This document shows, piece after piece, positions 1 to 64,000 of a stretch of DNA of 64,000 nt. The translations under genes were made by a program, and so were the position numbers. How positions within the stretch are numbered: position 1 is the first letter of the stretch; each line of letters begins with the position of its first letter. Below the pieces are notes generated by a model. It searched no databases, was not told the DNA's origin, and saw nothing but the letters and a program-made list of their open reading frames with translations. Origin of the DNA: Candidatus Daviesbacteria bacterium (GTDB lineage: Bacteria; Patescibacteriota; Microgenomatia; Daviesbacterales; UBA10151); contig JACOXI010000003.1 in assembly GCA_016176335.1 (NCBI GenBank), positions 194,477-258,476 on the forward strand, in the 5' to 3' direction.

Positions 1-296
1 TTAGCTGCAAGGATGGTAGAAATTTTAAGTTGGGTTTGTCTGATCAAAATCTCGTATGGCCCCAGACTTTCTATATAAGGAATTTGTTGTTCAATAGCCT
101 CTTTTTTGTCTGCCAAATCCGCATCCAGTTTAAACCTTAAGATAAAGGCAATAAATACTATGACTTCAACCAATATAAAGATGTACCTTCCTGTAGAAAG
201 AAGCCAGCGGAATACTTTTACCGCCAGTTTCTCGGGATTGCTTTGCGGTTTGAGAAGGTCAAGATTAATCCCGATCTTAAGATTTTTTTTGGGCAT
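1..296 (-). CDS. hypothetical small membrane protein (98 aa; not in supplied ORF track)
   Basis: Reverse-strand ATG at 294-296 (cat) to TAA at 1-3 (tta). Hand translation MPKKNLKIGINLDLLKPQS...YIFILVEVIVFIAFILRF... has one TM helix. Confidence 0.35.
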   Translation of the reverse strand, partial: MPKKNLKIGINLDLLKPQSNPEKLAVKVFRWLLSTGRYIFILVEVIVFIAFILRFKLDADLADKKEAIEQQIPYIESLGPYEILIRQTQLKISTILAA

Positions 297-310
297 GGAT
301 TAATTATACA

Positions 311-335
311 GGGGATAGGGTGTAGGGTGTAGGGG
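311..335 (+). other. G-quadruplex-capable motif GGGGATAGGGTGTAGGGTGTAGGGG (four G-tracts)
   Basis: Read directly from the sequence; between the two reverse-strand genes, immediately 3' of the rpsT stop. Confidence 0.3.
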
Positions 336-340
336 TGAAG

Positions 341-565
341 TTAGTTAGATAACCTTGATTTTAGTCGGGCAGCTTTGTTAGGATGGATCAGTTTTACTTT
401 GGCAGCTTTATCTAATGCGGAAAAAACTGTCTGTAGGTCTTTGGCGTTTTTTGTTGCTCTGACTTTTTTGATCAAAGCTTTCAAAGCATCTTTCCGCCTT
501 TGATTACGGATTGTTCTAGTTTTATCCTTTCTTACCTTTTTAATGGCCGAACGAATTATTGGCAT
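341..565 (-). CDS. rpsT: 30S ribosomal protein S20
   Basis: 74 aa basic protein; IRSAIKKVRKD...KKVRATKNAKD...LIHPNKAARLKSRL matches S20 family. Confidence 0.85.
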   Translation of the reverse strand: MPIIRSAIKKVRKDKTRTIRNQRRKDALKALIKKVRATKNAKDLQTVFSALDKAAKVKLIHPNKAARLKSRLSN

Positions 566-634
566 AAGTTATTTTGGAATGGTATCATAGCCGCTACCTT
601 TTTATCAAGCTCAAATATTGTTATAGTTTAAATT

Positions 635-2275
635 ATGGTCAAAAATTTATTATCAATTCTTTACTCGAGACAAACTTCAATCCTTTCCGGTGCTGTAATT
701 ATTATGGCCACCGTGATTTTATCAAAGATATTGGGTTTGGCAAGAGACAGGTTATTAACTCATATTTTTCCACCGGACAATATTTCTATATTTTTTGCAG
801 CTTTCGGCATACCGGATATAATCTTCCAGCTTTTGGTGTTTGGAGCTCTGTCTGTGGCTTTCATTCCTGTTTTTACGGAATATGTGGAAGGAAAAGGTAG
901 AGATGCGGCATTTAAGTTGGCAGGATCAATTCTAAACTTGGCCCTTATTGTTTTAAGTTTTGCAATTATTATCATCCTGATTTTTATTGATCCGCTCACC
1001 TCTTTGGTTGTCCCCGGGTTTTCTGTTGAGCAGCGTATACAGACAATTACCCTAACAAGAGTAATCTTATTGGGACAGTTATTTTTGGTAATAGGATCGC
1101 TCTTTAGTGGTATGTTGCAATCCTTCCAAAGATTTATTATCCCGGCATTAGCAGGAGTTTTTTATAATGTGGGAATTATTTTGGGGATAATTTTTCTTAC
1201 CTCACCTTTGGGCATGATGGGTGCAGCGATTGGGGTTGTGATTGGGGCAGTTTTACATTTTATGATACAGCTTCCGGTTATCGTCTCGTTGGGTTTTAGA
1301 CCGAAGTTTTTATTGACATTTTTTCATCCGGGAGTAAAGGAAATAACCGGGCTTATGAGTGTTAGAAGTGTGGGGTTGGCAGCGGAGCTTTTTAACGAGA
1401 GAGTGGGAATAGCTTTGGCCTCTTTAATATCTGTTCAATCGGTGACCTTTCTGACATTGTCTCAACATTTACAATTGGTACCGATTAGTCTGTTTGGAGC
1501 AACTATTGCTCAAGCAGCTCTTCCTGTGCTTTCTTCCGAGAGGGCAAGGGGCAGGATGGAAGAATTTAAAACCACACTGCTTACAACAATGCATCAGATT
1601 TTATTTCTGGCACTACCTGCAACAGCAATCCTGATAGTGTTGCGGATTCCTGCGGTAAGGCTGGTTTTCGGAGCATCTCAATTTAATTGGGAGGCAACAG
1701 TTTTAACAGGTTTAACTTTAGCTTATTTGTCAATCGGTTTGGCTGCTCAAGCGGTTTCATTACTTTTGGTCAGGGGTTTTTATGCGCTCAAAGATACAAG
1801 AACACCGGTGGTAGTTTCGCTAGTAGTTGTTGCCACAAATGTGGCCTTAAGTCTGTATTTTGTAAAGAGTTTAAGATTGGATGTTTGGAGTTTGGGTTTT
1901 GCATTCTCAATAGCCAGTATTCTATCGGCAGTGCTACTTTTTTCAACACTTCATCTTAAGGTGGGTAAATTTGATTTAAAGGTTGTTTTAATTCCCTTTT
2001 TCAAGATGGTTATGGCAACCATTATTATGGGTGTTGCTTTGTATGTACCTATAAAGCTTTTGGATCAGGTTATTTTTGACACAACAAGAACACTAAACCT
2101 TTTGATATTAACCGGTCTCTCATCAACTTTTGCTCTTTGTGTTTACGTATTATTGGTTTGGTTTTTGAAAGTCAGAGAACTGCAAACTTATTCGGATTTG
2201 TTAAGAAGAGTTGCCAAGTTTCAAAGTCAGTTTAAAGCCAAGGAAATTATCACTCCTGAGAGCGGAACTGTTTAA
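635..2275 (+). CDS. murJ: lipid II flippase MurJ/MviN
   Basis: 546 aa polytopic membrane protein; N-terminus SILSGAVIIMATVILSKILGLARDRLL and overall MurJ/MOP architecture. Confidence 0.85.
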   Translation: MVKNLLSILYSRQTSILSGAVIIMATVILSKILGLARDRLLTHIFPPDNISIFFAAFGIPDIIFQLLVFGALSVAFIPVFTEYVEGKGRDAAFKLAGSILNLALIVLSFAIIIILIFIDPLTSLVVPGFSVEQRIQTITLTRVILLGQLFLVIGSLFSGMLQSFQRFIIPALAGVFYNVGIILGIIFLTSPLGMMGAAIGVVIGAVLHFMIQLPVIVSLGFRPKFLLTFFHPGVKEITGLMSVRSVGLAAELFNERVGIALASLISVQSVTFLTLSQHLQLVPISLFGATIAQAALPVLSSERARGRMEEFKTTLLTTMHQILFLALPATAILIVLRIPAVRLVFGASQFNWEATVLTGLTLAYLSIGLAAQAVSLLLVRGFYALKDTRTPVVVSLVVVATNVALSLYFVKSLRLDVWSLGFAFSIASILSAVLLFSTLHLKVGKFDLKVVLIPFFKMVMATIIMGVALYVPIKLLDQVIFDTTRTLNLLILTGLSSTFALCVYVLLVWFLKVRELQTYSDLLRRVAKFQSQFKAKEIITPESGTV

Positions 2276-2277
2276 TC

Positions 2278-4041
2278 TTGATGTATATCAGAAATTTTTG
2301 CATTATTGCTCATATAGATGCGGGAAAGTCAACACTGGCTGATAGGCTGTTGGAGATCACAGGAACTGTTCCTAAAGAAAAACTAAAACCCCAGTTGTTG
2401 GATAGTTTGGCTTTAGAGCGGGAGCGTGGTATTACAATTAAATTGGCTCCCGTGCGTTTACGATATACGATAAACGATACACAATATACTCTTAATTTAA
2501 TTGATACTCCCGGCCATGTTGATTTTTCTTATGAGGTATCGCGCGCTTTGGCTGCTGTGGAAGGGGCGATTTTGCTTGTTGATGCAACAGCGGGTATTCA
2601 GGCTCAAACTTTGGCACATGGTCTGGCTGCTTTGGATCAAAACCTGACTTTAATATCTGTAATAAACAAGGTTGATTTGTCTCATGCTGATGTCCAAAAA
2701 TCAACCAAAGCATTGACAGATACTTTTGGATTTTCAGAATCGGAAATATTACTCGTTTCCGGAAAAACCGGTCAGGGAGTGGATAAACTTTTACAAGCTA
2801 TCGTGGAAAGAATTCCTGCTCCCAAATCCGAGACAGACAAACCATTGAGAGCTTTAATCTTTGATTCGTTCTTTGATTCGTTTAAAGGTGTTATTGCCCA
2901 AGTGAGGATTGTTGAGGGGCAAACACCACCAGTAAACAGTAAAATATCCTTTTTGCGAACGCAGGCAGCAGGGCATATCCTGGAAACAGGATTTTTTGTG
3001 CCGCAGCTAACCGTTAACGAGGGATTAAAAAGCGGGGAAATAGGTTATATTGCCACCGGCATCAAAGAACCTGATCTGGTGCGGGTGGGAGATACCATCA
3101 GTTCCACATTTGAGGTGGAGCCCTTGCCAGGATATAAAGAGGTTAAACCTATGGTCTTTGTTGGACTTTTTCCCATAGATGCTGACAAATACTTTGAACT
3201 GAAAGATGCTCTTGCCAAGTTTAGATTAACGGATCCTGCTTTTTCATATATACCGGAGCAATCACAAGCTTTAGGTGCGGGATTTCGATGTGGATTTTTA
3301 GGACTGTTACATGCGGAAGTTGTTCAGGAAAGACTATCAGGAGAATTTAATGTTGATCTTATGGTAACAGTTCCTTCAGTTGAGTATCTTTTAAATAACC
3401 AGCCGATTACCTCTCCTTCGGAGTTGCCCCAGGGAGAAAACATAACCGATTTGAAAGAGCCATGGGTGAAATTGAGAATTTTTGTGCCCCAAAATTATAT
3501 TGGGTCTGTCATGGAGTTAATACAAGATAAAAGAGGCAGATTTTTAAACATGCAGCATTTCGGGCTTCAGGTGGAGATGTCCTATGAAATGCCGCTTTCT
3601 GAAATGGTGACTAATTTTTACGACAGATTAAAATCAGTTTCTTCTGGTTTTGCATCGTTGGATTGGGAGTTTTTGGAATTTCGGGAGGCGGATTGTGTAC
3701 GGGTTGATATTTTGGTGGGAGGAGAGAAGGTTGATGCGCTTTCCATGATCATAATTAAGGAAAAGGCAGAATCCGCCGGTCGGCTGATGGTGGAAAAATT
3801 AAAAGAGGTACTCCCCAGGCAAAATTTTGCAATAGCAATACAGGCAGCAATTGGTGGAACAATTATTGCCAGAGAAACGCTTTCTCCCTTTAGAAAAGAT
3901 GTCACAGCCAAATTATATGGTGGAGATAGAACCAGAAAAGATAAGCTGCTAGAGAAGCAGAAAAAAGGTAAAAAGAAGATGAAGATGGTAGGCCGTGTAG
4001 AAATTCCCCAAGAAGCATTTTTAAGTATTTTGAAAAGTTAA
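2278..4041 (+). CDS. lepA: translation elongation factor 4 (LepA)
   Basis: 587 aa; GTPase motifs [21 protein letters not shown]; LepA-specific C-terminal region. Confidence 0.95.
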   Translation: MMYIRNFCIIAHIDAGKSTLADRLLEITGTVPKEKLKPQLLDSLALERERGITIKLAPVRLRYTINDTQYTLNLIDTPGHVDFSYEVSRALAAVEGAILLVDATAGIQAQTLAHGLAALDQNLTLISVINKVDLSHADVQKSTKALTDTFGFSESEILLVSGKTGQGVDKLLQAIVERIPAPKSETDKPLRALIFDSFFDSFKGVIAQVRIVEGQTPPVNSKISFLRTQAAGHILETGFFVPQLTVNEGLKSGEIGYIATGIKEPDLVRVGDTISSTFEVEPLPGYKEVKPMVFVGLFPIDADKYFELKDALAKFRLTDPAFSYIPEQSQALGAGFRCGFLGLLHAEVVQERLSGEFNVDLMVTVPSVEYLLNNQPITSPSELPQGENITDLKEPWVKLRIFVPQNYIGSVMELIQDKRGRFLNMQHFGLQVEMSYEMPLSEMVTNFYDRLKSVSSGFASLDWEFLEFREADCVRVDILVGGEKVDALSMIIIKEKAESAGRLMVEKLKEVLPRQNFAIAIQAAIGGTIIARETLSPFRKDVTAKLYGGDRTRKDKLLEKQKKGKKKMKMVGRVEIPQEAFLSILKS

Positions 4042-4563
4042 ATGAAAAAATACGTTTTTAAGGCTTACAATCCAATTTTCCCTGAACTTTTTGAAAAAGA
4101 AAAAAGCAGGATAAAAAAGGTTTTGGGAAGTAGTGATCGTATTGAACATGTTGGCAGTACTGCGGTTTTAGGTTTAGGCGGTAAGGGGATAATTGATATT
4201 TATATTGCCACACAGAAAAATCAAATGAAGGTTTTATCGAAAAAATTACAGGGATTGGGTTATGAATATGAACCTGAAGGTGGTTCGGATGAGCGTTTGT
4301 TCCATCGGATCTCTTTGCCTGATCCCGCGGAAGAAGTAAGAACCTATCATGTTCATGTGACTTTTCCCGAGAGTGATGAGTGGATTAAGGCAATTAAATT
4401 GCGGGATTATTTAAGAACGCACCCTCAAGATGCCCAAAAATATGCTAAGGCGAAAAAGCTTGCGGCAGCGAAGGCTAATGAAAGTAGGAAAACTTATCTC
4501 AAGATAAAGAGCCCTATTTTAGAAGAAATAATTGAGAAATCCTTAACATTCGGAAGACTATAA
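4042..4563 (+). CDS. GrpB family protein (nucleotidyltransferase-like, COG2320)
   Basis: 173 aa; RIEHVGSTAV...IIDIYI motif typical of GrpB/UPF0157. Confidence 0.65.
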   Translation: MKKYVFKAYNPIFPELFEKEKSRIKKVLGSSDRIEHVGSTAVLGLGGKGIIDIYIATQKNQMKVLSKKLQGLGYEYEPEGGSDERLFHRISLPDPAEEVRTYHVHVTFPESDEWIKAIKLRDYLRTHPQDAQKYAKAKKLAAAKANESRKTYLKIKSPILEEIIEKSLTFGRL

Positions 4564-4585
4564 TGATTTAAATCATTAAAGCAGT

Positions 4586-4792
4586 TTAACGGTAAGTTTG
4601 GGTAGTGCGGCGTTCAATTCGTTGATGAATTTTTAGGTAAGTATTAATATCAAGTAGAGCTGCTTTTGGTTTACCATGTTGGGCTATGATAATCACGCCA
4701 TCTTTGGGTAGGTTTTTCAGGATATCTGATAATTTCCTCCTAAGTTCATCAGTGCCTATAAATTTTTTGTCTAGAATATTGCTTAATTGCAT
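4586..4792 (-). CDS. Phd/YefM-like antitoxin domain protein (orphan, no adjacent toxin)
   Basis: 68 aa; DELRRKLSDILKNLPKDGVIIIAQHGKPKAALLDINTY resembles Phd/YefM fold signature; no toxin ORF on the same strand nearby. Confidence 0.45.
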   Translation of the reverse strand: MQLSNILDKKFIGTDELRRKLSDILKNLPKDGVIIIAQHGKPKAALLDINTYLKIHQRIERRTTQTYR

Positions 4793-4864
4793 GAGGATAT
4801 CATAACATATTCCTTAGGTTTGTCAATAGTTGCTTTTAGGTTCAAAGAGACAGATAATACCTCT

Positions 4865-5677
4865 ATGAACCCATTAATAAGCGTAGTGATACCAACCTAC
4901 AATCGTAAAAATATAGTTTTGGAAGCTATTCAAAGCGTGTTACAGCAAGAGCCTAAAAATTATGAAGTGATCGTTGTGGATGATGGTTCTACAGACAAAA
5001 CAGCAGAGTACATAAAGTCTTTAAAGTTACCTGTCAGGATTATTAATAAAGAAAATGGTGGGGTAGCCAGTGCCAGAAATGCCGGCATTAAAAACGCTAG
5101 AGGTAGATATATAGCGTTTTTAGACTCTGATGATATTTGGCTGCCGGGAATTTTAAAGGCTCAACTTGCCTATTTAAAATTTCACCCAAATATTCCATTG
5201 GTGTACACAGATCAGTATATTCAGGTGAGAGGAAGAAGGCGTAAGAAGACAAGGTTTAGTTATCAACCACCTAGAAATATGTTTAATCTACCTGGGTTCA
5301 TAGATAAAGTCCCAATTCACTCATCATCGGTTATGGTTAGAAAGTCAATTTTTGAAAAGATGGGTTCGTTTAATGAAAATCTGAAAATTCACGAAGATAC
5401 AGAGATGTGGAACAGGATTAGTGAGCGTTATAAACTTGGTTTTATCGACAAACCTCTTGCTATTTTTCGGTGGGAGGTAGATCCTCGGCATTTACTTAGG
5501 GAAAGCGAGAGAAAAAAGTTTGTACAAGAAGGGAAGAAATATATGAAGTTGTATGAAGATAGAAGACAAAACAGGGAATTGACTGATGAAGAAAAGAAAG
5601 CCATAAAAAGAAGTAGATCTATTCTAGAAAGAATTGAAGCTAAACTTTATCCAACAAATTCTCGATCGAGAATATAG
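4865..5677 (+). CDS. family 2 glycosyltransferase
   Basis: ISVVIPTYNR...VIVVDDGSTD...FLDSDD motifs (GT-A, DXD). Start trimmed to the ATG preceding MNPLISVVIPTYN; the supplied ORF starts at 4787. Confidence 0.8.
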   Translation: MNPLISVVIPTYNRKNIVLEAIQSVLQQEPKNYEVIVVDDGSTDKTAEYIKSLKLPVRIINKENGGVASARNAGIKNARGRYIAFLDSDDIWLPGILKAQLAYLKFHPNIPLVYTDQYIQVRGRRRKKTRFSYQPPRNMFNLPGFIDKVPIHSSSVMVRKSIFEKMGSFNENLKIHEDTEMWNRISERYKLGFIDKPLAIFRWEVDPRHLLRESERKKFVQEGKKYMKLYEDRRQNRELTDEEKKAIKRSRSILERIEAKLYPTNSRSRI

Positions 5678-5788
5678 TGAAAAATAATTATAAACCTCTC
5701 TTGATTAAATAACTACTTTGTGAGTAAACTGGAAGTAGTCCCACTTCGTCAAGACTTCGCGGGACAAAGAAGGAGGTGATTTAATAAA

Positions 5789-5995
5789 ATGAAAACACTT
5801 CATATGGTAGCCTTTACCCTGTTGGTGGTTGGTGGTTTGAACTGGGGCCTTTGGGCTTTGTTTAATTTTAACCTGGTTAACACTGTGTTGGGTGCTTGGC
5901 CAACAGTTGAAAAGTTAGTGTACATTTTGGTTGGTGTATCAGCTGTCTACATAGCTGCGACACACATGCAGGATTGTAAAGCGTGTGGAAAGTGA
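5789..5995 (+). CDS. DUF378 family small membrane protein
   Basis: 68 aa, two TM helices, LVVGGLNWGLWALFNFNLV signature; strong SD GAAGGAGGTGAT upstream. Confidence 0.7.
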   Translation: MKTLHMVAFTLLVVGGLNWGLWALFNFNLVNTVLGAWPTVEKLVYILVGVSAVYIAATHMQDCKACGK

Positions 5996-6045
5996 CGCTT
6001 TGCGTCATCCCGAGGAGCCATTAAGGCGACGAAGGATCTGGTAAT
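5993..6045. repeat. GC-rich structured repeat element (copy C) starting at the TGA stop of the DUF378 gene
   Basis: TGACGCTTTGCGTCATCCCGAGGAGCC...GGCGACGAAGGATCTGG; shares ordered blocks with copies at 55141-55185 and 13441-13473. Confidence 0.45.
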
Positions 6046-6054
6046 TATTTTAAT

Positions 6055-6082
6055 CCCGCACCTCATGGTGCGGGATTTTTGT
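6055..6082 (+). terminator. intrinsic terminator (8-bp GC stem CCCGCACC/GGTGCGGG, loop TCAT, T-tract)
   Basis: Perfect stem followed by ATTTTTGTT, 60 nt after the DUF378 gene stop. Confidence 0.6.
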
Positions 6083-6094
6083 TAGAATACAAAC

Positions 6095-7069
6095 ATGAAA
6101 ATCATTAAACCTCCCAAACTTAATATTGGAGATACTATTGGAATTGTTGCTTCATCTCTGCCTGTATTACCGTCTTTTAAAGAAAACTATGAACGTGGGA
6201 AAAAACTAATTGAGGAGATGGGTTTTAAGATCAAGGAGGGGAAAACAATAAGTCAGACTCGCTGGTGGATGGCAGGCACACCCAAAGAAGTGGCTTGGGA
6301 TATCAATAATATGTTTGCTGATAAAAAAATCAAAGCCATCATAGCTCAAACCGGTGGCTATTCTGCAATATCTATTTTAGAACATCTTGACTACCCGCTG
6401 ATTGCTCAAAATCCAAAACCATTTATAGGTATGTCGGATGTAACAGCATACCATTTGGCAATTTTTGCAAAAATTGGCATGGTGGGATTTCATATGGATG
6501 ATGTGACATTTGGGATGGGTAGGGAGTTGAAAGAAGGACAGCAGGATTGGCCCAAGTTAGATCAGGAGTTTTTTTTAAAATTTTTAACAAGAAATGAAGC
6601 ACCTGGAATCATTAAACCAGTAACTGAATGGGAAGAATGGAAAACAGGGAAGGCGGAAGGTCATTTAATTGGAGGGATATTGGAGAGAATTTCAGTGCTT
6701 GCAGGTTCGCACTATTTTCCCAGGCCGGAGGTATTTGAGGGGAGCATATTATTTTGGGAGGAAGTGGGAGTAGAACTGACTGATATTTACCAGTATCTTT
6801 ACCAGCTTAAAAATATGGGGATTTTGGAAAAGATTCATGGAATGTTGATTGGTAAATTGAAATATATCAAGCCTGCAATGGAGACAGAAATAATTGAACC
6901 AACTGCCAAAGAGATGATTTTGGATGTTTTAAAAGATTACAGATTCCCCATCATGGCCAATTTGGATTTTGGGCACTTTACAGTCAATATCCCCATGCCA
7001 ATAGGTATAAAAGTTTCTTTTGATACTTCCAAAAAGCAGTTAAAATTTTTAGAATCTGCTGTAGTTTAA
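6095..7069 (+). CDS. ldcA: LD-carboxypeptidase (peptidase S66, LdcA/MccF-like)
   Basis: PKLNIGDTIGIVASS N-terminus and catalytic-serine motif GMSDVTAYH. Confidence 0.8.
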   Translation: MKIIKPPKLNIGDTIGIVASSLPVLPSFKENYERGKKLIEEMGFKIKEGKTISQTRWWMAGTPKEVAWDINNMFADKKIKAIIAQTGGYSAISILEHLDYPLIAQNPKPFIGMSDVTAYHLAIFAKIGMVGFHMDDVTFGMGRELKEGQQDWPKLDQEFFLKFLTRNEAPGIIKPVTEWEEWKTGKAEGHLIGGILERISVLAGSHYFPRPEVFEGSILFWEEVGVELTDIYQYLYQLKNMGILEKIHGMLIGKLKYIKPAMETEIIEPTAKEMILDVLKDYRFPIMANLDFGHFTVNIPMPIGIKVSFDTSKKQLKFLESAVV

Positions 7070-7800
7070 CCTCTAATCACTTTACAGTTGGGGCAGCGTA
7101 AGGAAGTGTCTTCATAAATTTTGGCAACTTGGTCAGAAAGTTTAAACTCTAAAGTTGTGCCTTCTGAAATAGAGAAAACATCAGGACTATTATCAAAAGT
7201 GAGTGTGGCTTTTCCTCTGACTAGCTGGAAGCCAATTTTGTCAAATCCGTCTGCTTTATCATACTCATCTTGATTTAGATATATTGGTGCTGTCTTTTTG
7301 GTTGTATTATTAAATGCCAGAGCAAAACCGTCGCTAAAAGATTCACCGGTAATACTTTTAAAATAACCTGTTGAACCAAAGGGTGTAGATACGACAATAC
7401 CATCTCCTATGTAAATTTCTCCAGGGGTATCATCTTGTAATGTTTTAAAGCGGATTGTATGTATTGGTTCTTTATTACGGACAACAAAATCATTTAATGC
7501 AAGAAGAGCCTTACCATACACACTTGTGTGAAGCTTTTTATATTCTTTGAGTTGTAATTCCTTCTCCAGTAACTTTTTAAGTATAACTTTATCCTCATGG
7601 TTTAAACATTTTTTGCAAATTAAGCTATCTCTTATCGGAAGTTTTGGCACACCTGGATATTTTTTCTCCGAAGAAAGCAGAGTCCCATCCCCGCCATAAC
7701 TTATTACCACATCCGGATTTTCGGTTACTATCTCAAATCCTAAACTTTGTATCAACCCTGCTATATTTTTTGCATTATTACCATGCAGCAAGACTTTCAT
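7066..7800 (-). CDS. nadK: NAD+ kinase
   Basis: GGDGTLL, NDFVV, DGIVVSTPFGSTGY motifs of the NAD kinase family. Confidence 0.8.
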   Translation of the reverse strand: MKVLLHGNNAKNIAGLIQSLGFEIVTENPDVVISYGGDGTLLSSEKKYPGVPKLPIRDSLICKKCLNHEDKVILKKLLEKELQLKEYKKLHTSVYGKALLALNDFVVRNKEPIHTIRFKTLQDDTPGEIYIGDGIVVSTPFGSTGYFKSITGESFSDGFALAFNNTTKKTAPIYLNQDEYDKADGFDKIGFQLVRGKATLTFDNSPDVFSISEGTTLEFKLSDQVAKIYEDTSLRCPNCKVIRG

Positions 7801-7844
7801 GTAGCTAATGATACTACAGATTAGGTATACTTAAAAATTAAGTT

Positions 7845-9083
7845 ATGAGACCTAAAATTTCTCCTTTTATAGTCCTTAAGGTAACCCACTTTAGAAGTTA
7901 TCTATTTGGGGCATTTATTTCAGAGATTGGTAACCAGATGCAGACAGTGGCAGTTGCCTGGCAAGTTTATGAACTAACCCGAAATCCTGCATCTTTGGGA
8001 CTGATTGGTCTGGCCAATTTTTTACCAATAATTGCTTTTTCCTTAGTCGGAGGATTGGTGGCTGATAAAGTTGACAGGAAAAAGTTGTTAATTTTTGCAC
8101 AAGCTGCTCAGTTAATTTTGGCAATCATTCTTTTTGCCATGACTGTTTTTCATCTTATTAACCCTCTAATGATTTATGGTATTTTAGTGTTGGTTGCAAC
8201 TTCACAATCATTTTCCATCCCGGCCAGGCAAAGCGTGTTGCCCCATCTTGTGCCAAAACAATATTTTATGAATGCAGTTTCTTTAAATGTTTTGCAGTTT
8301 CAGGGAGCCACCATGATTGGTCCCGCCGTGGCGGGATTTTTGATTGGGGGAGTGGGAATATCAGCAGTGTATTTTCTTAATGCCTTATCTTTCTTATTTT
8401 TTATAGGAACACTGTTTACTTTAAATGTTTCTTTGCAAAAACATGATGCTGGGGAGGTGGAATTTAGTTTAGCATCCATTATGGAAGGGATAAAATTTGT
8501 GGTCAAAACCCCCATTCTTTATAACACCATGATTTTGGATTTTAGCGCTACTTTTTTTGGTACAGCCACTATTTTAATGCCTGTTTTTGCCCAGGATGTT
8601 TTGCATGTTGGCCCAAAAGGTTTGGGGCTTTTATACTCTGCTCCAGCCATAGGCGGGGTATTGGCAGGGCTTTTAGTTTCTGCTTTACATCACAAGATCA
8701 AACATCAAGGCAAGGTAATTATTGGGGCGCTCACTGTATATGGATTAGCCACAATTGGGTTTGGTTTATCTAAAATTTTCCCTCTTTCCATATTATTTTT
8801 AATCATGCTTGGTTTTGGAGATATGGTCTCCACTATTATCAGAAATACCATCAGACAAATGATTACTCCGGATCATTTAAGGGGCAGGATGGCCTCTGTG
8901 ATGAGGATTTTCTTTCAGGGCGGGCCACAGCTGGGGGATATGGAAGCTGGATTTTTGGCCAAAGTAATTGGCGGTCCAGCCTCTGTGGTGGTGGGTGGCA
9001 TAGGAGTGCTGGCAGTTTTGTCAGTACTTACTTTTAAAGGTAAAGCTTTGAGAGAGTATCACGGTAAAGACTTGGCAGTGTAA
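7845..9083 (+). CDS. MFS transporter
   Basis: 412 aa, about 12 predicted TM helices, MFS-type repeated architecture. Confidence 0.7.
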   Translation: MRPKISPFIVLKVTHFRSYLFGAFISEIGNQMQTVAVAWQVYELTRNPASLGLIGLANFLPIIAFSLVGGLVADKVDRKKLLIFAQAAQLILAIILFAMTVFHLINPLMIYGILVLVATSQSFSIPARQSVLPHLVPKQYFMNAVSLNVLQFQGATMIGPAVAGFLIGGVGISAVYFLNALSFLFFIGTLFTLNVSLQKHDAGEVEFSLASIMEGIKFVVKTPILYNTMILDFSATFFGTATILMPVFAQDVLHVGPKGLGLLYSAPAIGGVLAGLLVSALHHKIKHQGKVIIGALTVYGLATIGFGLSKIFPLSILFLIMLGFGDMVSTIIRNTIRQMITPDHLRGRMASVMRIFFQGGPQLGDMEAGFLAKVIGGPASVVVGGIGVLAVLSVLTFKGKALREYHGKDLAV

Positions 9084-9084
9084 A

Positions 9085-9732
9085 TTATTTTGAAATCTTC
9101 AGTGATGAAGCAACTTTTAATAAAGTATCTCCTACTAATTCTCCCGCATTAGGCGCAGATCCCGCACTTAAGCTAAAAATATCGGAGTTAAGTTCAGGTT
9201 GGACAAAAAGTACCCCGTAAGAATATGCAACTGTACGAGGGTCTGGCGAAGGGGATGGGAATATGAGTAACTCATTTTGGCCATTTATTGTGGATACGTT
9301 TCTGCGAACAGTTCCTTGTACAATCTCTGGAATGAAAGGCTTAAGATAATAATCTGCTGCTTGTTTTACAGTTGAACCAAATACTCTGTCAAGCTTTGTT
9401 ATCCATATTGAATTATTCTGGTTGCTTTGATCTTTAATAGTGACCACATACTGCGTTCCGCCTTGTGGATTAAGACCCTCTTCAGCTTCCCAGTCCGCTG
9501 GAATTTTTACGCAGAAATTTAGGTTGTTACTACAAAAAGTTTTCTCGTTTTGTACAGGAAATGAGGTAGGTTGTGGGGTTTGCTCGCCTCGATGAGTCGA
9601 AGCGGGGGAAGTTACCACTGGATTAGCTGCGGGTTTTGGAGAAGTGGATCTACCCAGAAAATATGCTCCACCAGCAATTAGTATTATTAAAGCCCCAACT
9701 ATTATCCAAATCAGTATTTGCCCTTTTTGCAT
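9085..9732 (-). CDS. hypothetical membrane-anchored secreted protein
   Basis: N-terminal TM/signal anchor, Pro/Ser/Thr-rich linker, then a beta-rich domain; no recognisable family. Confidence 0.5.
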   Translation of the reverse strand: MQKGQILIWIIVGALIILIAGGAYFLGRSTSPKPAANPVVTSPASTHRGEQTPQPTSFPVQNEKTFCSNNLNFCVKIPADWEAEEGLNPQGGTQYVVTIKDQSNQNNSIWITKLDRVFGSTVKQAADYYLKPFIPEIVQGTVRRNVSTINGQNELLIFPSPSPDPRTVAYSYGVLFVQPELNSDIFSLSAGSAPNAGELVGDTLLKVASSLKISK

Positions 9733-9970
9733 ACCTTTATTCTAACAGTTTAGGATATAAAAGAATTAGCAAAAAACTTATGACCAGAGCTGAGAAAAAT
9801 GGGATTTTAATAAAAACACCCTTTTTATCAAGGTTAATATCCCAAGGCAAACGGGGAAACTTGGGAATAATATTCTCTACCAAACTCATTAAAAGAAAAA
9901 CCGTAAAGAAAACAATAAATTCCTTTCATACTGTTTTATTATAAATTGACTGTTACTTAATTAAAATACT

Positions 9971-11344
9971 ATGATTAAGTTAATGTCCTTTTACCTAAAG
10001 GCTCTGTTTGCTTTCACAGCAATCATGCTTTTTCTTCACCCAGCCCCTGTTTTTGCCCAAGCAGGGGGAGGGGGACCAGCCGGGATACCCCTGATTGAGT
10101 ATATATTTGCCAGAATAGTTTGTGTGGCTGTCCCTCTGGGGTATACAGCATTGCTGGTAGTTTTAGTATTTGCTGGAATTAAGTATTTAATCTCCGCGGG
10201 TGAGGCTAAAGCTGTTCAAGCTGCCCATCAAACAGTCACCTGGGGACTATTGGGAATATTATTCCTGACTATAGCCTGGTTAATCCTGCTGCTGATTCAA
10301 AACTTTACAGGAGTAAAAGTGACACAGTTTACCCTATCCTCATTACCTGGTGTACAGGGTTTTACTGGATCATGCTGGGCACCGGCACCAGTTGCCCCTG
10401 AACCACCGCCATCTCTTATGCAAACCACCCCTGCTAGCAACCTGATATCCCTTCCTCAAGATAAGCCGCTAGCTGCCGTTATTTTTGTTCGTGAATGTAG
10501 ACACTTACAAAATTTTATTAGAGCCAGTCATGTTATGCAGCCTCTTCTTCCAGCAGACCCTCTTAGGTTATTATATAACTCCCCTGCCGGAAACCCCTAT
10601 CCTAATTATGTAAACCCTAATCCGGATGATCCAGAATTGGCAGATCTTTTTGATGAAAATAAGGATGTACCAAAAGAGTGGCTTCATAATATTGCAATAG
10701 ATGCTTTATTAGTAATACCACCATGGTTTAGTGTCGGATATGAAATTGATGTTCCAAAAACAGTCACAAAGCTTCCCCTTAAAATAGCTTATATGCGTGA
10801 TTTCTCTCCTGTTGCTCCTCAATACGACAGATTTATTGGATATACCAGCCTAACGAGAGGGTATTTCCCACCAGATTATCCGGATGAATTGTTCTGGCAC
10901 TTCTATAACCTCGGCGGGACTAGTCACTTAATAAAAGTACCTGATGACCCTGATAGGCTACCTGAGCGGTTCAAAGAAAATCCTCCTCAAAGGATGCACC
11001 ATTATTTTTACAGGAGTAGTTACGGGTTTTGGATGGTTCCTAAGAATCGCCAAAGCGAAGTAAAAGACTCACCTTTTGTGGACGTCTCTCCTTGGGGATA
11101 TCTTACATCTGATAAAACTGTTGCACTATACAAAAGAGATGTAATCCCAGAACAGAGGATTCCTTTGGAATATGCAAATCATTTACCCTTTGGGCTGACC
11201 TTTGATCCAGAAGAAGCACTCAGGCTAATGGATGATACAACGAAGTCTAAGAGCGGGGGGTGGGGAACTTATTCATTTCCATCTATTATTTCTTGTCCGG
11301 AGGGTGAGATTTGGCAATTTCCAGTAAATATTCATGGATCCTAA
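9971..11344 (+). CDS. secreted protein with TrbC/VirB2-pilin-like N-terminal hydrophobic hairpin and a 330-aa Pro-rich C-terminal domain
   Basis: Sec signal ending VFAQA. Gly run, then two hydrophobic helices (IVCVAVPLGYTALLVVLVFAGIKYL ... GLLGILFLTIAWLILLLI) separated by a short polar loop, the arrangement seen in VirB2/TrbC pilins. The rest is unknown. Confidence 0.45.
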   Translation: MIKLMSFYLKALFAFTAIMLFLHPAPVFAQAGGGGPAGIPLIEYIFARIVCVAVPLGYTALLVVLVFAGIKYLISAGEAKAVQAAHQTVTWGLLGILFLTIAWLILLLIQNFTGVKVTQFTLSSLPGVQGFTGSCWAPAPVAPEPPPSLMQTTPASNLISLPQDKPLAAVIFVRECRHLQNFIRASHVMQPLLPADPLRLLYNSPAGNPYPNYVNPNPDDPELADLFDENKDVPKEWLHNIAIDALLVIPPWFSVGYEIDVPKTVTKLPLKIAYMRDFSPVAPQYDRFIGYTSLTRGYFPPDYPDELFWHFYNLGGTSHLIKVPDDPDRLPERFKENPPQRMHHYFYRSSYGFWMVPKNRQSEVKDSPFVDVSPWGYLTSDKTVALYKRDVIPEQRIPLEYANHLPFGLTFDPEEALRLMDDTTKSKSGGWGTYSFPSIISCPEGEIWQFPVNIHGS

Positions 11345-12065
11345 TAAGTTAGCTGAAAATATCAATAACAAGGGTGGGTTCAGAGCTGTATGGCAGTGGT
11401 TAAATCAATCACCAACCAGGTTAACAGGAATAATACTACTTGGTTTGTCTTTTGTATTGTTTTTGGCTTTGATGGTGATAATTTCTCAAAAAAACATTTC
11501 TAAAAAAACAGTATCTAATACACCTTATCCAAGCCCAGCTGCTCAACTGAAACAAAATATCCTTTCTCCCCTGCCATCACCAAAACCTGATGTAACTTTA
11601 AACTGGACAGTTCTTACAAACATTTATGGATTTCAGATTAAATATCCTTCAGGCTCCAAACTAACACCTGTCTTACCTCAGGCTTACTCCTCAGCCACAC
11701 TGCAAATAACCTCTGCTGCTTCAACTTTAGCTTTGGATATTGTTGATAAAAACAATCCAATCATAAAAGGCAAATCTTTAAAAGAAATTGTTGATTTAAT
11801 AAGGGAGAAAAATGCTACATCTTCTGCAAATATAACAGTCAAAAAGGTGCTCACTAAGCCTATTTTAATTCTTTATGGGGGGAATGAAGGATATGAGTGG
11901 TATTTGGAATCAAGTGGGCTGATAGGGTTGGATGCAACATATACCTCTAAGTTGGGTAAGAACCGCATTATTGAGTTTGATAAAAACAACAAACATTATC
12001 TGATCTTTACCAGTTTTGATGATTTGGGGGAACAGTTGTTATCAACTTTGAATATAATTCAATAA
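11334..12065 (+). CDS. hypothetical membrane-anchored protein (overlaps upstream gene by 11 nt)
   Basis: N-terminal TM helix, SPLPSPKP linker, extracytoplasmic domain; overlap with the upstream gene suggests translational coupling. Confidence 0.5.
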   Translation: MDPNKLAENINNKGGFRAVWQWLNQSPTRLTGIILLGLSFVLFLALMVIISQKNISKKTVSNTPYPSPAAQLKQNILSPLPSPKPDVTLNWTVLTNIYGFQIKYPSGSKLTPVLPQAYSSATLQITSAASTLALDIVDKNNPIIKGKSLKEIVDLIREKNATSSANITVKKVLTKPILILYGGNEGYEWYLESSGLIGLDATYTSKLGKNRIIEFDKNNKHYLIFTSFDDLGEQLLSTLNIIQ

Positions 12066-12089
12066 ATTTCGCGCTCACTCATGATCTGC

Positions 12090-12107
12090 GGGTCGAAAAT
12101 TCGACCC
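12090..12107. other. perfect 18-nt palindromic hairpin GGGTCGAAAATTCGACCC
   Basis: Between the 3' end of the 11334-12065 gene and the hrcA promoter; no T-tract. Confidence 0.3.
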
Positions 12108-12136
12108 TTGACAAAGATTAGCAGTCATGGTAGATT
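12108..12136 (+). promoter_or_regulatory. sigma70-like promoter of the hrcA operon (TTGACA-17-TAGATT)
   Basis: Consensus -35, 17-nt spacer, 4/6 -10; overlapped by the CIRCE operator. Confidence 0.45.
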
Positions 12137-12144
12137 AGTGCTAA
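12118..12144. promoter_or_regulatory. CIRCE operator (HrcA binding site) TTAGCAGTC-N9-TAGTGCTAA
   Basis: One mismatch per arm relative to consensus TTAGCACTC-N9-GAGTGCTAA; 5 nt upstream of hrcA ATG. Confidence 0.8.
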
Positions 12145-12148
12145 TCTT

Positions 12149-12874
12149 ATGGTTGATTTATCTGAAAGACAACGGGCACTTTTAAAAGCAATAGTGGAAG
12201 AATATATTGAGTCGGCTGAACCTGTTGGGTCTGAAGTTATTGAGCGAAAGTATGATCTTCGTGTCTCCCCTGCCACCATTCGGATTGAGATGGGAAAACT
12301 GACAGAGGCAGGTTTCTTACGCCAACTCCATACTTCTGCAGGAAGGACACCCACCTCTTTGGGTTTTAGGGTTTATATACAGGAACTGATGAATGAAAAA
12401 CAACTGCCTGTTACTGCGGAGGTTTCCATTAAAGAAAAGCTTTGGCAGGAAAGGTATAAAAAAGAAAGGTTACTGCAAGAGGCGGTGAAAGCTTTGGCAG
12501 ATAGGTGTGATATGTTGGGTTTGGCAACAGATAATGAAGGTCAGATCTACTTTGCGGGTGCTGCCAATATTTTGGATTGGCCGGAGTTTTATGACATTGA
12601 TGTCACCAGGTTTGTTTTGTCTTTGTTTGATGAGAACCCAAGGTTAAAAGAGATTATAGGGAAGGCTGTTGGTGCTGATCCGATCCATATACTTTTTGGG
12701 GAGGAATTGGGGTTTGAGGATTTGCGTCCCACAGGGTTTGTTTTTACAAGATATGAGGCAGAACCAAAAGAAGGTGTGGTGGGAGTGATTGGCCCTGCCA
12801 GGATGAATTTTGCTATGGTTTTGCCTTACATAAAATATGTCAGGGATTTATTAGTGGAGGCTGGACGAATGTAG
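12149..12874 (+). CDS. hrcA: heat-inducible transcription repressor HrcA (short, 241 aa)
   Basis: LSERQRALLKAIVEEYIESAEPVGSE...SPATIRIEMGKLTEAGFL...HTSAGRTPT matches HrcA wHTH; sits upstream of grpE-dnaK-dnaJ behind a CIRCE operator. Confidence 0.85.
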   Translation: MVDLSERQRALLKAIVEEYIESAEPVGSEVIERKYDLRVSPATIRIEMGKLTEAGFLRQLHTSAGRTPTSLGFRVYIQELMNEKQLPVTAEVSIKEKLWQERYKKERLLQEAVKALADRCDMLGLATDNEGQIYFAGAANILDWPEFYDIDVTRFVLSLFDENPRLKEIIGKAVGADPIHILFGEELGFEDLRPTGFVFTRYEAEPKEGVVGVIGPARMNFAMVLPYIKYVRDLLVEAGRM

Positions 12875-12918
12875 AATTCAGAGTTTAGAGTTCAGAATGG
12901 TGTAGAATTTAGAATTCT
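12872..12918. repeat. degenerate TAGAATT-type heptamer repeats in hrcA-grpE intergenic region
   Basis: TAGAATTCAGAG TTTAGAG TTCAGAATGG TGTAGAATT TAGAATTC; same unit family as 27541-27575 and 38522-38549. Confidence 0.5.
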
Positions 12919-12942
12919 TAAATTAATTATAAATTTTGTACT

Positions 12943-13539
12943 ATGGGTAAAAAAGCGAACGATCGAATAAATGAAATTATAGGGAAAAATAAAGAGCTCG
13001 AGGCTCAGTTAAAAAGAGCAGTAGCTGATTATCATAATTTGGAAAAAAGAGTATCTGAAGGAAGATCAGAGCTAACTTCTTTTATGGGAGCAGAATTGGT
13101 GAAAAGACTTTTACCAGTATTGGATCATTTAGAACAGGTAGTCGACCGTGGTCGACCTATCCTGAGCGAGCGAAGTGAGTCGAAGGACTGGTTTAGAGGA
13201 GTTGAGCTGGCTGTTAAAGAGTTAAACCAGGTTTTACAATCTGAAGGGTTGGATGAAATATCAGCAGATCCCTCGACTTCGCTCGGGACAGGCTCCGTAT
13301 TTGATCCAAGCCTTCATGAGGCAGTTGACACAAAGGATGGGGAAGATAATAAAATAATAGAAGTAGTCAGAAAAGGTTATAATTTAAATGGAAAAGTTTT
13401 AAGACCAGCACAAGTGATTGTCGGGCGGAAGCAAGACAATCATCCTGAGGAGCGAAACAGCGACGAAGGATCTAGTATGGAAGATTCTGGACAAGCCAGA
13501 ATGACAGAGAACGAAGGATCTGAAGGAAGTACAAACTAA
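12943..13539 (+). CDS. grpE: nucleotide exchange factor GrpE (with C-terminal acidic extension)
   Basis: [10 protein letters not shown]...VELAVKEL...FDPSLHEAV motifs; operon context. Confidence 0.9.
13267..13290. repeat. 24-nt in-frame repeat GATCCCTCGACTTCGCTCGGGACA (second copy in fusA at 50060-50083, 23/24 identical)
   Basis: Direct comparison of the two loci; encodes DPSTSLGT in GrpE and DPSTPLGT in EF-G. Confidence 0.7.
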
Positions 13540-13540
13540 T

Positions 13541-15496
13541 ATGGCTAAAATTGTGGGAATAGATTTAGGTACAACAAATTCAGCAGTGGCGGTGATGGAG
13601 GGTGGTAAACCCAAAGTCATCCATTCTGCTGAAGGGGAAAATATTATCCCATCAGTTGTTAATCCCACCAAAAATATTGTGGGTAGGGTGGCCAAACGCC
13701 AGGCTGTGGTTAATCCCAAAGAAACGATTTTTTCCATTAAAAGATTAATGGGTAGAAAATTCAAAGATGCCGAGGTTCAAAGAGATATTAAATGGCTTCC
13801 ATATGCTATTAAAGAAGGCAAAAATGGCATGGCTGTTGTGGAGGTGGAAGGTCATGAGTATACTCCACAAGAAATTTCTGCTCAAATTTTACAAAAAATT
13901 AAGACTGATGCAGAGAGTTATTTAGGAGAAAAAGTGACAGATGCAGTAATTACTGTTCCTGCATATTTTGATGATGCTCAAAGACAAGCCACCAAACAAG
14001 CTGGAGAAATAGCTGGGCTTAATGTGCAAAGAATTATCAATGAACCAACAGCTGCTGCGCTGGCTTACGGACTTGATAAATCTCACGCTCACACCATTGC
14101 TGTTTATGATCTGGGCGGCGGAACTTTTGATATCTCCATTTTGGAACTGGGGGATGGAGTAATTGAAGTGAAATCAACTAATGGCGACACACATTTGGGT
14201 GGAGATGATTTTGATCAGGTTATTTTAGATTATTTAGCAGAAGAATTTAAAAAAGAACAAGGCATTGATCTTAAAGGAGACAGACAAGCTTTGCAAAGAT
14301 TAAGAGATGCTGCTGAAAAAGCCAAAATTGAGCTTTCTTCCTCAATGGAGGCTGCAATTTCCATACCATTTGTGACTGCTGATTCATCAGGGCCTAAGCA
14401 TTTGGAGATGAAACTTTCCCGAGCCAAGCTGGAGGGATTGGTTAAATCTTTAATTGATAAATCCTTTAATGCAGTTAAGGCATGCCTTAAAGATGCAAAG
14501 CTTGAGCCAGGAAAAATTGATGAAGTGGTTTTGGTTGGTGGAATGACCAGGATGCCTGCAGTGCAGAAGGCTGTGCAGGAATATTTTGGCAAAGAGCCAC
14601 ACAAGGGTATTAATCCTGATGAGGTGGTGGCTGTGGGGGCAGCAATACAAGGTGGAGTTTTGGGTGGGGAAGTCAAAGATGTTTTGCTTTTGGATGTTAC
14701 ACCTTTGACTTTGGGAATTGAAACTTTGGGTGGAGTTAGAACGCCTCTTATTAACAGAAATACCACAATTCCCTCTTCCAAATCAGAAGTTTTCTCAACA
14801 GCAGCTGATAACCAGCCTGCTGTGGAGATTAATGTGCTGCAGGGTGAGAGGGAAATGGCAGCTGACAACAAATCTTTGGGAAGATTTGTTTTAGATGGGA
14901 TTCCGCCTGCACCAAGAGGAGTTCCACAAATTGAAGTCACTTTTGATATTGATGCCAATGGTATTTTAAATGTGTCTGCCAAAGATAAAGCCACAGGCAA
15001 AGAGCAAAAAATAACCATCACAGGTTCAACAGGTTTGGATAAGGCAGAAGTGGAGAAAATGACCAAAGAAGCAGAAGCTCATGCAGAAGAGGATAAAAAG
15101 AAAAAAGAGGGAATTGAAGTAAGAAATATAGCAGATAGTTTAGTTTATCAAACAGAAAAAACCTTAAAAGAACAAGGGGATAAAGTGCCAGCTGATGTTA
15201 GAACAGAGGTGGAGCAAAAGTTAAATGAGCTTAAAGATGCATTAAAAGGAGATAATGTTGATGATATTAAGACCAAAGGTGATGCGCTGGGGGAAGTTTT
15301 GCAAAAAGTAGGTTCTGCAATGTACAAAGACCAGGGTACAGGTGACAGTGGACAGGGTACAGCAGGACAAACCGAGGAAGCTCCAAAAACAGAGGATTCG
15401 TCATCCGAAGCTCCAGCGAAGGATGAGGCTGTTGAAGGTGAAGTAGTGAGCGAAGCTTCTGCTGACGCAGTAGAAGAGGAGAAAAAATCGGAGTAA
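13541..15496 (+). CDS. dnaK: molecular chaperone DnaK (Hsp70)
   Basis: [16 protein letters not shown], full Hsp70 NBD+SBD; 651 aa. Confidence 0.97.
15332..15355. repeat. 24-nt in-frame repeat CAGGGTACAGGTGACAGTGGACAG (identical copy in infB at 21007-21030)
   Basis: 24/24 identity; encodes QGTGDSGQ in the DnaK C-terminal tail and in an IF2 G-domain insertion. Confidence 0.7.
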
Positions 15497-15640
15497 CGCT
15501 CCAGTCGGCAACCCCGCTCGCTTGCTCATCAACGCAAGCGTCCTGCGACTAATCGCCTCGGATACGCTCGCTTCGCTCGTCTAGGACTCACTGCGCTCGG
15601 GGGCAGCCTCCTTCCGCTCTCAGTTTCGATAAGTTGATAT
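15497..15640. repeat. GC-rich dnaK-dnaJ intergenic element carrying CTCGCTTCGCTCG and GCGTCCT...GGATACG blocks
   Basis: Unusually GC-rich for this genome; shares an 11-mer TCGCTTCGCTC with 55501-55512 and the ordered heptamers GCGTCCT/GGATACG with 55621-55660. Confidence 0.45.
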
Positions 15641-15649
15641 AATTCGATT

Positions 15650-16588
15650 ATGGCTAAACGTGATTATTATGAAATTTTAGGAGTTAATAAAAGTGCCTCG
15701 GTAGATGAAATTAAATCTGCTTACAGAAAACTGGCCAGAAAACATCATCCTGATGTGGACAAATCTGCTGGTGCTGCGGAAAGGTTTAAGGAAATTGGTG
15801 AAGCGTACCAGGTCCTATCTGATCCGCAAAAAAAAGGAGCTTATGATCAGTTTGGTCATGCTGCATTCGATCGAGGAGCTGGAGCAGGTGGAAATCCCTT
15901 TGGCGGTGGATGGCAGCAATATAGTTGGTCAACAGGTGGTGGTAACCCCTTCGGCTCCGCTCAGGGCGGGCCCAATATCCAATTTGATTTCGGAGGATTT
16001 GAAGATCCGTTTGAGTTATTTGAACAAATTTTTGGTGGTGGGTTTGGTGCTCAAATGAGAAGAAGGCCAACATATCAATTAAATTTAAAATTTGATGAGG
16101 CTATAAAAGGGGTTGAGAAAGAAGTTGAGATAGAATCAAGAAATCAAGCAGGCAGATTAGAGAGAAAAAGGATGAAGATTAAGGTTCCTGCAGGGGTTGA
16201 TAACGGAACCAAAATGAGATTTGGGGATTTGGATATTGTGTTTAATGTAGGAAGAAATCCGCAATTTTTAAGAGAAGGAGCAGATGTATTTTCTGAAATT
16301 ACCATAAATATTCCACAATTGGTTTTAGGAGATGTGTTTGAGGTGGAAACAGTACAAGGGAAAGTTAAGGTAAAAGTCCCTCCAGGCACTCAACCAGGAT
16401 CTTTGGTAAAACTTAAAGGAAAAGGCGCCCCGCGTTTGGGAAGTTCATCTCACGGTGATCATTATGTCAGGGTAAACCTTAATGTGCCACAAAATCCTTC
16501 AAAACAAGAAAAACAACTTTACGAAGAACTAAAAAATTTAGCCTCCCCGCCTGGCGGCGAGGCAAGCAGGAAAAAAGGCTGGTTTTAA
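15650..16588 (+). CDS. dnaJ: DnaJ-family co-chaperone lacking the Cys-rich zinc-finger domain (class B / CbpA-like)
   Basis: J-domain with HPD (KHHPDVD), Gly/Phe-rich region, C-terminal substrate-binding domains; no CxxCxGxG repeats. Confidence 0.85.
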
Positions 16589-16636
16589 GTCCTCTGATTT
16601 TCGAATAGTTGACAAAGTCTGGCGAACCTGACTATT

Positions 16637-18610
16637 GTGATTACAACTCCCATGAAGAGATTGTCGAACATAGCAGATTTCATTAAACAAAAACGGAAAA
16701 TTCTGGCTTCATTATTTTTAATCGTTGGTCTGTTAAGTGTTATGGTAGATGTGGTTATTCTCTCACAGCGTCCCCAGATTTACCATTCCAAAGCAGCCGA
16801 ACAAACAACTTATATTTTGCAAAATACTGTTGAATTTACCTCGCCGAAAACTTTTTACAGGATTTCTTATGATAAAAGGTATTGGACCACCAGCACTTTT
16901 GGCCCCAGAGTGATCTTTAATCTAAATAAAGAATATGGTGCTGCGAGGTTGGATATTATAGAAGGAGAAAGCGAAAAAGATTTAAACATTTTAACTGATG
17001 AAATAGTAAAATCATCTACGGTAACCCCTACTAAAATTGAACCTGTTTCATTGAAAGAAAAACCTGCCTCACTTATAACGTATAAAGAACAAGTTATTGA
17101 CCAGGATGTGTATTTTGAGAAGCTGATTGTCAAAGAGGGTAATAGATTTGTTACTCTTGAGAAGAGAGTCCCAAAATTGGGTTATGATCAATCATATTTA
17201 GATAACTTACTGCAAAGCTTTTCTTTTAATAACTTGCCAAACTCAGAACAAGTAAAAGGAATCTCGCAACTACCAGCGGATCTGACAACAGTTGAGTTGG
17301 TTGATCTTGTTAGACCTTCCATTGCCAATATTGTCTATGTTTATTGTTTGGATATTATCAATCTTCAACCCAATTTATCCCTTCTTTCAAAACCTCAATA
17401 TCAATTTTGTGGTTCGTCAAAAGGCTCTGGTTTGATTGTTAACGAGGGAGGGGTGGTGGCAACCAATGGTCATGTAGTGAAAATCTATCCCGAAGAAGGT
17501 TTGGTAATCAATCTTTTAAATATGGGGAGTAAACTTTTTACTGATGATTTAATTAGGGGAATCTATCTATCAAAAGGTCAATTACCCACACAAAGTCAAG
17601 TGGACGATTTTGCGAAAGAAATCAATTCTAATCCTCACTATTTAGACAGGTTGTTAGAGGAAATTTTTGACCTAATCGGGAAAAAGATTATATCTTTGAG
17701 TACCAGTGATGAGAAATATTATGTTAATGTGGGTAATGAACCGACTAAAATAGATTATCAAAAACTAGGCAAGGGTGATGTTTTAAATTCTGTTATCCCT
17801 TCCGGAACAACTTATACTGCTAAGTTATTAGATTTTAATTATCCTAACAGATATTCATTTGAGGCGATTGTCAACAAAAATTATAAACAAGGAGCTGATG
17901 TGGCTTTATTAAGAATAGATACTTCCAATCACTTATTTCCGGCGTTGGAACTGGGGAACACAGAGAATTTAAGAGAGGGTTCCGAGATAATTATTGCAGG
18001 ATACCCTACTTTAGTGGAAGGAGCGGAGGATCCTCGATCGGCAGTCAGTTTTAAGACTTCCACCAAGCCTAGTATTACCCGAGGAGTTATCAGCGCCGTG
18101 AAACAGGATGTAACCGGTAAAACTATACTCCAGACAGATGCTTCCATAGATCATGGTAATAGTGGGGGGCCCGGGTTTAACTCGTCTGGTCAGGTGATAG
18201 GAATAGCCACCTTTATGGCTGAAAGTCAATCCGGTAATTTTAATTTCTTAAGAGACGTATCGGAGCTTAAAAACTTGATGTCAAAAAATAAGGTGGAAAA
18301 TAAGCAGGATAAACTAACAAATTATTGGAGAAAGGGTTTAGATGACTTTAGAAATCAATACTACAATCAAGCTATTAAGAACTTTAAAGAGGTTGAAGCA
18401 TTAAGTCCCTCCCATCCTACTGTCAAAGAATTTATAGAAGCTTCGGAAGAAGCAATTGCCAGAGGAGAAAGTTTGGAAGGATTAGCATCTTTTGTTAAAG
18501 GCAAAAATTCCAATGTGTTACTTATGGTATTTGGGGGAATTGCAGTAATCAGTTTTATGTCTGCCGGATTTTTAACAGCGCTACCACTTTTTGCAAGAGA
18601 CACTAACTAG
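16637..18610 (+). CDS. membrane-anchored trypsin-like (S1/HtrA-type) serine protease with C-terminal TPR-like region and TM helix
   Basis: N-terminal TM; GSGLIVNEGGVVATNGHVV (His), DVALL (Asp), DASIDHGNSGGPGFN (Ser) catalytic triad motifs; C-terminal hydrophobic helix. Confidence 0.7.
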   Translation: MITTPMKRLSNIADFIKQKRKILASLFLIVGLLSVMVDVVILSQRPQIYHSKAAEQTTYILQNTVEFTSPKTFYRISYDKRYWTTSTFGPRVIFNLNKEYGAARLDIIEGESEKDLNILTDEIVKSSTVTPTKIEPVSLKEKPASLITYKEQVIDQDVYFEKLIVKEGNRFVTLEKRVPKLGYDQSYLDNLLQSFSFNNLPNSEQVKGISQLPADLTTVELVDLVRPSIANIVYVYCLDIINLQPNLSLLSKPQYQFCGSSKGSGLIVNEGGVVATNGHVVKIYPEEGLVINLLNMGSKLFTDDLIRGIYLSKGQLPTQSQVDDFAKEINSNPHYLDRLLEEIFDLIGKKIISLSTSDEKYYVNVGNEPTKIDYQKLGKGDVLNSVIPSGTTYTAKLLDFNYPNRYSFEAIVNKNYKQGADVALLRIDTSNHLFPALELGNTENLREGSEIIIAGYPTLVEGAEDPRSAVSFKTSTKPSITRGVISAVKQDVTGKTILQTDASIDHGNSGGPGFNSSGQVIGIATFMAESQSGNFNFLRDVSELKNLMSKNKVENKQDKLTNYWRKGLDDFRNQYYNQAIKNFKEVEALSPSHPTVKEFIEASEEAIARGESLEGLASFVKGKNSNVLLMVFGGIAVISFMSAGFLTALPLFARDTN

Positions 18611-19421
18611 TCTTTTTAGGAAGGAATGAATTCACTATTACTACTCCTAAAGTTAATATTGAGACCATAAAAGGAAAGCCATGAAAGTAAGTGTATCTGC
18701 TGGTTAGGCTGACTACTAAATCAACAATTAATCCCAAAGTAATGGCGTATAAACTTACTTTATATGATTGTCCAAAGCCAAGAGTTCGTCTGAAGATCTT
18801 ACTAAGCAACCAAATTAATGAAGCTAAGAGAAGCAGGTGGATTAATCTGAGGATATAGGCAAGGTAAAGGCCAATAAAGCTAAGTAACAATAGCATGGGT
18901 CCTACAAATTTAAGATAAGGAGAAAACTTTTGGTAAAAAGAGTTTAAAACTTCCTGATTTAATTTAAAATCTTTAATTTGAGCAAGACTATATGTTCTGC
19001 TTTCTACATCACTTTTTTTATAAACAATAGAATCTTTAGTTATCCAGGCAGCAACTTGATATTCATCAAATTTGGTTGAAGAATAAGGAGTTTTAGTATC
19101 AATCACCACCAGATTTTGACTTTTATCTCCCTCACAAGAAGAAATAAAATATGGTTCCTCAGCATTAATAGTTACTTGTCCCTTAGTAATTTTAACTTTT
19201 AAATCTTTTGGATAACAATCAATTATATCTGTAGCAAAAGTTTGTAATGCTTGGGCGGTTTCAAAAAATAATGGACTGATTAAAGTAATTAGGCGAGTAA
19301 TTGTTAGAAGTAGTATTAATAGAAAAAAGTAACTTAAATTTTTTTTAAAAGATTTTGTTAAAACAATAGAGTAAAACTCGGGTGAATAAATGCTATTTAT
19401 GACGGTTTTAAGAAAGTTCAT
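18603..19421 (-). CDS. DUF1189-like polytopic membrane protein
   Basis: Start trimmed to MNFLKTVINSIYSPEFYS (resembles DUF1189 N-terminus); several TM helices. Confidence 0.45.
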   Translation of the reverse strand: MNFLKTVINSIYSPEFYSIVLTKSFKKNLSYFFLLILLLTITRLITLISPLFFETAQALQTFATDIIDCYPKDLKVKITKGQVTINAEEPYFISSCEGDKSQNLVVIDTKTPYSSTKFDEYQVAAWITKDSIVYKKSDVESRTYSLAQIKDFKLNQEVLNSFYQKFSPYLKFVGPMLLLLSFIGLYLAYILRLIHLLLLASLIWLLSKIFRRTLGFGQSYKVSLYAITLGLIVDLVVSLTSRYTYFHGFPFMVSILTLGVVIVNSFLPKKTS

Positions 19422-19450
19422 CTTAACCTCAGGATAACATATTCCAATTC

Positions 19451-19479
19451 TTGACTTCAATTTGGTAAAAGAGTAATAT
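19451..19479 (+). promoter_or_regulatory. sigma70-like promoter upstream of nusA (TTGACT-17-TAATAT)
   Basis: Near-consensus hexamers with 17-nt spacing. Confidence 0.45.
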
Positions 19480-19506
19480 AATTGTGGTTAATAATCCAAA
19501 GGACCG

Positions 19507-19537
19507 AAAAGGTGGGCTAGTCCCACCTTTTATTTTA
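19507..19537 (+). terminator. intrinsic terminator/attenuator hairpin in nusA leader (AAAGGTGGG-CTAGT-CCCACCTTTTATTTT)
   Basis: 7-bp GC-rich stem plus U-tract about 30 nt downstream of the promoter and 80 nt upstream of nusA ATG. Confidence 0.55.
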
Positions 19538-19618
19538 GGTAACAGGGTACAGTGAGCAGGTTACATTAATCGCAAAAAAGCTGTTACCTGTAGCCTAAAA
19601 TCTGTAATATTTACTAAC

Positions 19619-20794
19619 ATGGCACAAGCACGAACAGAATTTGCAGCAGCACTTAATCAAATAGCCTCTGAAAAAGGAGTAGATCCTTCCGTGGTTACAG
19701 AAGCAATTAAAGCCGCTGCTTTGGCTGCTTATAAAAAGGATTTAATGCTTAGAAATGAGCCTGTGCCTGAAGATTTTGAAGAATTTACCTCTGAAGTAGA
19801 TCCTGCAAGCGGGGAGATCAGGATTTTTGATAAAGATAAAAATGTCACCCCGCCTGGTTTTGCCAGAATTGCAGCCTCAATTGCCAAACAAGTTATCATG
19901 CAGCGTCTTAACGAGGCAGAAAGAGATGCCATCCTCTCCGAATATGAAAACAAAGTTGGGACAGTTATTTCCGGCAGTATACAAAGACAGGAAGGAAATA
20001 CCTGTTTTGTAGATTTGGGTAGGGCAGAAGGTGTACTTCCTCCTCAAGAACAAGTTCACACGGAAATATATAGCCAAAACCAAAGGTTTAAGTTTTTAGT
20101 TAAAGAAATAATAGAAGGCGGTAGAGGTTCGGAGGTGGTTGTTTCCAGATCAGATCCTGCTTTGGTTTCTGCCCTCTTTGCGCTTGAGGTGCCGGAAATT
20201 CAATCAGGTGGTGTTGAGGTAAAAGTGATTGCGCGGGAAGCCGGGTCAAGGACAAAAATTGCGGCCGTATCAACCCAAGAGGGTGTTGATCCTGTAGGCT
20301 CTTTGGTGGGACAAAAAGGTGTCAGGGTTCAGGCTGTAATGAGTGAGCTTGGGGAAGAAAAGATTGATATTATTTCATATTCGGATGATCCGGCAAGGTT
20401 TATAGCATCCGCCCTGTCTCCTGCCAAAGAAGTTCAGGTTAAATTAAATGAAGAAAATAAAGTCGCAACAGTGACTGTCCCTCAAACCCAACTGTCTTTG
20501 GCAATTGGAAAAGGTGGACAAAATGTCCGTCTGGCTGCAAAATTGACAGGTTGGAAAATAGATATTGTGGGAGCAGAAGAGCCCTCTTTCGCCAAGGCTT
20601 CGGAGGACAAGCCTAAAGAAGTGAAAGAGGGTTTACCCTCCGAAGTCTTGACTAAGGAGGGGACCGGGGAACAAAAAGAGCAACCCCAGGTTGGATCACA
20701 AGCCCCAGTAGATGATACGAAAGCTGCTCAAGATGTTAAAGCTGATGTGGAAAAAGCAGATAAAGAAGAATCAAGCAATAAGAATAAAGAATAA
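19619..20794 (+). CDS. nusA: transcription termination/antitermination factor NusA
   Basis: NusA N-terminal domain, S1 and tandem KH domains (LAIGKGGQNVRLAAKLTGW). Confidence 0.9.
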   Translation: MAQARTEFAAALNQIASEKGVDPSVVTEAIKAAALAAYKKDLMLRNEPVPEDFEEFTSEVDPASGEIRIFDKDKNVTPPGFARIAASIAKQVIMQRLNEAERDAILSEYENKVGTVISGSIQRQEGNTCFVDLGRAEGVLPPQEQVHTEIYSQNQRFKFLVKEIIEGGRGSEVVVSRSDPALVSALFALEVPEIQSGGVEVKVIAREAGSRTKIAAVSTQEGVDPVGSLVGQKGVRVQAVMSELGEEKIDIISYSDDPARFIASALSPAKEVQVKLNEENKVATVTVPQTQLSLAIGKGGQNVRLAAKLTGWKIDIVGAEEPSFAKASEDKPKEVKEGLPSEVLTKEGTGEQKEQPQVGSQAPVDDTKAAQDVKADVEKADKEESSNKNKE

Positions 20795-20853
20795 AGCTTA
20801 TGAACATAGACTGTAAAATCCTTTATTCATAATTCTTACTGCGGAGTAAACAA

Positions 20854-22365
20854 ATGACAGAAGTAACACGTCCACCTATCGTGACAATTTTAGGCCATGT
20901 TGATCATGGTAAGACTACACTTTTGGATTTTATCCGCAAAACTAATGTAGCTTCTCGTGAACATGGTGGAATAACTCAACATATTGGAGCATATCAAATT
21001 AGTGCACAGGGTACAGGTGACAGTGGACAGAAAGACAAAAATTCACTGAAACCTGCAACCTCTAACCTAATAACCTTTATAGATACTCCAGGCCATGCGG
21101 CTTTTGAAAAAATGCGATCCAGAGGTGCCAAAGTTGCGGACATAGCAGTATTAGTTGTGGCGGCAGATGACGGGATAATGCCGCAAACAGATGAGGCTAT
21201 AAAACATATACAGGAGGCCAAAGTACCGATGATTGTGGCAGTAAACAAAATAGATATGAGTGGAATTGATGTTAAAGTTCAATTGGAAAAGATTAAAAAA
21301 CAATTATCCGACAGGAAAATTCTGGTTGAAGAATATGGTGGAGATACGCCGGTTGTGCCAATATCGGCAAAATCAGGTGAGGGTATTCCGAAGCTTTTGG
21401 AGATGATAACGCTGGTGTCAGAGCTAAACGACATAAAAGGTGATCCGCAAGAGGTTGCTTCCGGTGTTGTGATCGAGTCCAGTTTGGATAAGTTTAAAGG
21501 TCCGATTGCCACAATTTTGGTAAGAGATGGGACCTTGAGAAAAGGAGATCAAATCATGGTAGGGGGCAGTAAAGGTAAGGTAAGGGGAATGTTTGATTTT
21601 AACGGTAAGAGTTTGGAGGCTGCTGGTCCTTCAACTCCTGTTGAGGTTTTAGGTTTGGAGGGTGTGCCTGCTGTGGGGGGACTTTTAGGCAAAGAGTCAC
21701 CCTCCAAAGCTTTAGCGGAGGCGGACAAAGAGGTGAAGTCTTTGGTGGATAAATTAAGGCAGGGTGCCCCTAAAACATTAAAACTTGTTATCAAAGCAGA
21801 TAAACAAGGATCTTTGGAGGCAATTCAATCCTCTTTGGAAAAGTTTAATGAGGAAGGGGAAGTGGTGAATTTTATATTTTCCGGCACAGGCGATATTGGG
21901 GAGGAGAATATTAAGTTGGCAGCAGCTGTAGGAGCAATAGTTTTAGGGTTTAATGTAAAAATTGCCCCAAATGCGCAGAAATTAGCAGAGGCGGAGAAGG
22001 TTTTGATAAGAACCTACAATATTATCTATGAATTGATTGAGGAAATGGAAGAGGTGGTGGAAGCTCTCCTGAAGGTTGGTCAGGTGGAGGAAGTTTTTGG
22101 CAGGGCAAACATTATTGCGGAATTCCCCTTTGGCAAAGGGGAAAGAATTGCAGGATGCAGAATAATAGAGGGGGAGATAGCAAAAGGGCGTAAAATTAGG
22201 ATTGTCAGAGAAAGTGCAGTGATTGGTGAGACTAAACTGAAGTCTTTAAGAAAAGTTAAAGAAGAAGTGCAAAAGGCGGAAAAAGGAAATGATTGCGGCA
22301 TGCTGTTTGATCCGCCTGTTAATTTTCAAGTGAGTGATGTTGTGGAATCATTCAGAGTGATATAG
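20854..22365 (+). CDS. infB: translation initiation factor IF-2 (short form, 503 aa)
   Basis: [22 protein letters not shown]-domain motifs plus IF2 domain II/C-terminal; the long N-terminal region seen in E. coli-type IF2 (~890 aa) is absent. Confidence 0.95.
21007..21030. repeat. infB copy of the 24-nt QGTGDSGQ-coding repeat (see 15332-15355)
   Basis: 24/24 identical to the dnaK copy; lies within a roughly 22-aa insertion between G2 and G3 of IF2. Confidence 0.7.
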
Positions 22366-22419
22366 CTTGCAATTATGGGATAATCATGGTAGAATCCCAA
22401 CCATACTGCCTCAATATAA

Positions 22420-23463
22420 ATGAAATACGATTCACAAATTGTTGAACTGAAAAATTTGCTCCCAACTGCCAAAAATATTTTGATTGCTCTCCCGGCGGAT
22501 GCTGATATGGACAGATTAGCTGCGGGATTGGCATTATTCTTAACTTTGGAAGCAGCAGGAAAGGAAGTTGCCATTGTCAGTGAGACAGCTGTAAAAGTTT
22601 CCCAGTCCCACCTTTTTGGGGTTGATCACATTCAGAATAACTTACCGCAAACAGAAGGTGGAAATCTGACTGTTACTTTGGAAGGCGTTGCCGCATCTGA
22701 TGGTACGGTTCCGGCTTTAGAAAAATTGGACTGGTATGCAGAAGGTAGTAATTTAAATTTGGTTTTCCATGTTCTTTCCGGCCAGACTTTCCAACCGGCC
22801 AGAATTGTCCCTCGTTACCAAGGGAGCGGTTTTGGCCTTATATTCGTTATCGGAGCAGTAAATTTGAATGTTTTAGGCAATATTTATCAGGCCAACAACC
22901 AGGTTTTTTCCGGAGTTCACACAGTAAACATTGATACACAAAGTGCCAATACCAGTTTTGGGCAAACAAATATAGTAGATACAAATGCTTCATCTGTTTC
23001 AGAGGTGATGACTAATCTGGTGGCTGATTTAGGATATAGCTTGGATGCAGATTCAGCCAGCAATTTATTGGTGGGAATTTTTGATATTACAAATAATTTA
23101 TCTAATGCAAAAGCATCTGCCGAAACATATATGGCTGTTGCACAATGTCTGCGTGTGGGGGGAAGAAAACCTGGTTTGCAAGCCTCCCAGCCCCAAGTTG
23201 CTCAACCACAAACAATTTCTCAACAACCTGCCTATGATTGGTCTGCGCTTCTTCCGAAGGAAGCGATGACTATGCCGAAAAACGAGCCTCAAGAATATAC
23301 CACTCCACCGGTTGTCTCCCCGATTGATGCAGGGGATCATGCGCCACAAGCTGCTGTACAGCCTTCACCGGAGGAGCGACCTGCAGGAGAAAGAGTAATC
23401 TCTGAAACCCCTGAACCAGATTGGCTGACCCCCAAAATCTTCAAAGGTTCATCTTTGGGGTAA
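22420..23463 (+). CDS. DHH-family (NrnA-like) phosphoesterase homolog with degenerate motifs and Pro/Gln-rich C-terminal tail
   Basis: Position after infB and N-terminal ILIALPADADMD / GVDHI resemble NrnA motifs (DxD, DHH), but with substitutions. Confidence 0.55.
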   Translation: MKYDSQIVELKNLLPTAKNILIALPADADMDRLAAGLALFLTLEAAGKEVAIVSETAVKVSQSHLFGVDHIQNNLPQTEGGNLTVTLEGVAASDGTVPALEKLDWYAEGSNLNLVFHVLSGQTFQPARIVPRYQGSGFGLIFVIGAVNLNVLGNIYQANNQVFSGVHTVNIDTQSANTSFGQTNIVDTNASSVSEVMTNLVADLGYSLDADSASNLLVGIFDITNNLSNAKASAETYMAVAQCLRVGGRKPGLQASQPQVAQPQTISQQPAYDWSALLPKEAMTMPKNEPQEYTTPPVVSPIDAGDHAPQAAVQPSPEERPAGERVISETPEPDWLTPKIFKGSSLG

Positions 23464-23556
23464 CCATTTGCATAATCATAAGATTTCTGTTAGAATACCC
23501 GCAAACTAATTTAGAGCAACGTCTTGGCACCGAGGTTGTCTCAAGAAAGGATTAAG

Positions 23557-23826
23557 ATGCCACTTGACCCAAAAGTTAAGCAGAAAATAATTAAAGAGTT
23601 TGCCACCAAGAGTGGCGATACAGGTTCTCCGGAAGTTCAAGCAGCGCTTTTAACAGAGCAGATTAAACACTTAACCTCTCATTTAAAAGAACACACACAC
23701 GACATACATTCTCGGCGTGGCCTTTTATCTATGGTTAACAAAAGAAGAAGACTGCTGCAGTACTTGTTTAAAAAGGATGCGCAAAGGTATACAATAGTTA
23801 TTGAAAAGTTAGGATTAACAAAGTAA
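23557..23826 (+). CDS. rpsO: 30S ribosomal protein S15
   Basis: [56 protein letters not shown] matches S15; start trimmed from the supplied ORF. Confidence 0.9.
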
Positions 23827-23903
23827 GAACCGTTTATGTTATAATGGTTGTGTAAGAGAGATTTGGGGATTGCAAAGAGAGAATTAGTTTATCGTTAATT
23901 GTA

Positions 23904-23937
23904 TATCGTTTATCGTCATTCAAAACGATACACGATA
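23904..23937 (+). promoter_or_regulatory. rpsO-pnp intergenic stem-loop (TATCGTTTATCGT / ACGATACACGATA, 8-nt loop)
   Basis: 13-bp imperfect inverted repeat with additional TATCGT-type repeats on both sides, about 70 nt upstream of pnp. Confidence 0.45.
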
Positions 23938-24008
23938 GACCAAGAGCCGTAAGGCGTTACGATATACGCTAGTTACCTCTTCCACAGTTTCCAAATCCTC
24001 AAAAATTA

Positions 24009-26375
24009 ATGTCAAAAATTATTGTCAAAGAAATCGATCTTAATGGTCGTAAATTACGTTTAGAAACAGGCAAGCTGGCAATGCAGGCAGATGCTGCTGT
24101 TTTGGTGTCTTGGGGTGAGACTGTAATTTTGGCAACGGTTGCCACCCAGCCTTTGGCGGAAGATTTGGGTTATTTCCCCCTGTCTGTTGAGTATGTTGAA
24201 AAACACTATGCCGGTGGAAAAATTTCTTCCTCCAGGTTTGTCAAAAGAGAAACTAAACCTACAGATGAGGCTGTTTTAACAGGTAGACTGATTGATCGCT
24301 CCATCCGCCCGCTTTTTCCCAAAGATTTCAAAAACGAGGTACAAGTAATTTTAACTGTTTTATCAATTGATCAGCTTAATGACCCTGATGTTTTAGGTTT
24401 AATTGGTGCTTCAGCTGCTTTATCTGTCTCATCTGTGCCTTGGAATGGACCACTTGCCGGTGTGCGAGTAGGCGCGCGCGAAGGATCATTGGTGGTTAAT
24501 CCCACCATGGATCAGATAGAACATCTGGAAATGGATTTAATGGTTGCTGCCGGTAAAGAAAAAATTGTCATGATAGAGACAGGAGCTAAACAAGTTGACG
24601 AACAAGTTATTTTAGCAGGAATTAAAGAAGCCCACAAACAGGCTCAGGAAATCATTGCTTTAATAGAGATATTTACCAAAGAGGCAGGTAAAACTAAACA
24701 GGAAGTGTCACATCTCGAGGAAGCTTTGGAAGAGGCTTTGCTGGTTGAGGTAACTAGCTTGACCCGCGAACGAATTGAAAAAGCCCTATTTGATAATGAA
24801 CATCCTTGGCATGAGGCAACAGGGGATGTAATTAAAAAAGAGCTAATAATTCAATATACTGAAAAATTAACTCCACAAATTATCTCCGGGATTTTTGACA
24901 AGGTGGCCAAAGAAATTTTGCATGAGACAGTACTTCAAAAAGGTCAAAGAGTGGATGGCAGGGCCATGGATGAAATCAGACCACTTAATATGGAAGTAGG
25001 ACTCTTACCCAGAACGCACGGCAGTGCCTTATTCCAAAGAGGAGATACGCAGGTTTTATCTATTGCCACATTAGGTGCCCCTTCCCTGCAGCAAACTTTG
25101 GACGGTATGGAAGGAGAAAGGCAAAAAAGATTTATGCACTATTACAATATGAGCATTAATCCGTTTTCCGTGGGAGAAGTTAAAAGATTGGGCGCTCCAA
25201 ACAGGCGCGATGTCGGGCATGGGTCCTTGGTTGAAAAAGCACTACAGCCGGTTGTTCCTTCGGAAGATAAATTCCCTTATGCCATAAGGGTAGTGTCGGA
25301 AGTTCTGGCTGCCAATGCTTCCACATCTCAAGCATCGGTTTGCAGCGCAACACTCTCACTTTTAAATGCGGGAGTACCTTTGGAAGAACCTGTAGCAGGA
25401 ATTGCCATGGGACTTTTCTCAAATGAAAAAAAAGTACAGGTGGTAACGGATATGAGGGCTGTTGAGGATTTTTACGGAGAGATGGATTTTAAGATCTCCG
25501 GGACTAAAAACGGCATTACCGCAATTCAGATGGATACAAAATTGGCAGGCTTAACCTTTGAAATCATTGACACTGCTCTGCAAATGGGTAAAAAAGCCAG
25601 ACTGGAGATTTTGGAGGCTATGCAACAAGTCATCCCTGCTGCAGGACCTTTGTCTGTTCATGCCCCGAGGGTGGAGATTTTGCATATAAAACCCGAGGAA
25701 ATTGGATTATTAATTGGAACAGGCGGAAAAACTATTAATTCGATAATTAATAAAACAGGCGCACAAATTGATATTGAAGATGATGGGACGGTAATGGTTT
25801 CTGCAGTCAAGAGTGAGGGTGTGGACCTCGCAATTGAAGCAATAAACGGAATGTTTAAAGAGATCAATGTTGGAGATGAGTTTGTCGGTAAAGTTGTCAG
25901 GTTGGCGGCGTTCGGCGCATTTGTGGAAATTGCTCCTGGAAAAGACGGATTAGTGCACATCTCCCAGATGGCTCCAGGTCATGTGGAAAGAGTGGAAGAT
26001 GTTGTATCCGAAGGTCAGGAAGTGAAAGTGAGGGTCACAGATGTGTCGCCGGAAGGAAAGATTGGTTTATCTATGCTTTTTGGAGCGGATATGAAGCCTG
26101 AATCTGAAAATCGGCCAAGATCAGGAGGCGGGTTTAGATCAGATGAGCGAAGATCGTTTAGTGACAGACCCAGATTTGGTGGGGGCGATAGACCAAGATC
26201 AGCTGGCGGAAGTTACAGATCAGGAGGATTTGGTGGAGGCGGGAGATCTTCAGGAGGGTATGGTGGAGAAAGACGAGGGGGTTTTGGTAGATCTTCAAGC
26301 GGAAGGCCAGGCGGTTTTGATAGAGGTGGAAGAGGTGGCCGCAGTGGCTCGGGCAGAGGCGGATTTGGAAGATAG
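24009..26375 (+). CDS. pnp: polyribonucleotide nucleotidyltransferase (PNPase) with about 90-aa C-terminal RGG/Gly-Arg-rich tail
   Basis: Two RNase PH domains, KH (LLIGTGGKTI) and S1 domains; C-terminus is RGG/GGF low-complexity. Confidence 0.95.
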   Translation: MSKIIVKEIDLNGRKLRLETGKLAMQADAAVLVSWGETVILATVATQPLAEDLGYFPLSVEYVEKHYAGGKISSSRFVKRETKPTDEAVLTGRLIDRSIRPLFPKDFKNEVQVILTVLSIDQLNDPDVLGLIGASAALSVSSVPWNGPLAGVRVGAREGSLVVNPTMDQIEHLEMDLMVAAGKEKIVMIETGAKQVDEQVILAGIKEAHKQAQEIIALIEIFTKEAGKTKQEVSHLEEALEEALLVEVTSLTRERIEKALFDNEHPWHEATGDVIKKELIIQYTEKLTPQIISGIFDKVAKEILHETVLQKGQRVDGRAMDEIRPLNMEVGLLPRTHGSALFQRGDTQVLSIATLGAPSLQQTLDGMEGERQKRFMHYYNMSINPFSVGEVKRLGAPNRRDVGHGSLVEKALQPVVPSEDKFPYAIRVVSEVLAANASTSQASVCSATLSLLNAGVPLEEPVAGIAMGLFSNEKKVQVVTDMRAVEDFYGEMDFKISGTKNGITAIQMDTKLAGLTFEIIDTALQMGKKARLEILEAMQQVIPAAGPLSVHAPRVEILHIKPEEIGLLIGTGGKTINSIINKTGAQIDIEDDGTVMVSAVKSEGVDLAIEAINGMFKEINVGDEFVGKVVRLAAFGAFVEIAPGKDGLVHISQMAPGHVERVEDVVSEGQEVKVRVTDVSPEGKIGLSMLFGADMKPESENRPRSGGGFRSDERRSFSDRPRFGGGDRPRSAGGSYRSGGFGGGGRSSGGYGGERRGGFGRSSSGRPGGFDRGGRGGRSGSGRGGFGR

Positions 26376-26426
26376 TTTTAACCTTTATGCTGTAGTACAA
26401 TTACTTTGGCCTAGTGGCTAGGACTT

Positions 26427-27449
26427 ATGGATTCTGCCCATTCAACTATTGAAGAGTTAAAAATTAAAATCTCACAAGCGAGTTTGCCAAAAGATGTTGA
26501 AGAAAAACTTTTAAATCTTTTGTACTTTCCGGGTACAGGTACGGAACTTGAAAAACTGGTTGCTTATATTAATTTTGTTATTGGGTTGCCTTTTGGAAAA
26601 TACAGTGAGGATATTTTGGATCTTAATAGGGCAAAGCAGATTCTGGACAGTCATCATTACGGTTTACAATCAGTTAAAGATAGAATTTTAGAGTATCTTT
26701 CTGTTTTAATTTTACACAAACAAAAAGGGAATTTGAGTTCTTTTCATGCACCGATCCTGGCGTTTATAGGTTTAGTTGGAACCGGAAAAACATCAATTTC
26801 CTACTCCATTGCCGAAAGCTTGGGTAGACCAATTATGAGGATTCCTTTTGGAGGATTAGGAGATCCTGCCAGTCTGCGGGGTCAATCCAGGGCCAGGGCA
26901 GATGCGGAGCCCAGTCAGATCATCAAAGCGATCAGGCAATCAAAGGTAGGCAATCCGGTTATTCTTTTGGATGAGATTGACAGAGTTGCAGAGGAACATA
27001 GAACTGATTTAATGGGTGTTTTGGTTGAACTGTTGGATCCTGCTCAAAATCAAGCGTTTGCGGATCATTATTTGGATTTTCCATATGATTTATCCCAAGT
27101 TTTATTTATTACAACTGCCAACAATACCACAAATATTGCCACAGCGGTTTTGGATCGGTTGGAACCGATTCAAATGCCTATCTTTTCGGACGAGGAAAAA
27201 GCCACCATCGGTCGCGATTATCTTCTACCAAAAGCAATGGAAGAAGCAGGTATAGAAAAGAGTATGTTATCCTTTGATCAAAGTATGTGGTCACAAATCA
27301 TCAGGCCTCTGGGGTATGATGGCGGGATTCGGTCTTTGGAGCGTTCTTTACAAGAAATTTGCCGCAAAGTGGCAAGGAAAATTGTGGAAGGAGAGATTGG
27401 TCCGTTTAAAATTTCTCAAGATAACCTTGGGGAATATTTGGGAGGGTAA
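26427..27449 (+). CDS. Lon-like AAA+ ATPase module without protease domain
   Basis: HHYGLQSVKDRILEYLSV..GLVGTGKTS (Walker A)..ILLDEIDRV (Walker B)..LDRLEPI aligns with the LonA ATPase domain. ORF ends after the ATPase domain and the next gene starts 130 nt later. Confidence 0.75.
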   Translation: MDSAHSTIEELKIKISQASLPKDVEEKLLNLLYFPGTGTELEKLVAYINFVIGLPFGKYSEDILDLNRAKQILDSHHYGLQSVKDRILEYLSVLILHKQKGNLSSFHAPILAFIGLVGTGKTSISYSIAESLGRPIMRIPFGGLGDPASLRGQSRARADAEPSQIIKAIRQSKVGNPVILLDEIDRVAEEHRTDLMGVLVELLDPAQNQAFADHYLDFPYDLSQVLFITTANNTTNIATAVLDRLEPIQMPIFSDEEKATIGRDYLLPKAMEEAGIEKSMLSFDQSMWSQIIRPLGYDGGIRSLERSLQEICRKVARKIVEGEIGPFKISQDNLGEYLGG

Positions 27450-27540
27450 ATTAACCTAATTGACCTAATTTCTAATTGATCTAAATAATGATTAAATGTC
27501 TTAAGTACCAATTAGAACATTTTGTCATTAAGATTTGTTT

Positions 27541-27575
27541 AGAAATTAGAAATTAGAAATTAGAAATTAGAAATT
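27541..27575. repeat. perfect tandem heptamer repeat (AGAAATT)x5 ending 6 nt before the RNase J start codon
   Basis: Read directly: agaaatt x5 then tttaatATG. Confidence 0.85.
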
Positions 27576-27581
27576 TTTAAT

Positions 27582-29273
27582 ATGAAGTCTTTTGCACCAA
27601 AACTTACATTAAACCAGAAAGGACAATCATTAAAAGTAATTCCCTTAGGTGGAGTTGGTGATGTGACCAAAAACATGTATGTATACGAATATGGGAATGA
27701 CATTATTATTGTGGATTGTGGGGTAGGATTTCCGGATGAAGGCATGCCGGGGGTTGATTTGGTTATTCCGGATATCTCATATTTGAGAGATAAAAAAGAC
27801 AAAATTAGGGGAATCCTTATCACTCACGGACACGAGGATCACATTGGGAGTCTTCCATATATTTGGCCCGCTTTACAGGCTCCAATTTATACTCAAAGAT
27901 TAACTGCGGGATTTATTAGGAGTAAATTTATAGAGCATGATTTACCGAGAAACAAGATTGTCGAGATGAAGATTGATCAAAAATTAGACCTTGGATCGTT
28001 TAAGATTTCTTTTTATCAGGTGTCACATTCAGTACCTGATTCTACCGGGATTGTCATAGAGACCCCGGTTGGCAGGATTATTCATCAGGCAGATTTTAAA
28101 ATTGATTGGACTCCTGTTTCAGGACAAGTGACAGATGTGGGAGAGGTGGCCAGATTGGGTAGCGCGGGGGTATTGTTTCTTTTGATTGATTGTTTAAGAG
28201 TAGATAAACCGGGTTTTAATAAATCGGAAAAATCAATAGAGGATACTTTCGAGAAAGCAGCAGTTGATACATCGGGCAAACTGCTTCTGACAATGACATC
28301 ATCAAATGTTTCCAGAATGCAGCAGGCGATTAATGTCGCTCAAAGAGTTGGCAGGAAGGTGGCTGTTTTGGGGCGCTCTTTTGAAAAGAATTTTCAGGTT
28401 GCCAGAGATTTGGGATATTTGCATGTTCCGCCGGGAATTATCATTGCGCCGGATGAAATAAATTCTTTCGCAGCAGGGAAAGTTTTGGTTTTAATTGCAG
28501 GATCTCAAGGTCAATCCGGCTCATCATTATCTCGTGCTGCCAATGAAGAACACAAGCAAATAAAACTTAAGGAAGGTGATAGCGTGGTGTTTTCTGCAGA
28601 CCCTATTCCTTCCACAGAATCTGCCCAAAATGCTTTAATAGATTCAATCGTGAGACTTGGGGTAACTGTCCATTACTCTGCTGTTCTCTCGGATTTACAT
28701 GTTTCAGGTCATGCTGCACTGGAGGAGTTAAGGTTAATGGTCAATCTTATCAAACCAAAGTTTATTTTGCCTATTGGCGGGACATTTAGGCATATGAGAA
28801 GTTTTTCTAAGATGGCACAAGAAATGGGTTATCAGAAAAATCAAATTATTGATGCAGAGGATGGGGACATATTGAATATATCAAGGGAGACCGTCAAGCT
28901 TGATGGCAGGGTTGATGTACAAAATGTTTATGTTGATGGGTTAGGGATTGGGGATATTGGACATATAGTTTTAAGAGACAGACAAAAAATGAGCGAGGAA
29001 GGGGTGGTTGTTGTTGTTGTATCTTTGGATAGACATACAGGTAAGCTTACTGGCGATCCTGACATAATTTCCCGGGGATTTGTGTTTGAGGAATTTGCAC
29101 AGGATCTTTTGGATGAGGCCAAAAGAGTGCTTTCGGATAATTTGGCACAACATATTCATAAAAATACAGACTGGCGTTTTGTCAGAAAATTGGTTGAAGA
29201 TAGTTTGGAAAAATTCTTCTATGATGCAACAGGAAGGAGACCGCTGGTTCTGCCCACAGTTGTAGAGATATGA
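27582..29273 (+). CDS. rnj: ribonuclease J (beta-CASP metallo-beta-lactamase RNase)
   Basis: VIPLGGVGDV...ITHGHEDHIG motif II, beta-CASP and C-terminal domain; 563 aa. Confidence 0.9.
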   Translation: MKSFAPKLTLNQKGQSLKVIPLGGVGDVTKNMYVYEYGNDIIIVDCGVGFPDEGMPGVDLVIPDISYLRDKKDKIRGILITHGHEDHIGSLPYIWPALQAPIYTQRLTAGFIRSKFIEHDLPRNKIVEMKIDQKLDLGSFKISFYQVSHSVPDSTGIVIETPVGRIIHQADFKIDWTPVSGQVTDVGEVARLGSAGVLFLLIDCLRVDKPGFNKSEKSIEDTFEKAAVDTSGKLLLTMTSSNVSRMQQAINVAQRVGRKVAVLGRSFEKNFQVARDLGYLHVPPGIIIAPDEINSFAAGKVLVLIAGSQGQSGSSLSRAANEEHKQIKLKEGDSVVFSADPIPSTESAQNALIDSIVRLGVTVHYSAVLSDLHVSGHAALEELRLMVNLIKPKFILPIGGTFRHMRSFSKMAQEMGYQKNQIIDAEDGDILNISRETVKLDGRVDVQNVYVDGLGIGDIGHIVLRDRQKMSEEGVVVVVVSLDRHTGKLTGDPDIISRGFVFEEFAQDLLDEAKRVLSDNLAQHIHKNTDWRFVRKLVEDSLEKFFYDATGRRPLVLPTVVEI

Positions 29274-29310
29274 TGAATATCTTATAGTATTATGTGGTAT
29301 AATATAAATT

Positions 29311-31419
29311 ATGGCAAGACGTCGCTCTATTTATAAATTGCCCAAATTAAGATTGAAACAAAAAGCCATTACTGCTGTTGGAGCTTTGGTTGCTTTTGCT
29401 TTATCTATACTTTCTGCAGTTGCGCTAACAACCCATTCCCAAACTCTTGAGTTTTGGAGAAGCTTTTTAACAGATCTTTTCGGTTGGACGAAAATTTTCT
29501 CTCCTTTGGTCTTTTTAACTGCCGGATTTGTTTTAAGCCGAGCCAAATGGAAATTTGCACAAACTAATGTTTTGCTTGGTTTAATATTGATTATTTTATC
29601 TGCCGCCAGTTTGACTTCGCCCGTAAGATTTACAGAGGCCGGATTCTTGGGCCAAACAATTTGGACTCAACTTGAATCCTTTGTCACCAGGCCAGCTGCT
29701 GCGGGGCTTTTGATACTGGCGTTTTTGGTAGGATTGGTGGTTTTGTTTAATACATCCCTGGGCCAAATTTTTAAGATATTTGGCTTAATTTTTGAATTTT
29801 TAAACGGACAGATCATTAAACCGATCTTCCGAAGACCAAGAACTTTTGAGGCAAAGCATATTCCTATTAAGGTGTCAGGGTTGGATGAACGTTCTGCAGT
29901 CAGAGCACATCAGCCTCCTATTCAAAAAGAAAGTATTTTGGTAGATACGCTGGTGCAGAATGTGGCGGGTAAGGCTCAAGTTTGGAAATATCCTCCTTTA
30001 TCCGTGTTATCTGAAAAAGTTGGGTCAGCTGCGGATCGGGGAGATGTCAAGAGAAATGCGGATATTATTGAGAAAACTCTGGATTCGTTTGGGATCCAGG
30101 CAGATGTGGCAGAGGTTAATGGAGGTCCTGCCGTGACTCAATATGCATTAAAGATTTCAGCAGGGACCAAAATTTCCAAGATTGCCAATCTGCAACACGA
30201 TTTGGCTTTGGCTTTGGCAACACCAACTGGAACAGTGCGGATTGAAGCTCCAATTCCGGGAAAATCTTTGGTTGGGATTGAAGTGCCAAATAGATCTTTG
30301 GAGATAGTGGGGCTTAAAGGAATTTTGGGTTCGGATGAGATGGGTAAATACAAATCAAAATTAGCAGTTGCGCTGGGACGCGATACCTCCTCCAAACCGA
30401 TGATTGTTGATTTGGATAAGATGCCGCACGTTTTAGTGGCTGGTACCACCGGATCAGGAAAGTCAGTTCTTTTGAATGCAATTATTGGTTCTCTGCTTTT
30501 TAGAAACTCTCCGGATGAGTTAAAAATAATTATGATTGATCCAAAAAGGGTGGAGTTGACAAACTACAACGGCGTTCCCCACCTGCTAACACCGGTTATC
30601 ACGGAGCCGGAAAAGATCCTGTCATCTTTGAAATGGGCCATGGCTGAAATGGAAAGACGCTATAAATTATTCCAATCTGTGGGGGTCAGAAATATTAGCG
30701 GTTACAACGAACTGTCCGGCTTCCAGGCTTTACCTTATATTGTAATAATAGTTGATGAGTTGGCGGATTTGATGATGTTTGCGCCTGTGGAGATTGAGGA
30801 TGCAATTACCAGAATTGCCCAGCTTGCCAGAGCAACAGGTATGCATCTTGTGGTTGCCACACAAAGGCCTTCTGTTGATGTTATCACAGGTTTGATTAAA
30901 GCCAATATTCCTTGCAGGATCGCTTTTAATGTTTCTTCCATGGTGGATTCAAGGGTAATTTTGGATGGGCCGGGAGCGGAAAAATTATTAGGGCGCGGAG
31001 ATATGTTATTTTTACCTCCTGATGCTTCAAAACCCATGAGAATTCAAGGAGTTTTAGTGCAGGATGAAGAAATAAATAATTTAATAAAATATCTTAAGAA
31101 TACTGGCATTGCTCCGGAGTATACGGCCGAGGTGACAGAAATGCCTTTAGGCAGATGGGGTGGAAGAGGCGGGAGGGAAGGAGATCAGGATGAATTGTTC
31201 GAGGAGGCAGTCAGGACTGTTTGTCAATATGACAGGGCTTCTGCATCATTACTGCAAAGGAGACTTAAAGTCGGGTATGCAAGAGCTGCTAGAATTATCG
31301 ATGAGCTTGAGATGGCAGGGATTGTCGGGGTAGGCGAGGGTAGCAAGCCTAGGGATGTTTTAGTCAAAAATGCCGATGAATACTTTGCTGCCCAATCATC
31401 ATCTACCGGTGAGAGTTAA
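29311..31419 (+). CDS. ftsK: DNA translocase FtsK/SpoIIIE
   Basis: N-terminal TM segments; motor domain with VAGTTGSGKS Walker A and gamma domain. Confidence 0.9.
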   Translation: MARRRSIYKLPKLRLKQKAITAVGALVAFALSILSAVALTTHSQTLEFWRSFLTDLFGWTKIFSPLVFLTAGFVLSRAKWKFAQTNVLLGLILIILSAASLTSPVRFTEAGFLGQTIWTQLESFVTRPAAAGLLILAFLVGLVVLFNTSLGQIFKIFGLIFEFLNGQIIKPIFRRPRTFEAKHIPIKVSGLDERSAVRAHQPPIQKESILVDTLVQNVAGKAQVWKYPPLSVLSEKVGSAADRGDVKRNADIIEKTLDSFGIQADVAEVNGGPAVTQYALKISAGTKISKIANLQHDLALALATPTGTVRIEAPIPGKSLVGIEVPNRSLEIVGLKGILGSDEMGKYKSKLAVALGRDTSSKPMIVDLDKMPHVLVAGTTGSGKSVLLNAIIGSLLFRNSPDELKIIMIDPKRVELTNYNGVPHLLTPVITEPEKILSSLKWAMAEMERRYKLFQSVGVRNISGYNELSGFQALPYIVIIVDELADLMMFAPVEIEDAITRIAQLARATGMHLVVATQRPSVDVITGLIKANIPCRIAFNVSSMVDSRVILDGPGAEKLLGRGDMLFLPPDASKPMRIQGVLVQDEEINNLIKYLKNTGIAPEYTAEVTEMPLGRWGGRGGREGDQDELFEEAVRTVCQYDRASASLLQRRLKVGYARAARIIDELEMAGIVGVGEGSKPRDVLVKNADEYFAAQSSSTGES

Positions 31420-31462
31420 TTTCCTCTGGCAAGAAAACAATTAAAGAGCTAGAATTTCCTTC

Positions 31463-32023
31463 ATGGATAAAAATATCTCAGATCTTTTAACAAAGGGAGA
31501 AGTTGGAGTGATCCCTACAGATACTATTTATGGAATTGTCGGGTCTGCTTTAAATCAAGAGACTGTTGAAAGAATATACCAATTAAGGAAAAGGGCAGCT
31601 GATAAACCATTCATAATACTTATTCCATCCATTGAAGATTTGAAAAAGTTTGGGATTCAACTAACTGAAAAACAAAAAGAATTTTTGGAAAAAGTTTGGC
31701 CCAATCCTGTAAGTGTAATTTTGCCAGTTAAAAATGAGAAATTTAACTATCTTCACCGGGGTAAAAATTCTCTGGCATTCAGAATGCCTAAAAATGAGTG
31801 GCTTTTGGACATATTAAAAAGGGTTGGGCCATTAGTTGCACCAAGTGCTAACATTGAAGGACAAAAACCATCTGAAACTATTGATAATGCAAAACAATAT
31901 TTTGGTGACAATGTTGATTTTTATATGGATGGGGATAGAATAGAATCTCAACCGTCAACGCTGATACAACTTACAAGTTACGGTTCATATAATATTTTAA
32001 GACAGGGGACTTTTCAGTTATGA
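31463..32023 (+). CDS. tsaC: L-threonylcarbamoyladenylate synthase (YrdC/TsaC domain)
   Basis: VIPTDTIYGIVGSA ... KPFIILI motifs of YrdC family; 186 aa single domain. Confidence 0.8.
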   Translation: MDKNISDLLTKGEVGVIPTDTIYGIVGSALNQETVERIYQLRKRAADKPFIILIPSIEDLKKFGIQLTEKQKEFLEKVWPNPVSVILPVKNEKFNYLHRGKNSLAFRMPKNEWLLDILKRVGPLVAPSANIEGQKPSETIDNAKQYFGDNVDFYMDGDRIESQPSTLIQLTSYGSYNILRQGTFQL

Positions 32024-32658
32024 GAACTGTCGGACAAGTTTTGAAAGAAGAAAGAGAGAAAAAATTTTATACTCTTGAAGAGGTTGAAAAAGCTACCAAG
32101 ATAAGAAGAGAACTTCTGGAAGCTTTGGAAAGAGGTGAGTATCAAAGACTTCCACCACCAACTTTTATTCAAGGATTTATTAAAAATTACGGTAAATTTT
32201 TGAAATTGGACTCCGTCAAACTTTTGGCAATTTTCAGAAGAGAATTTTCCGATCAAAAACACCCCCCCAAAATTTTGGATTCTTTTTCAAACCCGGTTGA
32301 AAGAGGAAAATTTAAAATAACCCCGGCAAAATTTTTGGCTACCCTAGTTTTAGGATTGGTGATAGTTTTTTTTGCGTACCTTTGGTTTGAATATAGATTT
32401 TTAGTAGGAGCTCCTTTTTTGGAAGTGACAACACCAACTGATCAGATAAGCACGTCAATTTCAAAAGTGCAAGTTTCAGGAAGAACCGAACCTGAAGCAA
32501 AAGTAAAAATTAATGATCAAGAAATTCTGGTTGATCTTTCCGGTAGATTTGTTCAGGAGATTACATTGACAGAAAATGTCAATAATTTGGTTATAACAGC
32601 AACGTCGAAAAGCGGGAAGGTAACTAAGATAGAAAGAACTGTTTTTTTAAGGCAATAA
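32020..32658 (+). CDS. rodZ: RodZ-like cytoskeletal protein (XRE-type HTH + TM + C-terminal domain)
   Basis: N-terminal HTH (TLEEVEKATKIRRELLEALERGEY), single TM, periplasmic C-terminal domain. Confidence 0.6.
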   Translation: MRTVGQVLKEEREKKFYTLEEVEKATKIRRELLEALERGEYQRLPPPTFIQGFIKNYGKFLKLDSVKLLAIFRREFSDQKHPPKILDSFSNPVERGKFKITPAKFLATLVLGLVIVFFAYLWFEYRFLVGAPFLEVTTPTDQISTSISKVQVSGRTEPEAKVKINDQEILVDLSGRFVQEITLTENVNNLVITATSKSGKVTKIERTVFLRQ

Positions 32659-32670
32659 TTGGTATAGTGT

Positions 32671-32973
32671 TTGACACCTATGGATTTTTTGCAAATAGCT
32701 CTAATATTTTTAATGCTTTTACTTTCGGTTTTTCTGACAATTACTGGCATCCAGGTATTTTTTATTTTAAGAGATTTAAAAAAAGCTTTGGATAGATTAA
32801 ATAGAGTGTTGCAAACTGGGGAGGAAATTGCCGAAGATTTGGAAAAACCTGTGGCGGCCGCATCCGGGTTGATTACCACTTTGGGAGCTGGAGCTAAGGC
32901 TTTGAGGAATGTGGTTAAAAGAGAAAAGAAAAAAGTCCCTAATAACCGCAGGTTCTACAAAAAAGTTCTTTAA
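32671..32973 (+). CDS. small membrane protein, DUF948-like
   Basis: N-terminal TM helix then coiled-coil/charged region; resembles DUF948 general stress proteins. Confidence 0.4.
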   Translation: MTPMDFLQIALIFLMLLLSVFLTITGIQVFFILRDLKKALDRLNRVLQTGEEIAEDLEKPVAAASGLITTLGAGAKALRNVVKREKKKVPNNRRFYKKVL

Positions 32974-33001
32974 GCTATAATCCGACACTTCTTGTAACGC
33001 G

Positions 33002-34906
33002 TTGCGTTATAATACCCTCATGGATTCGAAAACTTTAAGAGAGAAATTTCTAAAATTCTTTGAGAATAATGGTCATACCATTATTCCCTCTGCTCCATTG
33101 GTACCATCGGATGAAGAACAATTAGTTGGTAAAGAGAGAGTTTTATTCACTGGTGCAGGCATGCAGCCCCTGATTCCTTACCTTATGGGTAAACTACATC
33201 CAAAAGGAAATAAATTGGCCGATGTGCAAAAGTGTGTAAGAACTGATGATATTGAACAAGTTGGAGATGCAACTCACCATACTTTTTTTGAAATGTTAGG
33301 GAACTGGTCATTAGGAGACTACTGGAAAGATGAAGCAATAAAATTATCGTTTGAATTTTTAACTAAAGAATTGGAAATTCCAATAGAAAAATTAGCAATA
33401 TCTGTTTTTGCTGGAGATGATGATGCGCCTCGTGATGAAGAATCTGTAAAGAAATGGAGAGAACTAGGAATCCCAGAAAAAAGAATTGCTTATTTAGGAA
33501 AAGAAGCAAATTGGTGGCCTACTGGTGAAAAATCAGGTCCATGTGGTCCTGATACGGAAATGTTTATTTGGACAGGAGAAGGTTCCGCGCCAGAAGAATT
33601 TGATCCCAAAAATCCAAAATGGGTAGAGGTTTGGAATGATGTGTTTATGGAATTTAATAGAAAAGAAGATGGAACTTTAGAGGATTTACCACAAAAAAAT
33701 GTAGATACTGGAATGGGGTTGGAGAGAATGTTGGCAGTAATAAATGGTAAAGATAATGATTATCAAACAGATCTTTTTTTAAGTGTAATCAATAATCTTG
33801 AATTATTTTCGGGATACAAATATGGAGAAAATACTGAAGTTGATCAGGCATTTAGAATAATTGCAGACCACATGAAGGCGGCAACCTTCTTAATAAAAGA
33901 TGAAGTTTTACCAAATAATAAATTACAGGGGTATGTATTACGTAGACTGATTAGAAGGGCGGCGGTAAAAAGCAAAAGATACTTCAAATATGACTTAAAT
34001 TTATTAGCGAATCTCTCGAGTAAAATTGTTGCTTTTTACCATGATACTACTGATTATTTTGAATACCAAGATTTAATTAAAATACATAGTATTATATTTC
34101 AAGAGGTCAAAAAGTTTGAGGAATCATTAAGTGCTGGTTTAAGAGAAATAGATAGGCGACTTAATAAATATGATACTCAAGGGGGATGGTTAGATTCTCC
34201 TGAAAATGCAGCAAAATTCGCCTTTGATTTGTATCAGACATATGGATTACCTATGGATGCGTATTTTGATGATGTACTTAAAAAATTTGGTATCGCATAT
34301 GCATGGGGGCAAAAAGAAGACTTATATAAGGAATTTGAAAAATTAAGAAATGAGCATGCAGATCTTTCTAGAAATACTTCTGCCGGAATGTTTAAAGGAG
34401 GACTTGCTGATCATTCGGAAGTTGTTACCAAATATCACACTGCTACTCATCTTTTGCATCAGGCTTTAAGAGACGTATTAGGTCCTGAAGTTTTTCAAAA
34501 GGGATCTAATATAACTAGTGAAAGATTAAGGTTTGATTTTTCTTATGATAAAAAAATGACAGATGATGAGATTAAAAAAACAGAAGATATTATTAACAAA
34601 AGAATTGATGAGGATTTAAAGGTTGACCACATGATTATCCCGCTTGACGAAGCAAAAAAGATGAATGCCATCGGGCTTTTTGATGAAAAGTATGCAGACA
34701 AAGTAAGTATTTATGGTGTCGGCCTTGGCTACGGAATAGATTCACAGGCCAAAGACCAAAGAGATAGAGGTGGGTATTATTCTTTGGAATTTTGTGGTGG
34801 TCCCCATGTGGAGCAAACAGGAACAATTGGAAAAATTAAAATTACCAAAGAAGAAGCAATATCTGCAGGCATTCGCCGAATCAGAGCCCAGATTGTTTCT
34901 TCTTAG
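33002..34906 (+). CDS. alaS: alanine--tRNA ligase, short form lacking C-terminal C-Ala domain (634 aa)
   Basis: Class II AlaRS catalytic motifs (FTGAGMQP, WSLGDYWK, GPCGPDTE) and editing-domain His/Cys motifs (HTATHLLH, CGGPHV). True start may be MDSKTL at 33020. Confidence 0.9.
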   Translation: MRYNTLMDSKTLREKFLKFFENNGHTIIPSAPLVPSDEEQLVGKERVLFTGAGMQPLIPYLMGKLHPKGNKLADVQKCVRTDDIEQVGDATHHTFFEMLGNWSLGDYWKDEAIKLSFEFLTKELEIPIEKLAISVFAGDDDAPRDEESVKKWRELGIPEKRIAYLGKEANWWPTGEKSGPCGPDTEMFIWTGEGSAPEEFDPKNPKWVEVWNDVFMEFNRKEDGTLEDLPQKNVDTGMGLERMLAVINGKDNDYQTDLFLSVINNLELFSGYKYGENTEVDQAFRIIADHMKAATFLIKDEVLPNNKLQGYVLRRLIRRAAVKSKRYFKYDLNLLANLSSKIVAFYHDTTDYFEYQDLIKIHSIIFQEVKKFEESLSAGLREIDRRLNKYDTQGGWLDSPENAAKFAFDLYQTYGLPMDAYFDDVLKKFGIAYAWGQKEDLYKEFEKLRNEHADLSRNTSAGMFKGGLADHSEVVTKYHTATHLLHQALRDVLGPEVFQKGSNITSERLRFDFSYDKKMTDDEIKKTEDIINKRIDEDLKVDHMIIPLDEAKKMNAIGLFDEKYADKVSIYGVGLGYGIDSQAKDQRDRGGYYSLEFCGGPHVEQTGTIGKIKITKEEAISAGIRRIRAQIVSS

Positions 34907-34952
34907 GTCATTCCCCGAAGTGCCAATATGTGCTAAGATAACTTTATTCCAT

Positions 34953-37130
34953 ATGAGTTTTTTTGATAGAATTTCTGCTTCAATACCCTTTGGAAAACAA
35001 AAAGAACAACTTGAGTACTATTTTGCCTTGAACATTTCCTTTGAAAGATTAACAGCTGCCCTTTGGACAATTGAAGGAAAAGAATTAAAAATTTTGGATA
35101 CTGCGGATAAATCATACTCCGGAACAGAGCAGATCACACTTGTTGCCGACTCTCTTTTGGATTCGGTTATAGGAACAAAACAGATTGAACCACAAAAAAT
35201 CCTTTTTGGAGTACCCCATTCCTGGCTTGCTGACGATAATTTAAAAGATGAATATTTAAAACTGTTAAGAGGATTAGTCAAGGAATTGGAGCTTACCCCT
35301 ATGGCTTATGTTGCTACAACTTCCGCCATAAACCATCTTTTGGAAACACAAGACGGGATCCCCCAAACAGCGATTTTGATTGGATTTGAAAGAAAGCATC
35401 TGACTGTTACGGTTGTAAGAGCTGGCAAGATTGATGGGGTGAAAATTTTGGAAAGAGGTGATAATTGCGGTGCGGATATAGAAAAAGCACTGCTGACTTT
35501 TACGGACATTGAAACCCTTCCATCAAAAATTTTACTTTTTGGTTTAGATCGGGAAGATCTGGAAAAATTAAAAGGTCAGCTTTTGTCTTTTGCTTGGATG
35601 GCAAAACTGTCTTTTTTACACTTTCCTAAAATAGAAATTCTGCAGGATTCTTTGGAGATAAAAAGTGTTTGTCTGGCCGGAGCAACAGAGCTACAAACTC
35701 ATGTTATCTTCAAAGATAAACTGCTTCAAAAAATTCAAGAAGCAACAATAGAACCTAAAGAGAGATTAGAGAAAGAGACGCCGGAAGGTGACAATTTCGG
35801 ATTTGTTTTGGGGGATGTATCTAAACAAGTTCAAATTAAGGAAGTGGAACGCAAAGAATCACCAGAGGAGGGATTAGATGGGGAAGGTTCAGGGAGCAGT
35901 ATGGAAATTGATGATTTTGAGCCACAAGAAGTTTTATCAGCACAACCTTCTATTTTGGATAAATTTAAACTGACAGTATTGAAAAAATTCATTCCCAAAA
36001 GGAATTATATAGTACACACAATTCTGTTAGGTTTAATTGGGGTGACTGTTGTTTTAGTTGGTGCATATATTCTGCTGGTTAAGGTACAAGTTAAAGTTTT
36101 TGTTGAGCCAAGAATTTTAGAGAAAAATGCTCAAGTTGTTGCTGATCCAAAACAAAAGGAGGTTTTGGAAGATGCAAGGATAATCCCGGGTCAGATCATT
36201 GCAACAGAAGTTTCCGGAACTGCTAAGGATAGTGCCACCGGCAAAAGACAAATTGGGGACCCTGCCAGGGGAACGGTGATCATTAGAAATAAAACTGATG
36301 CAAGTGTAACTTTATCAAAAGGAACAGTTTTTGCTGCTAACAATCAAAGATTTAATTTGGATGTTTCAGTCACTATTGCTTCACGTTCTGCTGATGATGG
36401 AACTTGGGGCCGAGCCAATAGAGAAGTGACTGCCCAAGCAATTGGGGCAGATGGTAATTTGCCATCTGGTACTGATTTAACAATTTCAGGTCACCTAACA
36501 GATCAATTAATTGCTAAATCAGAAGGTAATTTCTCCGGCGGGACTTCTAAAGAAGTGACTGTTGTGTCAAGTGAGGATCAAAAAAGACTTCTGGCGTCTT
36601 TAGCATCAACCTTGCGGAAACAGGCTCAACAAAAGCTACAAGGAGAATTACCAGAGAAAAAGATTTTAGAGGAAGCTTTATCAGAACAAATTTTAAGGAA
36701 AGATTATAACAAAAATGTTAATGATCAAGCCAATGAGTTTTCACTTAATATGGCAACAAGGTTTAAGGGTACGGCCTTTGAAGAAAAGGATTTGAAAAGA
36801 ATTGTTGGGAAACTTGTCACAACCGAGGTTCCGCCAGGCTATGAGTTGAATTTGCAGGATACGGAAACGCAAGCAGATGTTGCCAAACTTGAAACTGATG
36901 GAAGATTGATATTTTTGGCAAAATTTAGAGCAAAAGTTTTGCCTAAACTTGATAAAGACTGGATTAAAAATCAAATAAAAGGGAAAACTATAAATGAAGC
37001 GGCAGCAAGACTTAAAAGCATGGAAAATGTGTTAGGATCCGAGTTTCAAATGAAACCTGCCTTACCAAGTTTCTTGCAGCGTTTGCCGATTCTTTCTCAC
37101 AATATGGAGGTTGAGGTAGGTTTGAAATGA
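34953..37130 (+). CDS. hypothetical bitopic membrane protein: PilM/FtsA-like (degenerate actin-fold) N-domain, central TM, large extracytoplasmic C-domain
   Basis: Start trimmed to MSFFDRIS. N-terminal ~330 aa resemble PilM/FtsA but lack the DxG phosphate motif; TM at IVHTILLGLIGVTVVLVGAYILLV; C-terminal ~330 aa unknown. Could be a PilM-PilN/O-type fusion. Confidence 0.45.
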   Translation: MSFFDRISASIPFGKQKEQLEYYFALNISFERLTAALWTIEGKELKILDTADKSYSGTEQITLVADSLLDSVIGTKQIEPQKILFGVPHSWLADDNLKDEYLKLLRGLVKELELTPMAYVATTSAINHLLETQDGIPQTAILIGFERKHLTVTVVRAGKIDGVKILERGDNCGADIEKALLTFTDIETLPSKILLFGLDREDLEKLKGQLLSFAWMAKLSFLHFPKIEILQDSLEIKSVCLAGATELQTHVIFKDKLLQKIQEATIEPKERLEKETPEGDNFGFVLGDVSKQVQIKEVERKESPEEGLDGEGSGSSMEIDDFEPQEVLSAQPSILDKFKLTVLKKFIPKRNYIVHTILLGLIGVTVVLVGAYILLVKVQVKVFVEPRILEKNAQVVADPKQKEVLEDARIIPGQIIATEVSGTAKDSATGKRQIGDPARGTVIIRNKTDASVTLSKGTVFAANNQRFNLDVSVTIASRSADDGTWGRANREVTAQAIGADGNLPSGTDLTISGHLTDQLIAKSEGNFSGGTSKEVTVVSSEDQKRLLASLASTLRKQAQQKLQGELPEKKILEEALSEQILRKDYNKNVNDQANEFSLNMATRFKGTAFEEKDLKRIVGKLVTTEVPPGYELNLQDTETQADVAKLETDGRLIFLAKFRAKVLPKLDKDWIKNQIKGKTINEAAARLKSMENVLGSEFQMKPALPSFLQRLPILSHNMEVEVGLK

Positions 37131-37768
37131 TTACCATACCGAAGATAATATCGTTAAGTTTTCTTTTTCTTGGAGTGTTTATTTTAATACAAGTTGTCAT
37201 GCCGATTGTGTCTTTTGAAGTTTGGGAATTAGGTCAAAAATTTGATAAGGAAACTACTCTGATCAGCCCGCAAAAAGGACAATCGGTATTAGGTGTGTCA
37301 ATTGAAAGCAAGGATAATTTTCCTGCCTTTGTATCCAGTGTAAAAAGAGAAATAGCCCCTTCCTACACACAGTTTAGGATAAATGTTCCAAAATTACAGC
37401 TTTCTGAAATTACGGTTGATGTAGATAGTAATGATTTGACTCGCGGGTTGGTACATCTTCCAGGTTCTGCTTTGCCCGGAGAGAGGGGGAATGTTTTTAT
37501 TTCCGGTCACTCTGCCGTAAGTCCCCTGATTTCTTTGAAGACTGCTTTTTTTGGTAAACTTCAGGATTTAAAAAAGGCAGATAAAATTATTGTTGAGGCG
37601 GAAGGGACAAAATTTACCTATCAAGTTATTGATGTTAGGGCGGTCAACCCGAACGATACCTCGGTCATCAAGCCTCCTGATAAAATGGGAAGGTATATAA
37701 CTTTGATGACTTGTGTTCCTCCAGGGTTAAATTTCAAAAGACTAGTGGTTTTAGGTAAAATTATTTGA
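37127..37768 (+). CDS. sortase family transpeptidase
   Basis: N-terminal TM anchor; GNVFISGHS (His) and ITLMTCVPPG (TLxTC Cys) sortase motifs. Confidence 0.75.
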   Translation: MITIPKIISLSFLFLGVFILIQVVMPIVSFEVWELGQKFDKETTLISPQKGQSVLGVSIESKDNFPAFVSSVKREIAPSYTQFRINVPKLQLSEITVDVDSNDLTRGLVHLPGSALPGERGNVFISGHSAVSPLISLKTAFFGKLQDLKKADKIIVEAEGTKFTYQVIDVRAVNPNDTSVIKPPDKMGRYITLMTCVPPGLNFKRLVVLGKII

Positions 37769-37771
37769 TTC

Positions 37772-38149
37772 ATGAGATATTTAGGAATAGATTTTGGGTT
37801 AAAGAAAATTGGCCTTGCAATTTCGGAAGGAGAACTAGCTGCCCCACTGAAAGTTTTAGAAGCTTCTAATTTTCAAGACGCCTTCAGTAAAATAAAAAAA
37901 GAGGCAGCGGATTTTGATAAAGTTATTATTGGAAAACCCGAAGGGAAAGTGGGCAAAAAAGTTACGAAACTTGTCAGTCTCTTAAAGAAAGAAAGTATGG
38001 ATATAGAGGAGTGGGATGAGACTTTGTCAAGCCAGAAAGCTATGGCATATATGATCCAATCCGGATTAGGAAAAAACAAAAGGAAGATAACGGATGCATA
38101 TTCTGCAGCGATCATTTTACAGGAATATTTGGATGAGAAAAAACATTAA
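37772..38149 (+). CDS. ruvX: Holliday-junction resolvase-like / pre-16S rRNA nuclease YqgF (RuvX)
   Basis: MRYLGIDFGLKKIGLAIS N-terminus typical of YqgF; 125 aa. Confidence 0.85.
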   Translation: MRYLGIDFGLKKIGLAISEGELAAPLKVLEASNFQDAFSKIKKEAADFDKVIIGKPEGKVGKKVTKLVSLLKKESMDIEEWDETLSSQKAMAYMIQSGLGKNKRKITDAYSAAIILQEYLDEKKH

Positions 38150-38155
38150 GATACT

Positions 38156-39112
38156 ATGAAAAAAATAATTGGATCAGCTGTTTTGGTTATCTTGGCAGTA
38201 TTTTTAATTCGTGGTTTTTGGGATAGTCAACTTACTCCCGTGTCATCGGAGAAAGAGACTAAATCTTTTGTAATTACAAAGGGTGGGAGTTTTTCGGAAG
38301 TTTCCAAGAAATTATCGGATGAAGGTTTGATTAAGTCTTCATTTTTCTTTACTTTTTTTGCTAAACAATCAGGTCTTTCGGATAAAATCCAGTCCGGTAC
38401 TTTTAAATTATCTCCCTCAATGTCTGCAGAGGAAATCTTAAAAACAATCACAGGTAATCCTGTAGACGATTGGGTGACCTTGCTTGAAGGATGGAGAATT
38501 GAGGAAATGGCAGAGAAACTCAATTCAGAATTCAGAATTCAGAATTCAGAATTTTTGAAAATTGCCAAGGAAGGATATATGTTTCCTGATACCTATTTGT
38601 TCCCAAAAGATTATTCGGCGGAGCAGATTGCAAAAATTATGATGGATAATTTTGAGAAAAAATATACAGAAGCGCTGCGGACAAAAATTAAGTCTTTGGG
38701 ACTATCTGAAGATCAAGGAGTCATATTGGCATCAATAGTGGAAAGAGAAGCGAGGTCGTATGAGGCAAGAAGGATGGTTGCAAGTATTCTTTTAAAAAGA
38801 CTAAAAATTGGTATGGGGCTTAATGCCGATGCAACAGTACAATATGCCACAGGTTACCAGCCCCAAGAAAAAAGCTGGTGGAAAAGACATTTAACAAAAG
38901 AAGATTTAAGGGTGGAATCACATTACAATACTTATATTTATTCCGGTTTACCGCCGACACCTATTGCAAACCCGTCTTTATCATCTCTTCAGGCAGTTGC
39001 GGATGCAGATTTGTCAATACCGTATCTTTATTATTATCACGATTCAAAAGGCAATTCATATTATGCTAAAACCTTGGATGAACACAACCAAAATATTGCA
39101 AATAACCCCTGA
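38156..39112 (+). CDS. mltG: endolytic murein transglycosylase MltG (YceG-like)
   Basis: N-terminal TM, YceG domain; conserved alaS-ruvX-mltG neighbourhood. Confidence 0.85.
   Translation: MKKIIGSAVLVILAVFLIRGFWDSQLTPVSSEKETKSFVITKGGSFSEVSKKLSDEGLIKSSFFFTFFAKQSGLSDKIQSGTFKLSPSMSAEEILKTITGNPVDDWVTLLEGWRIEEMAEKLNSEFRIQNSEFLKIAKEGYMFPDTYLFPKDYSAEQIAKIMMDNFEKKYTEALRTKIKSLGLSEDQGVILASIVEREARSYEARRMVASILLKRLKIGMGLNADATVQYATGYQPQEKSWWKRHLTKEDLRVESHYNTYIYSGLPPTPIANPSLSSLQAVADADLSIPYLYYYHDSKGNSYYAKTLDEHNQNIANNP
38522..38549. repeat. tandem heptamer repeat (AATTCAG)x4 inside the mltG coding region
   Basis: Read directly; encodes NSEFRIQNSEF. The unit is not a multiple of 3, so a copy-number change would frameshift mltG. 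Confidence 0.85.
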
Positions 39113-40263
39113 TGAATAAAAAAATTCTATATCTCCTGGCTTTTTTGATAAAAGGGTGGGAAGTATCCTTACTTTTGGTTTTGCCTATTTTACAAACACA
39201 AGGCAGAATAAATTTATTTGAATTGGGAATACTTGCCGCAACTTTTTCCATTTTTCAAATAATCACATCTCTTTTCTCTGGACACTTGGCGGAAAAATTT
39301 AGTAATAAAAGAGTAATGACTGCTGCTATATTTTTTTATGGTTTAGCCTGGCTTGTTCTTGCTACACCGATCAGTTTTATCTCTCTTTTGGTAGTGTGTT
39401 GTTTAGGAGGGATAGCCACAGGGTCGTTTATACCCCTTGCCAATTCCCAAATTGCGAAAATTGCCAACCAAAACAGAGCCAAAGAATTTGGGGACTTTAG
39501 TGCTTTTTCTGACATTGGGAGGGTAGTTTTGGTAAGCATCACAACTTTTTTGATAGGCAATGTCAGTTTATTTACCACCTCTTTAGTGTTTGCTGTTTTG
39601 GGGATTATTTCAACAGCAATCCTTGCTAAAGTGACGATTTTAAATTTTAAGGAGGAAGACTCATTGAAAAATTTACAAGCTGTCAGGTTACACCACTTAT
39701 TAAAAAATAAACGATTTATTTTTGCGGTTTTAACAGGCATGTTTGATGTATTTGCAAGTGCGTCACTTTTTATTTTCATCCCGCTGCTTTTGATACCAAA
39801 AGGGATTGATATTTCATCAGTTGGGTTTTTGAGCGCTCTATTTTTTGCAGGGTATCTTTTTGGAAGAGTCTTATTAGGGAGAATGGCAGATCAATTCGGA
39901 GATGTTAATATTTTGGTGATAGCACAAATTTTTATGGCAGTTTTGATTGTATGCCTTATATTTATAAACAATTTGATTCTGGTATCTACAATACTTTTTG
40001 TATTAGGTGTGTTTACAAGAGGAACCTCACCTGTGATTCGTGCTATGATGGCAAACGCTGTTTCCGAAAAGCATAAGTTCGATAAGGCTTTTAGTATTCA
40101 TTCTTTTTCCCTAAATACCGCAAATGTTACCAGCAGATCTGTTTATGGTTTTTCTGCAGGCATTTTTGGGATTGCCAGTGTTTTTTATTTATCGGCGCTT
40201 GTTGCATTGGCAACTTTAGTACCGCTGTACCTTTATCAAAGGTCCAAAGATCAAGGAGTCTGA
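39112..40263 (+). CDS. MFS transporter
   Basis: 383 aa, about 12 TM helices. Confidence 0.65.
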   Translation: MNKKILYLLAFLIKGWEVSLLLVLPILQTQGRINLFELGILAATFSIFQIITSLFSGHLAEKFSNKRVMTAAIFFYGLAWLVLATPISFISLLVVCCLGGIATGSFIPLANSQIAKIANQNRAKEFGDFSAFSDIGRVVLVSITTFLIGNVSLFTTSLVFAVLGIISTAILAKVTILNFKEEDSLKNLQAVRLHHLLKNKRFIFAVLTGMFDVFASASLFIFIPLLLIPKGIDISSVGFLSALFFAGYLFGRVLLGRMADQFGDVNILVIAQIFMAVLIVCLIFINNLILVSTILFVLGVFTRGTSPVIRAMMANAVSEKHKFDKAFSIHSFSLNTANVTSRSVYGFSAGIFGIASVFYLSALVALATLVPLYLYQRSKDQGV

Positions 40264-40264
40264 A

Positions 40265-40660
40265 ATGTATGAGCAGGGCTTGCGACTTCGTCTAAAATTC
40301 TGGGGGAAAGTAAGAAAAGCAAATCTTAGAGGGAAAAAGTTGGGATTTCCTACTGCCAATATGAATTTATCTAGAAAAATACCTGAAGGGATCTATATTT
40401 CTAAAGCTAGAATAGCTGGGGTAGAATATAAATCACTGACCTTTATAGGTGAGGCCAAAACATTTGGCGAAAAAAAATTCCAAGCAGAAACATACATTTT
40501 GAATTTTAGTAGAAATCTATATGATAAATGGATTACAGTAGAACTTTTCAAAAAGATTCGTGGTAATAAAAAATTTAAATCAGCTAAAGACTTGGTAGAG
40601 CAGATGAAGGAAGACGAGAGAAAAGCAAGAGATTTTTTTTACCTCTTGACGAAGAGGTAA
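40265..40660 (+). CDS. riboflavin kinase domain protein (RibF C-terminal-like, standalone)
   Basis: GKKLGFPTANM (GxPTAN) and downstream E..Y motif of riboflavin kinase; no FAD-synthetase N-domain. Confidence 0.65.
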   Translation: MYEQGLRLRLKFWGKVRKANLRGKKLGFPTANMNLSRKIPEGIYISKARIAGVEYKSLTFIGEAKTFGEKKFQAETYILNFSRNLYDKWITVELFKKIRGNKKFKSAKDLVEQMKEDERKARDFFYLLTKR

Positions 40661-40790
40661 GATTTGTGCTATCTTATAAATAATTAAATAAGAAATATCA
40701 GAGGCGTACGGGAACGTATGCTTCATTTCGTTGATTCGCTAATACAGAAGGATATTATCGAGCAAAGCTGTCCAAATAGGCCATCTACTA

Positions 40791-43700
40791 ATGTCTTTAC
40801 AAGCTTTTGAATTAAATCAAACCCGTAAGTCGTGGAGCAAAGCATCTGCCTTGACCCCGGAGCTCAACCTAATAAAAATTCAACTTGATTCTTACAAATG
40901 GTTTCTCACTGATGGTATAAAGGAAGTATTAGAAGAAATAACCCCGGTTGAGGATTTTACAGGCAAAAATTGGTCTTTGGAACTCGGGTCATATTCATTT
41001 GGTAAGTCAAAATACACTCCGGAGCTTGCCAAGATGAAGGGAGTAACTTTCGATGCGCCTCTTAAGATAGAGGCCATTTTAATAAATAAACAAACAGGAA
41101 AAAGGACCAAACAGGAAGTGTTTTTAGGTGACATCCCCCAAATGACAGAGAAGGGAACTTTTATTATAAACGGGGTTGAAAGAGTGATCATTAATCAATT
41201 GGTTCGTTCCCCTGGAGTGTTTTTTTCGGCAGCGGACGACCCCATTACAGGAAGAAGGCTTTACTCTGCAGAAATTAGGCCATATAGAGGTTCTTGGTTA
41301 GAATTTTCAATATCCAGAACCGGTGTGTTAACAGCCAAAATTGACAGAAGAAGAAAATTTGCGGCAACCACCTTGCTTCGCGCCTTGGGTTTTTCCGAGT
41401 CCGAAACCATCATTGAACTGTTCAGCGATGTGGATACCGCGGAGGATAAACGTATCGAGACAACGCTGTCGAAAGACCCAACACAAAACAGCGATGAGGC
41501 ACTGCTGGAGATTTTTAGAAAGATGCGGCCCGGGGATCCTGTAGTTTTGGATAATGCCAAAAGCTTACTGGACGGGATGTTTTTCAACTCCAGGCGCTAC
41601 AATTTAACCAGAGTAGGACGCTACAAAATAAATAAAAGATTAGCATTAGATACCCCAAATAGTGCGGACAATTGGATTCTGACGAATAACGATATTGTAG
41701 CCACCTTAAAATACCTGATAAAACTTTCAAATGGTTTGGGGAAAGTAGATGATATAGATCATTTAGCCAACAGAAGAGTTAAGTGTGCGGGAGAACTGGT
41801 ACAACAAAATGCCTTCAGAATTGGAGTATTAAGGTTAGAACGAATTATCAAAGAAAGAATGAGCCTGACTGCGGCAGATCAGGAACCTACTCCCGGCAGT
41901 TTAATCAATGCCAAGCCTGTGATTGCAGCAGTCAATGAGTTTTTCCGTTCATCTCAACTTTCTTCTATCTTGGATCAGGTTAACCCTTTGTCAGAATTGG
42001 ATCATTTAAGAAGATTGTCTGTTATGGGTGTAGGAGGAATCACCAGAGATCGGGCTTCCTTTTCGGTTCGTGATATAAATCATTCCCAATACGGCAGAAT
42101 TGATCCAATCCGCTCTCCCGAAGGACAAAATATCGGTTTGGTCACTTATCTTGCTTTATACGCTAGGATAAACGAATATGGGTTTTTGGAAACGCCTTAC
42201 AGAAAGGTTGTTTTAGAGCGCGGAAAGCCTCGGATAACCAATACAATAATCTATCTTACGGCTGACGATGAAGAGGATTATCATATTACGGAAGCAACTG
42301 TTAATGTTGATCCAAAAGGCAATATTGTAGATGATCGAGTTCCAACTAGATTCCAAGGAAGTTTTTTTGAGGGCGAATCAAAGCAAATTTCTTTAATTGA
42401 TATCTCACCGCAGCAAATTTTTGGCACATCGGCAGCATTGATCCCCTTTTTGGCAAATGATGATGCAAACAGGGCTTTGATGGGAACTCAAATGCAATGT
42501 CAGGCCGTACCTTTGCTTATCCCTTCCGCTCCAATCGTAGGTACTGGTATGGAAAGGATTGTTGCGGATAACATGGGAAGAGTAGTAAGAGCTCCTGAAG
42601 ATGGAGTTGTTATATCTGTTGATGGTGAAAAACTGATCTTAAAGGGTAAAAGGCAGGAATATAAATTTGAGATTAAAAAGTTTATTCATTCACCTCAAGG
42701 AACCTGTTATTCGCAAAGGCCCGTTGCCAAACTAGGACAAAAAGTTAAAAAAGAAGATCTCTTGATTGATGGCGTTGCAACACAAAACGGAGAATTGGCT
42801 TTGGGTCAAAATCTTTTGATTGCTTATATGAGTTTTGAAGGGTTGGGTTATGAGGATGCAATAGTTATTTCCGACAAACTTGTCAAAGAAGATCTTTTGA
42901 CCTCAATCCATATTGAAGAATATGAAGTTGATGTTGTGGAAACGAAATTAGGATTGGAGGAGTTAACCCGCGACATTCCCAACGTGTCTGAAGATGCGTT
43001 GAGAAATTTGGATGAAAAAGGGATTGTCAGAATTGGTGCCGAAGTTGGGCCAAACGATATTTTGGTTGGCAAAGTTCAACCAAAAGGCGAGACGGAGTTA
43101 ACTGCCGAGGAAAGACTGCTTAGGGCAATATTTGGAGAAAAAGCAAAGGAAGTTCGCGACACGTCTTTAAGGGTTCCACACGGTGAGCGGGGGACAGTAA
43201 TCGGGGTGCAGATACTCTCACGCGACGAAGGAGATGAGTTGGATACCGGGACGCTGATGAGAATTAAAGTCAAGGTGGCACAGATGAGAAAAGTGACCGA
43301 AGGGGATAAGTTGGCAGGAAGACATGGGAACAAAGGGGTTATTTCAAAGATTGTTCCAGTATCGGACATGCCTCATTTGGAAGATGGGACACCGGTTGAT
43401 ATTATTATTTCTCCCTTGTCTGTGTTATCCCGTATGAATTTGGGTCAGCTTTTGGAAACCCACTGGGGTTTTGCCGCACAAAAATTGGGTTATAAAATTG
43501 CCGCTCCTGTTTTTGAGAAGATGCCGGAGGATATGTTAATTATCGAGTTTAGAAAAGCAGGACTTCCGGTTGACGGGAAGGTCAGACTTATTGACGGAAG
43601 AAACGGAGAGCCGTTTGATAACACAATTGTTGTCGGAAGAAATTATATTTTAAAGCTGATCCACATGGTTGAGGAAAAAATTCATGCCCGCTCTACAGGA

Positions 43701-44132
43701 CCATATTCCTTGGTTACTCAACAACCTTTGGGAGGCAAAGCTCAAATGGGTGGACAAAGGTTGGGAGAGATGGAAGTTTGGGCTTTGGAAGCGTATGGCG
43801 CTGCCCATATCCTACAGGAAATGTTAACTATCAAATCAGATGATGTGGTGGGCCGAGCTAAAGCTTTCGAGGCAATTGTCAAGGGGATTGATATACCTCA
43901 AGCGTTGGTTCCCGAATCATTTAAGGTTTTAGTAAAAGAATTGCAGGCTTTAGGGTTGTCAGTTGAGACTTTGGGAGCAAAAATAGTGCAAGTGCCTGAA
44001 GTTGAAGAAAAAGCGGAAGTTTTACGTGAGGTAGCTCAAATGGAACAAGTTTTAGAAGCAAAGCCTTTGGCCACCGAAGGTGAGTTGGAAGCGGAAGGCA
44101 GCCCGTTTGAGGTGGTTGATGCGAAGGAGTAA
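40791..44132 (+). CDS. rpoB: DNA-directed RNA polymerase subunit beta
   Basis: 1113 aa; conserved beta-subunit blocks and the signature residue motifs of beta regions. Confidence 0.97.
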   Translation: MSLQAFELNQTRKSWSKASALTPELNLIKIQLDSYKWFLTDGIKEVLEEITPVEDFTGKNWSLELGSYSFGKSKYTPELAKMKGVTFDAPLKIEAILINKQTGKRTKQEVFLGDIPQMTEKGTFIINGVERVIINQLVRSPGVFFSAADDPITGRRLYSAEIRPYRGSWLEFSISRTGVLTAKIDRRRKFAATTLLRALGFSESETIIELFSDVDTAEDKRIETTLSKDPTQNSDEALLEIFRKMRPGDPVVLDNAKSLLDGMFFNSRRYNLTRVGRYKINKRLALDTPNSADNWILTNNDIVATLKYLIKLSNGLGKVDDIDHLANRRVKCAGELVQQNAFRIGVLRLERIIKERMSLTAADQEPTPGSLINAKPVIAAVNEFFRSSQLSSILDQVNPLSELDHLRRLSVMGVGGITRDRASFSVRDINHSQYGRIDPIRSPEGQNIGLVTYLALYARINEYGFLETPYRKVVLERGKPRITNTIIYLTADDEEDYHITEATVNVDPKGNIVDDRVPTRFQGSFFEGESKQISLIDISPQQIFGTSAALIPFLANDDANRALMGTQMQCQAVPLLIPSAPIVGTGMERIVADNMGRVVRAPEDGVVISVDGEKLILKGKRQEYKFEIKKFIHSPQGTCYSQRPVAKLGQKVKKEDLLIDGVATQNGELALGQNLLIAYMSFEGLGYEDAIVISDKLVKEDLLTSIHIEEYEVDVVETKLGLEELTRDIPNVSEDALRNLDEKGIVRIGAEVGPNDILVGKVQPKGETELTAEERLLRAIFGEKAKEVRDTSLRVPHGERGTVIGVQILSRDEGDELDTGTLMRIKVKVAQMRKVTEGDKLAGRHGNKGVISKIVPVSDMPHLEDGTPVDIIISPLSVLSRMNLGQLLETHWGFAAQKLGYKIAAPVFEKMPEDMLIIEFRKAGLPVDGKVRLIDGRNGEPFDNTIVVGRNYILKLIHMVEEKIHARSTGPYSLVTQQPLGGKAQMGGQRLGEMEVWALEAYGAAHILQEMLTIKSDDVVGRAKAFEAIVKGIDIPQALVPESFKVLVKELQALGLSVETLGAKIVQVPEVEEKAEVLREVAQMEQVLEAKPLATEGELEAEGSPFEVVDAKE

Positions 44133-44137
44133 ATATT

Positions 44138-47100
44138 ATGAACGATCTTTTGGATTTTGAAAGCTTAAAATTGACTGTGGCAAGCCCGGAACAGATCCGC
44201 AGCTGGTCTTTTGGGGAAGTGACAAAGCCTGAAACTATAAATTATAGAACCTTAAAGGCAGAAAAAGACGGGCTATTTTCGGAAAATATTTTCGGACCGA
44301 CCAAAGATTACGAATGTTACTGCGGAAAATATAAAAGAATAAGGTATCGGGGGGTTATTTGTGATAAATGCGGAGTTGAAGTAACCCAGTCTAAAGTAAG
44401 GCGTGAGAGGATGGGTCATATCAACCTGGCCTCCCCTGTTGCGCATACCTGGTTTGTTAAAGGCGCGCCTTCAAAATTATCACTAGTACTTAATATTTCT
44501 CCTAAAAATTTGGAAGCGGTGGTTTATTTTGCATCATACCTTATTATCGCTGTTGATCCCGAAGGAAAAGCGAAAGCTTTGGAAAAATTAGAGAAAGATT
44601 TGCAAGATAAAATTGAGGAGTCTAAAAAAGGACTGGACAAAAACAGTAAGGGTTTGGACGATTTGCTTACAAAGGACCTTGCGCTTTTGAAGAAGAAACT
44701 GGAAAAAGAAAAATTCGAGCTTGAATCACAAGAATTGGAGCTAAAAAGCAGATCAGAAAAACAAAAATTAAGGGATAATCATGTTGTGGAGCAGGGGCAG
44801 CTTGAGGGTATTTTCAAGGCTGTTTCGGATTTGGTAAAGTCTGTGGTGCCTTCGGAACTGTTATCGGAGGAAGAATACTACAAACTTGTAGAATATGGAG
44901 TGGCGGATTTTGTGACAGTTGGTATGGGTGCTGAAAGTCTTCTTGAGACTTTGAAAAAACTTGATTTGGACAAACTGTCAGCACATTTGCGTGATGAGGT
45001 AAGAAAATCCACAGGACAAAAGCATATTAAGGCCACTAAAAGGTTGAGGATTATTGAAGGTATGCGTTCTGTCGGGATTTTGCCGGAATGGTTGGTTCTC
45101 CAGGTGTTGCCGATTCTCCCTCCGGATCTTCGTCCGATGGTTCAACTGCCGGGTGGAAGATTTGCCACATCGGATCTTAATGATTTATACAGAAGGGTCA
45201 TTAACAGAAATAACAGATTAAATAAACTGATTAATTTGGGTGCGCCTGAAATAATTTTGCGAAATGAAAAAAGAATGTTGCAGGAAGCGGTTGATTCACT
45301 TATTGATGCATCATCCAGATCATCAAGAAGGGGAGGTCCGGCAGTTTCCCACAATTTAAGATCTCTTTCCGATATGTTGAGGGGTAAACAAGGGAGATTC
45401 AGACAAAACCTTTTAGGGAAAAGGGTTGATTATTCGGGAAGATCGGTGATTGTGGTTGGACCAAAACTTAAGTTGGATCAGGTAGGACTGCCTAAAGAAA
45501 TGGCCTTGGAAATGTTTAAACCTTTTGTTTTAAGAGAACTGATTGCAAGAGGGTTGGCATCAAATGTTAAGGGTGCAAAAAATGTTTTGGAAGCCCGCCC
45601 TTCCGAAGTTTGGGATATTTTGGAAGAAATTATCACCGGCCATCCGATTTTGATAAACCGTGCCCCAACTTTACACAGACTGGGTATTCAAGCATTTTAC
45701 CCGGTGTTGGTTAATGGCTCTGCGATCCAGGTGCATCCTTGTATTTGTGCTGGGTTTAATGCGGATTTTGACGGAGACCAGATGGCAGTTCATGTGCCCT
45801 TATCACAAAAAGCACAAGATGAGGCAAAGCAATTGATGATGGCAAGAGAAAATATCTTTGGTCCTGCTCATGCACAACCCATCACTGTTCCAAACAGAGA
45901 AATGGCCTTAGGTTGTTATTACCTGACATATATTCCTGATTCTGAAAGTTTGAAAGAGCTCTCCGATTTTGTATCAGCGGAAGATGCGATCAGAGCTTAT
46001 CAACTAGGGAAAATTAAAATTCAACAAAAGATCAAAGTTAAAGTAAATGACGAGATTTTGGAAACATCCGTAGGCAGGATTCTTTTTAATCAGGTTCTGC
46101 CAATTCATATGAAATTTATTAATTCTGTTGTCAAGGGTTTGACCATCAGAGATCTAATTTTGAAAGCAACAGAAACACTTTCTAAACAAGAAGTTTCCGA
46201 TCTGATAGATAATATCAAAAGAATCGGATTTTGGGGCGTAACATTATCTGGAATTTCAATTTCGATTTTTGATGCAAGAATTGTTCCCGAAAAGCAAAAA
46301 TATTTGGATGAGGCAGAAATTGAGATAGAAAAGATTGAAGGCAATGTGACCAAGGGCTTAATTACACCCGTAGAAAAATTACAATTATCACAGATGGTTT
46401 GGATTAAGACAACGGAAGATTTGGCAAACGCTACTTGGGATTTCTTAGGCCCGCAAAACCCAATCAGGATGATGGTTGAAGCAGGGGCAAGAGGATCAAG
46501 AGATCAGGCAAAACAGCTTTCAGCCATGAGAGGATTATCAACAGACCCAACAGGTAAAATTGTGGAACTGCCGACAAAATCAAATTACAGACAAGGTCTT
46601 TCTGTATTTGAATACTTTACATCTGCAAGGGGGGCCAGGAAAGGTGTTGCGGATAAAGCCTTAAAAACTGCCGATGCAGGGTATTTGACCAGAAGATTGG
46701 TGGATATTGCTCATGATGTGATTATCAGAAATGAAGATTGCCAAACATCAGAGGGGTTGGAGTATGACATTTCAAAAACTTCCTTCAATACCGCAAGAGA
46801 GAAGCTTTTAGGAAGAGTGGTTTTGGAAAATATTACCGCAGCTCACGGCCGCAAAGTGTTGTTTAAAGCGGAAACAATTTTCACAGAAAAAGTCATACAA
46901 ACTCTTATTAAAGAAGACATTACCAAAGTTGTAGCCAGATCTCCGCTTACTTGTAAGGCGCCTTATGGGATTTGCAGCAAGTGTTACGGACTTGATTTAA
47001 CCACAAGGGAGCAAGTTGTAATTGGTACACCGGTTGGGGTTGTTGCCGCCCAAGCAATCGGTGAACCCGGAACACAACTGACCATGAGAACATTTCACAC

Positions 47101-47830
47101 AGGAGGAATTGTGGGTTTAGATATTACTCAAGGTTTGCCAAGAGTTGAAGAACTATTTGAAGCTAGAACTCCCAAAGTTGTCGCTCCTATGTCTGAAATT
47201 GCAGGAAAGGTTTCTATCTTGGAAACCGAATTAGGGATCAGAGTCAGAGTGAAAACTACCACCAAACCATACGAGGAGAGAGAATATATTATTCCCGTAA
47301 CAGCCACCCTTTTGGTTGAAGAAGATCAATTGATTGACGGGGGGACAATTTTGGCCTCCGGCCACATTGATATAAAGGAGATACTGCGGGTACAAGGCTT
47401 GCGAGCGGCACAAAGATATATTGTAGATGAGGTAAGATCGGTTTATGAATCACAGGGTGTACCTATTAACGAAAAACATTTTGAGGTAATTGTCAGGAAG
47501 ATGTCTGATAAAGTAAGAATTGAATCTCAAGGGGATACTAACCTGTTGCCGGGTGAGATCGTGGATCAAATTAAGTTTGAGGATGAAAATAAAAGGGTTT
47601 TGGCATCAGGCGGTGAACCGGCAACAGCAGAAGTTGTGATTTTGGGAATCACCAGGACTTCTTTGCAAACAGACAGCTTTTTGTCTGCTGCTTCATTCCA
47701 GGAAACCACCACCATTCTTTCTGATGCGGCAATTCAGGGTAAAGTTGATCACCTGCTAGGCTTGAAAGAAAATGTTATAATTGGTCGTTTGATCCCAACA
47801 AGTCCCGAGAGAGTAAAAATAAGGGGATAA
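44138..47830 (+). CDS. rpoC: DNA-directed RNA polymerase subunit beta'
   Basis: 1230 aa; zinc-binding CYCGKY..CDKCGVEV, NADFDGD catalytic motif. Confidence 0.97.
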   Translation: MNDLLDFESLKLTVASPEQIRSWSFGEVTKPETINYRTLKAEKDGLFSENIFGPTKDYECYCGKYKRIRYRGVICDKCGVEVTQSKVRRERMGHINLASPVAHTWFVKGAPSKLSLVLNISPKNLEAVVYFASYLIIAVDPEGKAKALEKLEKDLQDKIEESKKGLDKNSKGLDDLLTKDLALLKKKLEKEKFELESQELELKSRSEKQKLRDNHVVEQGQLEGIFKAVSDLVKSVVPSELLSEEEYYKLVEYGVADFVTVGMGAESLLETLKKLDLDKLSAHLRDEVRKSTGQKHIKATKRLRIIEGMRSVGILPEWLVLQVLPILPPDLRPMVQLPGGRFATSDLNDLYRRVINRNNRLNKLINLGAPEIILRNEKRMLQEAVDSLIDASSRSSRRGGPAVSHNLRSLSDMLRGKQGRFRQNLLGKRVDYSGRSVIVVGPKLKLDQVGLPKEMALEMFKPFVLRELIARGLASNVKGAKNVLEARPSEVWDILEEIITGHPILINRAPTLHRLGIQAFYPVLVNGSAIQVHPCICAGFNADFDGDQMAVHVPLSQKAQDEAKQLMMARENIFGPAHAQPITVPNREMALGCYYLTYIPDSESLKELSDFVSAEDAIRAYQLGKIKIQQKIKVKVNDEILETSVGRILFNQVLPIHMKFINSVVKGLTIRDLILKATETLSKQEVSDLIDNIKRIGFWGVTLSGISISIFDARIVPEKQKYLDEAEIEIEKIEGNVTKGLITPVEKLQLSQMVWIKTTEDLANATWDFLGPQNPIRMMVEAGARGSRDQAKQLSAMRGLSTDPTGKIVELPTKSNYRQGLSVFEYFTSARGARKGVADKALKTADAGYLTRRLVDIAHDVIIRNEDCQTSEGLEYDISKTSFNTAREKLLGRVVLENITAAHGRKVLFKAETIFTEKVIQTLIKEDITKVVARSPLTCKAPYGICSKCYGLDLTTREQVVIGTPVGVVAAQAIGEPGTQLTMRTFHTGGIVGLDITQGLPRVEELFEARTPKVVAPMSEIAGKVSILETELGIRVRVKTTTKPYEEREYIIPVTATLLVEEDQLIDGGTILASGHIDIKEILRVQGLRAAQRYIVDEVRSVYESQGVPINEKHFEVIVRKMSDKVRIESQGDTNLLPGEIVDQIKFEDENKRVLASGGEPATAEVVILGITRTSLQTDSFLSAASFQETTTILSDAAIQGKVDHLLGLKENVIIGRLIPTSPERVKIRG

Positions 47831-47851
47831 AGGAATTAAGGAATTTGAGGT

Positions 47852-48331
47852 ATGCCAACTATAAATCAACTGGTCAGAAAAAGCAGAAAAAAGATTGTCA
47901 AAAAAGTTAAGGCAACTGCTCTCCGTCGAAGCTTTAATGGTAAAGACAGACGATATACTCAAAATTTTAACCCGCAAAAGCGGGGGGTGGTGACGCTGGT
48001 CAAAACCATGACTCCTAAAAAACCCAATTCAGCCTTGCGAAAAGTGGCCAGAGTGAGACTTTCGAACCGAACAGAAGTCACGGCATATATACAAGGAGAA
48101 GGGCACTCTTTGGCAGAACACGGAATTGTGCTGGTTCGAGGCGGAAGGGTAAAGGATTTACCTGGTGTAAAATACCATTTAATTCGCGGTAAACTTGATT
48201 TGGCAGGGGTACAGGGCAGAAAACAGGCAAGATCAAAGTATGGAGCAAAGGTTGGGGGAGCAGTTGCTACCCCAAGACCTGTTGGTCTGTCAGGCGGGGC
48301 GCCAGCACCTGCTGCACCGGAGGGAATATAA
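47852..48331 (+). CDS. rpsL: 30S ribosomal protein S12 (with about 25-aa Gly/Ala/Pro C-terminal extension)
   Basis: PTINQLVRK...[15 protein letters not shown]...[10 protein letters not shown]12 signature. Confidence 0.95.
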
Positions 48332-48334
48332 TTT

Positions 48335-48811
48335 ATGAGGAGTAAAAAGGCTGAAAAAAGAATCATTGTCCCTGATCCGCTTTATAATTCAAGATTGCTT
48401 GCGAAATTTATCAATAAGGTCATGAAAGAGGGTAAAAAGAGTACAGCACAGACAGTAGTTTATAAAGCCTTGGAGATTATCAAGGAACAATCAAAACAAG
48501 AGCCTTTGGGAGTTTTTGAAAAAGCTTTGCAAAATGTTTCCCCAAAAATGGAGGTTAAACCAAGAAGAGTGGGCGGAGCATCATATCAGGTTCCGATTGA
48601 GGTTCGTGGGGATAGGAAAGAAGCTTTATCAATCAGATGGGTTATTACCGGGGCCAGAGCAAGGTCAAATTCCACATTTCATACTTTTGCCCAAAAACTG
48701 GCAGCAGAACTTTTGGATGCTGCCAATAATACAGGTTCTGCTATCAAAAAGAGAGATGACATGCTGCGAATGGCTAATGCAAATAGGGCATTTGCCCACT
48801 TTAGATGGTAA
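48335..48811 (+). CDS. rpsG: 30S ribosomal protein S7
   Basis: S7 family conservation across the full 158 aa. Confidence 0.95.
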   Translation: MRSKKAEKRIIVPDPLYNSRLLAKFINKVMKEGKKSTAQTVVYKALEIIKEQSKQEPLGVFEKALQNVSPKMEVKPRRVGGASYQVPIEVRGDRKEALSIRWVITGARARSNSTFHTFAQKLAAELLDAANNTGSAIKKRDDMLRMANANRAFAHFRW

Positions 48812-48820
48812 TATAAATAT

Positions 48821-49081
48821 ATGTCTGTAGAGAACGTTGATAAAAATCCTTCAGGTCGATTAGGTCCAGCAACTCTAAGAGAACTGGTGGGAGATCTTAG
48901 TGATCATGATAGGCATCATGAAGCTACAGATAGAATAGAAGCCTTGGTAAGAATGGGTCCATCATTAGGTACTTTAGTTAGGGGGTTATCATTAGAGCCA
49001 TCTCTTCCTGGACGTTCTTCGCGTTCATATCACAGGTCCAGAGGCCGAAGAAGGTTTTCTGCACCAGGATTTGACTTTTAG
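48821..49081 (+). CDS. unassigned 86-aa ORF (low-complexity, Arg/Ser-rich); may instead be non-coding
   Basis: Open frame only; no family resemblance. Followed by a strong intrinsic terminator. Confidence 0.2.
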   Translation: MSVENVDKNPSGRLGPATLRELVGDLSDHDRHHEATDRIEALVRMGPSLGTLVRGLSLEPSLPGRSSRSYHRSRGRRRFSAPGFDF

Positions 49082-49108
49082 GTTCAAAGTCAGTATCATT
49101 AATACTTG

Positions 49109-49140
49109 GCCTCCTGAAGTTTGAGGGGGCTTATTTTTTT
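49109..49140 (+). terminator. intrinsic terminator (GCCTCCT-GAAGTTTG-AGGGGGC + TTATTTTTTT)
   Basis: 7-bp stem (one G-U) followed by a 10-nt T-rich tract, after the unassigned segment downstream of rpsG. Confidence 0.6.
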
Positions 49141-49160
49141 AGATGGAGTAAAATGAATTT

Positions 49161-49382
49161 ATGGAGAAAAAGTTGAGGAAAGAAAAATTGAAGATGTGGA
49201 GAGAAAACCTCCAAAAATTAGAGGAGCAACTTGCTGCTGTGCAGCTTAAAAAAGGTGCTGCTGCGCAAGAGGGAGATCTGTCCGAAAATGCAGCCTACAT
49301 TATGGCAATTGAGGATGCCGAGACCTTGCGGGTACAAATTGAACAGGTGAAAAAAATAATTCAAGAATTGGAGGAAGGGTAA
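49161..49382 (+). CDS. GreA/GreB N-terminal coiled-coil domain-only protein (73 aa)
   Basis: LQKLEEQLAAV...GDLSENAAYIMAIEDAETLRVQIEQVKKII matches the Gre N-terminal coiled-coil (GDLxENAEY signature); no C-terminal FKBP-like domain encoded. Confidence 0.55.
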   Translation: MEKKLRKEKLKMWRENLQKLEEQLAAVQLKKGAAAQEGDLSENAAYIMAIEDAETLRVQIEQVKKIIQELEEG

Positions 49383-49453
49383 AGGGGGAAGCGGAAAGGG
49401 GAAAGTACATATATAACTTTACCCTTCACCCTTGACGCTTTACGCTAAAAACT

Positions 49454-51616
49454 ATGCCAGTTCAAAAGACCAAACGGGATTTTCCGTTAGATCGCATACG
49501 CAATATAGGCATTATTGCCCATATTGATGCAGGGAAAACCACTACAACCGAGCGAATCCTCTTTTATACAGGCAGATCATACAAAATCGGAAATATTGAT
49601 GAAGGCACAACAGTGACTGACTGGATGGAGCAGGAAAGGGAGAGAGGAATTACTATTGTTTCTGCTGCTGTCACCACTTTTTGGACAGTTAAATCTGGTC
49701 TTTTTGAAGGAACTGAAACAAGAATTAATTTAATTGATACTCCCGGACACGTTGATTTTACGGCAGAAGTTGAAAGATCTTTGCGAGTATTGGATGGAGC
49801 AGTAATTGTTTTGGATAGCTCTTCCGGTGTGCAATCTCAAACCGAGACTGTTTGGAGGCAGGCCAATAAATACAGTGTGCCCCTTATTGCCTTTGCCAAC
49901 AAAATGGATGTGGTGGGTGCGGATTTTGCCGCTACTATTCAATCTGCCAGAGACAGGTTAGGTGCAAATGCTGTTGCTTACAATTTACCCATGGGAAAAG
50001 AGAATGATTTTAAAGGAGTAGTAGATCTTTTAACTGAAAAAGCAATAATTTGGGAAGGTGATCCCTCGACTCCGCTCGGGACAAGTGATACCGGTGCCAA
50101 ATTTACCGAAGTAGCAATACCTGCTGATATGGTGGATCAAGTTAAAGAGGCCCGTGAGAAGTTGGTGGAAGAGATTTCAGGGACAGATGATGTGTTAATG
50201 GAAAAATACTTGGCTGCAGAGGAAATCAGCATCGATGAACTCAAAAAGGCTTTGAGAAAAGCAGTTATTGATAATAAAATTGTGCCTGTTTTGGCAGGAT
50301 CATCTTTGCGCAACAAAGGCGTTCAACCTATGCTTGATTCAGTGGTAGAGTATCTGCCATCCCCACAAGATATTGGGCAAGTGTCGGGCCAAAACCCTCA
50401 AACAGGTGAGATGGTTATACGTAAAGCTGATCCCCTCGCTCCCTTATCTGCTTTGGCTTTTAAGATTCAGGTTGATCCGCACGTTGGAAAACTTACTTAT
50501 ATTAGGGTTTACTCTGGAACTTTAAAAAGTGGTTCTTATGTTTACAACTCCACTAAGCAAATTAAGGAAAGAGTCGGCAGACTACTCTTGATGCATGCCA
50601 ATGACCGGGAAGAGATTGAGGAAGCTTATGCAGGGGAAATTGTGGCTGCAGTAGGACTTAAGGATACTATCACCGGAGATACACTTTGTGATGAGATTGC
50701 TCCTATTATTTTAGAATCCATCTCATTTCCTGATCCGGTTATTTCCTTGGCCATTGAGCCGAAAACAAAATCCGATCAGGAAAAATTAGGCTATGCTTTA
50801 CAAAGACTGGCAGAGGAAGATCCAACCTTCAGAATAAAGAGCGATCCTGAAACAGCCCAGACTATTATTGCCGGAATGGGGGAATTACAGCTGGAGATTT
50901 TAGTGGAGCGAATGAGGAGGGAGTTTAAAGTGGATGCCAATGTTGGCCAGCCTCAGGTTGCCTATAAAGAAACCATTACTAAAATGGCAGAGGGAGAAGG
51001 TAAGTATATCAGGCAAACTGGTGGTCGGGGTCAATATGGTCACTGTCTTTTAAGAATTGAGCCTTTGCCTCGTGGACAAGGAAGAGAATTTGTTTCCGAA
51101 ATTACTGGCGGAGCAATACCACGGGAGTTTATTTCTCCCATTGAAAAAGGTGTTATTGAGAAAGAAGATACCGGAATTTTGGCAGGATACCCGTTAACAG
51201 ATATTAAGGTGGCAGTATACGATGGATCTTTTCATGATGTTGATTCATCAGAGGTGGCATTTAAAATTGCCGCTTCTTTAGGTTTGTCTGAAGCTGCCAA
51301 AAAAGCAGATATGATTTTGCTCGAACCTATCATGAAGGTTGAGGTGACAACCCCGGATGAGTTTATGGGGGATATTATCGGTGATCTATCTTCCAAAAGA
51401 GCCCAAATTTTGGGATCGGAAAAGCGGGGAAATTATACCATCATTAATGCTTTGGTACCCTTGGCAGAGATGCACGGATACGCAACAGCTCTTCGCAGTA
51501 TGTCCCAAGGTCGAGCCGGCTACTATATGGAGGCTGATCACTACGAACCGGTACCAGCCCAAATCACTGCCAAAATAGTTGAATCCTCTGGATTTACAGG
51601 CCGTGTTGAGCATTAG
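49454..51616 (+). CDS. fusA: translation elongation factor G
   Basis: [21 protein letters not shown] motifs; domains I-V of EF-G; 720 aa. Confidence 0.97.
50060..50083. repeat. fusA copy of the 24-nt DPSTxLGT-coding repeat (see 13267-13290)
   Basis: 23/24 identical to the grpE copy. Confidence 0.7.
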
Positions 51617-51681
51617 AATTATTACGGGGAGTAAAATATTTGCTGATTTTTTGGCGGATATCTGGGAATCAAATATCTGTT

Positions 51682-51710
51682 TTGACAAAGCGTACGGAAA
51701 AGCGTACACT
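51682..51710 (+). promoter_or_regulatory. yefM promoter with candidate antitoxin operator: TTGACA-17-TACACT overlapping direct repeat AGCGTAC-N5-AGCGTAC (GTAC cores 12 bp apart)
   Basis: CGTACG (51691-51696) and CGTACA (51703-51708) centres are 12 bp apart, inside the spacer and -10 of the promoter; ATG 9 nt after the -10 (near-leaderless). Confidence 0.5.
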
Positions 51711-51718
51711 GCTTTTAT

Positions 51719-52042
51719 ATGACCACAGTTTCTGTAACTCAAGCCCGTGCCAATTTATACGATCTTATTGATAAGGTTTCTACGTCTGGTAAACCAGTTG
51801 GAATTACCAATAAAGGTCAAACAAAAGCTATTTTAATTTCTCCGGAAGAGTTAAGATCTTGGGAGGTAACCATGGAAGTTATGAATGATAAAGAGTTGAT
51901 GGAGCAAATCAGAGAAAGTAAGAAAGATATTAAAGCTGGGAGGATTTACTCACTTGATGAAGTAGAAAAGGAGTTAAGATCAGTAAGGGATGTATCAGGT
52001 AAACCTATCAAATCAGGCAAGAAAAAGTCTAAAAAAGCTTGA
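51719..52042 (+). CDS. yefM: type II antitoxin, Phd/YefM family
   Basis: MTTVSVTQARANLYDLIDKV...KPVGITNKGQTKAILISPEELRSWEVTME closely resembles YefM/Phd; followed by a toxin ORF. Confidence 0.8.
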   Translation: MTTVSVTQARANLYDLIDKVSTSGKPVGITNKGQTKAILISPEELRSWEVTMEVMNDKELMEQIRESKKDIKAGRIYSLDEVEKELRSVRDVSGKPIKSGKKKSKKA

Positions 52043-52241
52043 TTATAAATTCCAAGATAAAGTATTGAAATCCCTGAGACTACTTGAGGTTGATCCATTT
52101 CTGGGTGAAAAAATGGGTGGACAATTCAAAGGATCTTTCCGAATTAAGATTCCGCCTTTGAGAATAATTTATACTCCGGATTTTAGTCGGAAGATAATTT
52201 TAGTTGAGGCTATCGGCCACAAAGGAGATATCTACAAATAA
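51990..52241 (+). CDS. type II toxin, RelE/ParE superfamily (YoeB/Txe-like)
   Basis: MYQVNLSNQARKSLKKLDYKFQDKVLKSL...FRIKIPPLRIIYTPDFSRKIILVEAIGHKGDIY matches RelE/ParE fold signature; overlaps the antitoxin 3' end by 53 nt in another frame. Confidence 0.75.
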   Translation: MYQVNLSNQARKSLKKLDYKFQDKVLKSLRLLEVDPFLGEKMGGQFKGSFRIKIPPLRIIYTPDFSRKIILVEAIGHKGDIYK

Positions 52242-52325
52242 ATATTTTCTGTTGCCAGGATCCAGATGGCAACATCTTCGGCCTCTTGAAATCCAGTGAT
52301 TTTTATTAGAAAATAGATTTATCCT

Positions 52326-53483
52326 TTAATTTGAAGGCATTTTTTTACTTTTTTCTATAATAGCCGCAACACGAACTATAAAATCTTGGACATCAAGGAA
52401 GAAATTAGGATATGCTCTTTTTAAAGAATTTATATCACCTGCAGATACAAGAACAGGTTCTATTTTCTCACCATTAGCTACCCTAGCTTCAGCCTCAGTA
52501 TAGTCCTCGGAGGCTTTCTTAATGTTGTCCTTTGCGTAAGATGTTATTCTAACCTTTTTTTCTAAAGAATTTAAGATAATTAAATGGTAATAAGAACCCT
52601 TTCCTTTTTTATCTGCAATGATTTTCAAAGCAAATTTATAGCTCTCCATAGCATTTAATGCTCTAATATCTTCAGCAATATGAGCAACAGCATCAAAAGT
52701 TTCTTTTTTGTCCATTTTATTATATTTTGAGATTCTAGGCGTACCTTCAATATAAGCAAATGCTGAAGATGTAATAGCAAAAAAGTCGCGCCACTTTTTT
52801 TCTCCCTCTCCAGATTTAAGTGCCTGTCCGAGATAAGTTCCCATTGTTTCAACAGCGGTAGCCCATGCGTGTTGTAGCTTTGTCCTAATTTGTAGTTCTA
52901 ATAAGAGTCCATTATATTCTGGTTTAATTTTATTTTTATACCTATAGACTAAATGTACGCTACGATATCCATCCTCTTTTGGATTCTGAATATAATCATC
53001 CGTTCGAACCAATCTATGCTGAAACTTTTTATCCATAAGATATATCGATTCGAGTTGGGTAACATCTTTGATAGATTTAACAACTGCTCTTAAACCACCT
53101 ATGTCCTGCATTCTAGCAAGTTTCATACCTCTGAATCTTCTCAATTTATCAATTATTGTGGACATACGTTTTAAACGCTGAGCTACAATTGCATTTGATT
53201 TCAATCTCCTCAATCTGGTTCTTAATGTAGCTTGAAAAGTATTCATTGGGTAACCATGACAAGCGCGCCAATTACTTAGAACATCGAGAGCATGATTAAA
53301 TTGTTCTTGGTCATTAGATTTACGACTGATTAAGATATCGCCTGCTCTATCTACTGCGGAATTTGAATAATCGGGTTGTGGAAATACCATAGCGGTTATT
53401 ATACAAATATCCCAGAAATAATCAAAAGACACCTTGGCTACGAAAGATTTTAAAACGTTTTTACCTCTTGCATAATCAGGCAA
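52326..53483 (-). CDS. RelA/SpoT-domain nucleotidyltransferase (small alarmone synthetase fold; toxSAS/CapRel-like architecture with 150-aa C-terminal extension)
   Basis: Synthetase motifs DIGGLRAVV, DGYRSVHLVY, ELQIRTKLQHAWA present. No synthetase-partner hydrolase domain. About 150 aa of unknown C-terminal domain. Start may be the internal MVFPQP at 53388-53390. Confidence 0.8.
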   Translation of the reverse strand: MPDYARGKNVLKSFVAKVSFDYFWDICIITAMVFPQPDYSNSAVDRAGDILISRKSNDQEQFNHALDVLSNWRACHGYPMNTFQATLRTRLRRLKSNAIVAQRLKRMSTIIDKLRRFRGMKLARMQDIGGLRAVVKSIKDVTQLESIYLMDKKFQHRLVRTDDYIQNPKEDGYRSVHLVYRYKNKIKPEYNGLLLELQIRTKLQHAWATAVETMGTYLGQALKSGEGEKKWRDFFAITSSAFAYIEGTPRISKYNKMDKKETFDAVAHIAEDIRALNAMESYKFALKIIADKKGKGSYYHLIILNSLEKKVRITSYAKDNIKKASEDYTEAEARVANGEKIEPVLVSAGDINSLKRAYPNFFLDVQDFIVRVAAIIEKSKKMPSN

Positions 53484-53592
53484 ATTATTGTATATTTATA
53501 TCTGTTACCAGCTTAAGGGGCTGGTATTTAATTGTCATTTGTCATATTGAGTCTGGACAAGATGAGATGGATAATGATAAAATAACAAAATT

Positions 53593-54777
53593 ATGGCTGA
53601 ACAGAAAAAGTTTGACAGAAGTAAACCCCACGTAAATATTGGTACCATGGGTCATGTTGACCATGGTAAAACCACTCTTACTGCAGCTATTACCAAAGTT
53701 TTAGCTGGCAAAGGTCTGGCTGAAGCTCGCTCTGTTGACCAAATTGACAATGCTCCTGAAGAAAAAGCCCGCGGTATCACCATCAATATCTCCCACCAGG
53801 AATACGAAACCGAAAAAAGACATTATGCTCATATAGACATGCCTGGTCACGCAGACTATATTAAGAACATGATTACCGGCGCCGCACAAACAGATGGCGC
53901 CATTTTAGTTGTTTCCGCGCCTGACGGCCCAATGCCGCAAACCAGAGAACATTTGCTTTTGGCAAGACAAGTAGGAGTTCCAGCAATTGTAGTATTTTTG
54001 AACAAAGTTGATATGGTTGATGATGCGGAACTGCTGGATTTGGTGGAAGAAGAAGTCCGGGATCTTTTGAAAAAATATGAATATGATCCGCAGTCACCTA
54101 TTATTCGCGGTTCTGCTAAAAAAGCTTTGGAAGGTGATGCGGAGGCTGTGAAGGCTGTTGAAGAACTTATGGCCAAGGTGGATGAATGGATTCCAACACC
54201 GGTCAGAGATGTGGAGAAACCATTTTTGATGGCTGTTGAGGATGTTTTCTCCATCAAAGGCAGAGGAACTGTGGTAACCGGAAGAATTGAAAGAGGCAAG
54301 GTTAAAGTTAATGAGGAAATTGAAATTGTGGGGATTAGACCTACCAAAAAGAGTGTGGTGACGGGAATTGAGATGTTTCACAAAATGTTGGATGAAGGAC
54401 AAGCCGGAGATAATGCCGGCATACTGCTTCGAGGTATTGAGAAAGATGATGTGGAAAGAGGTCAGGTTTTGGCCAAACCCTCCTCAATCACTCCTCATGC
54501 CGAATTTGAAGCAGAAGTTTATATTTTATCTAAGGAAGAGGGCGGAAGGCACACGCCTTTCTTCAAAGGTTACAGACCACAATTTTATATCAGGACCACA
54601 GATGTAACAGGTGAGGTACAACTGCCGGAAGGTGTGGAGATGGCCATGCCGGGAGACACGGTTAAAGTTACCGGTAAATTAATTACACCGGTTGCTATGG
54701 AAGATGGTTTAAGGTTTGCTGTCCGCGAAGGTGGTAAAACTGTTGGAGCTGGGGTAATTACGAAAATTATTGCTTAA
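53593..54777 (+). CDS. tuf: translation elongation factor Tu
   Basis: 394 aa; [22 protein letters not shown]; full EF-Tu conservation. Confidence 0.98.
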
Positions 54778-54834
54778 GTTACTTAAGTAACTTAAAATGC
54801 ACATTGAAAGGGAAATCCCTACAGGGATTATAAT

Positions 54835-55143
54835 ATGCCAAGAGGAAGAATCAGAGTAAAACTGAAAAGTTATGATTATCGGGTGTTGGATCACACCTGT
54901 GAGTCCCTTTTGGATACAGCCCTTCGAACCGGTGCCAAGATTGTTGGCCCAATACCTCTCCCTACAAAAATTGAAAGAATTACTGTTTTAAAATCTCCTC
55001 ATACAGATAAAGATTCAAGAGAAGCTTTTGAAATAAAAACCCATAAAAGAATGATTGATATTGTAGAACCTACCCAAAAAACCATAGATTCCCTGATGCA
55101 CCTTGAGATCCCGGCAGGCGTTGACATTGAAGTTAAGATGTGA
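54835..55143 (+). CDS. rpsJ: 30S ribosomal protein S10
   Basis: RIRVKLKSYDYRVLD...VGPIPLPT S10 signature. Confidence 0.95.
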   Translation: MPRGRIRVKLKSYDYRVLDHTCESLLDTALRTGAKIVGPIPLPTKIERITVLKSPHTDKDSREAFEIKTHKRMIDIVEPTQKTIDSLMHLEIPAGVDIEVKM

Positions 55144-55185
55144 CACTCTGTGTCATCCTGAGGGCGAAGCCCGAAGGATCTCTGA
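55141..55185. repeat. GC-rich structured repeat element (copy A) starting at the TGA stop of rpsJ
   Basis: TGACACTCTGTGTCATCCTGAGGGCGAAGCCCGAAGGATCT: a 5-bp hairpin then an extended hairpin AUCCU-GA-GGGC-GAA-GCCC-GA-AGGAU. The first 27 nt match copy C at 20 of 23 aligned positions. Confidence 0.5.
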
Positions 55186-55192
55186 ACTTGTT

Positions 55193-55468
55193 TCAGATAC
55201 CATCTAAAAGATTCTTAAATGCTGGGTTAATGGTTTTTATAAGTGCCATTTTCCTTTTTCTTGTCCAACCCTTTATTTTCTTCTCTGCGTTTATGGCGTC
55301 CATAACTTGGTCAAATTCTTGATAATAAACTAACTTATTTATATTGTATTTACTTGTAAAGTGATATTTCTTTATTCTATGTTCATGTATCCGACGCTCT
55401 AAATTGTTAGTTACTCCCACATAAAGAGTATTGGATTTATTTGTTAGGATATAAACATAATAAGACAT
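55193..55468 (-). CDS. GIY-YIG nuclease family protein (YhbQ/UPF0213-like, 91 aa)
   Basis: YYVYILTNKSNTLYVGVTNNLERRIHEH = GIY-YIG core with conserved Arg/Glu; reverse strand inside the S10 operon. Confidence 0.8.
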   Translation of the reverse strand: MSYYVYILTNKSNTLYVGVTNNLERRIHEHRIKKYHFTSKYNINKLVYYQEFDQVMDAINAEKKIKGWTRKRKMALIKTINPAFKNLLDGI

Positions 55469-55530
55469 GATTAGAAGTATCTCACATTCGTGAGAGATGT
55501 TTCGCTTCGCTCAACATGACAATTGTCAGC

Positions 55531-55559
55531 TTGCATTTAGATTCAGCCTCTGTTAAAAT
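55531..55559 (+). promoter_or_regulatory. candidate promoter for rplC and downstream r-protein genes (TTGCAT-17-TAAAAT), flanked by ACAATTGTCA palindromic repeats
   Basis: Hexamers with 17-nt spacer. TGACAATTGTCA (55517-55528, perfect 12-bp palindrome) and ACAATTGTCA (55595-55604) bracket it. Confidence 0.35.
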
Positions 55560-55674
55560 TTCCTTACTGATGATTTTATTGTCAGGTTGATTTAACAATT
55601 GTCAATTTTCAGTAGATCGTGCGTCCTACTCCGCGTAAAGCTTCGCAGGATACGACGATTGAAAGCGAGATACT

Positions 55675-55729
55675 GAGTGAGAGCCTGAGTGGTTCGAGTA
55701 CCCTCACCATTGAAGGCCTCACTCTTTTT
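55675..55729 (+). terminator. terminator-like/attenuator hairpin immediately upstream of rplC (GAGTGAGAGCC ... GGCCTCACTC + TTTTT)
   Basis: Arms complementary over 10 nt apart from one unpaired A in the left arm, enclosing a 29-nt interior; U-tract ends 13 nt before the rplC ATG. Confidence 0.45.
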
Positions 55730-55742
55730 AATGCTTTAAATT

Positions 55743-56528
55743 ATGATTAACAGTTTATTAGGAATTAAGAAAAATATGACATCAACTTATGACTCTCGGG
55801 GAAGAAGGGTGGGGGCGACTGTGGTGGAGATCCAGCCTAATTTAGTGACTCAAATTAAGGCAACTGACGGAAAAGATGGATATGATGCAGTGCAACTGGG
55901 AATAGGAAGCAAAAAGTCAGTTAAAAAGCCCCAGCTTGGACACGGTAAAAAGGTGGGAATAGAGAAACCGATCCGCTGGTTTAGGGAAATTAGAATTATG
56001 AATCCCAAATCAAGCTTAGAAGATTTACAGCCTGGACAAGATATAAAACTTGACCAGGTTTTTTCAATCGGAGATGCGGTTAAAGTTAGCGGAACTTCCA
56101 AAGGTAAGGGATTTCAAGGTGGTGTCAGAAGGCACGGATTTCATGGTGGGCCAAAGACTCATGGTCAATCTGACAGGCATCGTGCCCCGGGAGCTATTGG
56201 TTCAGGCACCACGCCGGGAAGAGTTTATAAAGGCAAAAGAATGGCAGGACATATGGGTAATACCCAAGCCAGTATTAAGAATTTGGAGATAGTTGGTTTG
56301 GATAAAGAGAAGAATTTATTGATGGTAAAAGGCGGGATACCAGGTCCAACAGGAAGACTTGTAAAGATTACAAAGTTAGGAAGAATCAAAGGTTACACTC
56401 CACCACCGGAGGAAAAGGTGGAGGAGAGTGAAGAGGGTAAAGGGGAAAGCGTTAAGGGTGAAGAAAAGACAGAAAGTCAACCAACTGAAGAAGCACCAAA
56501 AGAAGGAGAAGAAAATGCCAAAAGTTAA
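55743..56528 (+). CDS. rplC: 50S ribosomal protein L3 (with Glu/Lys-rich C-terminal extension)
   Basis: L3 family conservation; acidic/basic C-terminal tail. Confidence 0.95.
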   Translation: MINSLLGIKKNMTSTYDSRGRRVGATVVEIQPNLVTQIKATDGKDGYDAVQLGIGSKKSVKKPQLGHGKKVGIEKPIRWFREIRIMNPKSSLEDLQPGQDIKLDQVFSIGDAVKVSGTSKGKGFQGGVRRHGFHGGPKTHGQSDRHRAPGAIGSGTTPGRVYKGKRMAGHMGNTQASIKNLEIVGLDKEKNLLMVKGGIPGPTGRLVKITKLGRIKGYTPPPEEKVEESEEGKGESVKGEEKTESQPTEEAPKEGEENAKS

Positions 56529-57231
56529 AAAAGTTGGTAGCTCCAGTCGGCAGTCGTCAGTAAAAAAAACCACAAAACCAGTGGTCAGAAAATCTAGTGC
56601 TTTATCAATCCCAGTCTATTCTCTGACTGGAAGAACATCTGGAACAATGACTCTTCCAAAAGAAATTTTTGGTGCTGATGTCAATAAAAAACTTTTGGCA
56701 CAAGCAATCAGAGTTTATTCAACCAATCAAAAGACAATTACCGCTTCCACTAAAACCCGCGGAGAAGTTAGAGGTTCAACAGCCAAAATTTACAGGCAAA
56801 AAGGTACAGGTCGCGCCAGACACGGTGCTATCCGTGCTCCGATATTTGTCGGTGGAGGAATAGTTTTTGGACCTAAGCCCAAAACAGTCAGATTGGAACT
56901 GCCGAAAAAAATGAAAAAAGTGAGTTTAATTTCTGCTTTATCATCCAAAGCAATTGATAAATCCATTATAGGAGTGAGTGGTTTGGCAAAAGCAACAGGT
57001 CAAACAAAAGAAATTGCAAAATTCATGTCGTCAGTCGTCAGTCGGGGCGCCAGCGCATTAATTGTGATTGGAGAAAAGACAGATAATGCAGTTAGAGCAG
57101 CAAGAAACATTCCAGGGATTAATGTATTGCCGGTGAATACCATTAATGCATACGAGATTTTAAAACACGACATTTTGGTTTTAGCCAAAGAAGCTTTGGA
57201 GAGACTGTCCGGAAAGGCAGAAAAAAGATGA
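56515..57231 (+). CDS. rplD: 50S ribosomal protein L4 (N-terminal basic extension)
   Basis: Start trimmed to MPKVKK (ATG 56515, 14-nt overlap with rplC); L4 core from [12 protein letters not shown] onward. Confidence 0.9.
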
Positions 57232-57659
57232 TAGTAATCAGGCGACCAATAATTACCGAAAAATCAATGAGGCTTGCCAAAAAAAATCTTTATACGTTTG
57301 CAGTGGACAAAAACGCCACAAAAGATTTGATTGCAAAGGTTGTAGCCAAAAGTTTTGGAGTGAAGGTTTTAGGAGTAAAGGTGACAAATGTTTCAGGCAA
57401 GACCAAAACGCAAAGAAGTACGAGAAAAACCTATCAGACGAAAGGTTTTAAAAAAGCCTTTGTACAAGTTGGCAAGGGTGAAAAAATCGCCATTTTTGAA
57501 ACACCAAAAGAAGAGGAAGTGGTGGTAACAAGCGCAGAAAGTGAGCCTCACATCATGAAGGAGAAAAAGGATATTTTGGGAAGAACAAAGGTCAGAGTGG
57601 AGAAACGTGCGGTAGGAGCTGCTCCAACAACCCAGAGAAAGGTAATAACAGGAAAATGA
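57228..57659 (+). CDS. rplW: 50S ribosomal protein L23 (C-terminal extension)
   Basis: L23 N-terminal core IITEKSMRLAKKNLYTFAVDKNATKDLI. Confidence 0.9.
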   Translation: MIVIRRPIITEKSMRLAKKNLYTFAVDKNATKDLIAKVVAKSFGVKVLGVKVTNVSGKTKTQRSTRKTYQTKGFKKAFVQVGKGEKIAIFETPKEEEVVVTSAESEPHIMKEKKDILGRTKVRVEKRAVGAAPTTQRKVITGK

Positions 57660-58390
57660 AAACTTTAAAAACTATACTCAAAAAGCACAGTGGTCGTTCT
57701 CGTGGTCGAGTGACTGTTAGGGGTCAGGGAGGAAGACATAAAAGATATTATCGGGAGATAGATTTTAAAAGGGATAAGTTGGGAGTTTTGGGAGAGGTGG
57801 TCTCAATTGACTATGACCCAAACAGAAACGTGGATATTGCTTTAATCAAATACCAAGATGGGGAGTTTAGATATATCCTCGCACCATCGGGGTTAAAAAT
57901 TGGAGATAAAGTTGAATCAGATGAAAAAGTAGAGGTAAGGGTGGGGAATACCATGAAGTTGAAGAATTTAACTGTAGGCGCCTTGGTGCACAACGTAGAG
58001 CTTATTCCAGGAAGAGGCGGACAATTGGGCAGGTCTGCCGGAGTTGTATTACAGCTTTTGGCAAAAGAAGGAGGATTTGCTCATCTTAAGATGCCATCAG
58101 GTGAGGTGAGGATGATACCTCTTGAGGCCATGGCAACAATCGGCACCTTGGGTAATGAGGAGATAAAGGCAAGGGTCTTGGGCAAGGCTGGTAAATCACG
58201 CCACATGGGTATAAGACCGACAGTGCGGGGTGTTGCCCAGGATCCGGATTCTCACCCTCATGGTGGTGGAGAAGGTAGGTCTGGAATTGGTAGAAAGAAA
58301 CCTATGACCAAATACGGCAGACCGGCTGTAGGGAAAACTAGAAATAAAAAGAAGTGGACAAATAAATACATAATACAAAGGAGGAAATAA
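57656..58390 (+). CDS. rplB: 50S ribosomal protein L2
   Basis: L2 signature GRNxxG..HPHGGGEG.. Confidence 0.95.
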
Positions 58391-58398
58391 TACAACAT

Positions 58399-58686
58399 AT
58401 GAGTAGATCAACAAAAAAAGGACCATATATTGATGCAAAGTTACTGAAAAAGGTAATGGTTCAAAAAGGGGCTGCTGGCAAAAAAGACCCAATTAAAACC
58501 TGGGCAAGAAGGTCGCAAATCCCGCCCGAATTTGTGGGACATACTTTTTTAGTTCATCAGGGAAAAAACTTTATAACTGTTTTTATAACCGAATCTATGG
58601 TAGGTCACAGACTTGGTGAGTTTGCACCCACCAGAATTTTCAGAGGTCATGGAACTGTGACCAAGCGGGTACTGGAGAAAACTTAA
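58399..58686 (+). CDS. rpsS: 30S ribosomal protein S19
   Basis: [20 protein letters not shown]19 signature. Confidence 0.95.
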
Positions 58687-58696
58687 TGGAAAACCT

Positions 58697-59230
58697 ATGG
58701 AAATAACAACTATTCAAAAATTTATACATACCAGTCCCAGGAAGTTAAGACTAGTGGCGGATATGGTGCGTAAAATGGCACCTTTCCGTGCAGTGGATGT
58801 TTTGAAGGTGACACCGAAGGCAGCTGCCAAAGACTTGGTGAAAGCAATAGAAACTGTTTTAGCAAATACCAAACAGAAAGGTCTGGACGTGGAAAAAGTA
58901 GTGTTTAAAAAAATTGAGATCAATGAGGGTACGAAGATGAAAAGATACAGAGCAGGGACAAGAGGCAGGACTAAGCCTTTCAAAAGAAGAATGGCACATA
59001 TAAAAATCGTTTTGACAGATGAGATAAATCTCAAATCTCAAATGTCCCGTCAAAGACGAGGCTCGCCTCTGGCGGTAAATGTCAAAACTGAAACTCAAAA
59101 CTTAAAACTTAAAAAAGAAAAAGGAGGTAAAAAGGCTAAGGTCGTAATGGACAATTCGGCAGAGAGTGCCAAGCAATTGTCTAAGATACGTACCGAATTA
59201 GTCCAAAACAAAGATGGGACAGAAAATTAA
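58697..59230 (+). CDS. rplV: 50S ribosomal protein L22 (long Lys-rich C-terminal extension)
   Basis: L22 core at N-terminus; about 65-aa basic tail. Confidence 0.9.
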   Translation: MEITTIQKFIHTSPRKLRLVADMVRKMAPFRAVDVLKVTPKAAAKDLVKAIETVLANTKQKGLDVEKVVFKKIEINEGTKMKRYRAGTRGRTKPFKRRMAHIKIVLTDEINLKSQMSRQRRGSPLAVNVKTETQNLKLKKEKGGKKAKVVMDNSAESAKQLSKIRTELVQNKDGTEN

Positions 59231-59855
59231 TCCGGTCGGTTTTAGGATGGGTATTGCCACCAGTTGGAGGTCCCGTTGGTATGCACCCAATGGAAAATAT
59301 AAACAGTATGTTGCGGAAGATTTAAAGATCAGAAGTCTTTTGATGAAGAAATTAAAACCTGCAGGCATTCAAAATATTGAGATTGAGCGGGCAGTTAATA
59401 AATTAAAAGTGATTATTTTTGTATCAAGACCGGGAATTTTAATTGGAAGAGGGGGAAGCGGTTTGAGTGAACTGAAAAAGTTTTTATTAAAAGAGTTAAA
59501 GATTAAGGAAGAGGGAAGTCTGGAAATTGTGCCAATGGAGCTAAAATCTGCAGATCTTGTAGCTTTTCTAGTGGCGCAATCTATTGCAGAACAACTTATT
59601 AAAAGATTACCTGCGCAAAGGGTGATGAATCAGGCAATAGATCGGGTGATAAGATCCGGGGCAAAGGGTGTCAGAGTAGTGTTATCAGGAAGGATTGGCG
59701 GAGCAGAGATTGCCAGGCGTGAGTGGAAAGCATCCGGGACTATGCCCCTTCATACTTTAAGAGCTGATATAGATTTCGCCTCATATCCGGCATTAACCAA
59801 ATCAGGATATGTTGGAGTGAAAGTTTGGATCAACAGAGGAGAGGTAGAAATATAA
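59214..59855 (+). CDS. rpsC: 30S ribosomal protein S3
   Basis: [15 protein letters not shown]-terminus, KH and S3-C domains. Confidence 0.95.
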
Positions 59856-60283
59856 TGGCACTTTTGCAACCAAAAAGAACAAAATATCGAAAAGCTTTCA
59901 GAGGAAAAAGAGGAGGAGTTGCCACCCGTGGCAACAGGCTGGCTTTTGGTACCTTCGGAATAAAGGCATTGGCATCCGGTTGGATCTCTGCAAGACAGCT
60001 TGAGGCAGCCCGTCGTGCCATGGCCCATTATACGCAGCGAGGCGGACGTATTTGGATTAGAGTTTTTCCCAATAAACCAATCACCAAACATCCGGCAGAG
60101 TCCAGAATGGGTTCAGGAAAAGGAGATGTAGAAGGGTATGTTGCTGTTGTAAAACCGGGACAACTTATTTTTGAGATGGGCGCTGTAACAGCAGATATTG
60201 CCGAGGAAGCTTTAAGATTGGCATCTCACAAGCTTCCTGTTGATACAAAGTTTGTGGAGAAAGGGGTAAAAAACGTGATATGA
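59855..60283 (+). CDS. rplP: 50S ribosomal protein L16
   Basis: Start trimmed to [13 protein letters not shown] (ATG overlaps rpsC stop by 1 nt). Confidence 0.95.
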
Positions 60284-60519
60284 AGAAAAATGATTTTATA
60301 CAAATTAAGGGATTGGATATTAAAGATTTGAAAGATAAAGCAAAAGCCCAAAGGAGTGAGATTGAGAAACTGACGATGGATAAAAATATGAAAAAATTAA
60401 AAGATATCAAACAAGTCAGCAAATCGAAAAAAGATTTGGCACAGGTTTTGACTGTCTTGAGGCAAAAAGAATTATTAAGTCAACTGGAATCTAAAGTCAA
60501 AGAGTCAGGAGCTAAATAA
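60280..60519 (+). CDS. rpmC: 50S ribosomal protein L29
   Basis: Small helical Lys-rich protein in canonical L16-L29-S17 position. Confidence 0.85.
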
Positions 60520-60523
60520 TTTT

Positions 60524-60919
60524 ATGATCGGACGAGTTATTTCAACAAAGATGCAAAAAACTGCAGTAGTTGTTGTAGAAGGTAAAAAAATACACCCTTT
60601 ATACAAAAAGGCGTTTGTTAAAAGCAAAAAATATCTGGTTGATAATTCTTTTGGAGTGAAGGATGGAGATTTGGTGGAGATTAGTAAAGTTGCTCCTGTT
60701 TCCAAAAATAAACACTGGAGAGTGACAAAAGTTGTAGGTAAGAATTTGGAGGAAATTACCAAAGAGCACTTGCAGGCTGAAGCAGAAAAGATAGTTTCGG
60801 AAGTCATGCCGGGAGAGAAAGAGACTGAAGAGCTATCAGCTATCAGTCGTCAGACTAGGAAAAAAGTAAATAAGAAGCAGGAAATACCTAAGAAAGAAAA
60901 GGAGCAGTCTGATAGCTGA
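60524..60919 (+). CDS. rpsQ: 30S ribosomal protein S17 (C-terminal extension)
   Basis: GRVISTKMQKTAVVVVE..HPLYKK S17 core. Confidence 0.9.
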   Translation: MIGRVISTKMQKTAVVVVEGKKIHPLYKKAFVKSKKYLVDNSFGVKDGDLVEISKVAPVSKNKHWRVTKVVGKNLEEITKEHLQAEAEKIVSEVMPGEKETEELSAISRQTRKKVNKKQEIPKKEKEQSDS

Positions 60920-60943
60920 AAGCTTTGGACTGAAGACTGATTT

Positions 60944-61312
60944 ATGGTACAACACAGAACCAGACTTAATGTTGCAGACAATAGCGGTGCAAAAGTTTTA
61001 CAGGTGATTCAGCCGCTAGGCGGTTCCGGCAAAAGAAAAGCAACTTTAGGCGAGACAGTTATTGGGGTAGTTAAAGGTGCTGATTCTAACGGTCAAGTAA
61101 AAAATCATGAGATTGTCAGAGTAGTTATTGTCAGGACCAGAAAAGAAGCCAGACGCGATGATGGTTCTTATATTAAATTTGATGATAATGCGGGAGTTGT
61201 CATAGATGCTGATGGAAATTTGAGGGCAACAAGAATTTTCGGGCCGATTGCAAGAGAAGTGAGAGAGGCGGGATTTACAAAAATTATATCGCTTGCCCAG
61301 GAGGTTTGGTAA
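60944..61312 (+). CDS. rplN: 50S ribosomal protein L14
   Basis: MVQHRTRLNVADNSGAK L14 signature. Confidence 0.95.
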   Translation: MVQHRTRLNVADNSGAKVLQVIQPLGGSGKRKATLGETVIGVVKGADSNGQVKNHEIVRVVIVRTRKEARRDDGSYIKFDDNAGVVIDADGNLRATRIFGPIAREVREAGFTKIISLAQEVW

Positions 61313-61317
61313 GAATC

Positions 61318-61671
61318 ATGAAAAAGCTAGCTAGTCACAGTACAAAGATAAAAATTAAAAAGGGAGATAAAGTAAAAGTATTGCTTGGTAAAGACAGGGG
61401 TAAGGAAGGAGCGGTTGCTTATGTTTTGGCAGGTAAAGGAAGAGTATTTGTGGAAGGAGCCAATCTGTATAAGCGGAGCTTGCGGGCTGATGCTCTAAAA
61501 AGATATGGAGGACAAGATGCTAAAGGACAAATTATAGATATACCAAAATCTTTGGATATATCTAATGTTGGTTTGATTTGTCCAAGTTGTAAGAAAGTTA
61601 CAAGAGTGGGATACATGATTGGGAAAGAAGGAAAAATTAGAATCTGTAAAAAATGCAGAAAGGAAATATGA
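61318..61671 (+). CDS. rplX: 50S ribosomal protein L24 with C-terminal CxxC...CxxC zinc-ribbon-like extension
   Basis: KOW motif KIKKGDKVKVLLGKDRGKEG; C-terminal CPSCKK...CKKCRKEI. Confidence 0.9.
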   Translation: MKKLASHSTKIKIKKGDKVKVLLGKDRGKEGAVAYVLAGKGRVFVEGANLYKRSLRADALKRYGGQDAKGQIIDIPKSLDISNVGLICPSCKKVTRVGYMIGKEGKIRICKKCRKEI

Positions 61672-62207
61672 ACAGATTAAAGCAAAAATATATAGAAGAG
61701 ATACAGGTTAAGTTACAAGAGGAGCTGGGTGTAAAAAACAGACTGGCAGTTCCAGCCTTGAAAAAAATTATTATTAGTATGGGTTTGGGTGAGGCAAAAG
61801 AGCACAAGGATGTTTTGGATAAAGTAAAAGTTTATCTGACAGCATTGGCAGGACAAATCCCGGTCGTGACATATGCCAAAAAATCAATTGCATCGTTTAA
61901 AGTAACTCGCGGTCAACCGATTGGGATGATGGTAACTTTGAGAGGCATAAGAATGTACGCTTTCTTGGACAAACTAATTAATATAGTGCTGCCGAAAGTA
62001 AGAGATTTTAAAGGTATATCGCAAGAATCTTTTGATAATCACGGCAATTTAAATATCGGGATTGGGGAGCAAACTATCTTTCCGGAGGTTGATTACAAAA
62101 CCATTGATAAACAGAGAGGTTTGGCAGTAACCATCACCACAACCAGCAAAAGTCGCGAGGAAGGCAAGAAGCTTTTGGAGCTTTTAGGAATGCCTTTTAG
62201 AGGTTAA
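61668..62207 (+). CDS. rplE: 50S ribosomal protein L5
   Basis: Start trimmed to MNRLKQKY (ATGA overlap with rplX stop); L5 conservation. Confidence 0.95.
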   Translation: MNRLKQKYIEEIQVKLQEELGVKNRLAVPALKKIIISMGLGEAKEHKDVLDKVKVYLTALAGQIPVVTYAKKSIASFKVTRGQPIGMMVTLRGIRMYAFLDKLINIVLPKVRDFKGISQESFDNHGNLNIGIGEQTIFPEVDYKTIDKQRGLAVTITTTSKSREEGKKLLELLGMPFRG

Positions 62208-62210
62208 GAT

Positions 62211-62390
62211 ATGGCAAAAGTATCAAACATTGTTAAAAAGAAATTTAAATATGAGGTGCAAAAACACAACCGATGTTTACGTTGTGGTAGGGCTCGAGGG
62301 TATTTGCGAAAGTTCGGGCTTTGCAGATTATGCTTTAGGGAACTTGCTCATTTAGGGCAGTTGCCTGGAGTAAAGAAAGCGAGTTGGTAA
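62211..62390 (+). CDS. rpsZ: 30S ribosomal protein S14 type Z (zinc-binding, 59 aa; below ORF-track length cutoff)
   Basis: Hand translation [59 protein letters not shown] with CxxC...CxxC, in canonical L5-S14-S8 position. Confidence 0.85.
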
Positions 62391-62391
62391 T

Positions 62392-62766
62392 ATGGATCCG
62401 ATAGCAGATGCATTAATAAGAATTAAAAATGGTTATTTGGCCGGTAGTCAGTTGGTCACCATTAAGTATTCAAAAATAGTTTTACATATTCTCAAATTAC
62501 TTGAAAAAGAAGGATATGTGGACAAAGTATCTTCTAAAAAGACTACTATTATTGTTGGACTAAAGTACGAAAACAGAATACCGGCCATAACCGAGATCGA
62601 AAGAGTATCAAAGCCTTCACTCCGAATTTATAAAGGCGTTAAGCAGTTACCGCGTGTTTTAAATGGTTTGGGAATTGCAATAGTTTCCACCCCAAAAGGT
62701 GTGATGACCGACAAAAATGCCAGAAAACAACAAGTAGGAGGCGAGGTATTAGCCCTCGTTTGGTAA
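62392..62766 (+). CDS. rpsH: 30S ribosomal protein S8
   Basis: MDPIADALIRIKNG S8 signature. Confidence 0.95.
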   Translation: MDPIADALIRIKNGYLAGSQLVTIKYSKIVLHILKLLEKEGYVDKVSSKKTTIIVGLKYENRIPAITEIERVSKPSLRIYKGVKQLPRVLNGLGIAIVSTPKGVMTDKNARKQQVGGEVLALVW

Positions 62767-62768
62767 AT

Positions 62769-63341
62769 ATGTCAAGAATTGGCGATGCACCGGTTTTAAT
62801 AGTTTCTAAAGTTACGGTTGAAAAAACAGGAAAGACCTTATCTGTTAGCGGGCCAAAAGGTAATTTAAAAATTGAGGTCCCTCCCGCCATTACTGTGGAG
62901 ATTGAAAAGGACCAAGTGATTGTTAAAAGAAAGAGTGAACAAAAAAATATTAAAGCCTTACACGGTTTAACCAGGAGTTTGATTGCAAATATGGTCAAAG
63001 GGGTAACAGATGGTTGGAGTAAAAACTTGGAGCTTGTGGGAGTTGGTTTTAGGGCGCAGAGTGCAGGGAATGAGTTGATACTAAATGTCGGGTATTCGCA
63101 TCCGGTTAATTTGACGGCACCGCAGGGCATAACATTTGAGGTATCGGAAAATACAAAAATTAAAGTATCAGGAATTGATAAACAATTGGTCGGGCAAGTT
63201 GCAGCCAACATCAGAAAAGTAAGAACACCGGATGTTTACAAGGGGAAAGGAATCAGATATGAAGGTGAGTATGTTAGAAAGAAGTTGGGGAAAACAGGTA
63301 AGATAGGAGCTGCTGTCGGAGGAACAGGAGGTAAGTCGTGA
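62769..63341 (+). CDS. rplF: 50S ribosomal protein L6
   Basis: Start trimmed to MSRIGDAPV; two L6 alpha/beta repeats. Confidence 0.9.
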
Positions 63342-63664
63342 ACCAAAGAAAAAAAAGACACATAAGAGTGAGGAAATATTTAAGCGGTACGAAGGAGCGA
63401 CCGAGACTGGCAGTTTTTCGTTCCAGCAAACACATTTATGCTCAAATTATTGATGATAGTTTGGGTAAAACTATAGTTTCTGCATCAGATGTAAAAATAA
63501 GCGGTACTAAAAAGGAAAAAGCCTACAAAACAGGCAAACAATTGGCAGAAAAAGCTTTAAAAAGTAAGATTACCAATATTGTATTTGACAGGGGAGGATT
63601 TTTGTATCATGGTAGAGTGGCGGAAGTTGCAAAAGGTGCAAGAGAAGGAGGATTAAAGTTTTAA
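63338..63664 (+). CDS. rplR: 50S ribosomal protein L18
   Basis: [18 protein letters not shown]18 signature. Confidence 0.9.
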
Positions 63665-63667
63665 GAT

Positions 63668-64000
63668 ATGAATCCACAACAAACAGAAAACGAATATTTT
63701 GAAAGAGTAGTGCAGGTAAATAGAGTCTCTAAAAAAACTAAGGGTGGGGATAAAAGATCGCTGTCGGTTTTAGTGGTTGTTGGTGATAGAAAGGGGCAGG
63801 TGGGAGTTGGTTTAGGCAAGGCAACCGAAGTTCAAGCAGCGATCAGAAAAGCCACCACCTATGCCAAAAAGCATATGATCAAAGTTTCTTTAAACGGTAG
63901 GACTATACCGCATTCAATTTTGCTTAAAAAAGGCGCTGCACAAGTGCTTTTAAAACCCGCCCCAGTTGGTAGCGGTGTTATTGCAGGGGGAGCAGTCAGA
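63668..64000 (+). CDS. rpsE: 30S ribosomal protein S5 (partial, continues beyond window)
   Basis: [16 protein letters not shown]...[10 protein letters not shown]5 N-terminal dsRBD signature; no stop before window end. Confidence 0.9.

Follow-up and report, generated by a model that had tools for sequence, protein, structure and literature searches.

Which function is served by the two same-strand open reading frames that occupy positions 34953-37768 of the window, the 64-kb stretch of Candidatus Daviesbacteria DNA analyzed here? The frames are flanked by alaS on one side and by ruvX-mltG on the other. The first one encodes a membrane protein, referred to as X in the following, and the second one a sortase (Table 1). 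A sequence-only reading had already placed the pair within the alaS-ruvX-mltG block, and both the ORF coordinates and the family matches of the flanking genes agree with this placement. The length of 726 aa given there for X has to be corrected, as the ORF 34953-37130 encodes 725 aa. Its start codon, ATG at 34953, is backed by a 100% identical 725-aa NCBI protein from Ca. Daviesbacteria and by full-length homologues. This identical protein carries the name "baseplate J/gp47 family protein". The genes of X and the sortase overlap in an ATGA (GGTTTGAAATGATT) with GGAGG upstream. Promoter and terminator scans of the window gave results no better than those for shuffled sequence; the first strong terminators are located past ribF at 40637-40724.

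Table 1. Features of the X-sortase locus, with positions in the window, strand and evidence.
Feature	Position	Strand	Evidence
alaS, short-form alanine-tRNA ligase, 634 aa	33002..34906	+	NF002436 7e-200; PF01411 1.8e-114
X, bitopic membrane protein, 725 aa	34953..37130	+	ORF; identical NCBI protein; AF2 models
Parts of X, N to C: ASKHA domain, linker, TM helix, baseplate-J-like ectodomain	within 34953..37130	+	
Minimal ASKHA (actin-fold) domain, predicted cytoplasmic, X residues ~18-250	35004..35702	+	AF2 pLDDT 72-90, Foldseek
Linker, disordered, acidic, length-variable, predicted cytoplasmic, X residues 256-351	35718..36005	+	pLDDT <50; low conservation, many gaps
Linker motif G283-F-V-L-G-D-V289 of X	35799..35819	+	conserved in alignment
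Single TM helix of X, residues 352-376 (YIVHTILLGLIGVTVVLVGAYILLV), predicted N-in/C-out	36006..36080	+	model helix 352-375
Extracytoplasmic baseplate-J/gp47-like domain (predicted), X residues 376-725	36078..37127	+	AF2 pLDDT 90.5, PF04865, Foldseek
Sortase, membrane-anchored, 213 aa, translationally coupled to X	37127..37768	+	PF04203 3.3e-23
ruvX (yqgF)	37772..38149	+	PF03652 8.9e-23; TIGR00250
mltG (yceG), endolytic transglycosylase	38156..39112	+	PF02618 5.4e-78; TIGR00247

The N-terminal domain of X was modelled by AF2 as a structure of ~230 residues consisting of only two beta-beta-beta-alpha-beta-alpha-beta-alpha lobes. A Foldseek search with this model revealed Ppx/GppA, PilM 5eou (TMt 0.51), 3hrg (0.56) and YeaZ (0.53). 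The PilM structures 5eou, 5eoy and 3jc8_Ma were matched with E-values of ~5e-8 to 4e-7 and TMt values of 0.38-0.51. Ppx/GppA, BT_3980 (3hrg), YeaZ, EutJ and CoaX fitted about as well as PilM, with an identity of ~10%. The resemblance to PilM/FtsA proposed from the sequence thus holds for the actin (ASKHA) fold, but it does not extend to the hallmarks of these two families. The 1C-type extra subdomain of PilM/FtsA (protein of ~350 aa in total) is absent from the model, which leaves no room for it. None of 34 X-family members matched PilM_2 or FtsA of Pfam at E <= 1 or showed a match to SHS2_FTSA, and no Pfam family at all was matched by the N-terminal domain in these members. An NCBIfam scan of X returned no family. 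The consensus of the domain shows FFALxI in the first strand and TAILxGxxx in the strand of lobe 2, and in the alignment of the 34 members no conserved Asp or Gly was found at the phosphate-1 or phosphate-2 positions. Both the alignment, without a conserved Asp, and the model confirmed that the DxG phosphate-binding motif is missing, as had been noted before. The N-terminal domain of X is a dead actin-like fold which has lost its nucleotide-binding motifs, and we infer that X contains no enzymatic site.

The ASKHA domain carries no signal peptide in its sequence. It is attached to the membrane by a true transmembrane helix followed by 350 aa, in contrast to the C-terminal amphipathic helix of FtsA. 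Six Lys/Arg residues (K337, K339, K344, K345, K349 and R350) are found within the 15 residues preceding the helix. The single transmembrane helix was correctly recognized in the sequence-only reading; the ectodomain that follows comprises ~350 aa instead of the ~330 aa assumed there. Within the linker one short motif, GFVxGD, stands out from unconserved surroundings. Its residues G283, F284 and D288 are conserved to 80-90% in the 34 sequences, at identities down to 28%. Judged by this conservation pattern, GFVxGD is a candidate partner-binding peptide.

The ectodomain of X was matched to phage proteins over almost its entire length. In Foldseek the phi812 protein 9euf_I aligned with an E-value of 7.9e-7 over 339/347 columns, and 7kh1_A5, 8kea_d, 9ki1_H/O and 8v3w_0 were also found. 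The wedge proteins of phages and contractile injection systems (CIS) matched in this way include those of XM1, A-1(L), Mu (gp47) and the diffocin triplex. A search of BFVD resulted in 39 matches at E <= 1e-3, of which the named ones were mostly baseplate J or wedge proteins, while many were unnamed. At the sequence level PF04865 matched X of the window marginally (21.4 bits; gathering cut-off 21.1), and it matched 25 of the 34 family members with a best E-value of 2.1e-8. A PDB profile search with X yielded diffocin TRI-2 as the sole match (E 0.01), and a single-sequence search against PDB chains gave nothing significant. The TM-scores between the ectodomain and J proteins are low (~0.23), because the predicted orientations of the sub-domains differ. 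Homology was judged by probability, E-value, full-length alignment order and Pfam. By these measures the modelled ectodomain of X shows itself to be a complete homologue of the baseplate wedge protein J/gp47. It is rich in invariant Gly, Asn and Pro residues and conserved at a housekeeping-like rate. The sequence-only reading had instead compared the ectodomain with PilN/PilO, and this assignment has to be abandoned. The best 50 PDB and BFVD matches consisted of baseplate J proteins and the GlxA barrel, and none of them was PilN, PilO or GspM with their ferredoxin-like alpha-beta-beta repeats. Taken as modelled, the architecture of ASKHA domain, tether, transmembrane helix and J-like ectodomain can be regarded as secure with high confidence.

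The partner of X was examined in the same way. The sortase reached 67.4 bits with TIGR01076 (cut-off 39.35), and the NCBIfam models of classes C, E, D and F gave 20-72 bits at cut-offs of 140-166, so that no class-specific model was reached. His128 (FISGHS), Cys196 (TLMTC) and Arg205 are conserved to >=90% in 66 orthologues. Together with the PF04203 match this verified the earlier assignment of an adjacent sortase with His and Cys motifs, which is catalytically intact as far as the His, Cys and Arg motifs tell. No further sortase was found within 5-6 kb of X in the loci examined. Sortase substrates were defined by an LPXTG-like motif, a C-terminal transmembrane helix and a basic tail. The 64-kb window contained no convincing substrate, only two spurious antisense ORFs, and ~1 Mb of related loci contained none apart from a single unconvincing match. 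X itself is an unlikely substrate, since its conserved C-terminal "LPxxLxxLP...NIxIEV" is built into the fold as a strand of the final sub-domain, with no transmembrane tail behind it; a sorting signal was not found in X.

How widespread is this arrangement? The X family comprises at least 7,535 clusters at 50% identity for E <= 1e-3 and at least 1,775 such clusters with the fixed architecture for E <= 1e-30, mostly of 700-800 aa. Both the ASKHA and the J-like domain were present in all 380 full-length members examined. Gene order was compared in 87 sequences, i.e., 86 related loci and the window. The order X-sortase-ruvX was observed in 67 of them, including the most distant ones with 27-34% identity, and the stop and start codons of X and sortase overlap in 44 of these 67. 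Both the family members and this gene order were found in Daviesbacteria, Amesbacteria, Gottesmanbacteria and Woesebacteria. Among 20 distant family members, the one whose cluster bears a taxon name belongs to Amesbacteria. The rates at which the sequences of X and sortase diverge are the same. The neighbours of X across the 86 loci are alaS, sortase, ruvX, mltG and rpoB. The gene alaS lies 5' of X in most of them and is inverted or separated in some; ruvX directly follows the sortase or, where the latter is missing, X itself. In other lineages a 66-aa zinc-ribbon-like ORF is located between ruvX and mltG, which offers no clue to X.

Loci without an adjacent sortase are confined to two clades, which implies two events. 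In one clade of 10 species X is directly followed by ruvX and no sortase occurs within 5 kb; therefore X does not require an adjacent sortase. In the clade that has lost its linkage to ruvX, the genes after X encode a PMT_2 GT-C glycosyltransferase and a GDSL esterase. From RNase J to rpoB the core genome forms a frozen backbone, where synteny extends to unrelated genes such as alaS and ruvX, and adjacency alone is consequently weak evidence for a link between X and the sortase. The sequence-only reading had described the pair as inserted into alaS-ruvX-mltG. Since the same arrangement is found throughout the Microgenomates relatives, the two genes are an ancestral part of the core genome and were not acquired locally. 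As a sign against its own model that reading had named a universal insertion in relatives combined with an annotation for cell division; the arrangement is indeed lineage-wide, but neither gene is annotated for cell division. X is a core, vertically inherited gene of the whole Microgenomates lineage. No description of the X family was found in the literature on baseplate J or sortase in CPR/Patescibacteria/Microgenomates or in the Southlakia Tn-seq paper.

What does such a protein do? X is probably a scaffold of the cell envelope and not part of a pilus. A scaffold role near the envelope is suggested by the envelope-themed neighbours, namely mltG, the RodZ-like gene, the PMT_2 glycosyltransferase and the GDSL esterase. 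More specifically, and with rather less than even confidence, we propose that X is a non-enzymatic trans-membrane scaffold for sortase-linked assembly of the cell envelope. The known task of the J module of baseplate wedges is to oligomerize into wedge and ring assemblies. If the ectodomain of X oligomerizes as well, a platform would arise at the outer surface of the membrane, near nascent peptidoglycan. This platform may hold the sortase, its substrates or its products in place for assembly of the cell surface and cell wall. Through the tethered pseudo-actin domain and the linker peptide, the platform would be connected to a partner in the cytoplasm, much as GspL or PilM-PilN link periplasmic to cytoplasmic parts. 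In this form the earlier idea that X and the sortase constitute a surface-assembly module is plausible. A bolder version is unlikely. X could be the core of a new envelope machine of the Microgenomates, in which a domesticated or ancestral wedge module forms a ring or platform outside the membrane and, with its dedicated sortase, builds or anchors a surface structure (e.g., for host attachment) under cytoplasmic control by the nucleotide-free actin-fold domain and the linker peptide. If true, the J/gp6/TssF fold would for the first time be seen in a cellular, extracytoplasmic role.

Other explanations were weighed against the envelope scaffold. The sequence-only reading had likened X to a fused PilM-PilN/PilO alignment complex, which would make it a subcomplex of a type IV pilus or of a similar fibre machine. 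The occurrence of PilM 5eou among the ASKHA matches is in line with this model, as are the layout of ASKHA domain, transmembrane helix and ectodomain, which parallels PilM plus PilN as well as GspL, and a weak PilN Pfam match (0.0058) in just 1 of the 34 family members. However, X has neither a PilM_2 match nor the extra PilM/FtsA subdomain, its ectodomain is J-like with PilN, PilO and GspM absent from the best 50 matches, and the gene calls of five loci show no pilB, pilC, pilT or pilD in the vicinity of X. Canonical pilM (with pilN/O in TM7x) is located in separate T4P loci of Microgenomates and Saccharibacteria (PMC7143001, PMC11623550). Thus, the pilus-alignment model is largely refuted, and we consider it quite improbable. 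The database name suggests that X was left behind by a prophage or contractile injection system, in agreement with the PF04865 match and the likeness in fold to phage wedge proteins. This origin is hardly credible for a gene that keeps its fixed place within a housekeeping operon in four candidate phyla, whose GC content matches that of its surroundings and whose fusion to a transmembrane helix and an ASKHA domain moves the J-like part to the cell exterior, where no baseplate could be assembled. Genes for gp25/W, gp7/I, hub, tube and sheath were absent from the 64-kb window and from the called genes of the five loci. Altogether, LPXTG substrates, type IV pilus genes and other baseplate genes were not found near X in the window and the loci read.

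A function in cell division or elongation has somewhat more in its favour, although we still regard it as unlikely. The pseudo-actin domain of X would bind FtsZ, FtsA or MreB in the manner of ZipA/FtsA, the ectodomain would communicate with peptidoglycan enzymes such as MltG, and the sortase would be incidental. The layout of X, in which a long flexible tether with a conserved peptide joins the globular cytoplasmic domain to the membrane, fits this picture, and so does the persisting adjacency of X to ruvX-mltG where the sortase is absent. The neighbourhood of X in the window moreover includes ftsK and a RodZ-like HTH_25-TM gene besides mltG, but unrelated housekeeping genes are found there too. 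No FtsA, SHS2 or ZipA signal was detected in the sequences of the 34 members, ftsZ/ftsA adjoined X in none of the loci read, ftsZ was missing from both window and loci, and the J-like fold is not known to act in peptidoglycan synthesis. Slightly less likely than such a tether is a sortase-independent surface receptor, adhesin or host-interaction protein of presumed epibionts, with a binding J-like ectodomain, a signalling cytoplasmic domain and a merely historical synteny. The ectodomain is predicted to be large, confidently folded and extracellular, and gene order in the block is kept for functionally unrelated genes as well. Host-interaction proteins, however, usually diversify fast, whereas the ectodomain of X is conserved like a housekeeping protein with its many invariant residues. 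The widespread translational coupling of X and sortase also argues for co-function. A receptor or adhesin is in keeping with the abundance of surface proteins that Patescibacteria need for epibiosis (PMC10633639, PMC11665869).

The envelope scaffold is of interest beyond this locus. Microgenomates form a large uncultivated part of the Patescibacteria in which envelope building is almost unknown, and the X-sortase pair, which is conserved at a housekeeping rate across four candidate phyla or more, is a concrete candidate for an envelope function specific to this lineage. To our knowledge the J/gp47 fold is known only from contractile injection machines; in X, according to the models, it is placed on the outer face of the cell membrane. 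The database name "baseplate J/gp47 family protein" is therefore misleading for X, as it hints at a prophage and could cause the gene to be miscounted as viral.

Several known systems share single features with X. Minimal ASKHA proteins of the TsaB/YeaZ and BT_3980 type correspond to its N-terminal domain in size (~220-260 aa), in the two-lobed core without accessory subdomains and in the lack of a canonical nucleotide site, and they are among the highest target-normalized TM-scores obtained for it (0.47-0.56). In contrast to X they are soluble cytoplasmic proteins, their identity to X is ~10-12%, and nothing links X to TsaD pairing or tRNA modification. Housekeeping sortases of monoderms (classes A and E) resemble the partner of X in the N-terminal anchor, the His-Cys-Arg triad and the TLxTC motif, and both belong to the core genome rather than to a pilus island. 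The X-associated sortase differs from them in reaching no class-specific NCBIfam cut-off, and translational coupling to an ASKHA/baseplate-J membrane protein is not known to us from any other sortase.

In GspL (T2SS) and PilM-PilN (T4P), as in X, an actin-fold cytoplasmic scaffold is joined, directly or via a bound peptide, to a single-pass transmembrane segment and an extracytoplasmic domain. The GspL-type bitopic architecture, i.e., a nucleotide-free actin-like domain, one transmembrane helix and an ectodomain, is thus present in X, by analogy only. PilM is bound by the N-terminal peptide of PilN, and the conserved short peptide near the ASKHA domain of X is reminiscent of it. However, X shows no match to these sequence families; GspL/EpsL was not among the 50 PDB matches listed for its N-terminal domain. 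Its ASKHA domain is a bare 230-aa core, and its ectodomain is baseplate-J-like whereas the periplasmic fold of GspL, PilN and PilO is ferredoxin-like. Secretion or pilus ATPases do not accompany X in the loci read, and the secretion genes gspE, gspF and gspM were not found near X in related loci; X resides instead in a housekeeping operon together with a sortase. The closest relatives of the ectodomain remain the proteins of the baseplate J/Mu gp47/T4 gp6/diffocin TRI-2/T6SS TssF group (PF04865), which its 350 aa match over approximately the whole length by Foldseek and with which it has a conserved N-L-P...G-G-T region in common (Pfam, diffocin TRI-2 profile match). Proteins of the baseplate J type are built into their assemblies in the cytoplasm, together with gp7/I, gp25/W and the tail hub. 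The J-like part of X, in contrast, is a solitary domain without partner baseplate genes, tethered outside the membrane as modelled, fused to an actin fold and vertically inherited.

The interval that a sequence-only reading had described as a fused PilM-PilN/PilO-like protein and a sortase inserted between alaS and ruvX consists of two ORFs on the same strand. They encode a membrane protein, here called X, and the sortase. The ATG at 34953 was assigned as the start of X, because all homologues begin at the MSF... methionine and because a 100% identical 725-aa protein, named 'baseplate J/gp47 family protein', is present at NCBI on a 456-kb Candidatus Daviesbacteria contig. A longer form starting with GTG at 34770 was unsupported and would overlap alaS. 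The X and sortase genes overlap in an ATGA, and a GGAGG lies 10-20 nt 5' of the sortase start. Family matches confirmed the flanking genes alaS, ruvX and mltG, whose synteny is common to Firmicutes such as Bacillus. Farther upstream lie RNase J, ftsK, a Sua5/YrdC gene, the RodZ-like HTH_25-TM-Ig gene and a small TM protein; mltG is followed by an MFS transporter, a flavokinase-only ribF and rpoB/rpoC. The GC content is even throughout the region around X, and strong terminator-like hairpins were found only after ribF. The remaining 64-kb window is housekeeping (murJ, lepA, dnaK/dnaJ/grpE/hrcA, nusA, infB, pnp, fusA, tuf, ribosomal proteins).

Nearly every real gene of the window (1-64000) is on the plus strand, and a GC-skew profile of 28000-44000 is strongly positive throughout, at 0.07-0.28 per kb. 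For a complete Microgenomates genome, a comparable strand bias has been reported (PMC7143001). Among the few minus-strand genes is one between fusA and tuf whose product contains only the RelA/SpoT synthetase region; it looks like a small-alarmone-synthetase-type gene. The short alaS (NF002436/PRK01584 type, E = 7e-200) ends just past the tRNA_SAD editing-associated domain; the standard 847-position model (TIGR00344) continues in a long C-terminal region that is missing here. The ribF-like gene lacks the FAD-synthetase half. Four ORFs gave no Pfam match even at E <= 0.1, and two of these, those of 457 and 243 aa, overlap head to tail and may form an operon.

Features of the window and of related loci (L numbers)
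Sequence	Coordinates	Strand	Feature
Window	9085-9732	-	ORF without Pfam match, 215 aa
Window	9971-11344		ORF without Pfam match, 457 aa
Window	11334-12065		ORF without Pfam match, 243 aa
Window	16637-18610		657-aa protein, trypsin-like (HtrA/Trypsin_2) domain at residues 384-546 only, 380-aa N-terminal part unannotated
Window	22420-23463		ORF without Pfam match, 347 aa
Window	32020-32658		RodZ-like gene: HTH_25, TM helix, Glucodextran_B/Ig-like ectodomain
Window	32671-32973		conserved, family-less 100-aa single-TM protein, directly after RodZ-like gene
Window	33002-34906	+	alaS, short form, 634 aa, upstream neighbour of X
Window	34953-37130	+	X, 725 aa
Window	37127-37768	+	sortase, 213 aa
Window	37772-38149	+	ruvX, downstream of sortase
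Window	38156-39112	+	mltG, downstream of ruvX
Window	40265-40660		ribF-like, flavokinase domain only (131 aa, PF01687)
Window	52326-53483	-	RelA/SpoT synthetase region (PF04607), 385 aa
L059	7184-10083		PMT_2 GT-C glycosyltransferase and GDSL esterase after X, replacing sortase-ruvX-mltG
L064	7201-9500		as L059
L083	9308-9508		65-66-aa ORF
L084	9611-9811		65-66-aa ORF
L085	9464-9664		65-66-aa ORF
L086	10577-10774		65-66-aa ORF

All statements on structure refer to AlphaFold2 models, that of X being based on 32 homologues. The N-terminal domain of X (residues about 18-250) was modelled confidently (pLDDT 72-90) and has exactly two beta-beta-beta-alpha-beta-alpha-beta-alpha lobes; then come an unstructured segment (256-351, pLDDT below 50), a helix (352-375) and a mostly beta C-terminal region. 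Foldseek comparison with the PDB placed the N-domain in the ASKHA (actin/Hsp70/sugar-kinase) superfamily, with matches to Ppx/GppA phosphatases, PilM (5eou, TMt 0.51), BT_3980 (3hrg, 0.56), YeaZ (0.53), EutJ (0.51), CoaX and FtsA (E 1e-8 to 1e-6, identity about 10%). Thus, the actin-like fold proposed earlier was correct, but PilM/FtsA are not singled out, because many ASKHA families match at similar E-values and identity. PilM and FtsA possess an extra subdomain, whereas the N-domain of X is a bare 230-residue core; none of 34 X family members matched PilM_2, FtsA or other ASKHA Pfam families, even at E <= 1. The family consensus reads FFALxI... at the phosphate-1 and TAILxGxxx at the phosphate-2 position, with no conserved Asp at either, in agreement with the suggestion that the domain is probably non-catalytic. 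The linker is acidic, length-variable and unconserved apart from one short island, G283-F-V-x-G-D288, which keeps 80-90% conservation in a set reaching down to 28% overall identity and looks like a candidate partner-binding peptide. Six Lys/Arg in 15 positions precede the hydrophobic segment (352-376), and a signal peptide is absent from X. Consequently, the N-terminus is predicted to be inside and the C-terminal 350 residues outside.

For this ectodomain, Pfam Baseplate_J (PF04865) scored 21.4 bits on the window protein, narrowly above the gathering score of 21.1, and matched 25 of 34 diverse family members (best 2.1e-8). The sole match in a profile search of PDB sequences was the diffocin triplex protein TRI-2 (E = 0.01), at the conserved N-L-P...G-G-T region. 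A separate model of residues 376-725 was very confident (pLDDT 90.5). Its Foldseek matches in the PDB were J/gp47/gp6-type wedge proteins of phi812, XM1, cyanophage A-1(L), Mu, diffocin, 7-7-1, phiCD508, Pa193 and E217, together with the GlxA beta-barrel domain; in a viral structure library (E <= 1e-3) the named matches were mostly baseplate J or wedge proteins, and many matches were nameless. The wedge alignments covered about 340 columns, the full length of query and targets, yet the TM-scores were low (about 0.23); locally, stretches of 105 columns superposed at 3-4 Å with 16-24% identity. We read the modelled ectodomain as the same succession of sub-domains as in the wedge proteins, oriented differently to one another. 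PilN, PilO and GspM were not among its structure matches, and a weak PilN Pfam match in one family member (0.0058) was insufficient. The ectodomain of X is baseplate-J-like and not, as had been postulated, PilN/PilO-like; by sequence and fold it belongs to the Baseplate_J homology family.

The sortase carries an N-terminal membrane anchor and a Pfam sortase domain (3e-23), and His128, Cys196 (TLMTC) and Arg205 are conserved in 66 orthologues. It passed the general sortase model and failed all class C, D, E and F models. Neither in the window nor in related loci totalling about 1 Mb did any protein, X included, show a C-terminal sorting signal.

Among 1.84 billion cluster representatives, a profile search with X found 7,535 clusters at E <= 1e-3, of which 1,775 reached E <= 1e-30. 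The best 150 are nearly all 700-800 aa with end-to-end matches, and both domains were present in all 380 full-length members compared. Members that carry a taxon name belong to Daviesbacteria, Amesbacteria, Gottesmanbacteria, Woesebacteria or unclassified Microgenomates/Patescibacteria. In loci from 80 species-representative genomes and six further contigs, X lies in one common block (ftsK, RodZ-like gene, alaS, X, sortase, ruvX, mltG, rpoB). In Gottesmanbacteria two genes separate alaS from X while X-sortase-ruvX is unbroken; this trio is therefore the tightest unit. Both genes are present in 67 loci; the X stop overlaps the sortase start in 44 of them and is separated from it by a gap <= 30 nt in a further 7. 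Where rpoB identity is about 62%, that of X, the sortase, ruvX, mltG and the RodZ-like gene has in each case dropped to about 27-47%; X evolves at the pace of its housekeeping envelope neighbours. Loci without an adjoining sortase form just two clades of the X tree. In one (ten species) X is directly followed by ruvX-mltG, in the other (five species) by a PMT_2 (GT-C) glycosyltransferase, fused in L059 to a MecA_N/NTF2-like domain, and a GDSL esterase, which is another envelope-related context. Thus, the X-sortase adjacency is ancestral and was broken only twice in the sample, and X does persist in two clades without this neighbour.

The RodZ-like gene and the 100-aa TM protein are syntenic with alaS-X throughout Microgenomates. 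A conserved ORF of 65-66 aa lies between ruvX and mltG in Amesbacteria, Woesebacteria and Gottesmanbacteria and is absent from the Daviesbacteria window; three copies scanned (L083-L085) gave weak zinc-ribbon/A24_N-type matches only. Many GTDB representative MAGs with the X locus (L003, L005, L009 and others) are titled 'uncultured Gammaproteobacteria bacterium' in ENA, which looks like a systematic mislabel of a submission batch.

In the models, X has an actin-fold domain with a degenerate nucleotide site, joined by a flexible tether that bears a conserved peptide to a TM helix and an extracellular J-type domain, and gene order points to long-standing co-transcription and co-translation with a sortase of intact catalytic residues, in a core operon with an envelope flavour. 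In contractile systems, J/gp6/TssF modules serve the oligomerisation of wedges and rings. X would be a scaffold rather than an enzyme: its J-type module, tethered outside the membrane, could form a platform placing the sortase or substrates near nascent peptidoglycan, and the cytoplasmic domain and linker peptide would tie this platform to a partner inside the cell, a role that GspL and PilM-PilN play in their own machines. For X as a whole we hold this platform to be a tentative though serious possibility.

A division or elongation tether working with MltG and RodZ, whose genes share the block, is unlikely. More doubtful still is a surface protein independent of the sortase. The part in a PilMNO-like pilus envisaged from the sequence is very improbable. 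A complete Microgenomates genome was reported to contain 'a sortase' and a separate single-locus T4P system including PilM (PMC7143001), and Saccharibacteria keep pilM/N/O within T4P loci (PMC11623550); with PilM residing in separate loci, X is unlikely to be a T4P alignment protein, and its ectodomain matches point elsewhere. X also fails the functional definition of Baseplate_J, because no partner baseplate genes were found in the gene contexts compared and the compartment is wrong; a phage or CIS remnant is hardly conceivable. The probability left over belongs to functions outside those listed.

No paper describing the X family was found in the literature searched, and databases name its members 'hypothetical' or 'baseplate J/gp47 family protein'. 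We class X among the bitopic scaffolds with an actin fold, its ectodomain and partner being without precedent. The chance that it stands for a new type of envelope machine is modest. X is like GspL and PilM-PilN in layout but differs from them in sequence family, extra subdomain, ectodomain fold and gene context.

Follow-up and report, generated by a model that had tools for sequence, protein, structure and literature searches.

A yefM-relE operon and a CapRel-type fused toxSAS gene in the fusA–tuf spacer of a Daviesbacteria genome

We analysed a 64-kb stretch of the genome of an uncultured Daviesbacteria (CPR) member (hereafter, the window) in which fusA and tuf are separated by a gap of 1,976 bp. 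This spacer probably holds two independent, self-contained modules: a resident, autoregulated yefM-relE toxin-antitoxin (TA) operon and a later-acquired CapRel anti-phage toxin gene, followed by a tuf gene with its own promoter. The fusA–tuf junction is a lineage-specific hotspot, and the long-lived variable slot at this normally tight junction is the sole unusual point of the locus; both modules belong to known families. The reading is built on gene identities, residue conservation, synteny and conserved promoter blocks, from which we infer the biochemical activities and the trigger.

Layout of the spacer and its two flanking transcription units

The genes for EF-G (fusA, 49454–51616, a 720-aa ORF) and EF-Tu (tuf, 53593–54777, a 394-aa ORF) form the left and right flanks of the spacer, both on the plus strand. 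An earlier note on this DNA had described a gap of about 1.98 kb with three genes, and we found the ORFs where it had placed them. The identities that it had given them, namely a Phd/YefM antitoxin, an overlapping RelE/ParE toxin and a convergent CapRel-like toxSAS, were borne out by Pfam (E-values of 6e-16, 3e-9 and 4e-20, respectively). The arrangement is real and not an assembly artefact, since six Logan contigs, drawn from two run series (SRR43434xx and SRR121134xx), match the window across it with 100% identity. Logan contig L170 (96% identical, with the same islet) was considered as a strain variant with a hint of recombination; all of its 67 differences are confined to the first 300 bp, where divergence reaches ~22%, and it was therefore treated as a chimeric contig end and dropped.

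Comparison of composition with the flanks, as proposed in the earlier note, set the islet apart: its GC content is 0.344 versus 0.396 for the window (0.5th percentile among equal-sized segments), and its tetranucleotide distance lies at the 96.5th percentile. All three genes are low in GC (0.34–0.36), and stretches equally low in GC are present elsewhere in the window. Neither the ORF list nor Pfam revealed an integrase, recombinase or transposase ORF within 51617–53592, and a search for flanking direct or inverted repeats as insertion scars gave only chance-level matches of ≤16 nt. No tRNA gene occurs anywhere in the 64-kb window, and Rfam found nothing above the gathering score on 51400–53800.

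The first gene of the spacer (51719–52042, plus strand) encodes a 107-aa Phd/YefM-family antitoxin that scores above the cut-off of Pfam PF02604 (PhdYeFM_antitox) and matches the PDB antitoxins RelB, Rv2865, RelJ and YefM with E-values from 7e-9 to 7e-3. Its Lys-rich C-terminal tail of ~20 aa is encoded inside the toxin gene, in a 53-nt gene overlap; homologues keep both the long antitoxin form (102–111 aa) and an overlap of 44–62 nt. The toxin gene (51990–52241, plus strand) encodes an 83-aa RelE-type protein of the RelE/ParE superfamily, which reaches 37.8 bits against a cut-off of 23 with Pfam PF05016 (ParE_toxin). Its score with the NCBIfam model TIGR02385 (RelE_StbE; 4e-5, 24 bits) lies below the 27.9-bit cut-off, and its PDB matches are weak (1e-3 for 2KHE, about 0.1 for YoeB and Rv2866). 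When aligned with the E. coli RelE sequence, the toxin residues R51, K53, R58, K78 and Y82 fall at RelE K52, K54, R61, R81 and Y87, the catalytic residues of RelE, and R58 and Y82 do not vary among five orthologues. This apparent retention of the RelE catalytic constellation suggests that the toxin, rather than being a ParE gyrase poison, would cleave mRNA on the ribosome upon depletion of the antitoxin. No PADLOC model matches the YefM or RelE protein, a result that is neutral on a defence role.

A putative promoter-operator (51682–51710, plus strand) precedes yefM. It consists of TTGACA (51682–51687), two GCGTAC repeats 12 bp apart (51690–51695 and 51702–51707) and the -10-like TACACT (51705–51710), which ends 8 nt before the yefM ATG; the promoter is a 10/12 match to consensus. 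The TTGACA..CGTACG..GCGTA block is kept in six loci, where the DNA upstream of it is unalignable. The repeats resemble the GTAC-core operators of E. coli yefM-yoeB. We propose that yefM-relE is an autoregulated type II TA operon, in which a YefM dimer would occupy the pair of GCGTAC operators lying across the promoter of the operon itself. The 3′ tail of the module (52242–52290, plus strand) includes the hairpin TGTTGCCA..TGGCAACA (52250–52274); the relative L173 has one segment in common with it downstream of relE, which reads GGCAACATCTTCG[G/T]CCTC. The hairpin between relE and the CapRel gene was rejected as a bidirectional terminator, its fold being no better than those of shuffles (z of -0.6 and 0.0).

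At the other end of the spacer, a promoter-like block with a leader hairpin, TACCAGCTTAAGGGGCTGGTA (53506–53526), occupies 53463–53530 on the plus strand. Its elements, TTGCAT (53468–53473) and TATATT (53491–53496), are separated by a 17-nt spacer, and the block is kept upstream of tuf in six Daviesbacteria loci regardless of the preceding gene. The tuf leader (53495–53592) has a predicted fold of -25.8 kcal/mol (z of -3.9), and its hairpin has no match in Rfam. The spacer is thus an inter-operon gap, given that tuf carries a conserved promoter and leader hairpin of its own. We propose that cargo is tolerated in it because the gap lies between two transcription units. The promoters given for yefM, CapRel and tuf are consensus or conservation calls, as distinct from mapped transcription start sites.

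The CapRel-type gene

Judged by its sequence and its structural model, the RelA/SpoT protein encoded on the minus strand (52326–53390, 354 aa) is a full-length fused CapRel. It matches the PADLOC family PDC-S33 with an E-value of 2.2e-126 (420 bits, profile positions 1–343 of 349), and residues 15–362 of CapRelSJ46 likewise match PDC-S33 alone (1e-84, 283 bits). A phmmer search against the PDB retrieved the CapRelSJ46 structures 7ZTB and 9ERV at 1e-37 over both domains (from chain residue 14 to residue 361–362). The defence role that the earlier note had assigned to this gene is strongly supported by both the PADLOC family and the full-length CapRelSJ46 match.

The length of 385 aa given in that note corresponds to a TTG start, which we rejected. 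In the 385-aa ORF, the Pfam RelA_SpoT match covers residues 102–212 and the match to the PADLOC profile starts at residue 32. Gene calls made independently return 354 aa for some contigs and 385 aa for others, and the TTG extension would overrun the conserved tuf promoter block. Translation most likely begins at the ATG at 53390. A promoter-like site, TTGATT-16-TATAAT (53398–53425, minus strand; a 10/12 consensus match only), has its -10 element ending 7 nt before this ATG, in a region where the total of such sites is not enriched over shuffles.

The protein comprises an N-terminal toxSYNTH domain (A70, R72, R101 and the G-loop Y142), a pseudo-ZFD at about residues 251–318 and a YPNF neutralisation motif at 327–330. 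The AF2 model (pLDDT 89.4, pTM 0.87) predicts a beta-beta-beta-alpha-beta C-terminal domain with strands 256–260, 267–274 and 279–286, helix 287–305, strand 311–316 and terminal helices. Its best Foldseek matches are 7ZTB and 9ERV, which align over the full length (~365 columns, TM of 0.64–0.69). The residues A77, R79, R116, Y155, V338, L339, A351 and Y352, which are functionally critical in CapRelSJ46 (PMC9712102), correspond to A70, R72, R101, Y142, V313, L314, A326 and Y327 here, and all of these are invariant in 52 homologues. In CapRelSJ46, R79 and R116 coordinate ATP/adenine and Y155 is the G-loop Tyr (PMC9712102). Conservation is 0.62–0.64 for the catalytic core and the YPNF anchor versus 0.47 for the pseudo-ZFD, a pattern as reported for CapRel.

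Throughout the subfamily, the second Tyr of the YXXY motif is replaced by Phe (Y355F, hence YPNF) and A341 by Ser, both conservative changes. Because CapRelSJ46 became constitutively toxic when a dissimilar residue was placed at either position (PMC9712102), the details of autoinhibition may differ between the two proteins. They share only 27–29% identity and could therefore also differ in substrate (tRNA, or ATP/GTP for alarmone synthesis).

By homology to CapRelSJ46, we propose that the gene acts as a single-gene fused TA system, transcribed from its own promoter divergently from tuf. At rest, the C-terminal pseudo-ZFD would be folded back so that the Y-P-N-F motif plugs the ATP site. A phage protein that binds the pseudo-ZFD would lift this block, and the toxSYNTH domain would then use ATP to pyrophosphorylate the 3′ CCA ends of tRNA, stopping translation and aborting the infection. 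In the CapRelSJ46 model system, the trigger is the major capsid protein (PMC9712102).

CapRel homologues number more than 5,200 across phyla, and the family is carried by phage SJ46 and by 96 plasmid records. The nearest homologues with known context (66–68% identical) lie in unrelated loci that have no yefM-relE, and a 74% homologue on a short contig adjoins an unrelated gene. At the fusA–tuf locus, CapRel is found in this genome only and is absent from all six related lineages. CapRel would thus be cargo that arrived later, by horizontal transfer, in the slot that separates relE from the tuf promoter.

The spacer in Daviesbacteria and other CPR genomes

The related loci are close in their flanking genes: EF-G is 89, 85, 85, 81, 78 and 78% identical to those of L086, L087, L173, L179, L006 and L088, respectively, and Tuf is 89–96% identical to its counterparts. 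At the same position, yefM-relE with the conserved promoter-operator is present in at least four other Daviesbacteria lineages, represented by L172 (a short contig), L173/174, L176–179 and L006, with YefM 60–83% identical and no CapRel in any of these loci. The earlier note had taken the spacer content for a 2-kb islet inserted as one unit, a view that these loci do not support: yefM-relE is shared by position and only CapRel is specific to this genome there. They likewise depart from the outcome that the note had named as contrary to an islet, in which all close relatives would carry the same three genes.

Three of the seven clade lineages (L086, L087 and L088) lack yefM-relE and are interleaved with carriers in an EF-G neighbour-joining tree, which is without support values. 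Given its presence in several lineages with interleaved absences, yefM-relE is probably ancestral to the clade; by parsimony, an ancestral module with three losses and repeated gains (four) are nearly tied. The direction in which spacer modules were gained and lost is what we infer from this distribution.

In all seven clade members, the spacer is occupied, with sizes from 2 kb to more than 6 kb and differing cargo; L006 was followed 6 kb downstream of fusA, and tuf is not reached on that contig. The cargo of relatives includes a PIN-domain pair and DUF433/DUF5615, as well as gpsA, a histidine kinase, an SPFH protein and membrane proteins. For gpsA and the 115-, 201- and 390-aa proteins among this cargo, no homologue was found in the 64-kb window. 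The gap is also expanded in many other CPR genomes, and in 29 non-CPR loci sampled fusA and tuf are adjacent, 32–374 bp apart. The placement that the earlier note called unusual is so with respect to those tight non-CPR gaps, but expanded gaps are common to the clade and to many CPR genomes. Its suggestion that the operon is a landing pad is supported in broader form by the variable spacer of the seven clade members and the expanded one of many CPR genomes; the two further insertions that it cited are not recent. Five relatives also have the GreA_N mini-gene (48821–49382) immediately upstream of fusA, and in L176/L179 the GIY-YIG gene (55144–55742), at 77% identity, sits between S10 and L3.

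Alternative readings and comparison with known systems

The presence of a RelA_SpoT synthetase domain would also be expected of a housekeeping small alarmone synthetase (SAS) of the RelQ/RelP type, which would make (p)ppGpp for the stringent response of a reduced genome and be co-regulated with translation genes. Weak matches to the YjbM/RelQ and RelP structures (3e-12) and to the NCBIfam YjbM model point the same way, and coupling to growth rate would be well served by a gene placed between fusA and tuf and divergent from the tuf promoter. We nevertheless regard such a role as very unlikely. The protein reaches 60 bits with the YjbM equivalog model, whose cut-off is 320. SAS enzymes align with only ~115 of its residues in sequence and with the N-terminal half alone in fold, well behind the CapRel structures in Foldseek, whereas the match to CapRel extends over both domains and takes in the antitoxin-like C-terminus and the neutralisation motif. 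Moreover, the gene is missing from the locus in all six related lineages, and its family is patchy and carried on plasmids and a phage.

That the three genes form one tripartite system, for instance with YefM/RelE regulating or backing up CapRel and the whole moving as a 2-kb islet, would fit their adjacency, their convergence, their common low GC and the fact that all three proteins target or relate to translation. The two modules nevertheless occur apart, yefM-relE at this position in other lineages and the nearest CapRel homologues elsewhere; each has a promoter-like site, fused CapRel works by itself in the model system (PMC9712102), and integrase, transposase and flanking repeats are all absent from the islet, so that we hold this linkage to be highly improbable. 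It is unlikely, too, that the modules are selfish or decaying passengers, addiction remnants on neutral ground with no current function. Relatives' spacers do gather heterogeneous, largely non-defence cargo, and the TA operon is missing from some lineages, but every ORF here is intact with its catalytic and interface residues, the yefM promoter-operator is kept amid unalignable flanking DNA, and samples from both run series contain an identical islet. Two self-contained modules of separate origin remain the preferred reading.

CPR bacteria have few defence systems per genome, and the defence repertoire of ultra-small uncultured bacteria is sparse and poorly known. As a tentative extension, the junction may be a promoter-insulated, long-lived hotspot in Daviesbacteria and apparently many CPR bacteria, with a vertically inherited yefM-relE anchor and, beside it, exchanged translation-targeting toxins and defence genes, where CapRel would be a working tRNA-pyrophosphokinase abortive-infection system of an ultra-small, probably episymbiotic host. 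If so, the turnover of defence genes in CPR bacteria could be tracked at a defined locus. The conserved tuf promoter splits the str/S10 super-operon of this clade, and the gap so created, now a variable slot, provides comparative genomics with a fixed landmark at which to follow how TA and defence genes come and go in CPR genomes. Enterobacteria and their phages are where CapRel-type immunity has been characterised, and an intact, high-confidence member in Patescibacteria extends the family to ultra-small uncultured bacteria; our literature search found no paper joining Patescibacteria with CapRel and none for 'PDC-S33'. Neither this extension nor the genomic context alters knowledge of how CapRel or TA systems work.

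Variable and defence hotspots flanked by conserved core genes are known in Enterobacteria, Pseudomonas and Vibrio. Like them, the present locus has fixed flanks, cargo that differs among related genomes and enrichment in TA and defence genes (yefM-relE, the PIN-domain pair, DUF433/DUF5615 and CapRel). Unlike them, it is flanked by fusA and tuf, has no integrase or att-like repeats and includes housekeeping-type cargo such as gpsA.

The TA operon resembles M. tuberculosis RelBE2 (Rv2865/Rv2866, PDB 3G5O) and RelJK (Rv3357) and E. coli YefM-YoeB in its antitoxin-first order, overlapping genes, Phd/YefM N-terminal fold, RelE/ParE-superfamily toxin and paired short GTAC-containing repeats over the promoter. 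It differs from them in the ~20-aa Lys-rich antitoxin tail inside the toxin gene, with a 53-nt overlap that is kept in the subfamily, and its similarity to their characterised toxins is weak (E-values of 1e-3 to 0.1).

The closest known system to the minus-strand gene is CapRelSJ46 from Salmonella phage SJ46 (Zhang et al., Nature 2022, PMC9712102; PDB 7ZTB, 9ERV), which corresponds to the PADLOC candidate family PDC-S33. Both proteins are encoded by a single ORF of ~350–370 aa that matches the same PADLOC model, and both have a toxSYNTH domain with the G-loop Tyr and the two adenine-coordinating Arg residues, a C-terminal pseudo-ZFD-like beta-sheet-plus-helix domain with anchor helices that is more variable than the core, the A-Y-P-N motif and the V-L interface residues. 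The Daviesbacteria protein differs in having YPNF in place of YPNY and Ser in place of A341, and, unlike the phage-borne CapRelSJ46, it is encoded not on a prophage but on a patescibacterial chromosome, between fusA and tuf.

Gene content and authenticity of the fusA–tuf spacer

The fusA (49454-51616, +) and tuf (53593-54777, +) genes are separated by 1,976 bp, within which the ORF listing gives three ORFs: a 107-aa PhdYeFM_antitox ORF (51719-52042, +; Pfam 6e-16), an 83-aa ParE_toxin ORF (51990-52241, +; Pfam 3e-9) and a 385-aa RelA_SpoT ORF read from TTG (52326-53483, −; Pfam 4e-20). The earlier note named these Phd/YefM, RelE/ParE and RelA/SpoT genes correctly and regarded them as a single inserted 2-kb unit. 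That last view is not supported, because yefM–relE occupies the same position in relatives without the RelA/SpoT (CapRel) gene; a better description is a lineage-specific variable spacer with two independent modules that differ in age.

The arrangement is genuine, since Logan metagenome contigs of two run series encode the exact EF-G and YefM proteins, and six of them match the window at 100% identity over the whole islet. A 456.7-kb NCBI contig of Candidatus Daviesbacteria bacterium encodes the YefM protein as well. In another Logan contig (L170, SRR12113385), bases 1-300 are ~22% diverged from the window fusA, whereas identity is 100% over the other 1,450 bp; the diverged part most likely reflects a chimera formed at the contig end, within a conserved fusA stretch, which calls for caution in strain-level inference from such contigs.

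The proposed compositional check gave a divided answer. The flanks have a GC of 0.42-0.44 and the interior only 0.32-0.37, and the whole-islet value (0.344, against 0.396 for the window) lies at the 0.5th percentile of equal-sized windows, but other stretches of the window are equally low. Windows of 2 kb below 0.37 GC also occur at ~16.4-20.5, 30.8-36.2 and 37.1-41.3 kb, and these may be further accessory regions. No integrase or flanking repeats were found in the islet, and no tRNA genes in the window.

A variable junction in Patescibacteria

The fusA-to-tuf distance was measured at 160 EF-G loci from reference genomes (genome loci L012-L083) and metagenomes (metagenome loci L086-L165). The premise that the two genes are usually adjacent stands for the 29 named non-CPR loci (32-374 bp), but the gap is often expanded in named CPR loci: of 25, 19 have 270 bp or more and 13 have 545 bp or more, with a maximum of 4.5 kb; in several CPR loci tuf is absent within 6 kb. 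The CPR cargo is heterogeneous, including DUF3105, a 23S-IVS protein, an HNH homing endonuclease, Bro-N, NUDIX, APH, methyltransferases, Phd-like genes and subtilase. Interrupted fusA–tuf junctions seem to be widespread in Patescibacteria.

In the EF-G tree, seven lineages whose pairwise EF-G identities are 77% or more form a clade, and all have large spacers. The window spacer holds yefM–relE and then CapRel. Those of its relatives contain a 115-aa ORF, a DUF433/DUF5615 PIN-like pair and gpsA (L086, EF-G 89%); a 338-aa ORF and gpsA (L087, 85%); a 201-aa ORF, yefM–relE and a 74-aa ORF plus a PIN-domain protein (L173/174, 85%); a 176-aa ORF, yefM–relE and, in the slot of CapRel, a minus-strand 390-aa membrane protein (L176-179, 77-81%); a histidine kinase, a DUF6259 protein, yefM–relE and an IS200-like gene (L006, 78%); and an SPFH protein with a 919-aa protein (L088, 78%). 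In outgroups (EF-G 64-69%), the junctions are 31-99 bp or ~1.1-1.2 kb. The DUF433 and DUF5615/PIN-like genes of L086, the closest relative by EF-G, are a predicted toxin–antitoxin pair (9752-10349, −). With this pair and the PIN-domain protein after relE in L173, toxin–antitoxin modules are recurrent in the slot.

A block of TTGCAT, a 17-nt spacer, TATATT and the hairpin TACCAGCTTAAGGGCTGG lies 5' of tuf in six of six aligned Daviesbacteria loci, irrespective of the preceding gene (53463-53530 in the window; promoter-like block and hairpin TACCAGCTTAAGGGGCTGGTA within 53463-53592). Since the block is conserved whatever gene precedes it, tuf appears to have its own promoter, which would place the gap between transcription units. 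A spacer so placed, with tuf separately promoted, would tolerate cargo. The window tuf leader has a folding energy of -25.8 kcal/mol (z -3.9) and no match in Rfam. In the Daviesbacteria clade, it may represent a leader element of the tuf/S10 operon that has yet to be described.

Two neighbouring genes that had been considered further insertions are not recent arrivals. The GreA_GreB_N mini-gene (49161-49382, +; 73 aa, sole domain), directly 5' of fusA, is found at the same place in five relatives (L006, L086, L087, L173 and L176) at 51-71% identity; the ORF at 48821-49081 had no Pfam match. The 91-aa GIY-YIG protein gene (55193-55468, −), between rpsJ (S10) and rplC (L3), is at the same position in L176/L179 (77% identity) and absent from L087, where the S10–L3 gap is ~200 bp. 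This insertion in the r-protein operon is thus variable but not confined to the window.

The yefM–relE module

The antitoxin aligns with the RelB, Rv2865, RelJ and YefM antitoxins (7e-9 to 7e-3), whereas the toxin's match is to a RelE-like protein of Thermus (1e-3), with weaker ones to YoeB and Rv2866. In an alignment with E. coli RelE, whose catalytic positions are K52, K54, R61, R81 and Y87, these positions are taken by R/K51, K53, R58, K/R78 and Y82 in the toxin and in four orthologues. The filling of these positions favours a putative mRNA interferase rather than a ParE-type gyrase poison, but the toxin falls below the cut-off of NCBIfam RelE_StbE. The two genes overlap by 53 nt in the window. 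A frameshift artefact was ruled out as the source of this overlap, since homologous antitoxins of 102-111 aa span the whole query and the overlap recurs in three other loci (44-62 nt).

Six loci keep the order TTGACA, a pair of GCGTAC repeats spaced by 12 bp, and ATG; farther 5' the DNA is unalignable among them, which places the left boundary of the module at 51682. Conservation of this candidate promoter-operator argues that yefM–relE is expressed and autoregulated.

Carriers and non-carriers of yefM–relE interleave on the EF-G tree, and YefM identity to the window (83, 65, 61 and 60%) declines in step with EF-G identity. On these grounds, parsimony slightly favours an ancestral pair lost three times over one gained four times at a single site, as counted on a tree without support values.

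The CapRel module and comparison with known systems

The suspicion that the RelA/SpoT gene is CapRel-like was borne out, and its identity as a fused CapRel is strongly supported. The protein matches PADLOC PDC-S33 over the whole profile (2.2e-126) from residue 32 of the TTG-extended ORF. This model represents the fused CapRel family, since residues 15-362 of CapRelSJ46, the fused toxSAS toxin–antitoxin of Salmonella phage SJ46, rebuilt from the PDB alignment as a query, match it (1.2e-84) and no other PADLOC model. The best PDB sequence matches are CapRelSJ46 itself (7ZTB and 9ERV, 1e-37, chain residues 14-361); the alignment to housekeeping SAS enzymes covers only ~115 residues (~1e-12). Equivalents of the CapRelSJ46 key residues Y155, R79, R116, Y352, Y355, A77, V338, L339, A341 and A351 (PMC9712102) are, in 354-aa numbering, Y142, R72, R101, Y327, F330, A70, V313, L314, S316 and A326. 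Apart from F330, all of them are invariant or almost so across 52 homologues, in which the consensus motif reads AYPNFF. An AlphaFold2 model from this alignment (pLDDT 89.4, pTM 0.87) has a beta-beta-beta-alpha-beta C-terminal domain, and Foldseek against the PDB ranked CapRel structures top at full length (~365 columns, TM 0.64-0.69). The rmsd of ~10 Å would fit a modelled domain orientation unlike the open crystal form.

Gene calls on contigs give 354 aa on some and 385 aa on others. The ATG at 53390 is most likely the true start, because the profile starts there, 354-aa calls exist and the TTG extension overlaps the conserved tuf promoter. A promoter-like TTGATT-16-TATAAT precedes it. Within 51705-51721 and 53388-53403, the -10-like boxes of yefM and CapRel end only 8 and 7 nt before ATG, respectively, with no Shine-Dalgarno between; both mRNAs may be leaderless.

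Homology with L173 3' of relE stops near 52290, which bounds the CapRel cassette to ~52295-53460, namely one gene and its promoter-like site. CapRel is mobile cargo. Its homologues at ≤1e-10 number more than 5,200, among them 50-57% identical proteins from Nitrospirota, Syntrophobacterales and Patescibacteria. Relatives at 66-68% identity, the nearest whose context is usable, are at unrelated loci (beside greA, within a resolvase/HTH region and close to a DUF5615 gene), and not one adjoins yefM–relE or lies between fusA and tuf; a 74% homologue is on a short contig with an unrelated gene adjoining. The family also occurs on phage SJ46 (29% identity) and in 96 plasmid records at ≥80% coverage.

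No paper linking CapRel with Patescibacteria was found in the literature searched. A groundwater defensome survey described CPR genomes as having few defence systems each at high density (PMC12259885). The variable hotspot is more distinctive than its modules, but descriptive; both modules are newly found members of known families. In the window family, as reported for CapRel, conservation is higher in the catalytic core (0.62) and in the YPNF anchor (0.64) than in the pseudo-ZFD (0.47).

Follow-up and report, generated by a model that had tools for sequence, protein, structure and literature searches.

A putative CapRel-family fused toxin-antitoxin encoded between fusA and tuf in a Daviesbacteria-like CPR bacterium

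The 64-kb stretch of DNA analysed here (hereafter, the window) belongs to a Daviesbacteria-like bacterium of the CPR, a group whose members have small genomes. Between fusA and tuf it carries an open reading frame (ORF) for a protein that joins a RelA/SpoT-type synthetase domain to a long C-terminal region, and the question raised by this locus is what such a protein does: it could be a toxSAS held in check by its own C-terminal region, as in CapRel proteins, which was the idea put forward in the original prediction, or it could be an alarmone synthetase of the housekeeping kind. The features that bear on this question are collected in Table 1.

Table 1. Features of the capRel locus, in window coordinates; residue numbers refer to the 354-aa protein.
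Feature	Position	Strand	Basis or remark
capRel-like gene, putative single-chain toxSAS toxin-antitoxin, 354 codons + stop	52326..53390	-	ORF, PDC-S33, phmmer, BLASTP
31-codon N-terminal extension of the mechanical ORF	53391..53483	-	considered spurious; probably 5' flank and promoter, noncoding
Promoter-like TTGATT-16-TATAAT, 3' end 8 nt upstream of the ATG at 53390	53398..53425	-	consensus scan, 10/12 matches
N-terminal helices and toxSYNTH (RelA_SpoT) domain, aa 1-195	52806..53390	-	Pfam PF04607, residue mapping, Foldseek
C-terminal antitoxin/sensor region (putative), aa 196-354: anchor helices, pseudo-zinc-finger domain (pseudo-ZFD), C-terminal helical extension	52329..52805	-	AF2, PDB matches
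Pseudo-ZFD core, aa 268-316, strand-strand-helix-strand, cysteine-free	52443..52589	-	DSSP of full-length model
YPNF, aa 327-330, corresponding to the YXXY autoinhibition motif of CapRel	52401..52412	-	opposite Y352-P-N-Y355 of CapRelSJ46 in the alignment
Phd/YefM-family antitoxin gene, 107 aa	51719..52042	+	Pfam PF02604 E 6e-16; NCBIfam phd_fam; GC 0.358
ParE/RelE-family toxin gene, 83 aa, partner of the Phd gene	51990..52241	+	Pfam PF05016 E 3e-9; GC 0.345
7-bp inverted repeat GTTGCCA...TGGCAAC, 9-nt loop, 3' of the Phd/ParE pair	52251..52273	.	read from sequence

The gene and its start codon

The ORF is listed on the minus strand (52326..53483, TTG start, 385 aa) and contains all three synthetase motifs named in the original prediction (DIGGLRAVV, GYRSVHLVY and ELQIRTKLQHAW), together with a match to Pfam RelA_SpoT (PF04607) at residues 102-212 (E 4e-20). 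While the ORF itself stands, its length of 385 aa does not: translation very probably begins at the ATG at 53390 (M32), which makes the protein 354 aa long, because the match to the PADLOC profile PDC-S33 begins at residue 32 of the ORF, identical 354-aa gene calls were made independently on two Logan contigs, all relatives share a start of the form M[AV]FPxPxYS, the N-terminal extensions of those relatives are unrelated to the 31 extra residues here, and a promoter-like site falls inside the extension. For these reasons, the TTG-start form was dropped. Promoter-like sites around capRel are not enriched over shuffled sequences, and the TTGATT-16-TATAAT site is weak evidence when taken by itself; no obvious Shine-Dalgarno sequence precedes the ATG, and the mRNA may be leaderless. 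As had been noted before, no same-strand ORF of at least 40 aa adjoins the gene either upstream or downstream, and since it has no such partner capRel is monocistronic.

Resemblance to CapRel in sequence, fold and functional residues

Against CapRelSJ46 (PDB 7ztb/9erv), plain phmmer aligns the protein from residue 39 to residue 368 of the 385-aa ORF with residues 15-362 (E 1e-37), thereby taking in the C-terminal domain that the original prediction had held to be unrecognisable from sequence; identity is 34 % across 323 aligned positions and 27 % in the C-terminal part. BLASTP against the phage SJ46 protein J46_0058 reaches E 3e-44, and the best full-length phage matches are CapRel-type proteins, a PhRel-like match being weaker and partial. 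The match to PDC-S33 (E 2e-126, 420 bits) spans aa 32-378 of the ORF and profile positions 1-343 of 349. A gene qualifies as a PDC system through its embedding in known defence loci, and PDC-S33 is listed among these systems as an untested candidate, for which a literature search returned nothing specific. Since CapRelSJ46 itself falls under this model, which it matches from end to end (E 7e-87), PDC-S33 is, for practical purposes, another name for the fused CapRel family.

The predicted structure leads to the same family. The full-length AF2 model (pLDDT 89.3, pTM 0.83) has only CapRel entries as full-length PDB matches in Foldseek (E 6e-20, TM 0.65-0.68, 354-359 columns), and the matches to RelP and RelQ are confined to the catalytic part (~190 columns). 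When the C-terminal 159 residues were modelled alone (pLDDT 85.9), a check proposed in the original prediction, the matches were again to CapRel chains only (E 2e-6 to 1.4e-5, TMq 0.59-0.69), the best being 9erv_A (E 2e-6) and 7ztb_A (E 3.4e-6, TMq 0.69, rmsd 3.8 A) and the next PDB entry following at E 0.28. Secondary structure elements assigned by DSSP in this part of the full-length model (E268-274, E279-285, H287-305, E310-316, H320-326, H328-350) give the pseudo-ZFD a topology that agrees with the one described for CapRel (PMC9712102). The entire C-terminal region is free of cysteines, and helix 281-300 is among the least conserved segments of the clade. At 9 A, the rmsd of the full-length model from the open crystal structure fits a closed conformation, without being proof of it. 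A search for stand-alone versions of the C-terminal domain, with that domain as the only query, collected 1114 proteins, many of them of 83-190 aa and several plainly fragments of fused genes.

At the level of single residues, R72, R101 and Y142 (354-aa numbering) align with R79, R116 and Y155 of CapRelSJ46; the two arginines are those that coordinate the ATP adenine and the tyrosine is that of the G-loop. These three, as well as D96 and the E165/Q167/R169 motif of the same domain, are invariant in 46 homologs. Substitutions in the interface and motif of CapRelSJ46 lead to constitutive toxicity, and Y155A abolishes defence (PMC9712102). The window protein has the same residue as CapRelSJ46 at A77, R79, R116, Y155, V338, L339, A351 and Y352, with S in place of A341 and F in place of Y355, and across the 46 homologs the mapped positions are all either invariant or restricted to S/A and F/Y. 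Seven of the eight positions whose substitution unlocks toxicity (A77, R116, V338, L339, A341, A351, Y352 and Y355) are thus identical or conservatively replaced, Y355 being the one that is F. The YPNF motif to which this residue belongs coincides with the helix break at 327 that separates the last two helices, in a hinge of low pLDDT (62 for the block 321-330); its Y327, P328 and N329 are invariant, and position 330 is F in 23 homologs and Y in the other 23. The aromatic character of this second position is kept, and F there is probably neutral; the alternation of F and Y can serve as a natural test of the demands of the autoinhibitory plug.

Full-length homology, the shared PDC-S33 profile, the predicted fold and the conservation of both catalytic and autoinhibition residues bear out the idea of a CapRel-type fused toxSAS, and support the assignment of the product, as judged from sequence and models, to the known CapRel fused toxin-antitoxin family as an ordinary member.

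By analogy with that family, we consider it quite likely that the protein is a C-terminally autoinhibited toxSAS, probably directed at tRNA, which serves in phage-triggered abortive defence. Its N-terminal toxSYNTH domain would be a pyrophosphokinase that, by homology, most likely pyrophosphorylates uncharged tRNAs at their 3' CCA end, with ATP as the donor, which would block translation. At rest, the pseudo-ZFD would fold back so that YPNF blocks the site of the ATP donor, between R72 and R101; on infection, a phage-made protein would bind the variable surface of the pseudo-ZFD and hold the enzyme open, thereby switching it on and aborting the infection. Toxicity, C-terminal neutralisation and activation by phage have been shown for CapRelSJ46, CapRelEbc and CapRelKp only (PMC9712102), and tRNA is named as the most likely substrate from family and type of neutralisation, not from an analysis of the acceptor site.

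The same architecture might also belong to a fused toxSAS that makes (pp)pApp or (p)ppGpp, and poisons the cell by ATP depletion or alarmones without pyrophosphorylating tRNA. Families of toxSAS do include such nucleotide producers, for example FaRel and Tas1, and identity to CapRelSJ46 is only about 30 %, but we find this improbable: CapRelSJ46, a tRNA pyrophosphokinase, is by a wide margin the closest characterised homologue, Tas1 is absent among the sequence and fold matches, and the (pp)pApp makers reported so far use Tis1-like blockers of the acceptor site, whereas neutralisation by a pZFD with YXXY at the donor site has been reported with tRNA-targeting toxSAS.

Genomic setting and distribution

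Within the fusA-tuf interval, capRel is flanked by tuf, with which it diverges, and by parE, with which it converges. The latter is part of a complete Phd/ParE pair (51719-52241) on the opposite strand, which had escaped the original prediction, and the inverted repeat between the convergent parE and capRel stop codons, which is absent from the output of a terminator scan, is possibly a bidirectional terminator. We considered the pair as a source of the cognate antitoxin of the toxSAS and rejected it, as it is complete and canonical and also follows fusA in the nearest genome (L008), at a locus without capRel. Together, the pair and capRel form a 2-kb island of low GC content (0.343 for capRel versus 0.43-0.44 for the neighbours). 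The search for direct or inverted repeats delimiting the insert in the window returned only short, chance-level matches; no copy of the fusA 3' end was found inside the island and no integrase in the window, and the whole 64 kb contains no tRNA genes or Rfam families that could serve as targets or decoys. Apart from the one toxin-antitoxin pair beside it, there is no recognisable prophage or multi-system defence island around capRel in the window.

This setting lends itself to another reading, namely that of a selfish addiction or stabilisation module, or of a decaying remnant, without a role in phage defence; like the adjacent Phd/ParE pair, it would be kept because its loss is costly, or it may be silent. 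The gene shares its small low-GC insertion with a classical type II pair, is surrounded in the window by neither a prophage nor a further defence system, and has a promoter of consensus level only. We nevertheless regard this as very improbable: the differential decay of antitoxin on which classical addiction depends is impossible in a fused protein, all functional residues are preserved without variation in the clade, which speaks for purifying selection, the same sequence was recovered in three independent read sets, and the family is tied to defence by two independent lines, the CapRel experiments and the embedding of PDC-S33 in defence loci.

Beyond the window, several phyla have relatives at 51-75 % identity, in varied genomic contexts, with those at 66-67 % lying in unrelated contexts, one of them adjoining a resolvase. 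More distant ones, at 36-47 %, are found on prophage contigs and are encoded in 257 viral-contig stretches, in one case directly after a tail module. Homologs from Nitrospirota and Syntrophobacterales are ~54 % identical to the window protein, and thus nearly as close as the ultra-conserved EF-G, for which identity between the window and Nitrospirota and Deltaproteobacteria MAGs is 59-61 %; this points to a horizontal spread of capRel. Since its relatives span phyla, contexts and prophage contigs, capRel is a mobile accessory gene and not a housekeeping (p)ppGpp synthetase.

That it should be a housekeeping small alarmone synthetase, possibly the only (p)ppGpp synthetase of the cell as the original prediction had offered in the alternative, with the C-terminal region as a physiological regulatory or oligomerisation module, is highly improbable even with intact synthetase motifs, a catalytic core whose kinship to RelQ, RelP and YjbM can be detected (E about 1e-12), no second RSH paralogue found in the window (tblastn, E up to 10), a reduced CPR genome and a literature search on CPR (p)ppGpp enzymes that found nothing specific, given that NCBIfam scores fall far under the YjbM, RelA and SpoT cut-offs (60 bits versus 320 for GTPPhKinYjbM; 48.9 versus 499 for TIGR00691, the model of long RSH proteins with HD hydrolase, synthetase and TGS/ACT domains, of which only the synthetase core matches), that the C-terminal region has the antitoxin region of CapRel as its specific and sole PDB match, that the gene is found at the fusA-tuf locus neither in the nearest genome nor in any of the 80 EF-G-related loci, and that its GC content and the distribution of its relatives are as described above.

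As for the site itself, the gaps between fusA and tuf in CPR-labelled loci are much wider (median 546 versus 76 bp, p 9e-6) and hold unrelated cargo, and a degenerate copy of the fusA 3' end, 52 nt long, closes the island of the nearest relative. This evidence for a hotspot is no more than suggestive. One might go further and see in the fusA 3' end, or the fusA-tuf junction, a lineage-wide CPR integration hotspot for toxin-antitoxin and defence cargo within a str operon that is rigid elsewhere, at which a CapRel was captured antisense to the translation-factor operon, with read-through from fusA tying its expression inversely to growth; it would also be the first toxSAS immune sensor described for a lineage of ultra-small episymbionts, and CPR phages would presumably be what it responds to. 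We hold this extended scenario to be unlikely, although the variable fusA-tuf junction of the CPR may merit a dedicated survey.

Preferring the reading as a fused CapRel-family toxSAS, we see its main consequence in the extension of a family whose mechanism has already been worked out to a Daviesbacteria-like CPR bacterium; little else changes. In a literature search, CapRel was nowhere mentioned together with Patescibacteria, and a sensor-effector of known mechanism in the CPR would offer a handle for finding the triggers made by CPR phages.

Comparison with known systems

The closest known systems are CapRelSJ46 (Salmonella phage SJ46 J46_0058; 7ZTB, 9ERV), CapRelEbc and CapRelKp, which are likewise encoded by one ORF of ~350-370 aa. 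With CapRelSJ46 the window protein has in common the order of N-terminal helices and toxSYNTH domain, anchor helices, cysteine-less pseudo-ZFD and C-terminal helical extension, the location of the autoinhibition motif where the last two helices meet, and the identical interface residues A77, V338, L339 and A351. Identity to these characterised relatives is only 29-34 %, and the window protein differs from CapRelSJ46 in having YPNF for YPNY and S for A341, in shorter loops (with gaps of 8, 7 and 4 residues, including within and around the pseudo-ZFD), and in setting, being chromosomal in a CPR bacterium, between fusA and tuf, where CapRelSJ46 is of enterobacterial prophage origin. To PDC-S33, the single-gene candidate for phage defence in PADLOC, it is a near-consensus member.

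The bicistronic CapRel/ATcapRel and PhRel/ATphRel systems (Mycobacterium, mycobacteriophage Phrann) have a homologous toxSYNTH toxin, and antitoxins of the ATcapRel/ATphRel type are homologous to the CapRel C-terminal region (PMC9712102, PMC7229694); in these pairs, however, toxin and antitoxin are separate genes, whereas they are fused in the window protein. An unfused mycobacteriophage toxSAS matches the PDC-S33 profile and, in the window protein, the N-terminal 55 %. A comparison of the profile of the window clade with the small ORF that follows the unfused WST1 mycobacteriophage toxSAS detected no similarity (hhalign probability 0.8 %).

RelQ and RelP (YjbM/YwaC) have the same catalytic core fold and motifs as the window protein, but are of about 210-230 aa, lack a pseudo-ZFD and match it over ~150-190 columns with TMq 0.32-0.41. 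FaRel2/ATfaRel2 of Coprobacillus sp. D7 resembles it in that FaRel2 is a tRNA-pyrophosphorylating toxSAS, as is predicted for the window protein, and is neutralised by a pZFD-type element with YXXY at the ATP-donor site; it differs in being bipartite, in forming a heterotetramer and in the topology of its antitoxin, and is not among the sequence or fold matches of the window protein.

Identity of the protein and fold of its C-terminal region

The window protein, encoded on the minus strand between fusA and tuf, is very probably a fused toxic small alarmone synthetase (toxSAS) of the CapRel family, a reading put forward in the original prediction and now supported by phmmer and BLASTP similarity, a shared PADLOC profile, AlphaFold2/Foldseek comparison and conserved functional residues. 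Its ORF carries the motifs DIGGLRAVV, GYRSVHLVY and ELQIRTKLQHAW, and its RelA_SpoT domain covers residues 102-212 of the 385-residue form (Pfam, E 4e-20). The C-terminal domain had been called unrecognisable from sequence, but a plain phmmer search against PDB sequences aligns it to 7ztb_A and 9erv_A (E 1e-37, query 39-368, chain 15-362), followed by RelQ/RelP-type enzymes at E ~1e-12 over the catalytic core only. The 7ZTB entry, 'Salmonella tRNA pyrophosphokinase CapRel', is CapRelSJ46 (Zhang et al., 2022; PMC9712102). The corresponding SJ46 gene, J46_0058, was recovered from phage genomes by tblastn (query coverage 93%), and its product is 29% identical to the window protein (BLASTP, E 3e-44).

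The sole PADLOC match of the window protein is PDC-S33 (model PDLC04999), a single-gene 'phage defence candidate' model (E 2e-126, profile positions 1-343 of 349). When scanned against the same library, CapRelSJ46 matches this profile end to end (E 7e-87), and PDC-S33 is therefore effectively the fused-CapRel family; an unfused mycobacteriophage toxSAS matches its central part only. Neither the window protein nor CapRelSJ46 was matched by any separate CapRel model of PADLOC-DB 2.0.0. Genome annotations of PDC-S33 as an 'untested phage defence candidate' are thus effectively CapRel calls and, through this profile, the fused-CapRel family is tied to defence by independent context evidence. Our literature search returned no mention of PDC-S33, nor of CapRel together with Patescibacteria.

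AlphaFold2 modelling with 46 homologs (pLDDT 89.3, pTM 0.83; numbering of the 354-residue form) places after the synthetase core three helices, strands 268-274 and 279-285, helix 287-305, strand 310-316, and helices 320-326 and 328-350. In CapRelSJ46, the pseudo-ZFD is a three-stranded antiparallel sheet with helix-connected strands, accompanied by anchors and a C-terminal extension (PMC9712102), and the predicted fold of the window protein is this same arrangement. In Foldseek searches of the PDB, the only full-length matches are CapRel chains (E 6e-20 to 3e-19, TM 0.65-0.70, 354-359 columns), with RelP and RelQ aligned over about 150-190 columns only. The rmsd of 9 Å between the full-length model and the CapRel crystal chains is compatible with a hinge that is set differently in the model than in the open crystal form. 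The structural comparison of the C-terminal region with CapRel, proposed in the original prediction, was made on residues 196-354 modelled alone to take out this hinge effect (pLDDT 85.9): the three CapRel chains are the only significant matches among 350,542 PDB chains (E 2e-6 to 1.4e-5, TMq 0.59-0.69, rmsd 3.8-5.2 Å), and the next one has E 0.28.

Functional residues, probable substrate and proposed mechanism

In CapRelSJ46, R79 and R116 coordinate the adenine, Y155 lies in the G-loop and its substitution (Y155A) abolishes defence, the YXXY motif is Y352/Y355, and substitution of A77, R116, V338, L339, A341, A351 or this motif renders the protein constitutively toxic (PMC9712102). Carried over through a HMMER alignment, these residues correspond in the window protein to R72 (R79), R101 (R116), Y142 (Y155), Y327/F330 (Y352/Y355), A70 (A77), V313 (V338), L314 (L339), S316 (A341) and A326 (A351). 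All are invariant in the 46-sequence clade alignment except position 316 (S in 45, A in one) and position 330, where F and Y occur in 23 sequences each, so that the clade motif is YPN[YF], a conservative variant of YXXY. The YXXY hinge of CapRel turns into a 3-10 helix that plugs the ATP site (PMC9712102); in the AlphaFold2 model, YPNF coincides with the break that separates the two terminal helices, where confidence is low (pLDDT 62), a predicted position that fits this description. Among the least conserved segments are the pseudo-ZFD helix (residues 281-300) and the extreme C-terminus, a pattern consistent with a sensor surface.

Activated CapRelSJ46 pyrophosphorylates tRNAs. The toxSAS that target tRNA (FaRel2, fused and split CapRel, PhRel and PhRel2) are neutralised at the ATP-donor site by pZFD/YXXY elements, and the (pp)pApp producers FaRel and Tas1 at the acceptor site by Tis1-like domains, according to a later structural study that reports the two classes as cleanly separated. 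As the window protein carries an element of the pZFD/YXXY type, tRNA is the more likely acceptor by analogy; a nucleotide-producing toxSAS is possible, but both the nearest characterised homologue, CapRelSJ46, and the neutralisation-type rule point the other way.

In the proposed mechanism, the pseudo-ZFD would in the resting state be docked on the toxSYNTH domain, and YPNF would block the ATP-donor pocket, which R72 and R101 flank. On infection, binding of a phage-made protein to the pseudo-ZFD would keep the enzyme open, and pyrophosphorylation of tRNA 3' ends would halt translation and abort the infection. By analogy with CapRelSJ46, we consider this full sequence of autoinhibition, phage trigger, tRNA pyrophosphorylation and abortive infection likely. 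That the functional residues are so strictly conserved, and that the family is associated with defence, argues against the gene being a mere addiction module or remnant.

Gene layout and the fusA-tuf junction

The gene lies inside the str/S10 ribosomal-protein cluster, in opposite orientation to it. That no antitoxin ORF accompanies it on its own strand was borne out by the ORF listing and the sequence: it has no same-strand neighbour and is therefore monocistronic. The plus strand carries, directly next to the gene, a complete Phd/YefM-ParE/RelE pair that is absent from the original prediction.

Selected features of the str/S10 region, in window positions
Feature	Position	Strand	Length (aa)	Remarks
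Ribosomal protein S12	47852-48331		159	
GreA/GreB N-terminal coiled-coil-only ORF	49161-49382	+	73	E 1.7e-6; between rpsG and fusA
fusA	49454-51616	+		
Phd/YefM gene	51719-52042	+		Pfam, NCBIfam; half of the pair
ParE/RelE gene	51990-52241	+		Partner of the Phd/YefM gene
capRel-like ORF, TTG start	52326-53483	-	385	ORF listing
tuf	53593-54777	+		
Stand-alone GIY-YIG nuclease ORF	55193-55468	-	91	Pfam E 1e-15; GC 0.293
Ribosomal protein L3	55743-56528		261	
Ribosomal protein L4	56428-57231		267	
Ribosomal protein L23	57228-57659		143	

The predicted ORF and its three motifs stand, but translation almost certainly begins at the ATG at 53390 (M32) and not at the TTG, giving 354 residues. The PDC-S33 match starts at residue 32 of the longer form, the 354-residue product is the exact gene call on two independent contigs, all relatives share the N-terminus M[AV]FPxPxYS, and those with longer called ORFs have extensions unrelated to the 31 extra residues here. 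Inside the putative extension lies a promoter-like TTGATT-16-TATAAT, its 3' edge 8 nt before the ATG and without a Shine-Dalgarno sequence between them. Its position hints at a leaderless mRNA; promoter-like sites in this region are not enriched relative to shuffles. At both tuf (53554-53595) and the capRel-like gene (53388-53425), a -10-like hexamer ends 8-9 nt ahead of the ATG and no Shine-Dalgarno is visible, and the organism may use leaderless or near-leaderless mRNAs.

The fusA-tuf gap has a median of 546 bp, and up to 3.4 kb, in loci labelled CPR/Patescibacteria (n=20), compared with 76 bp in other phyla (n=14; Mann-Whitney p 9e-6, loci L014-L083), and in CPR it holds unrelated cargo, such as kinases, a methyltransferase, a Bro-N protein, a NUDIX protein and a secreted peptidase. 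The junction (window 51617-53592) thus has the appearance of a slot for variable accessory genes within the str operon. Neither flanking repeats nor a fusA 3' copy bound the island in the window. The search with the window's EF-G ranks a Candidatus Daviesbacteria MAG (contig JACPZA010000036.1) nearest, at 78%, and so assigns the window to the CPR/Patescibacteria. Downstream of fusA in this MAG (L008:7244-11849) lie genes for a PAS/HisKA/HATPase histidine kinase, for a DUF6259 protein of 793 aa and for Phd and ParE (57% and 38% identity to those of the window). The last element of this cargo is a degenerate 52-nt stretch (43/52 nt) that repeats the fusA 3' end; as a side lead, it may be an att-like scar and suggests integration at the fusA terminus. 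Small acidic ORFs directly upstream of tuf in several Patescibacteria (L024:8776-9180, L025:8923-9291, L017:3701-4285) match one and the same segment of the PhdYeFM_antitox profile below threshold (E 1e-4 to 0.02) and may represent a recurrent orphan Phd-like gene at the junction.

Elsewhere in the cluster, the foreign-looking GIY-YIG ORF, another small insertion, sits between rpsJ and rplC on the opposite strand. A 54% homolog of the GreA/GreB-type ORF occupies the same place in the EF-G-nearest genome; GreA genes also lie near capRel relatives in three further loci (L003, L004 and L005), perhaps by chance. S12, L3, L4 and L23 have low-complexity extensions, charged or Ala/Pro-rich, that are long against typical bacterial lengths. 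ARAGORN found no tRNA or tmRNA genes in the whole 64-kb window, and no Rfam family reached its gathering score there, not even the ribosomal-protein leaders that commonly accompany operons of this kind.

Distribution and relation to known systems

The family comprises more than 5200 matches at E<=1e-5, typically of 345-375 aa. The fusA-phd-parE-capRel arrangement recurs with an identical gene on contigs of two other read sets, whose DNA is 100% identical to the window, so that they represent the same strain. Relatives at the next level of similarity (66-67% identity) have quite different neighbourhoods, one adjoining a resolvase and an HTH gene; on the contig of one 67% homolog, P0004, GyrA/topoisomerase IV subunit A is split by a LAGLIDADG-domain intein (L003:1-231, Pfam). 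No capRel homolog was found at the EF-G-nearest locus or any of the 80 EF-G-related loci. Homologs named as Nitrospirota and Syntrophobacterales are ~54% identical to the window protein; EF-G of the window and that of Nitrospirota/Deltaproteobacteria MAGs share only slightly more (59-61%), and so small a difference is difficult to explain by vertical descent. Relatives of 36-47% identity are encoded in at least 257 IMG/VR viral-contig stretches and, on one annotated viral contig, the gene comes directly after those for tail sheath, tape-measure and tail proteins, where prophage morons typically sit. The C-terminal domain alone retrieves 1114 proteins, many of them short and several evidently fragments of fused genes; a free-antitoxin form of the domain is described in the literature for ATcapRel and ATphRel (PMC9712102, PMC7229694). 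For the small ORF after the unfused phage toxSAS, no similarity to the window clade was detected.

The island genes have a GC content of 34-36%, against 43-44% in fusA and tuf; this is weak evidence for an accessory gene, since strong expression often goes with higher GC. No second RSH is detectable within the 64-kb window. That the protein is a housekeeping or the sole (p)ppGpp synthetase, with a novel regulatory domain as the original prediction alternatively held, is disfavoured by the spread of the family across phyla, contexts and viral contigs, its absence from the EF-G-related loci, the CapRel-specific C-terminal match, NCBIfam YjbM, RelA and SpoT scores far under their cut-offs and, weakly, the low GC.

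The window protein has all testable defining features of a fused CapRel and deviates only by a conservative Y-to-F replacement in the YXXY motif. The fused CapRel system is already known, mechanism included; less ordinary here are the CPR host lineage and the site inside the str operon.
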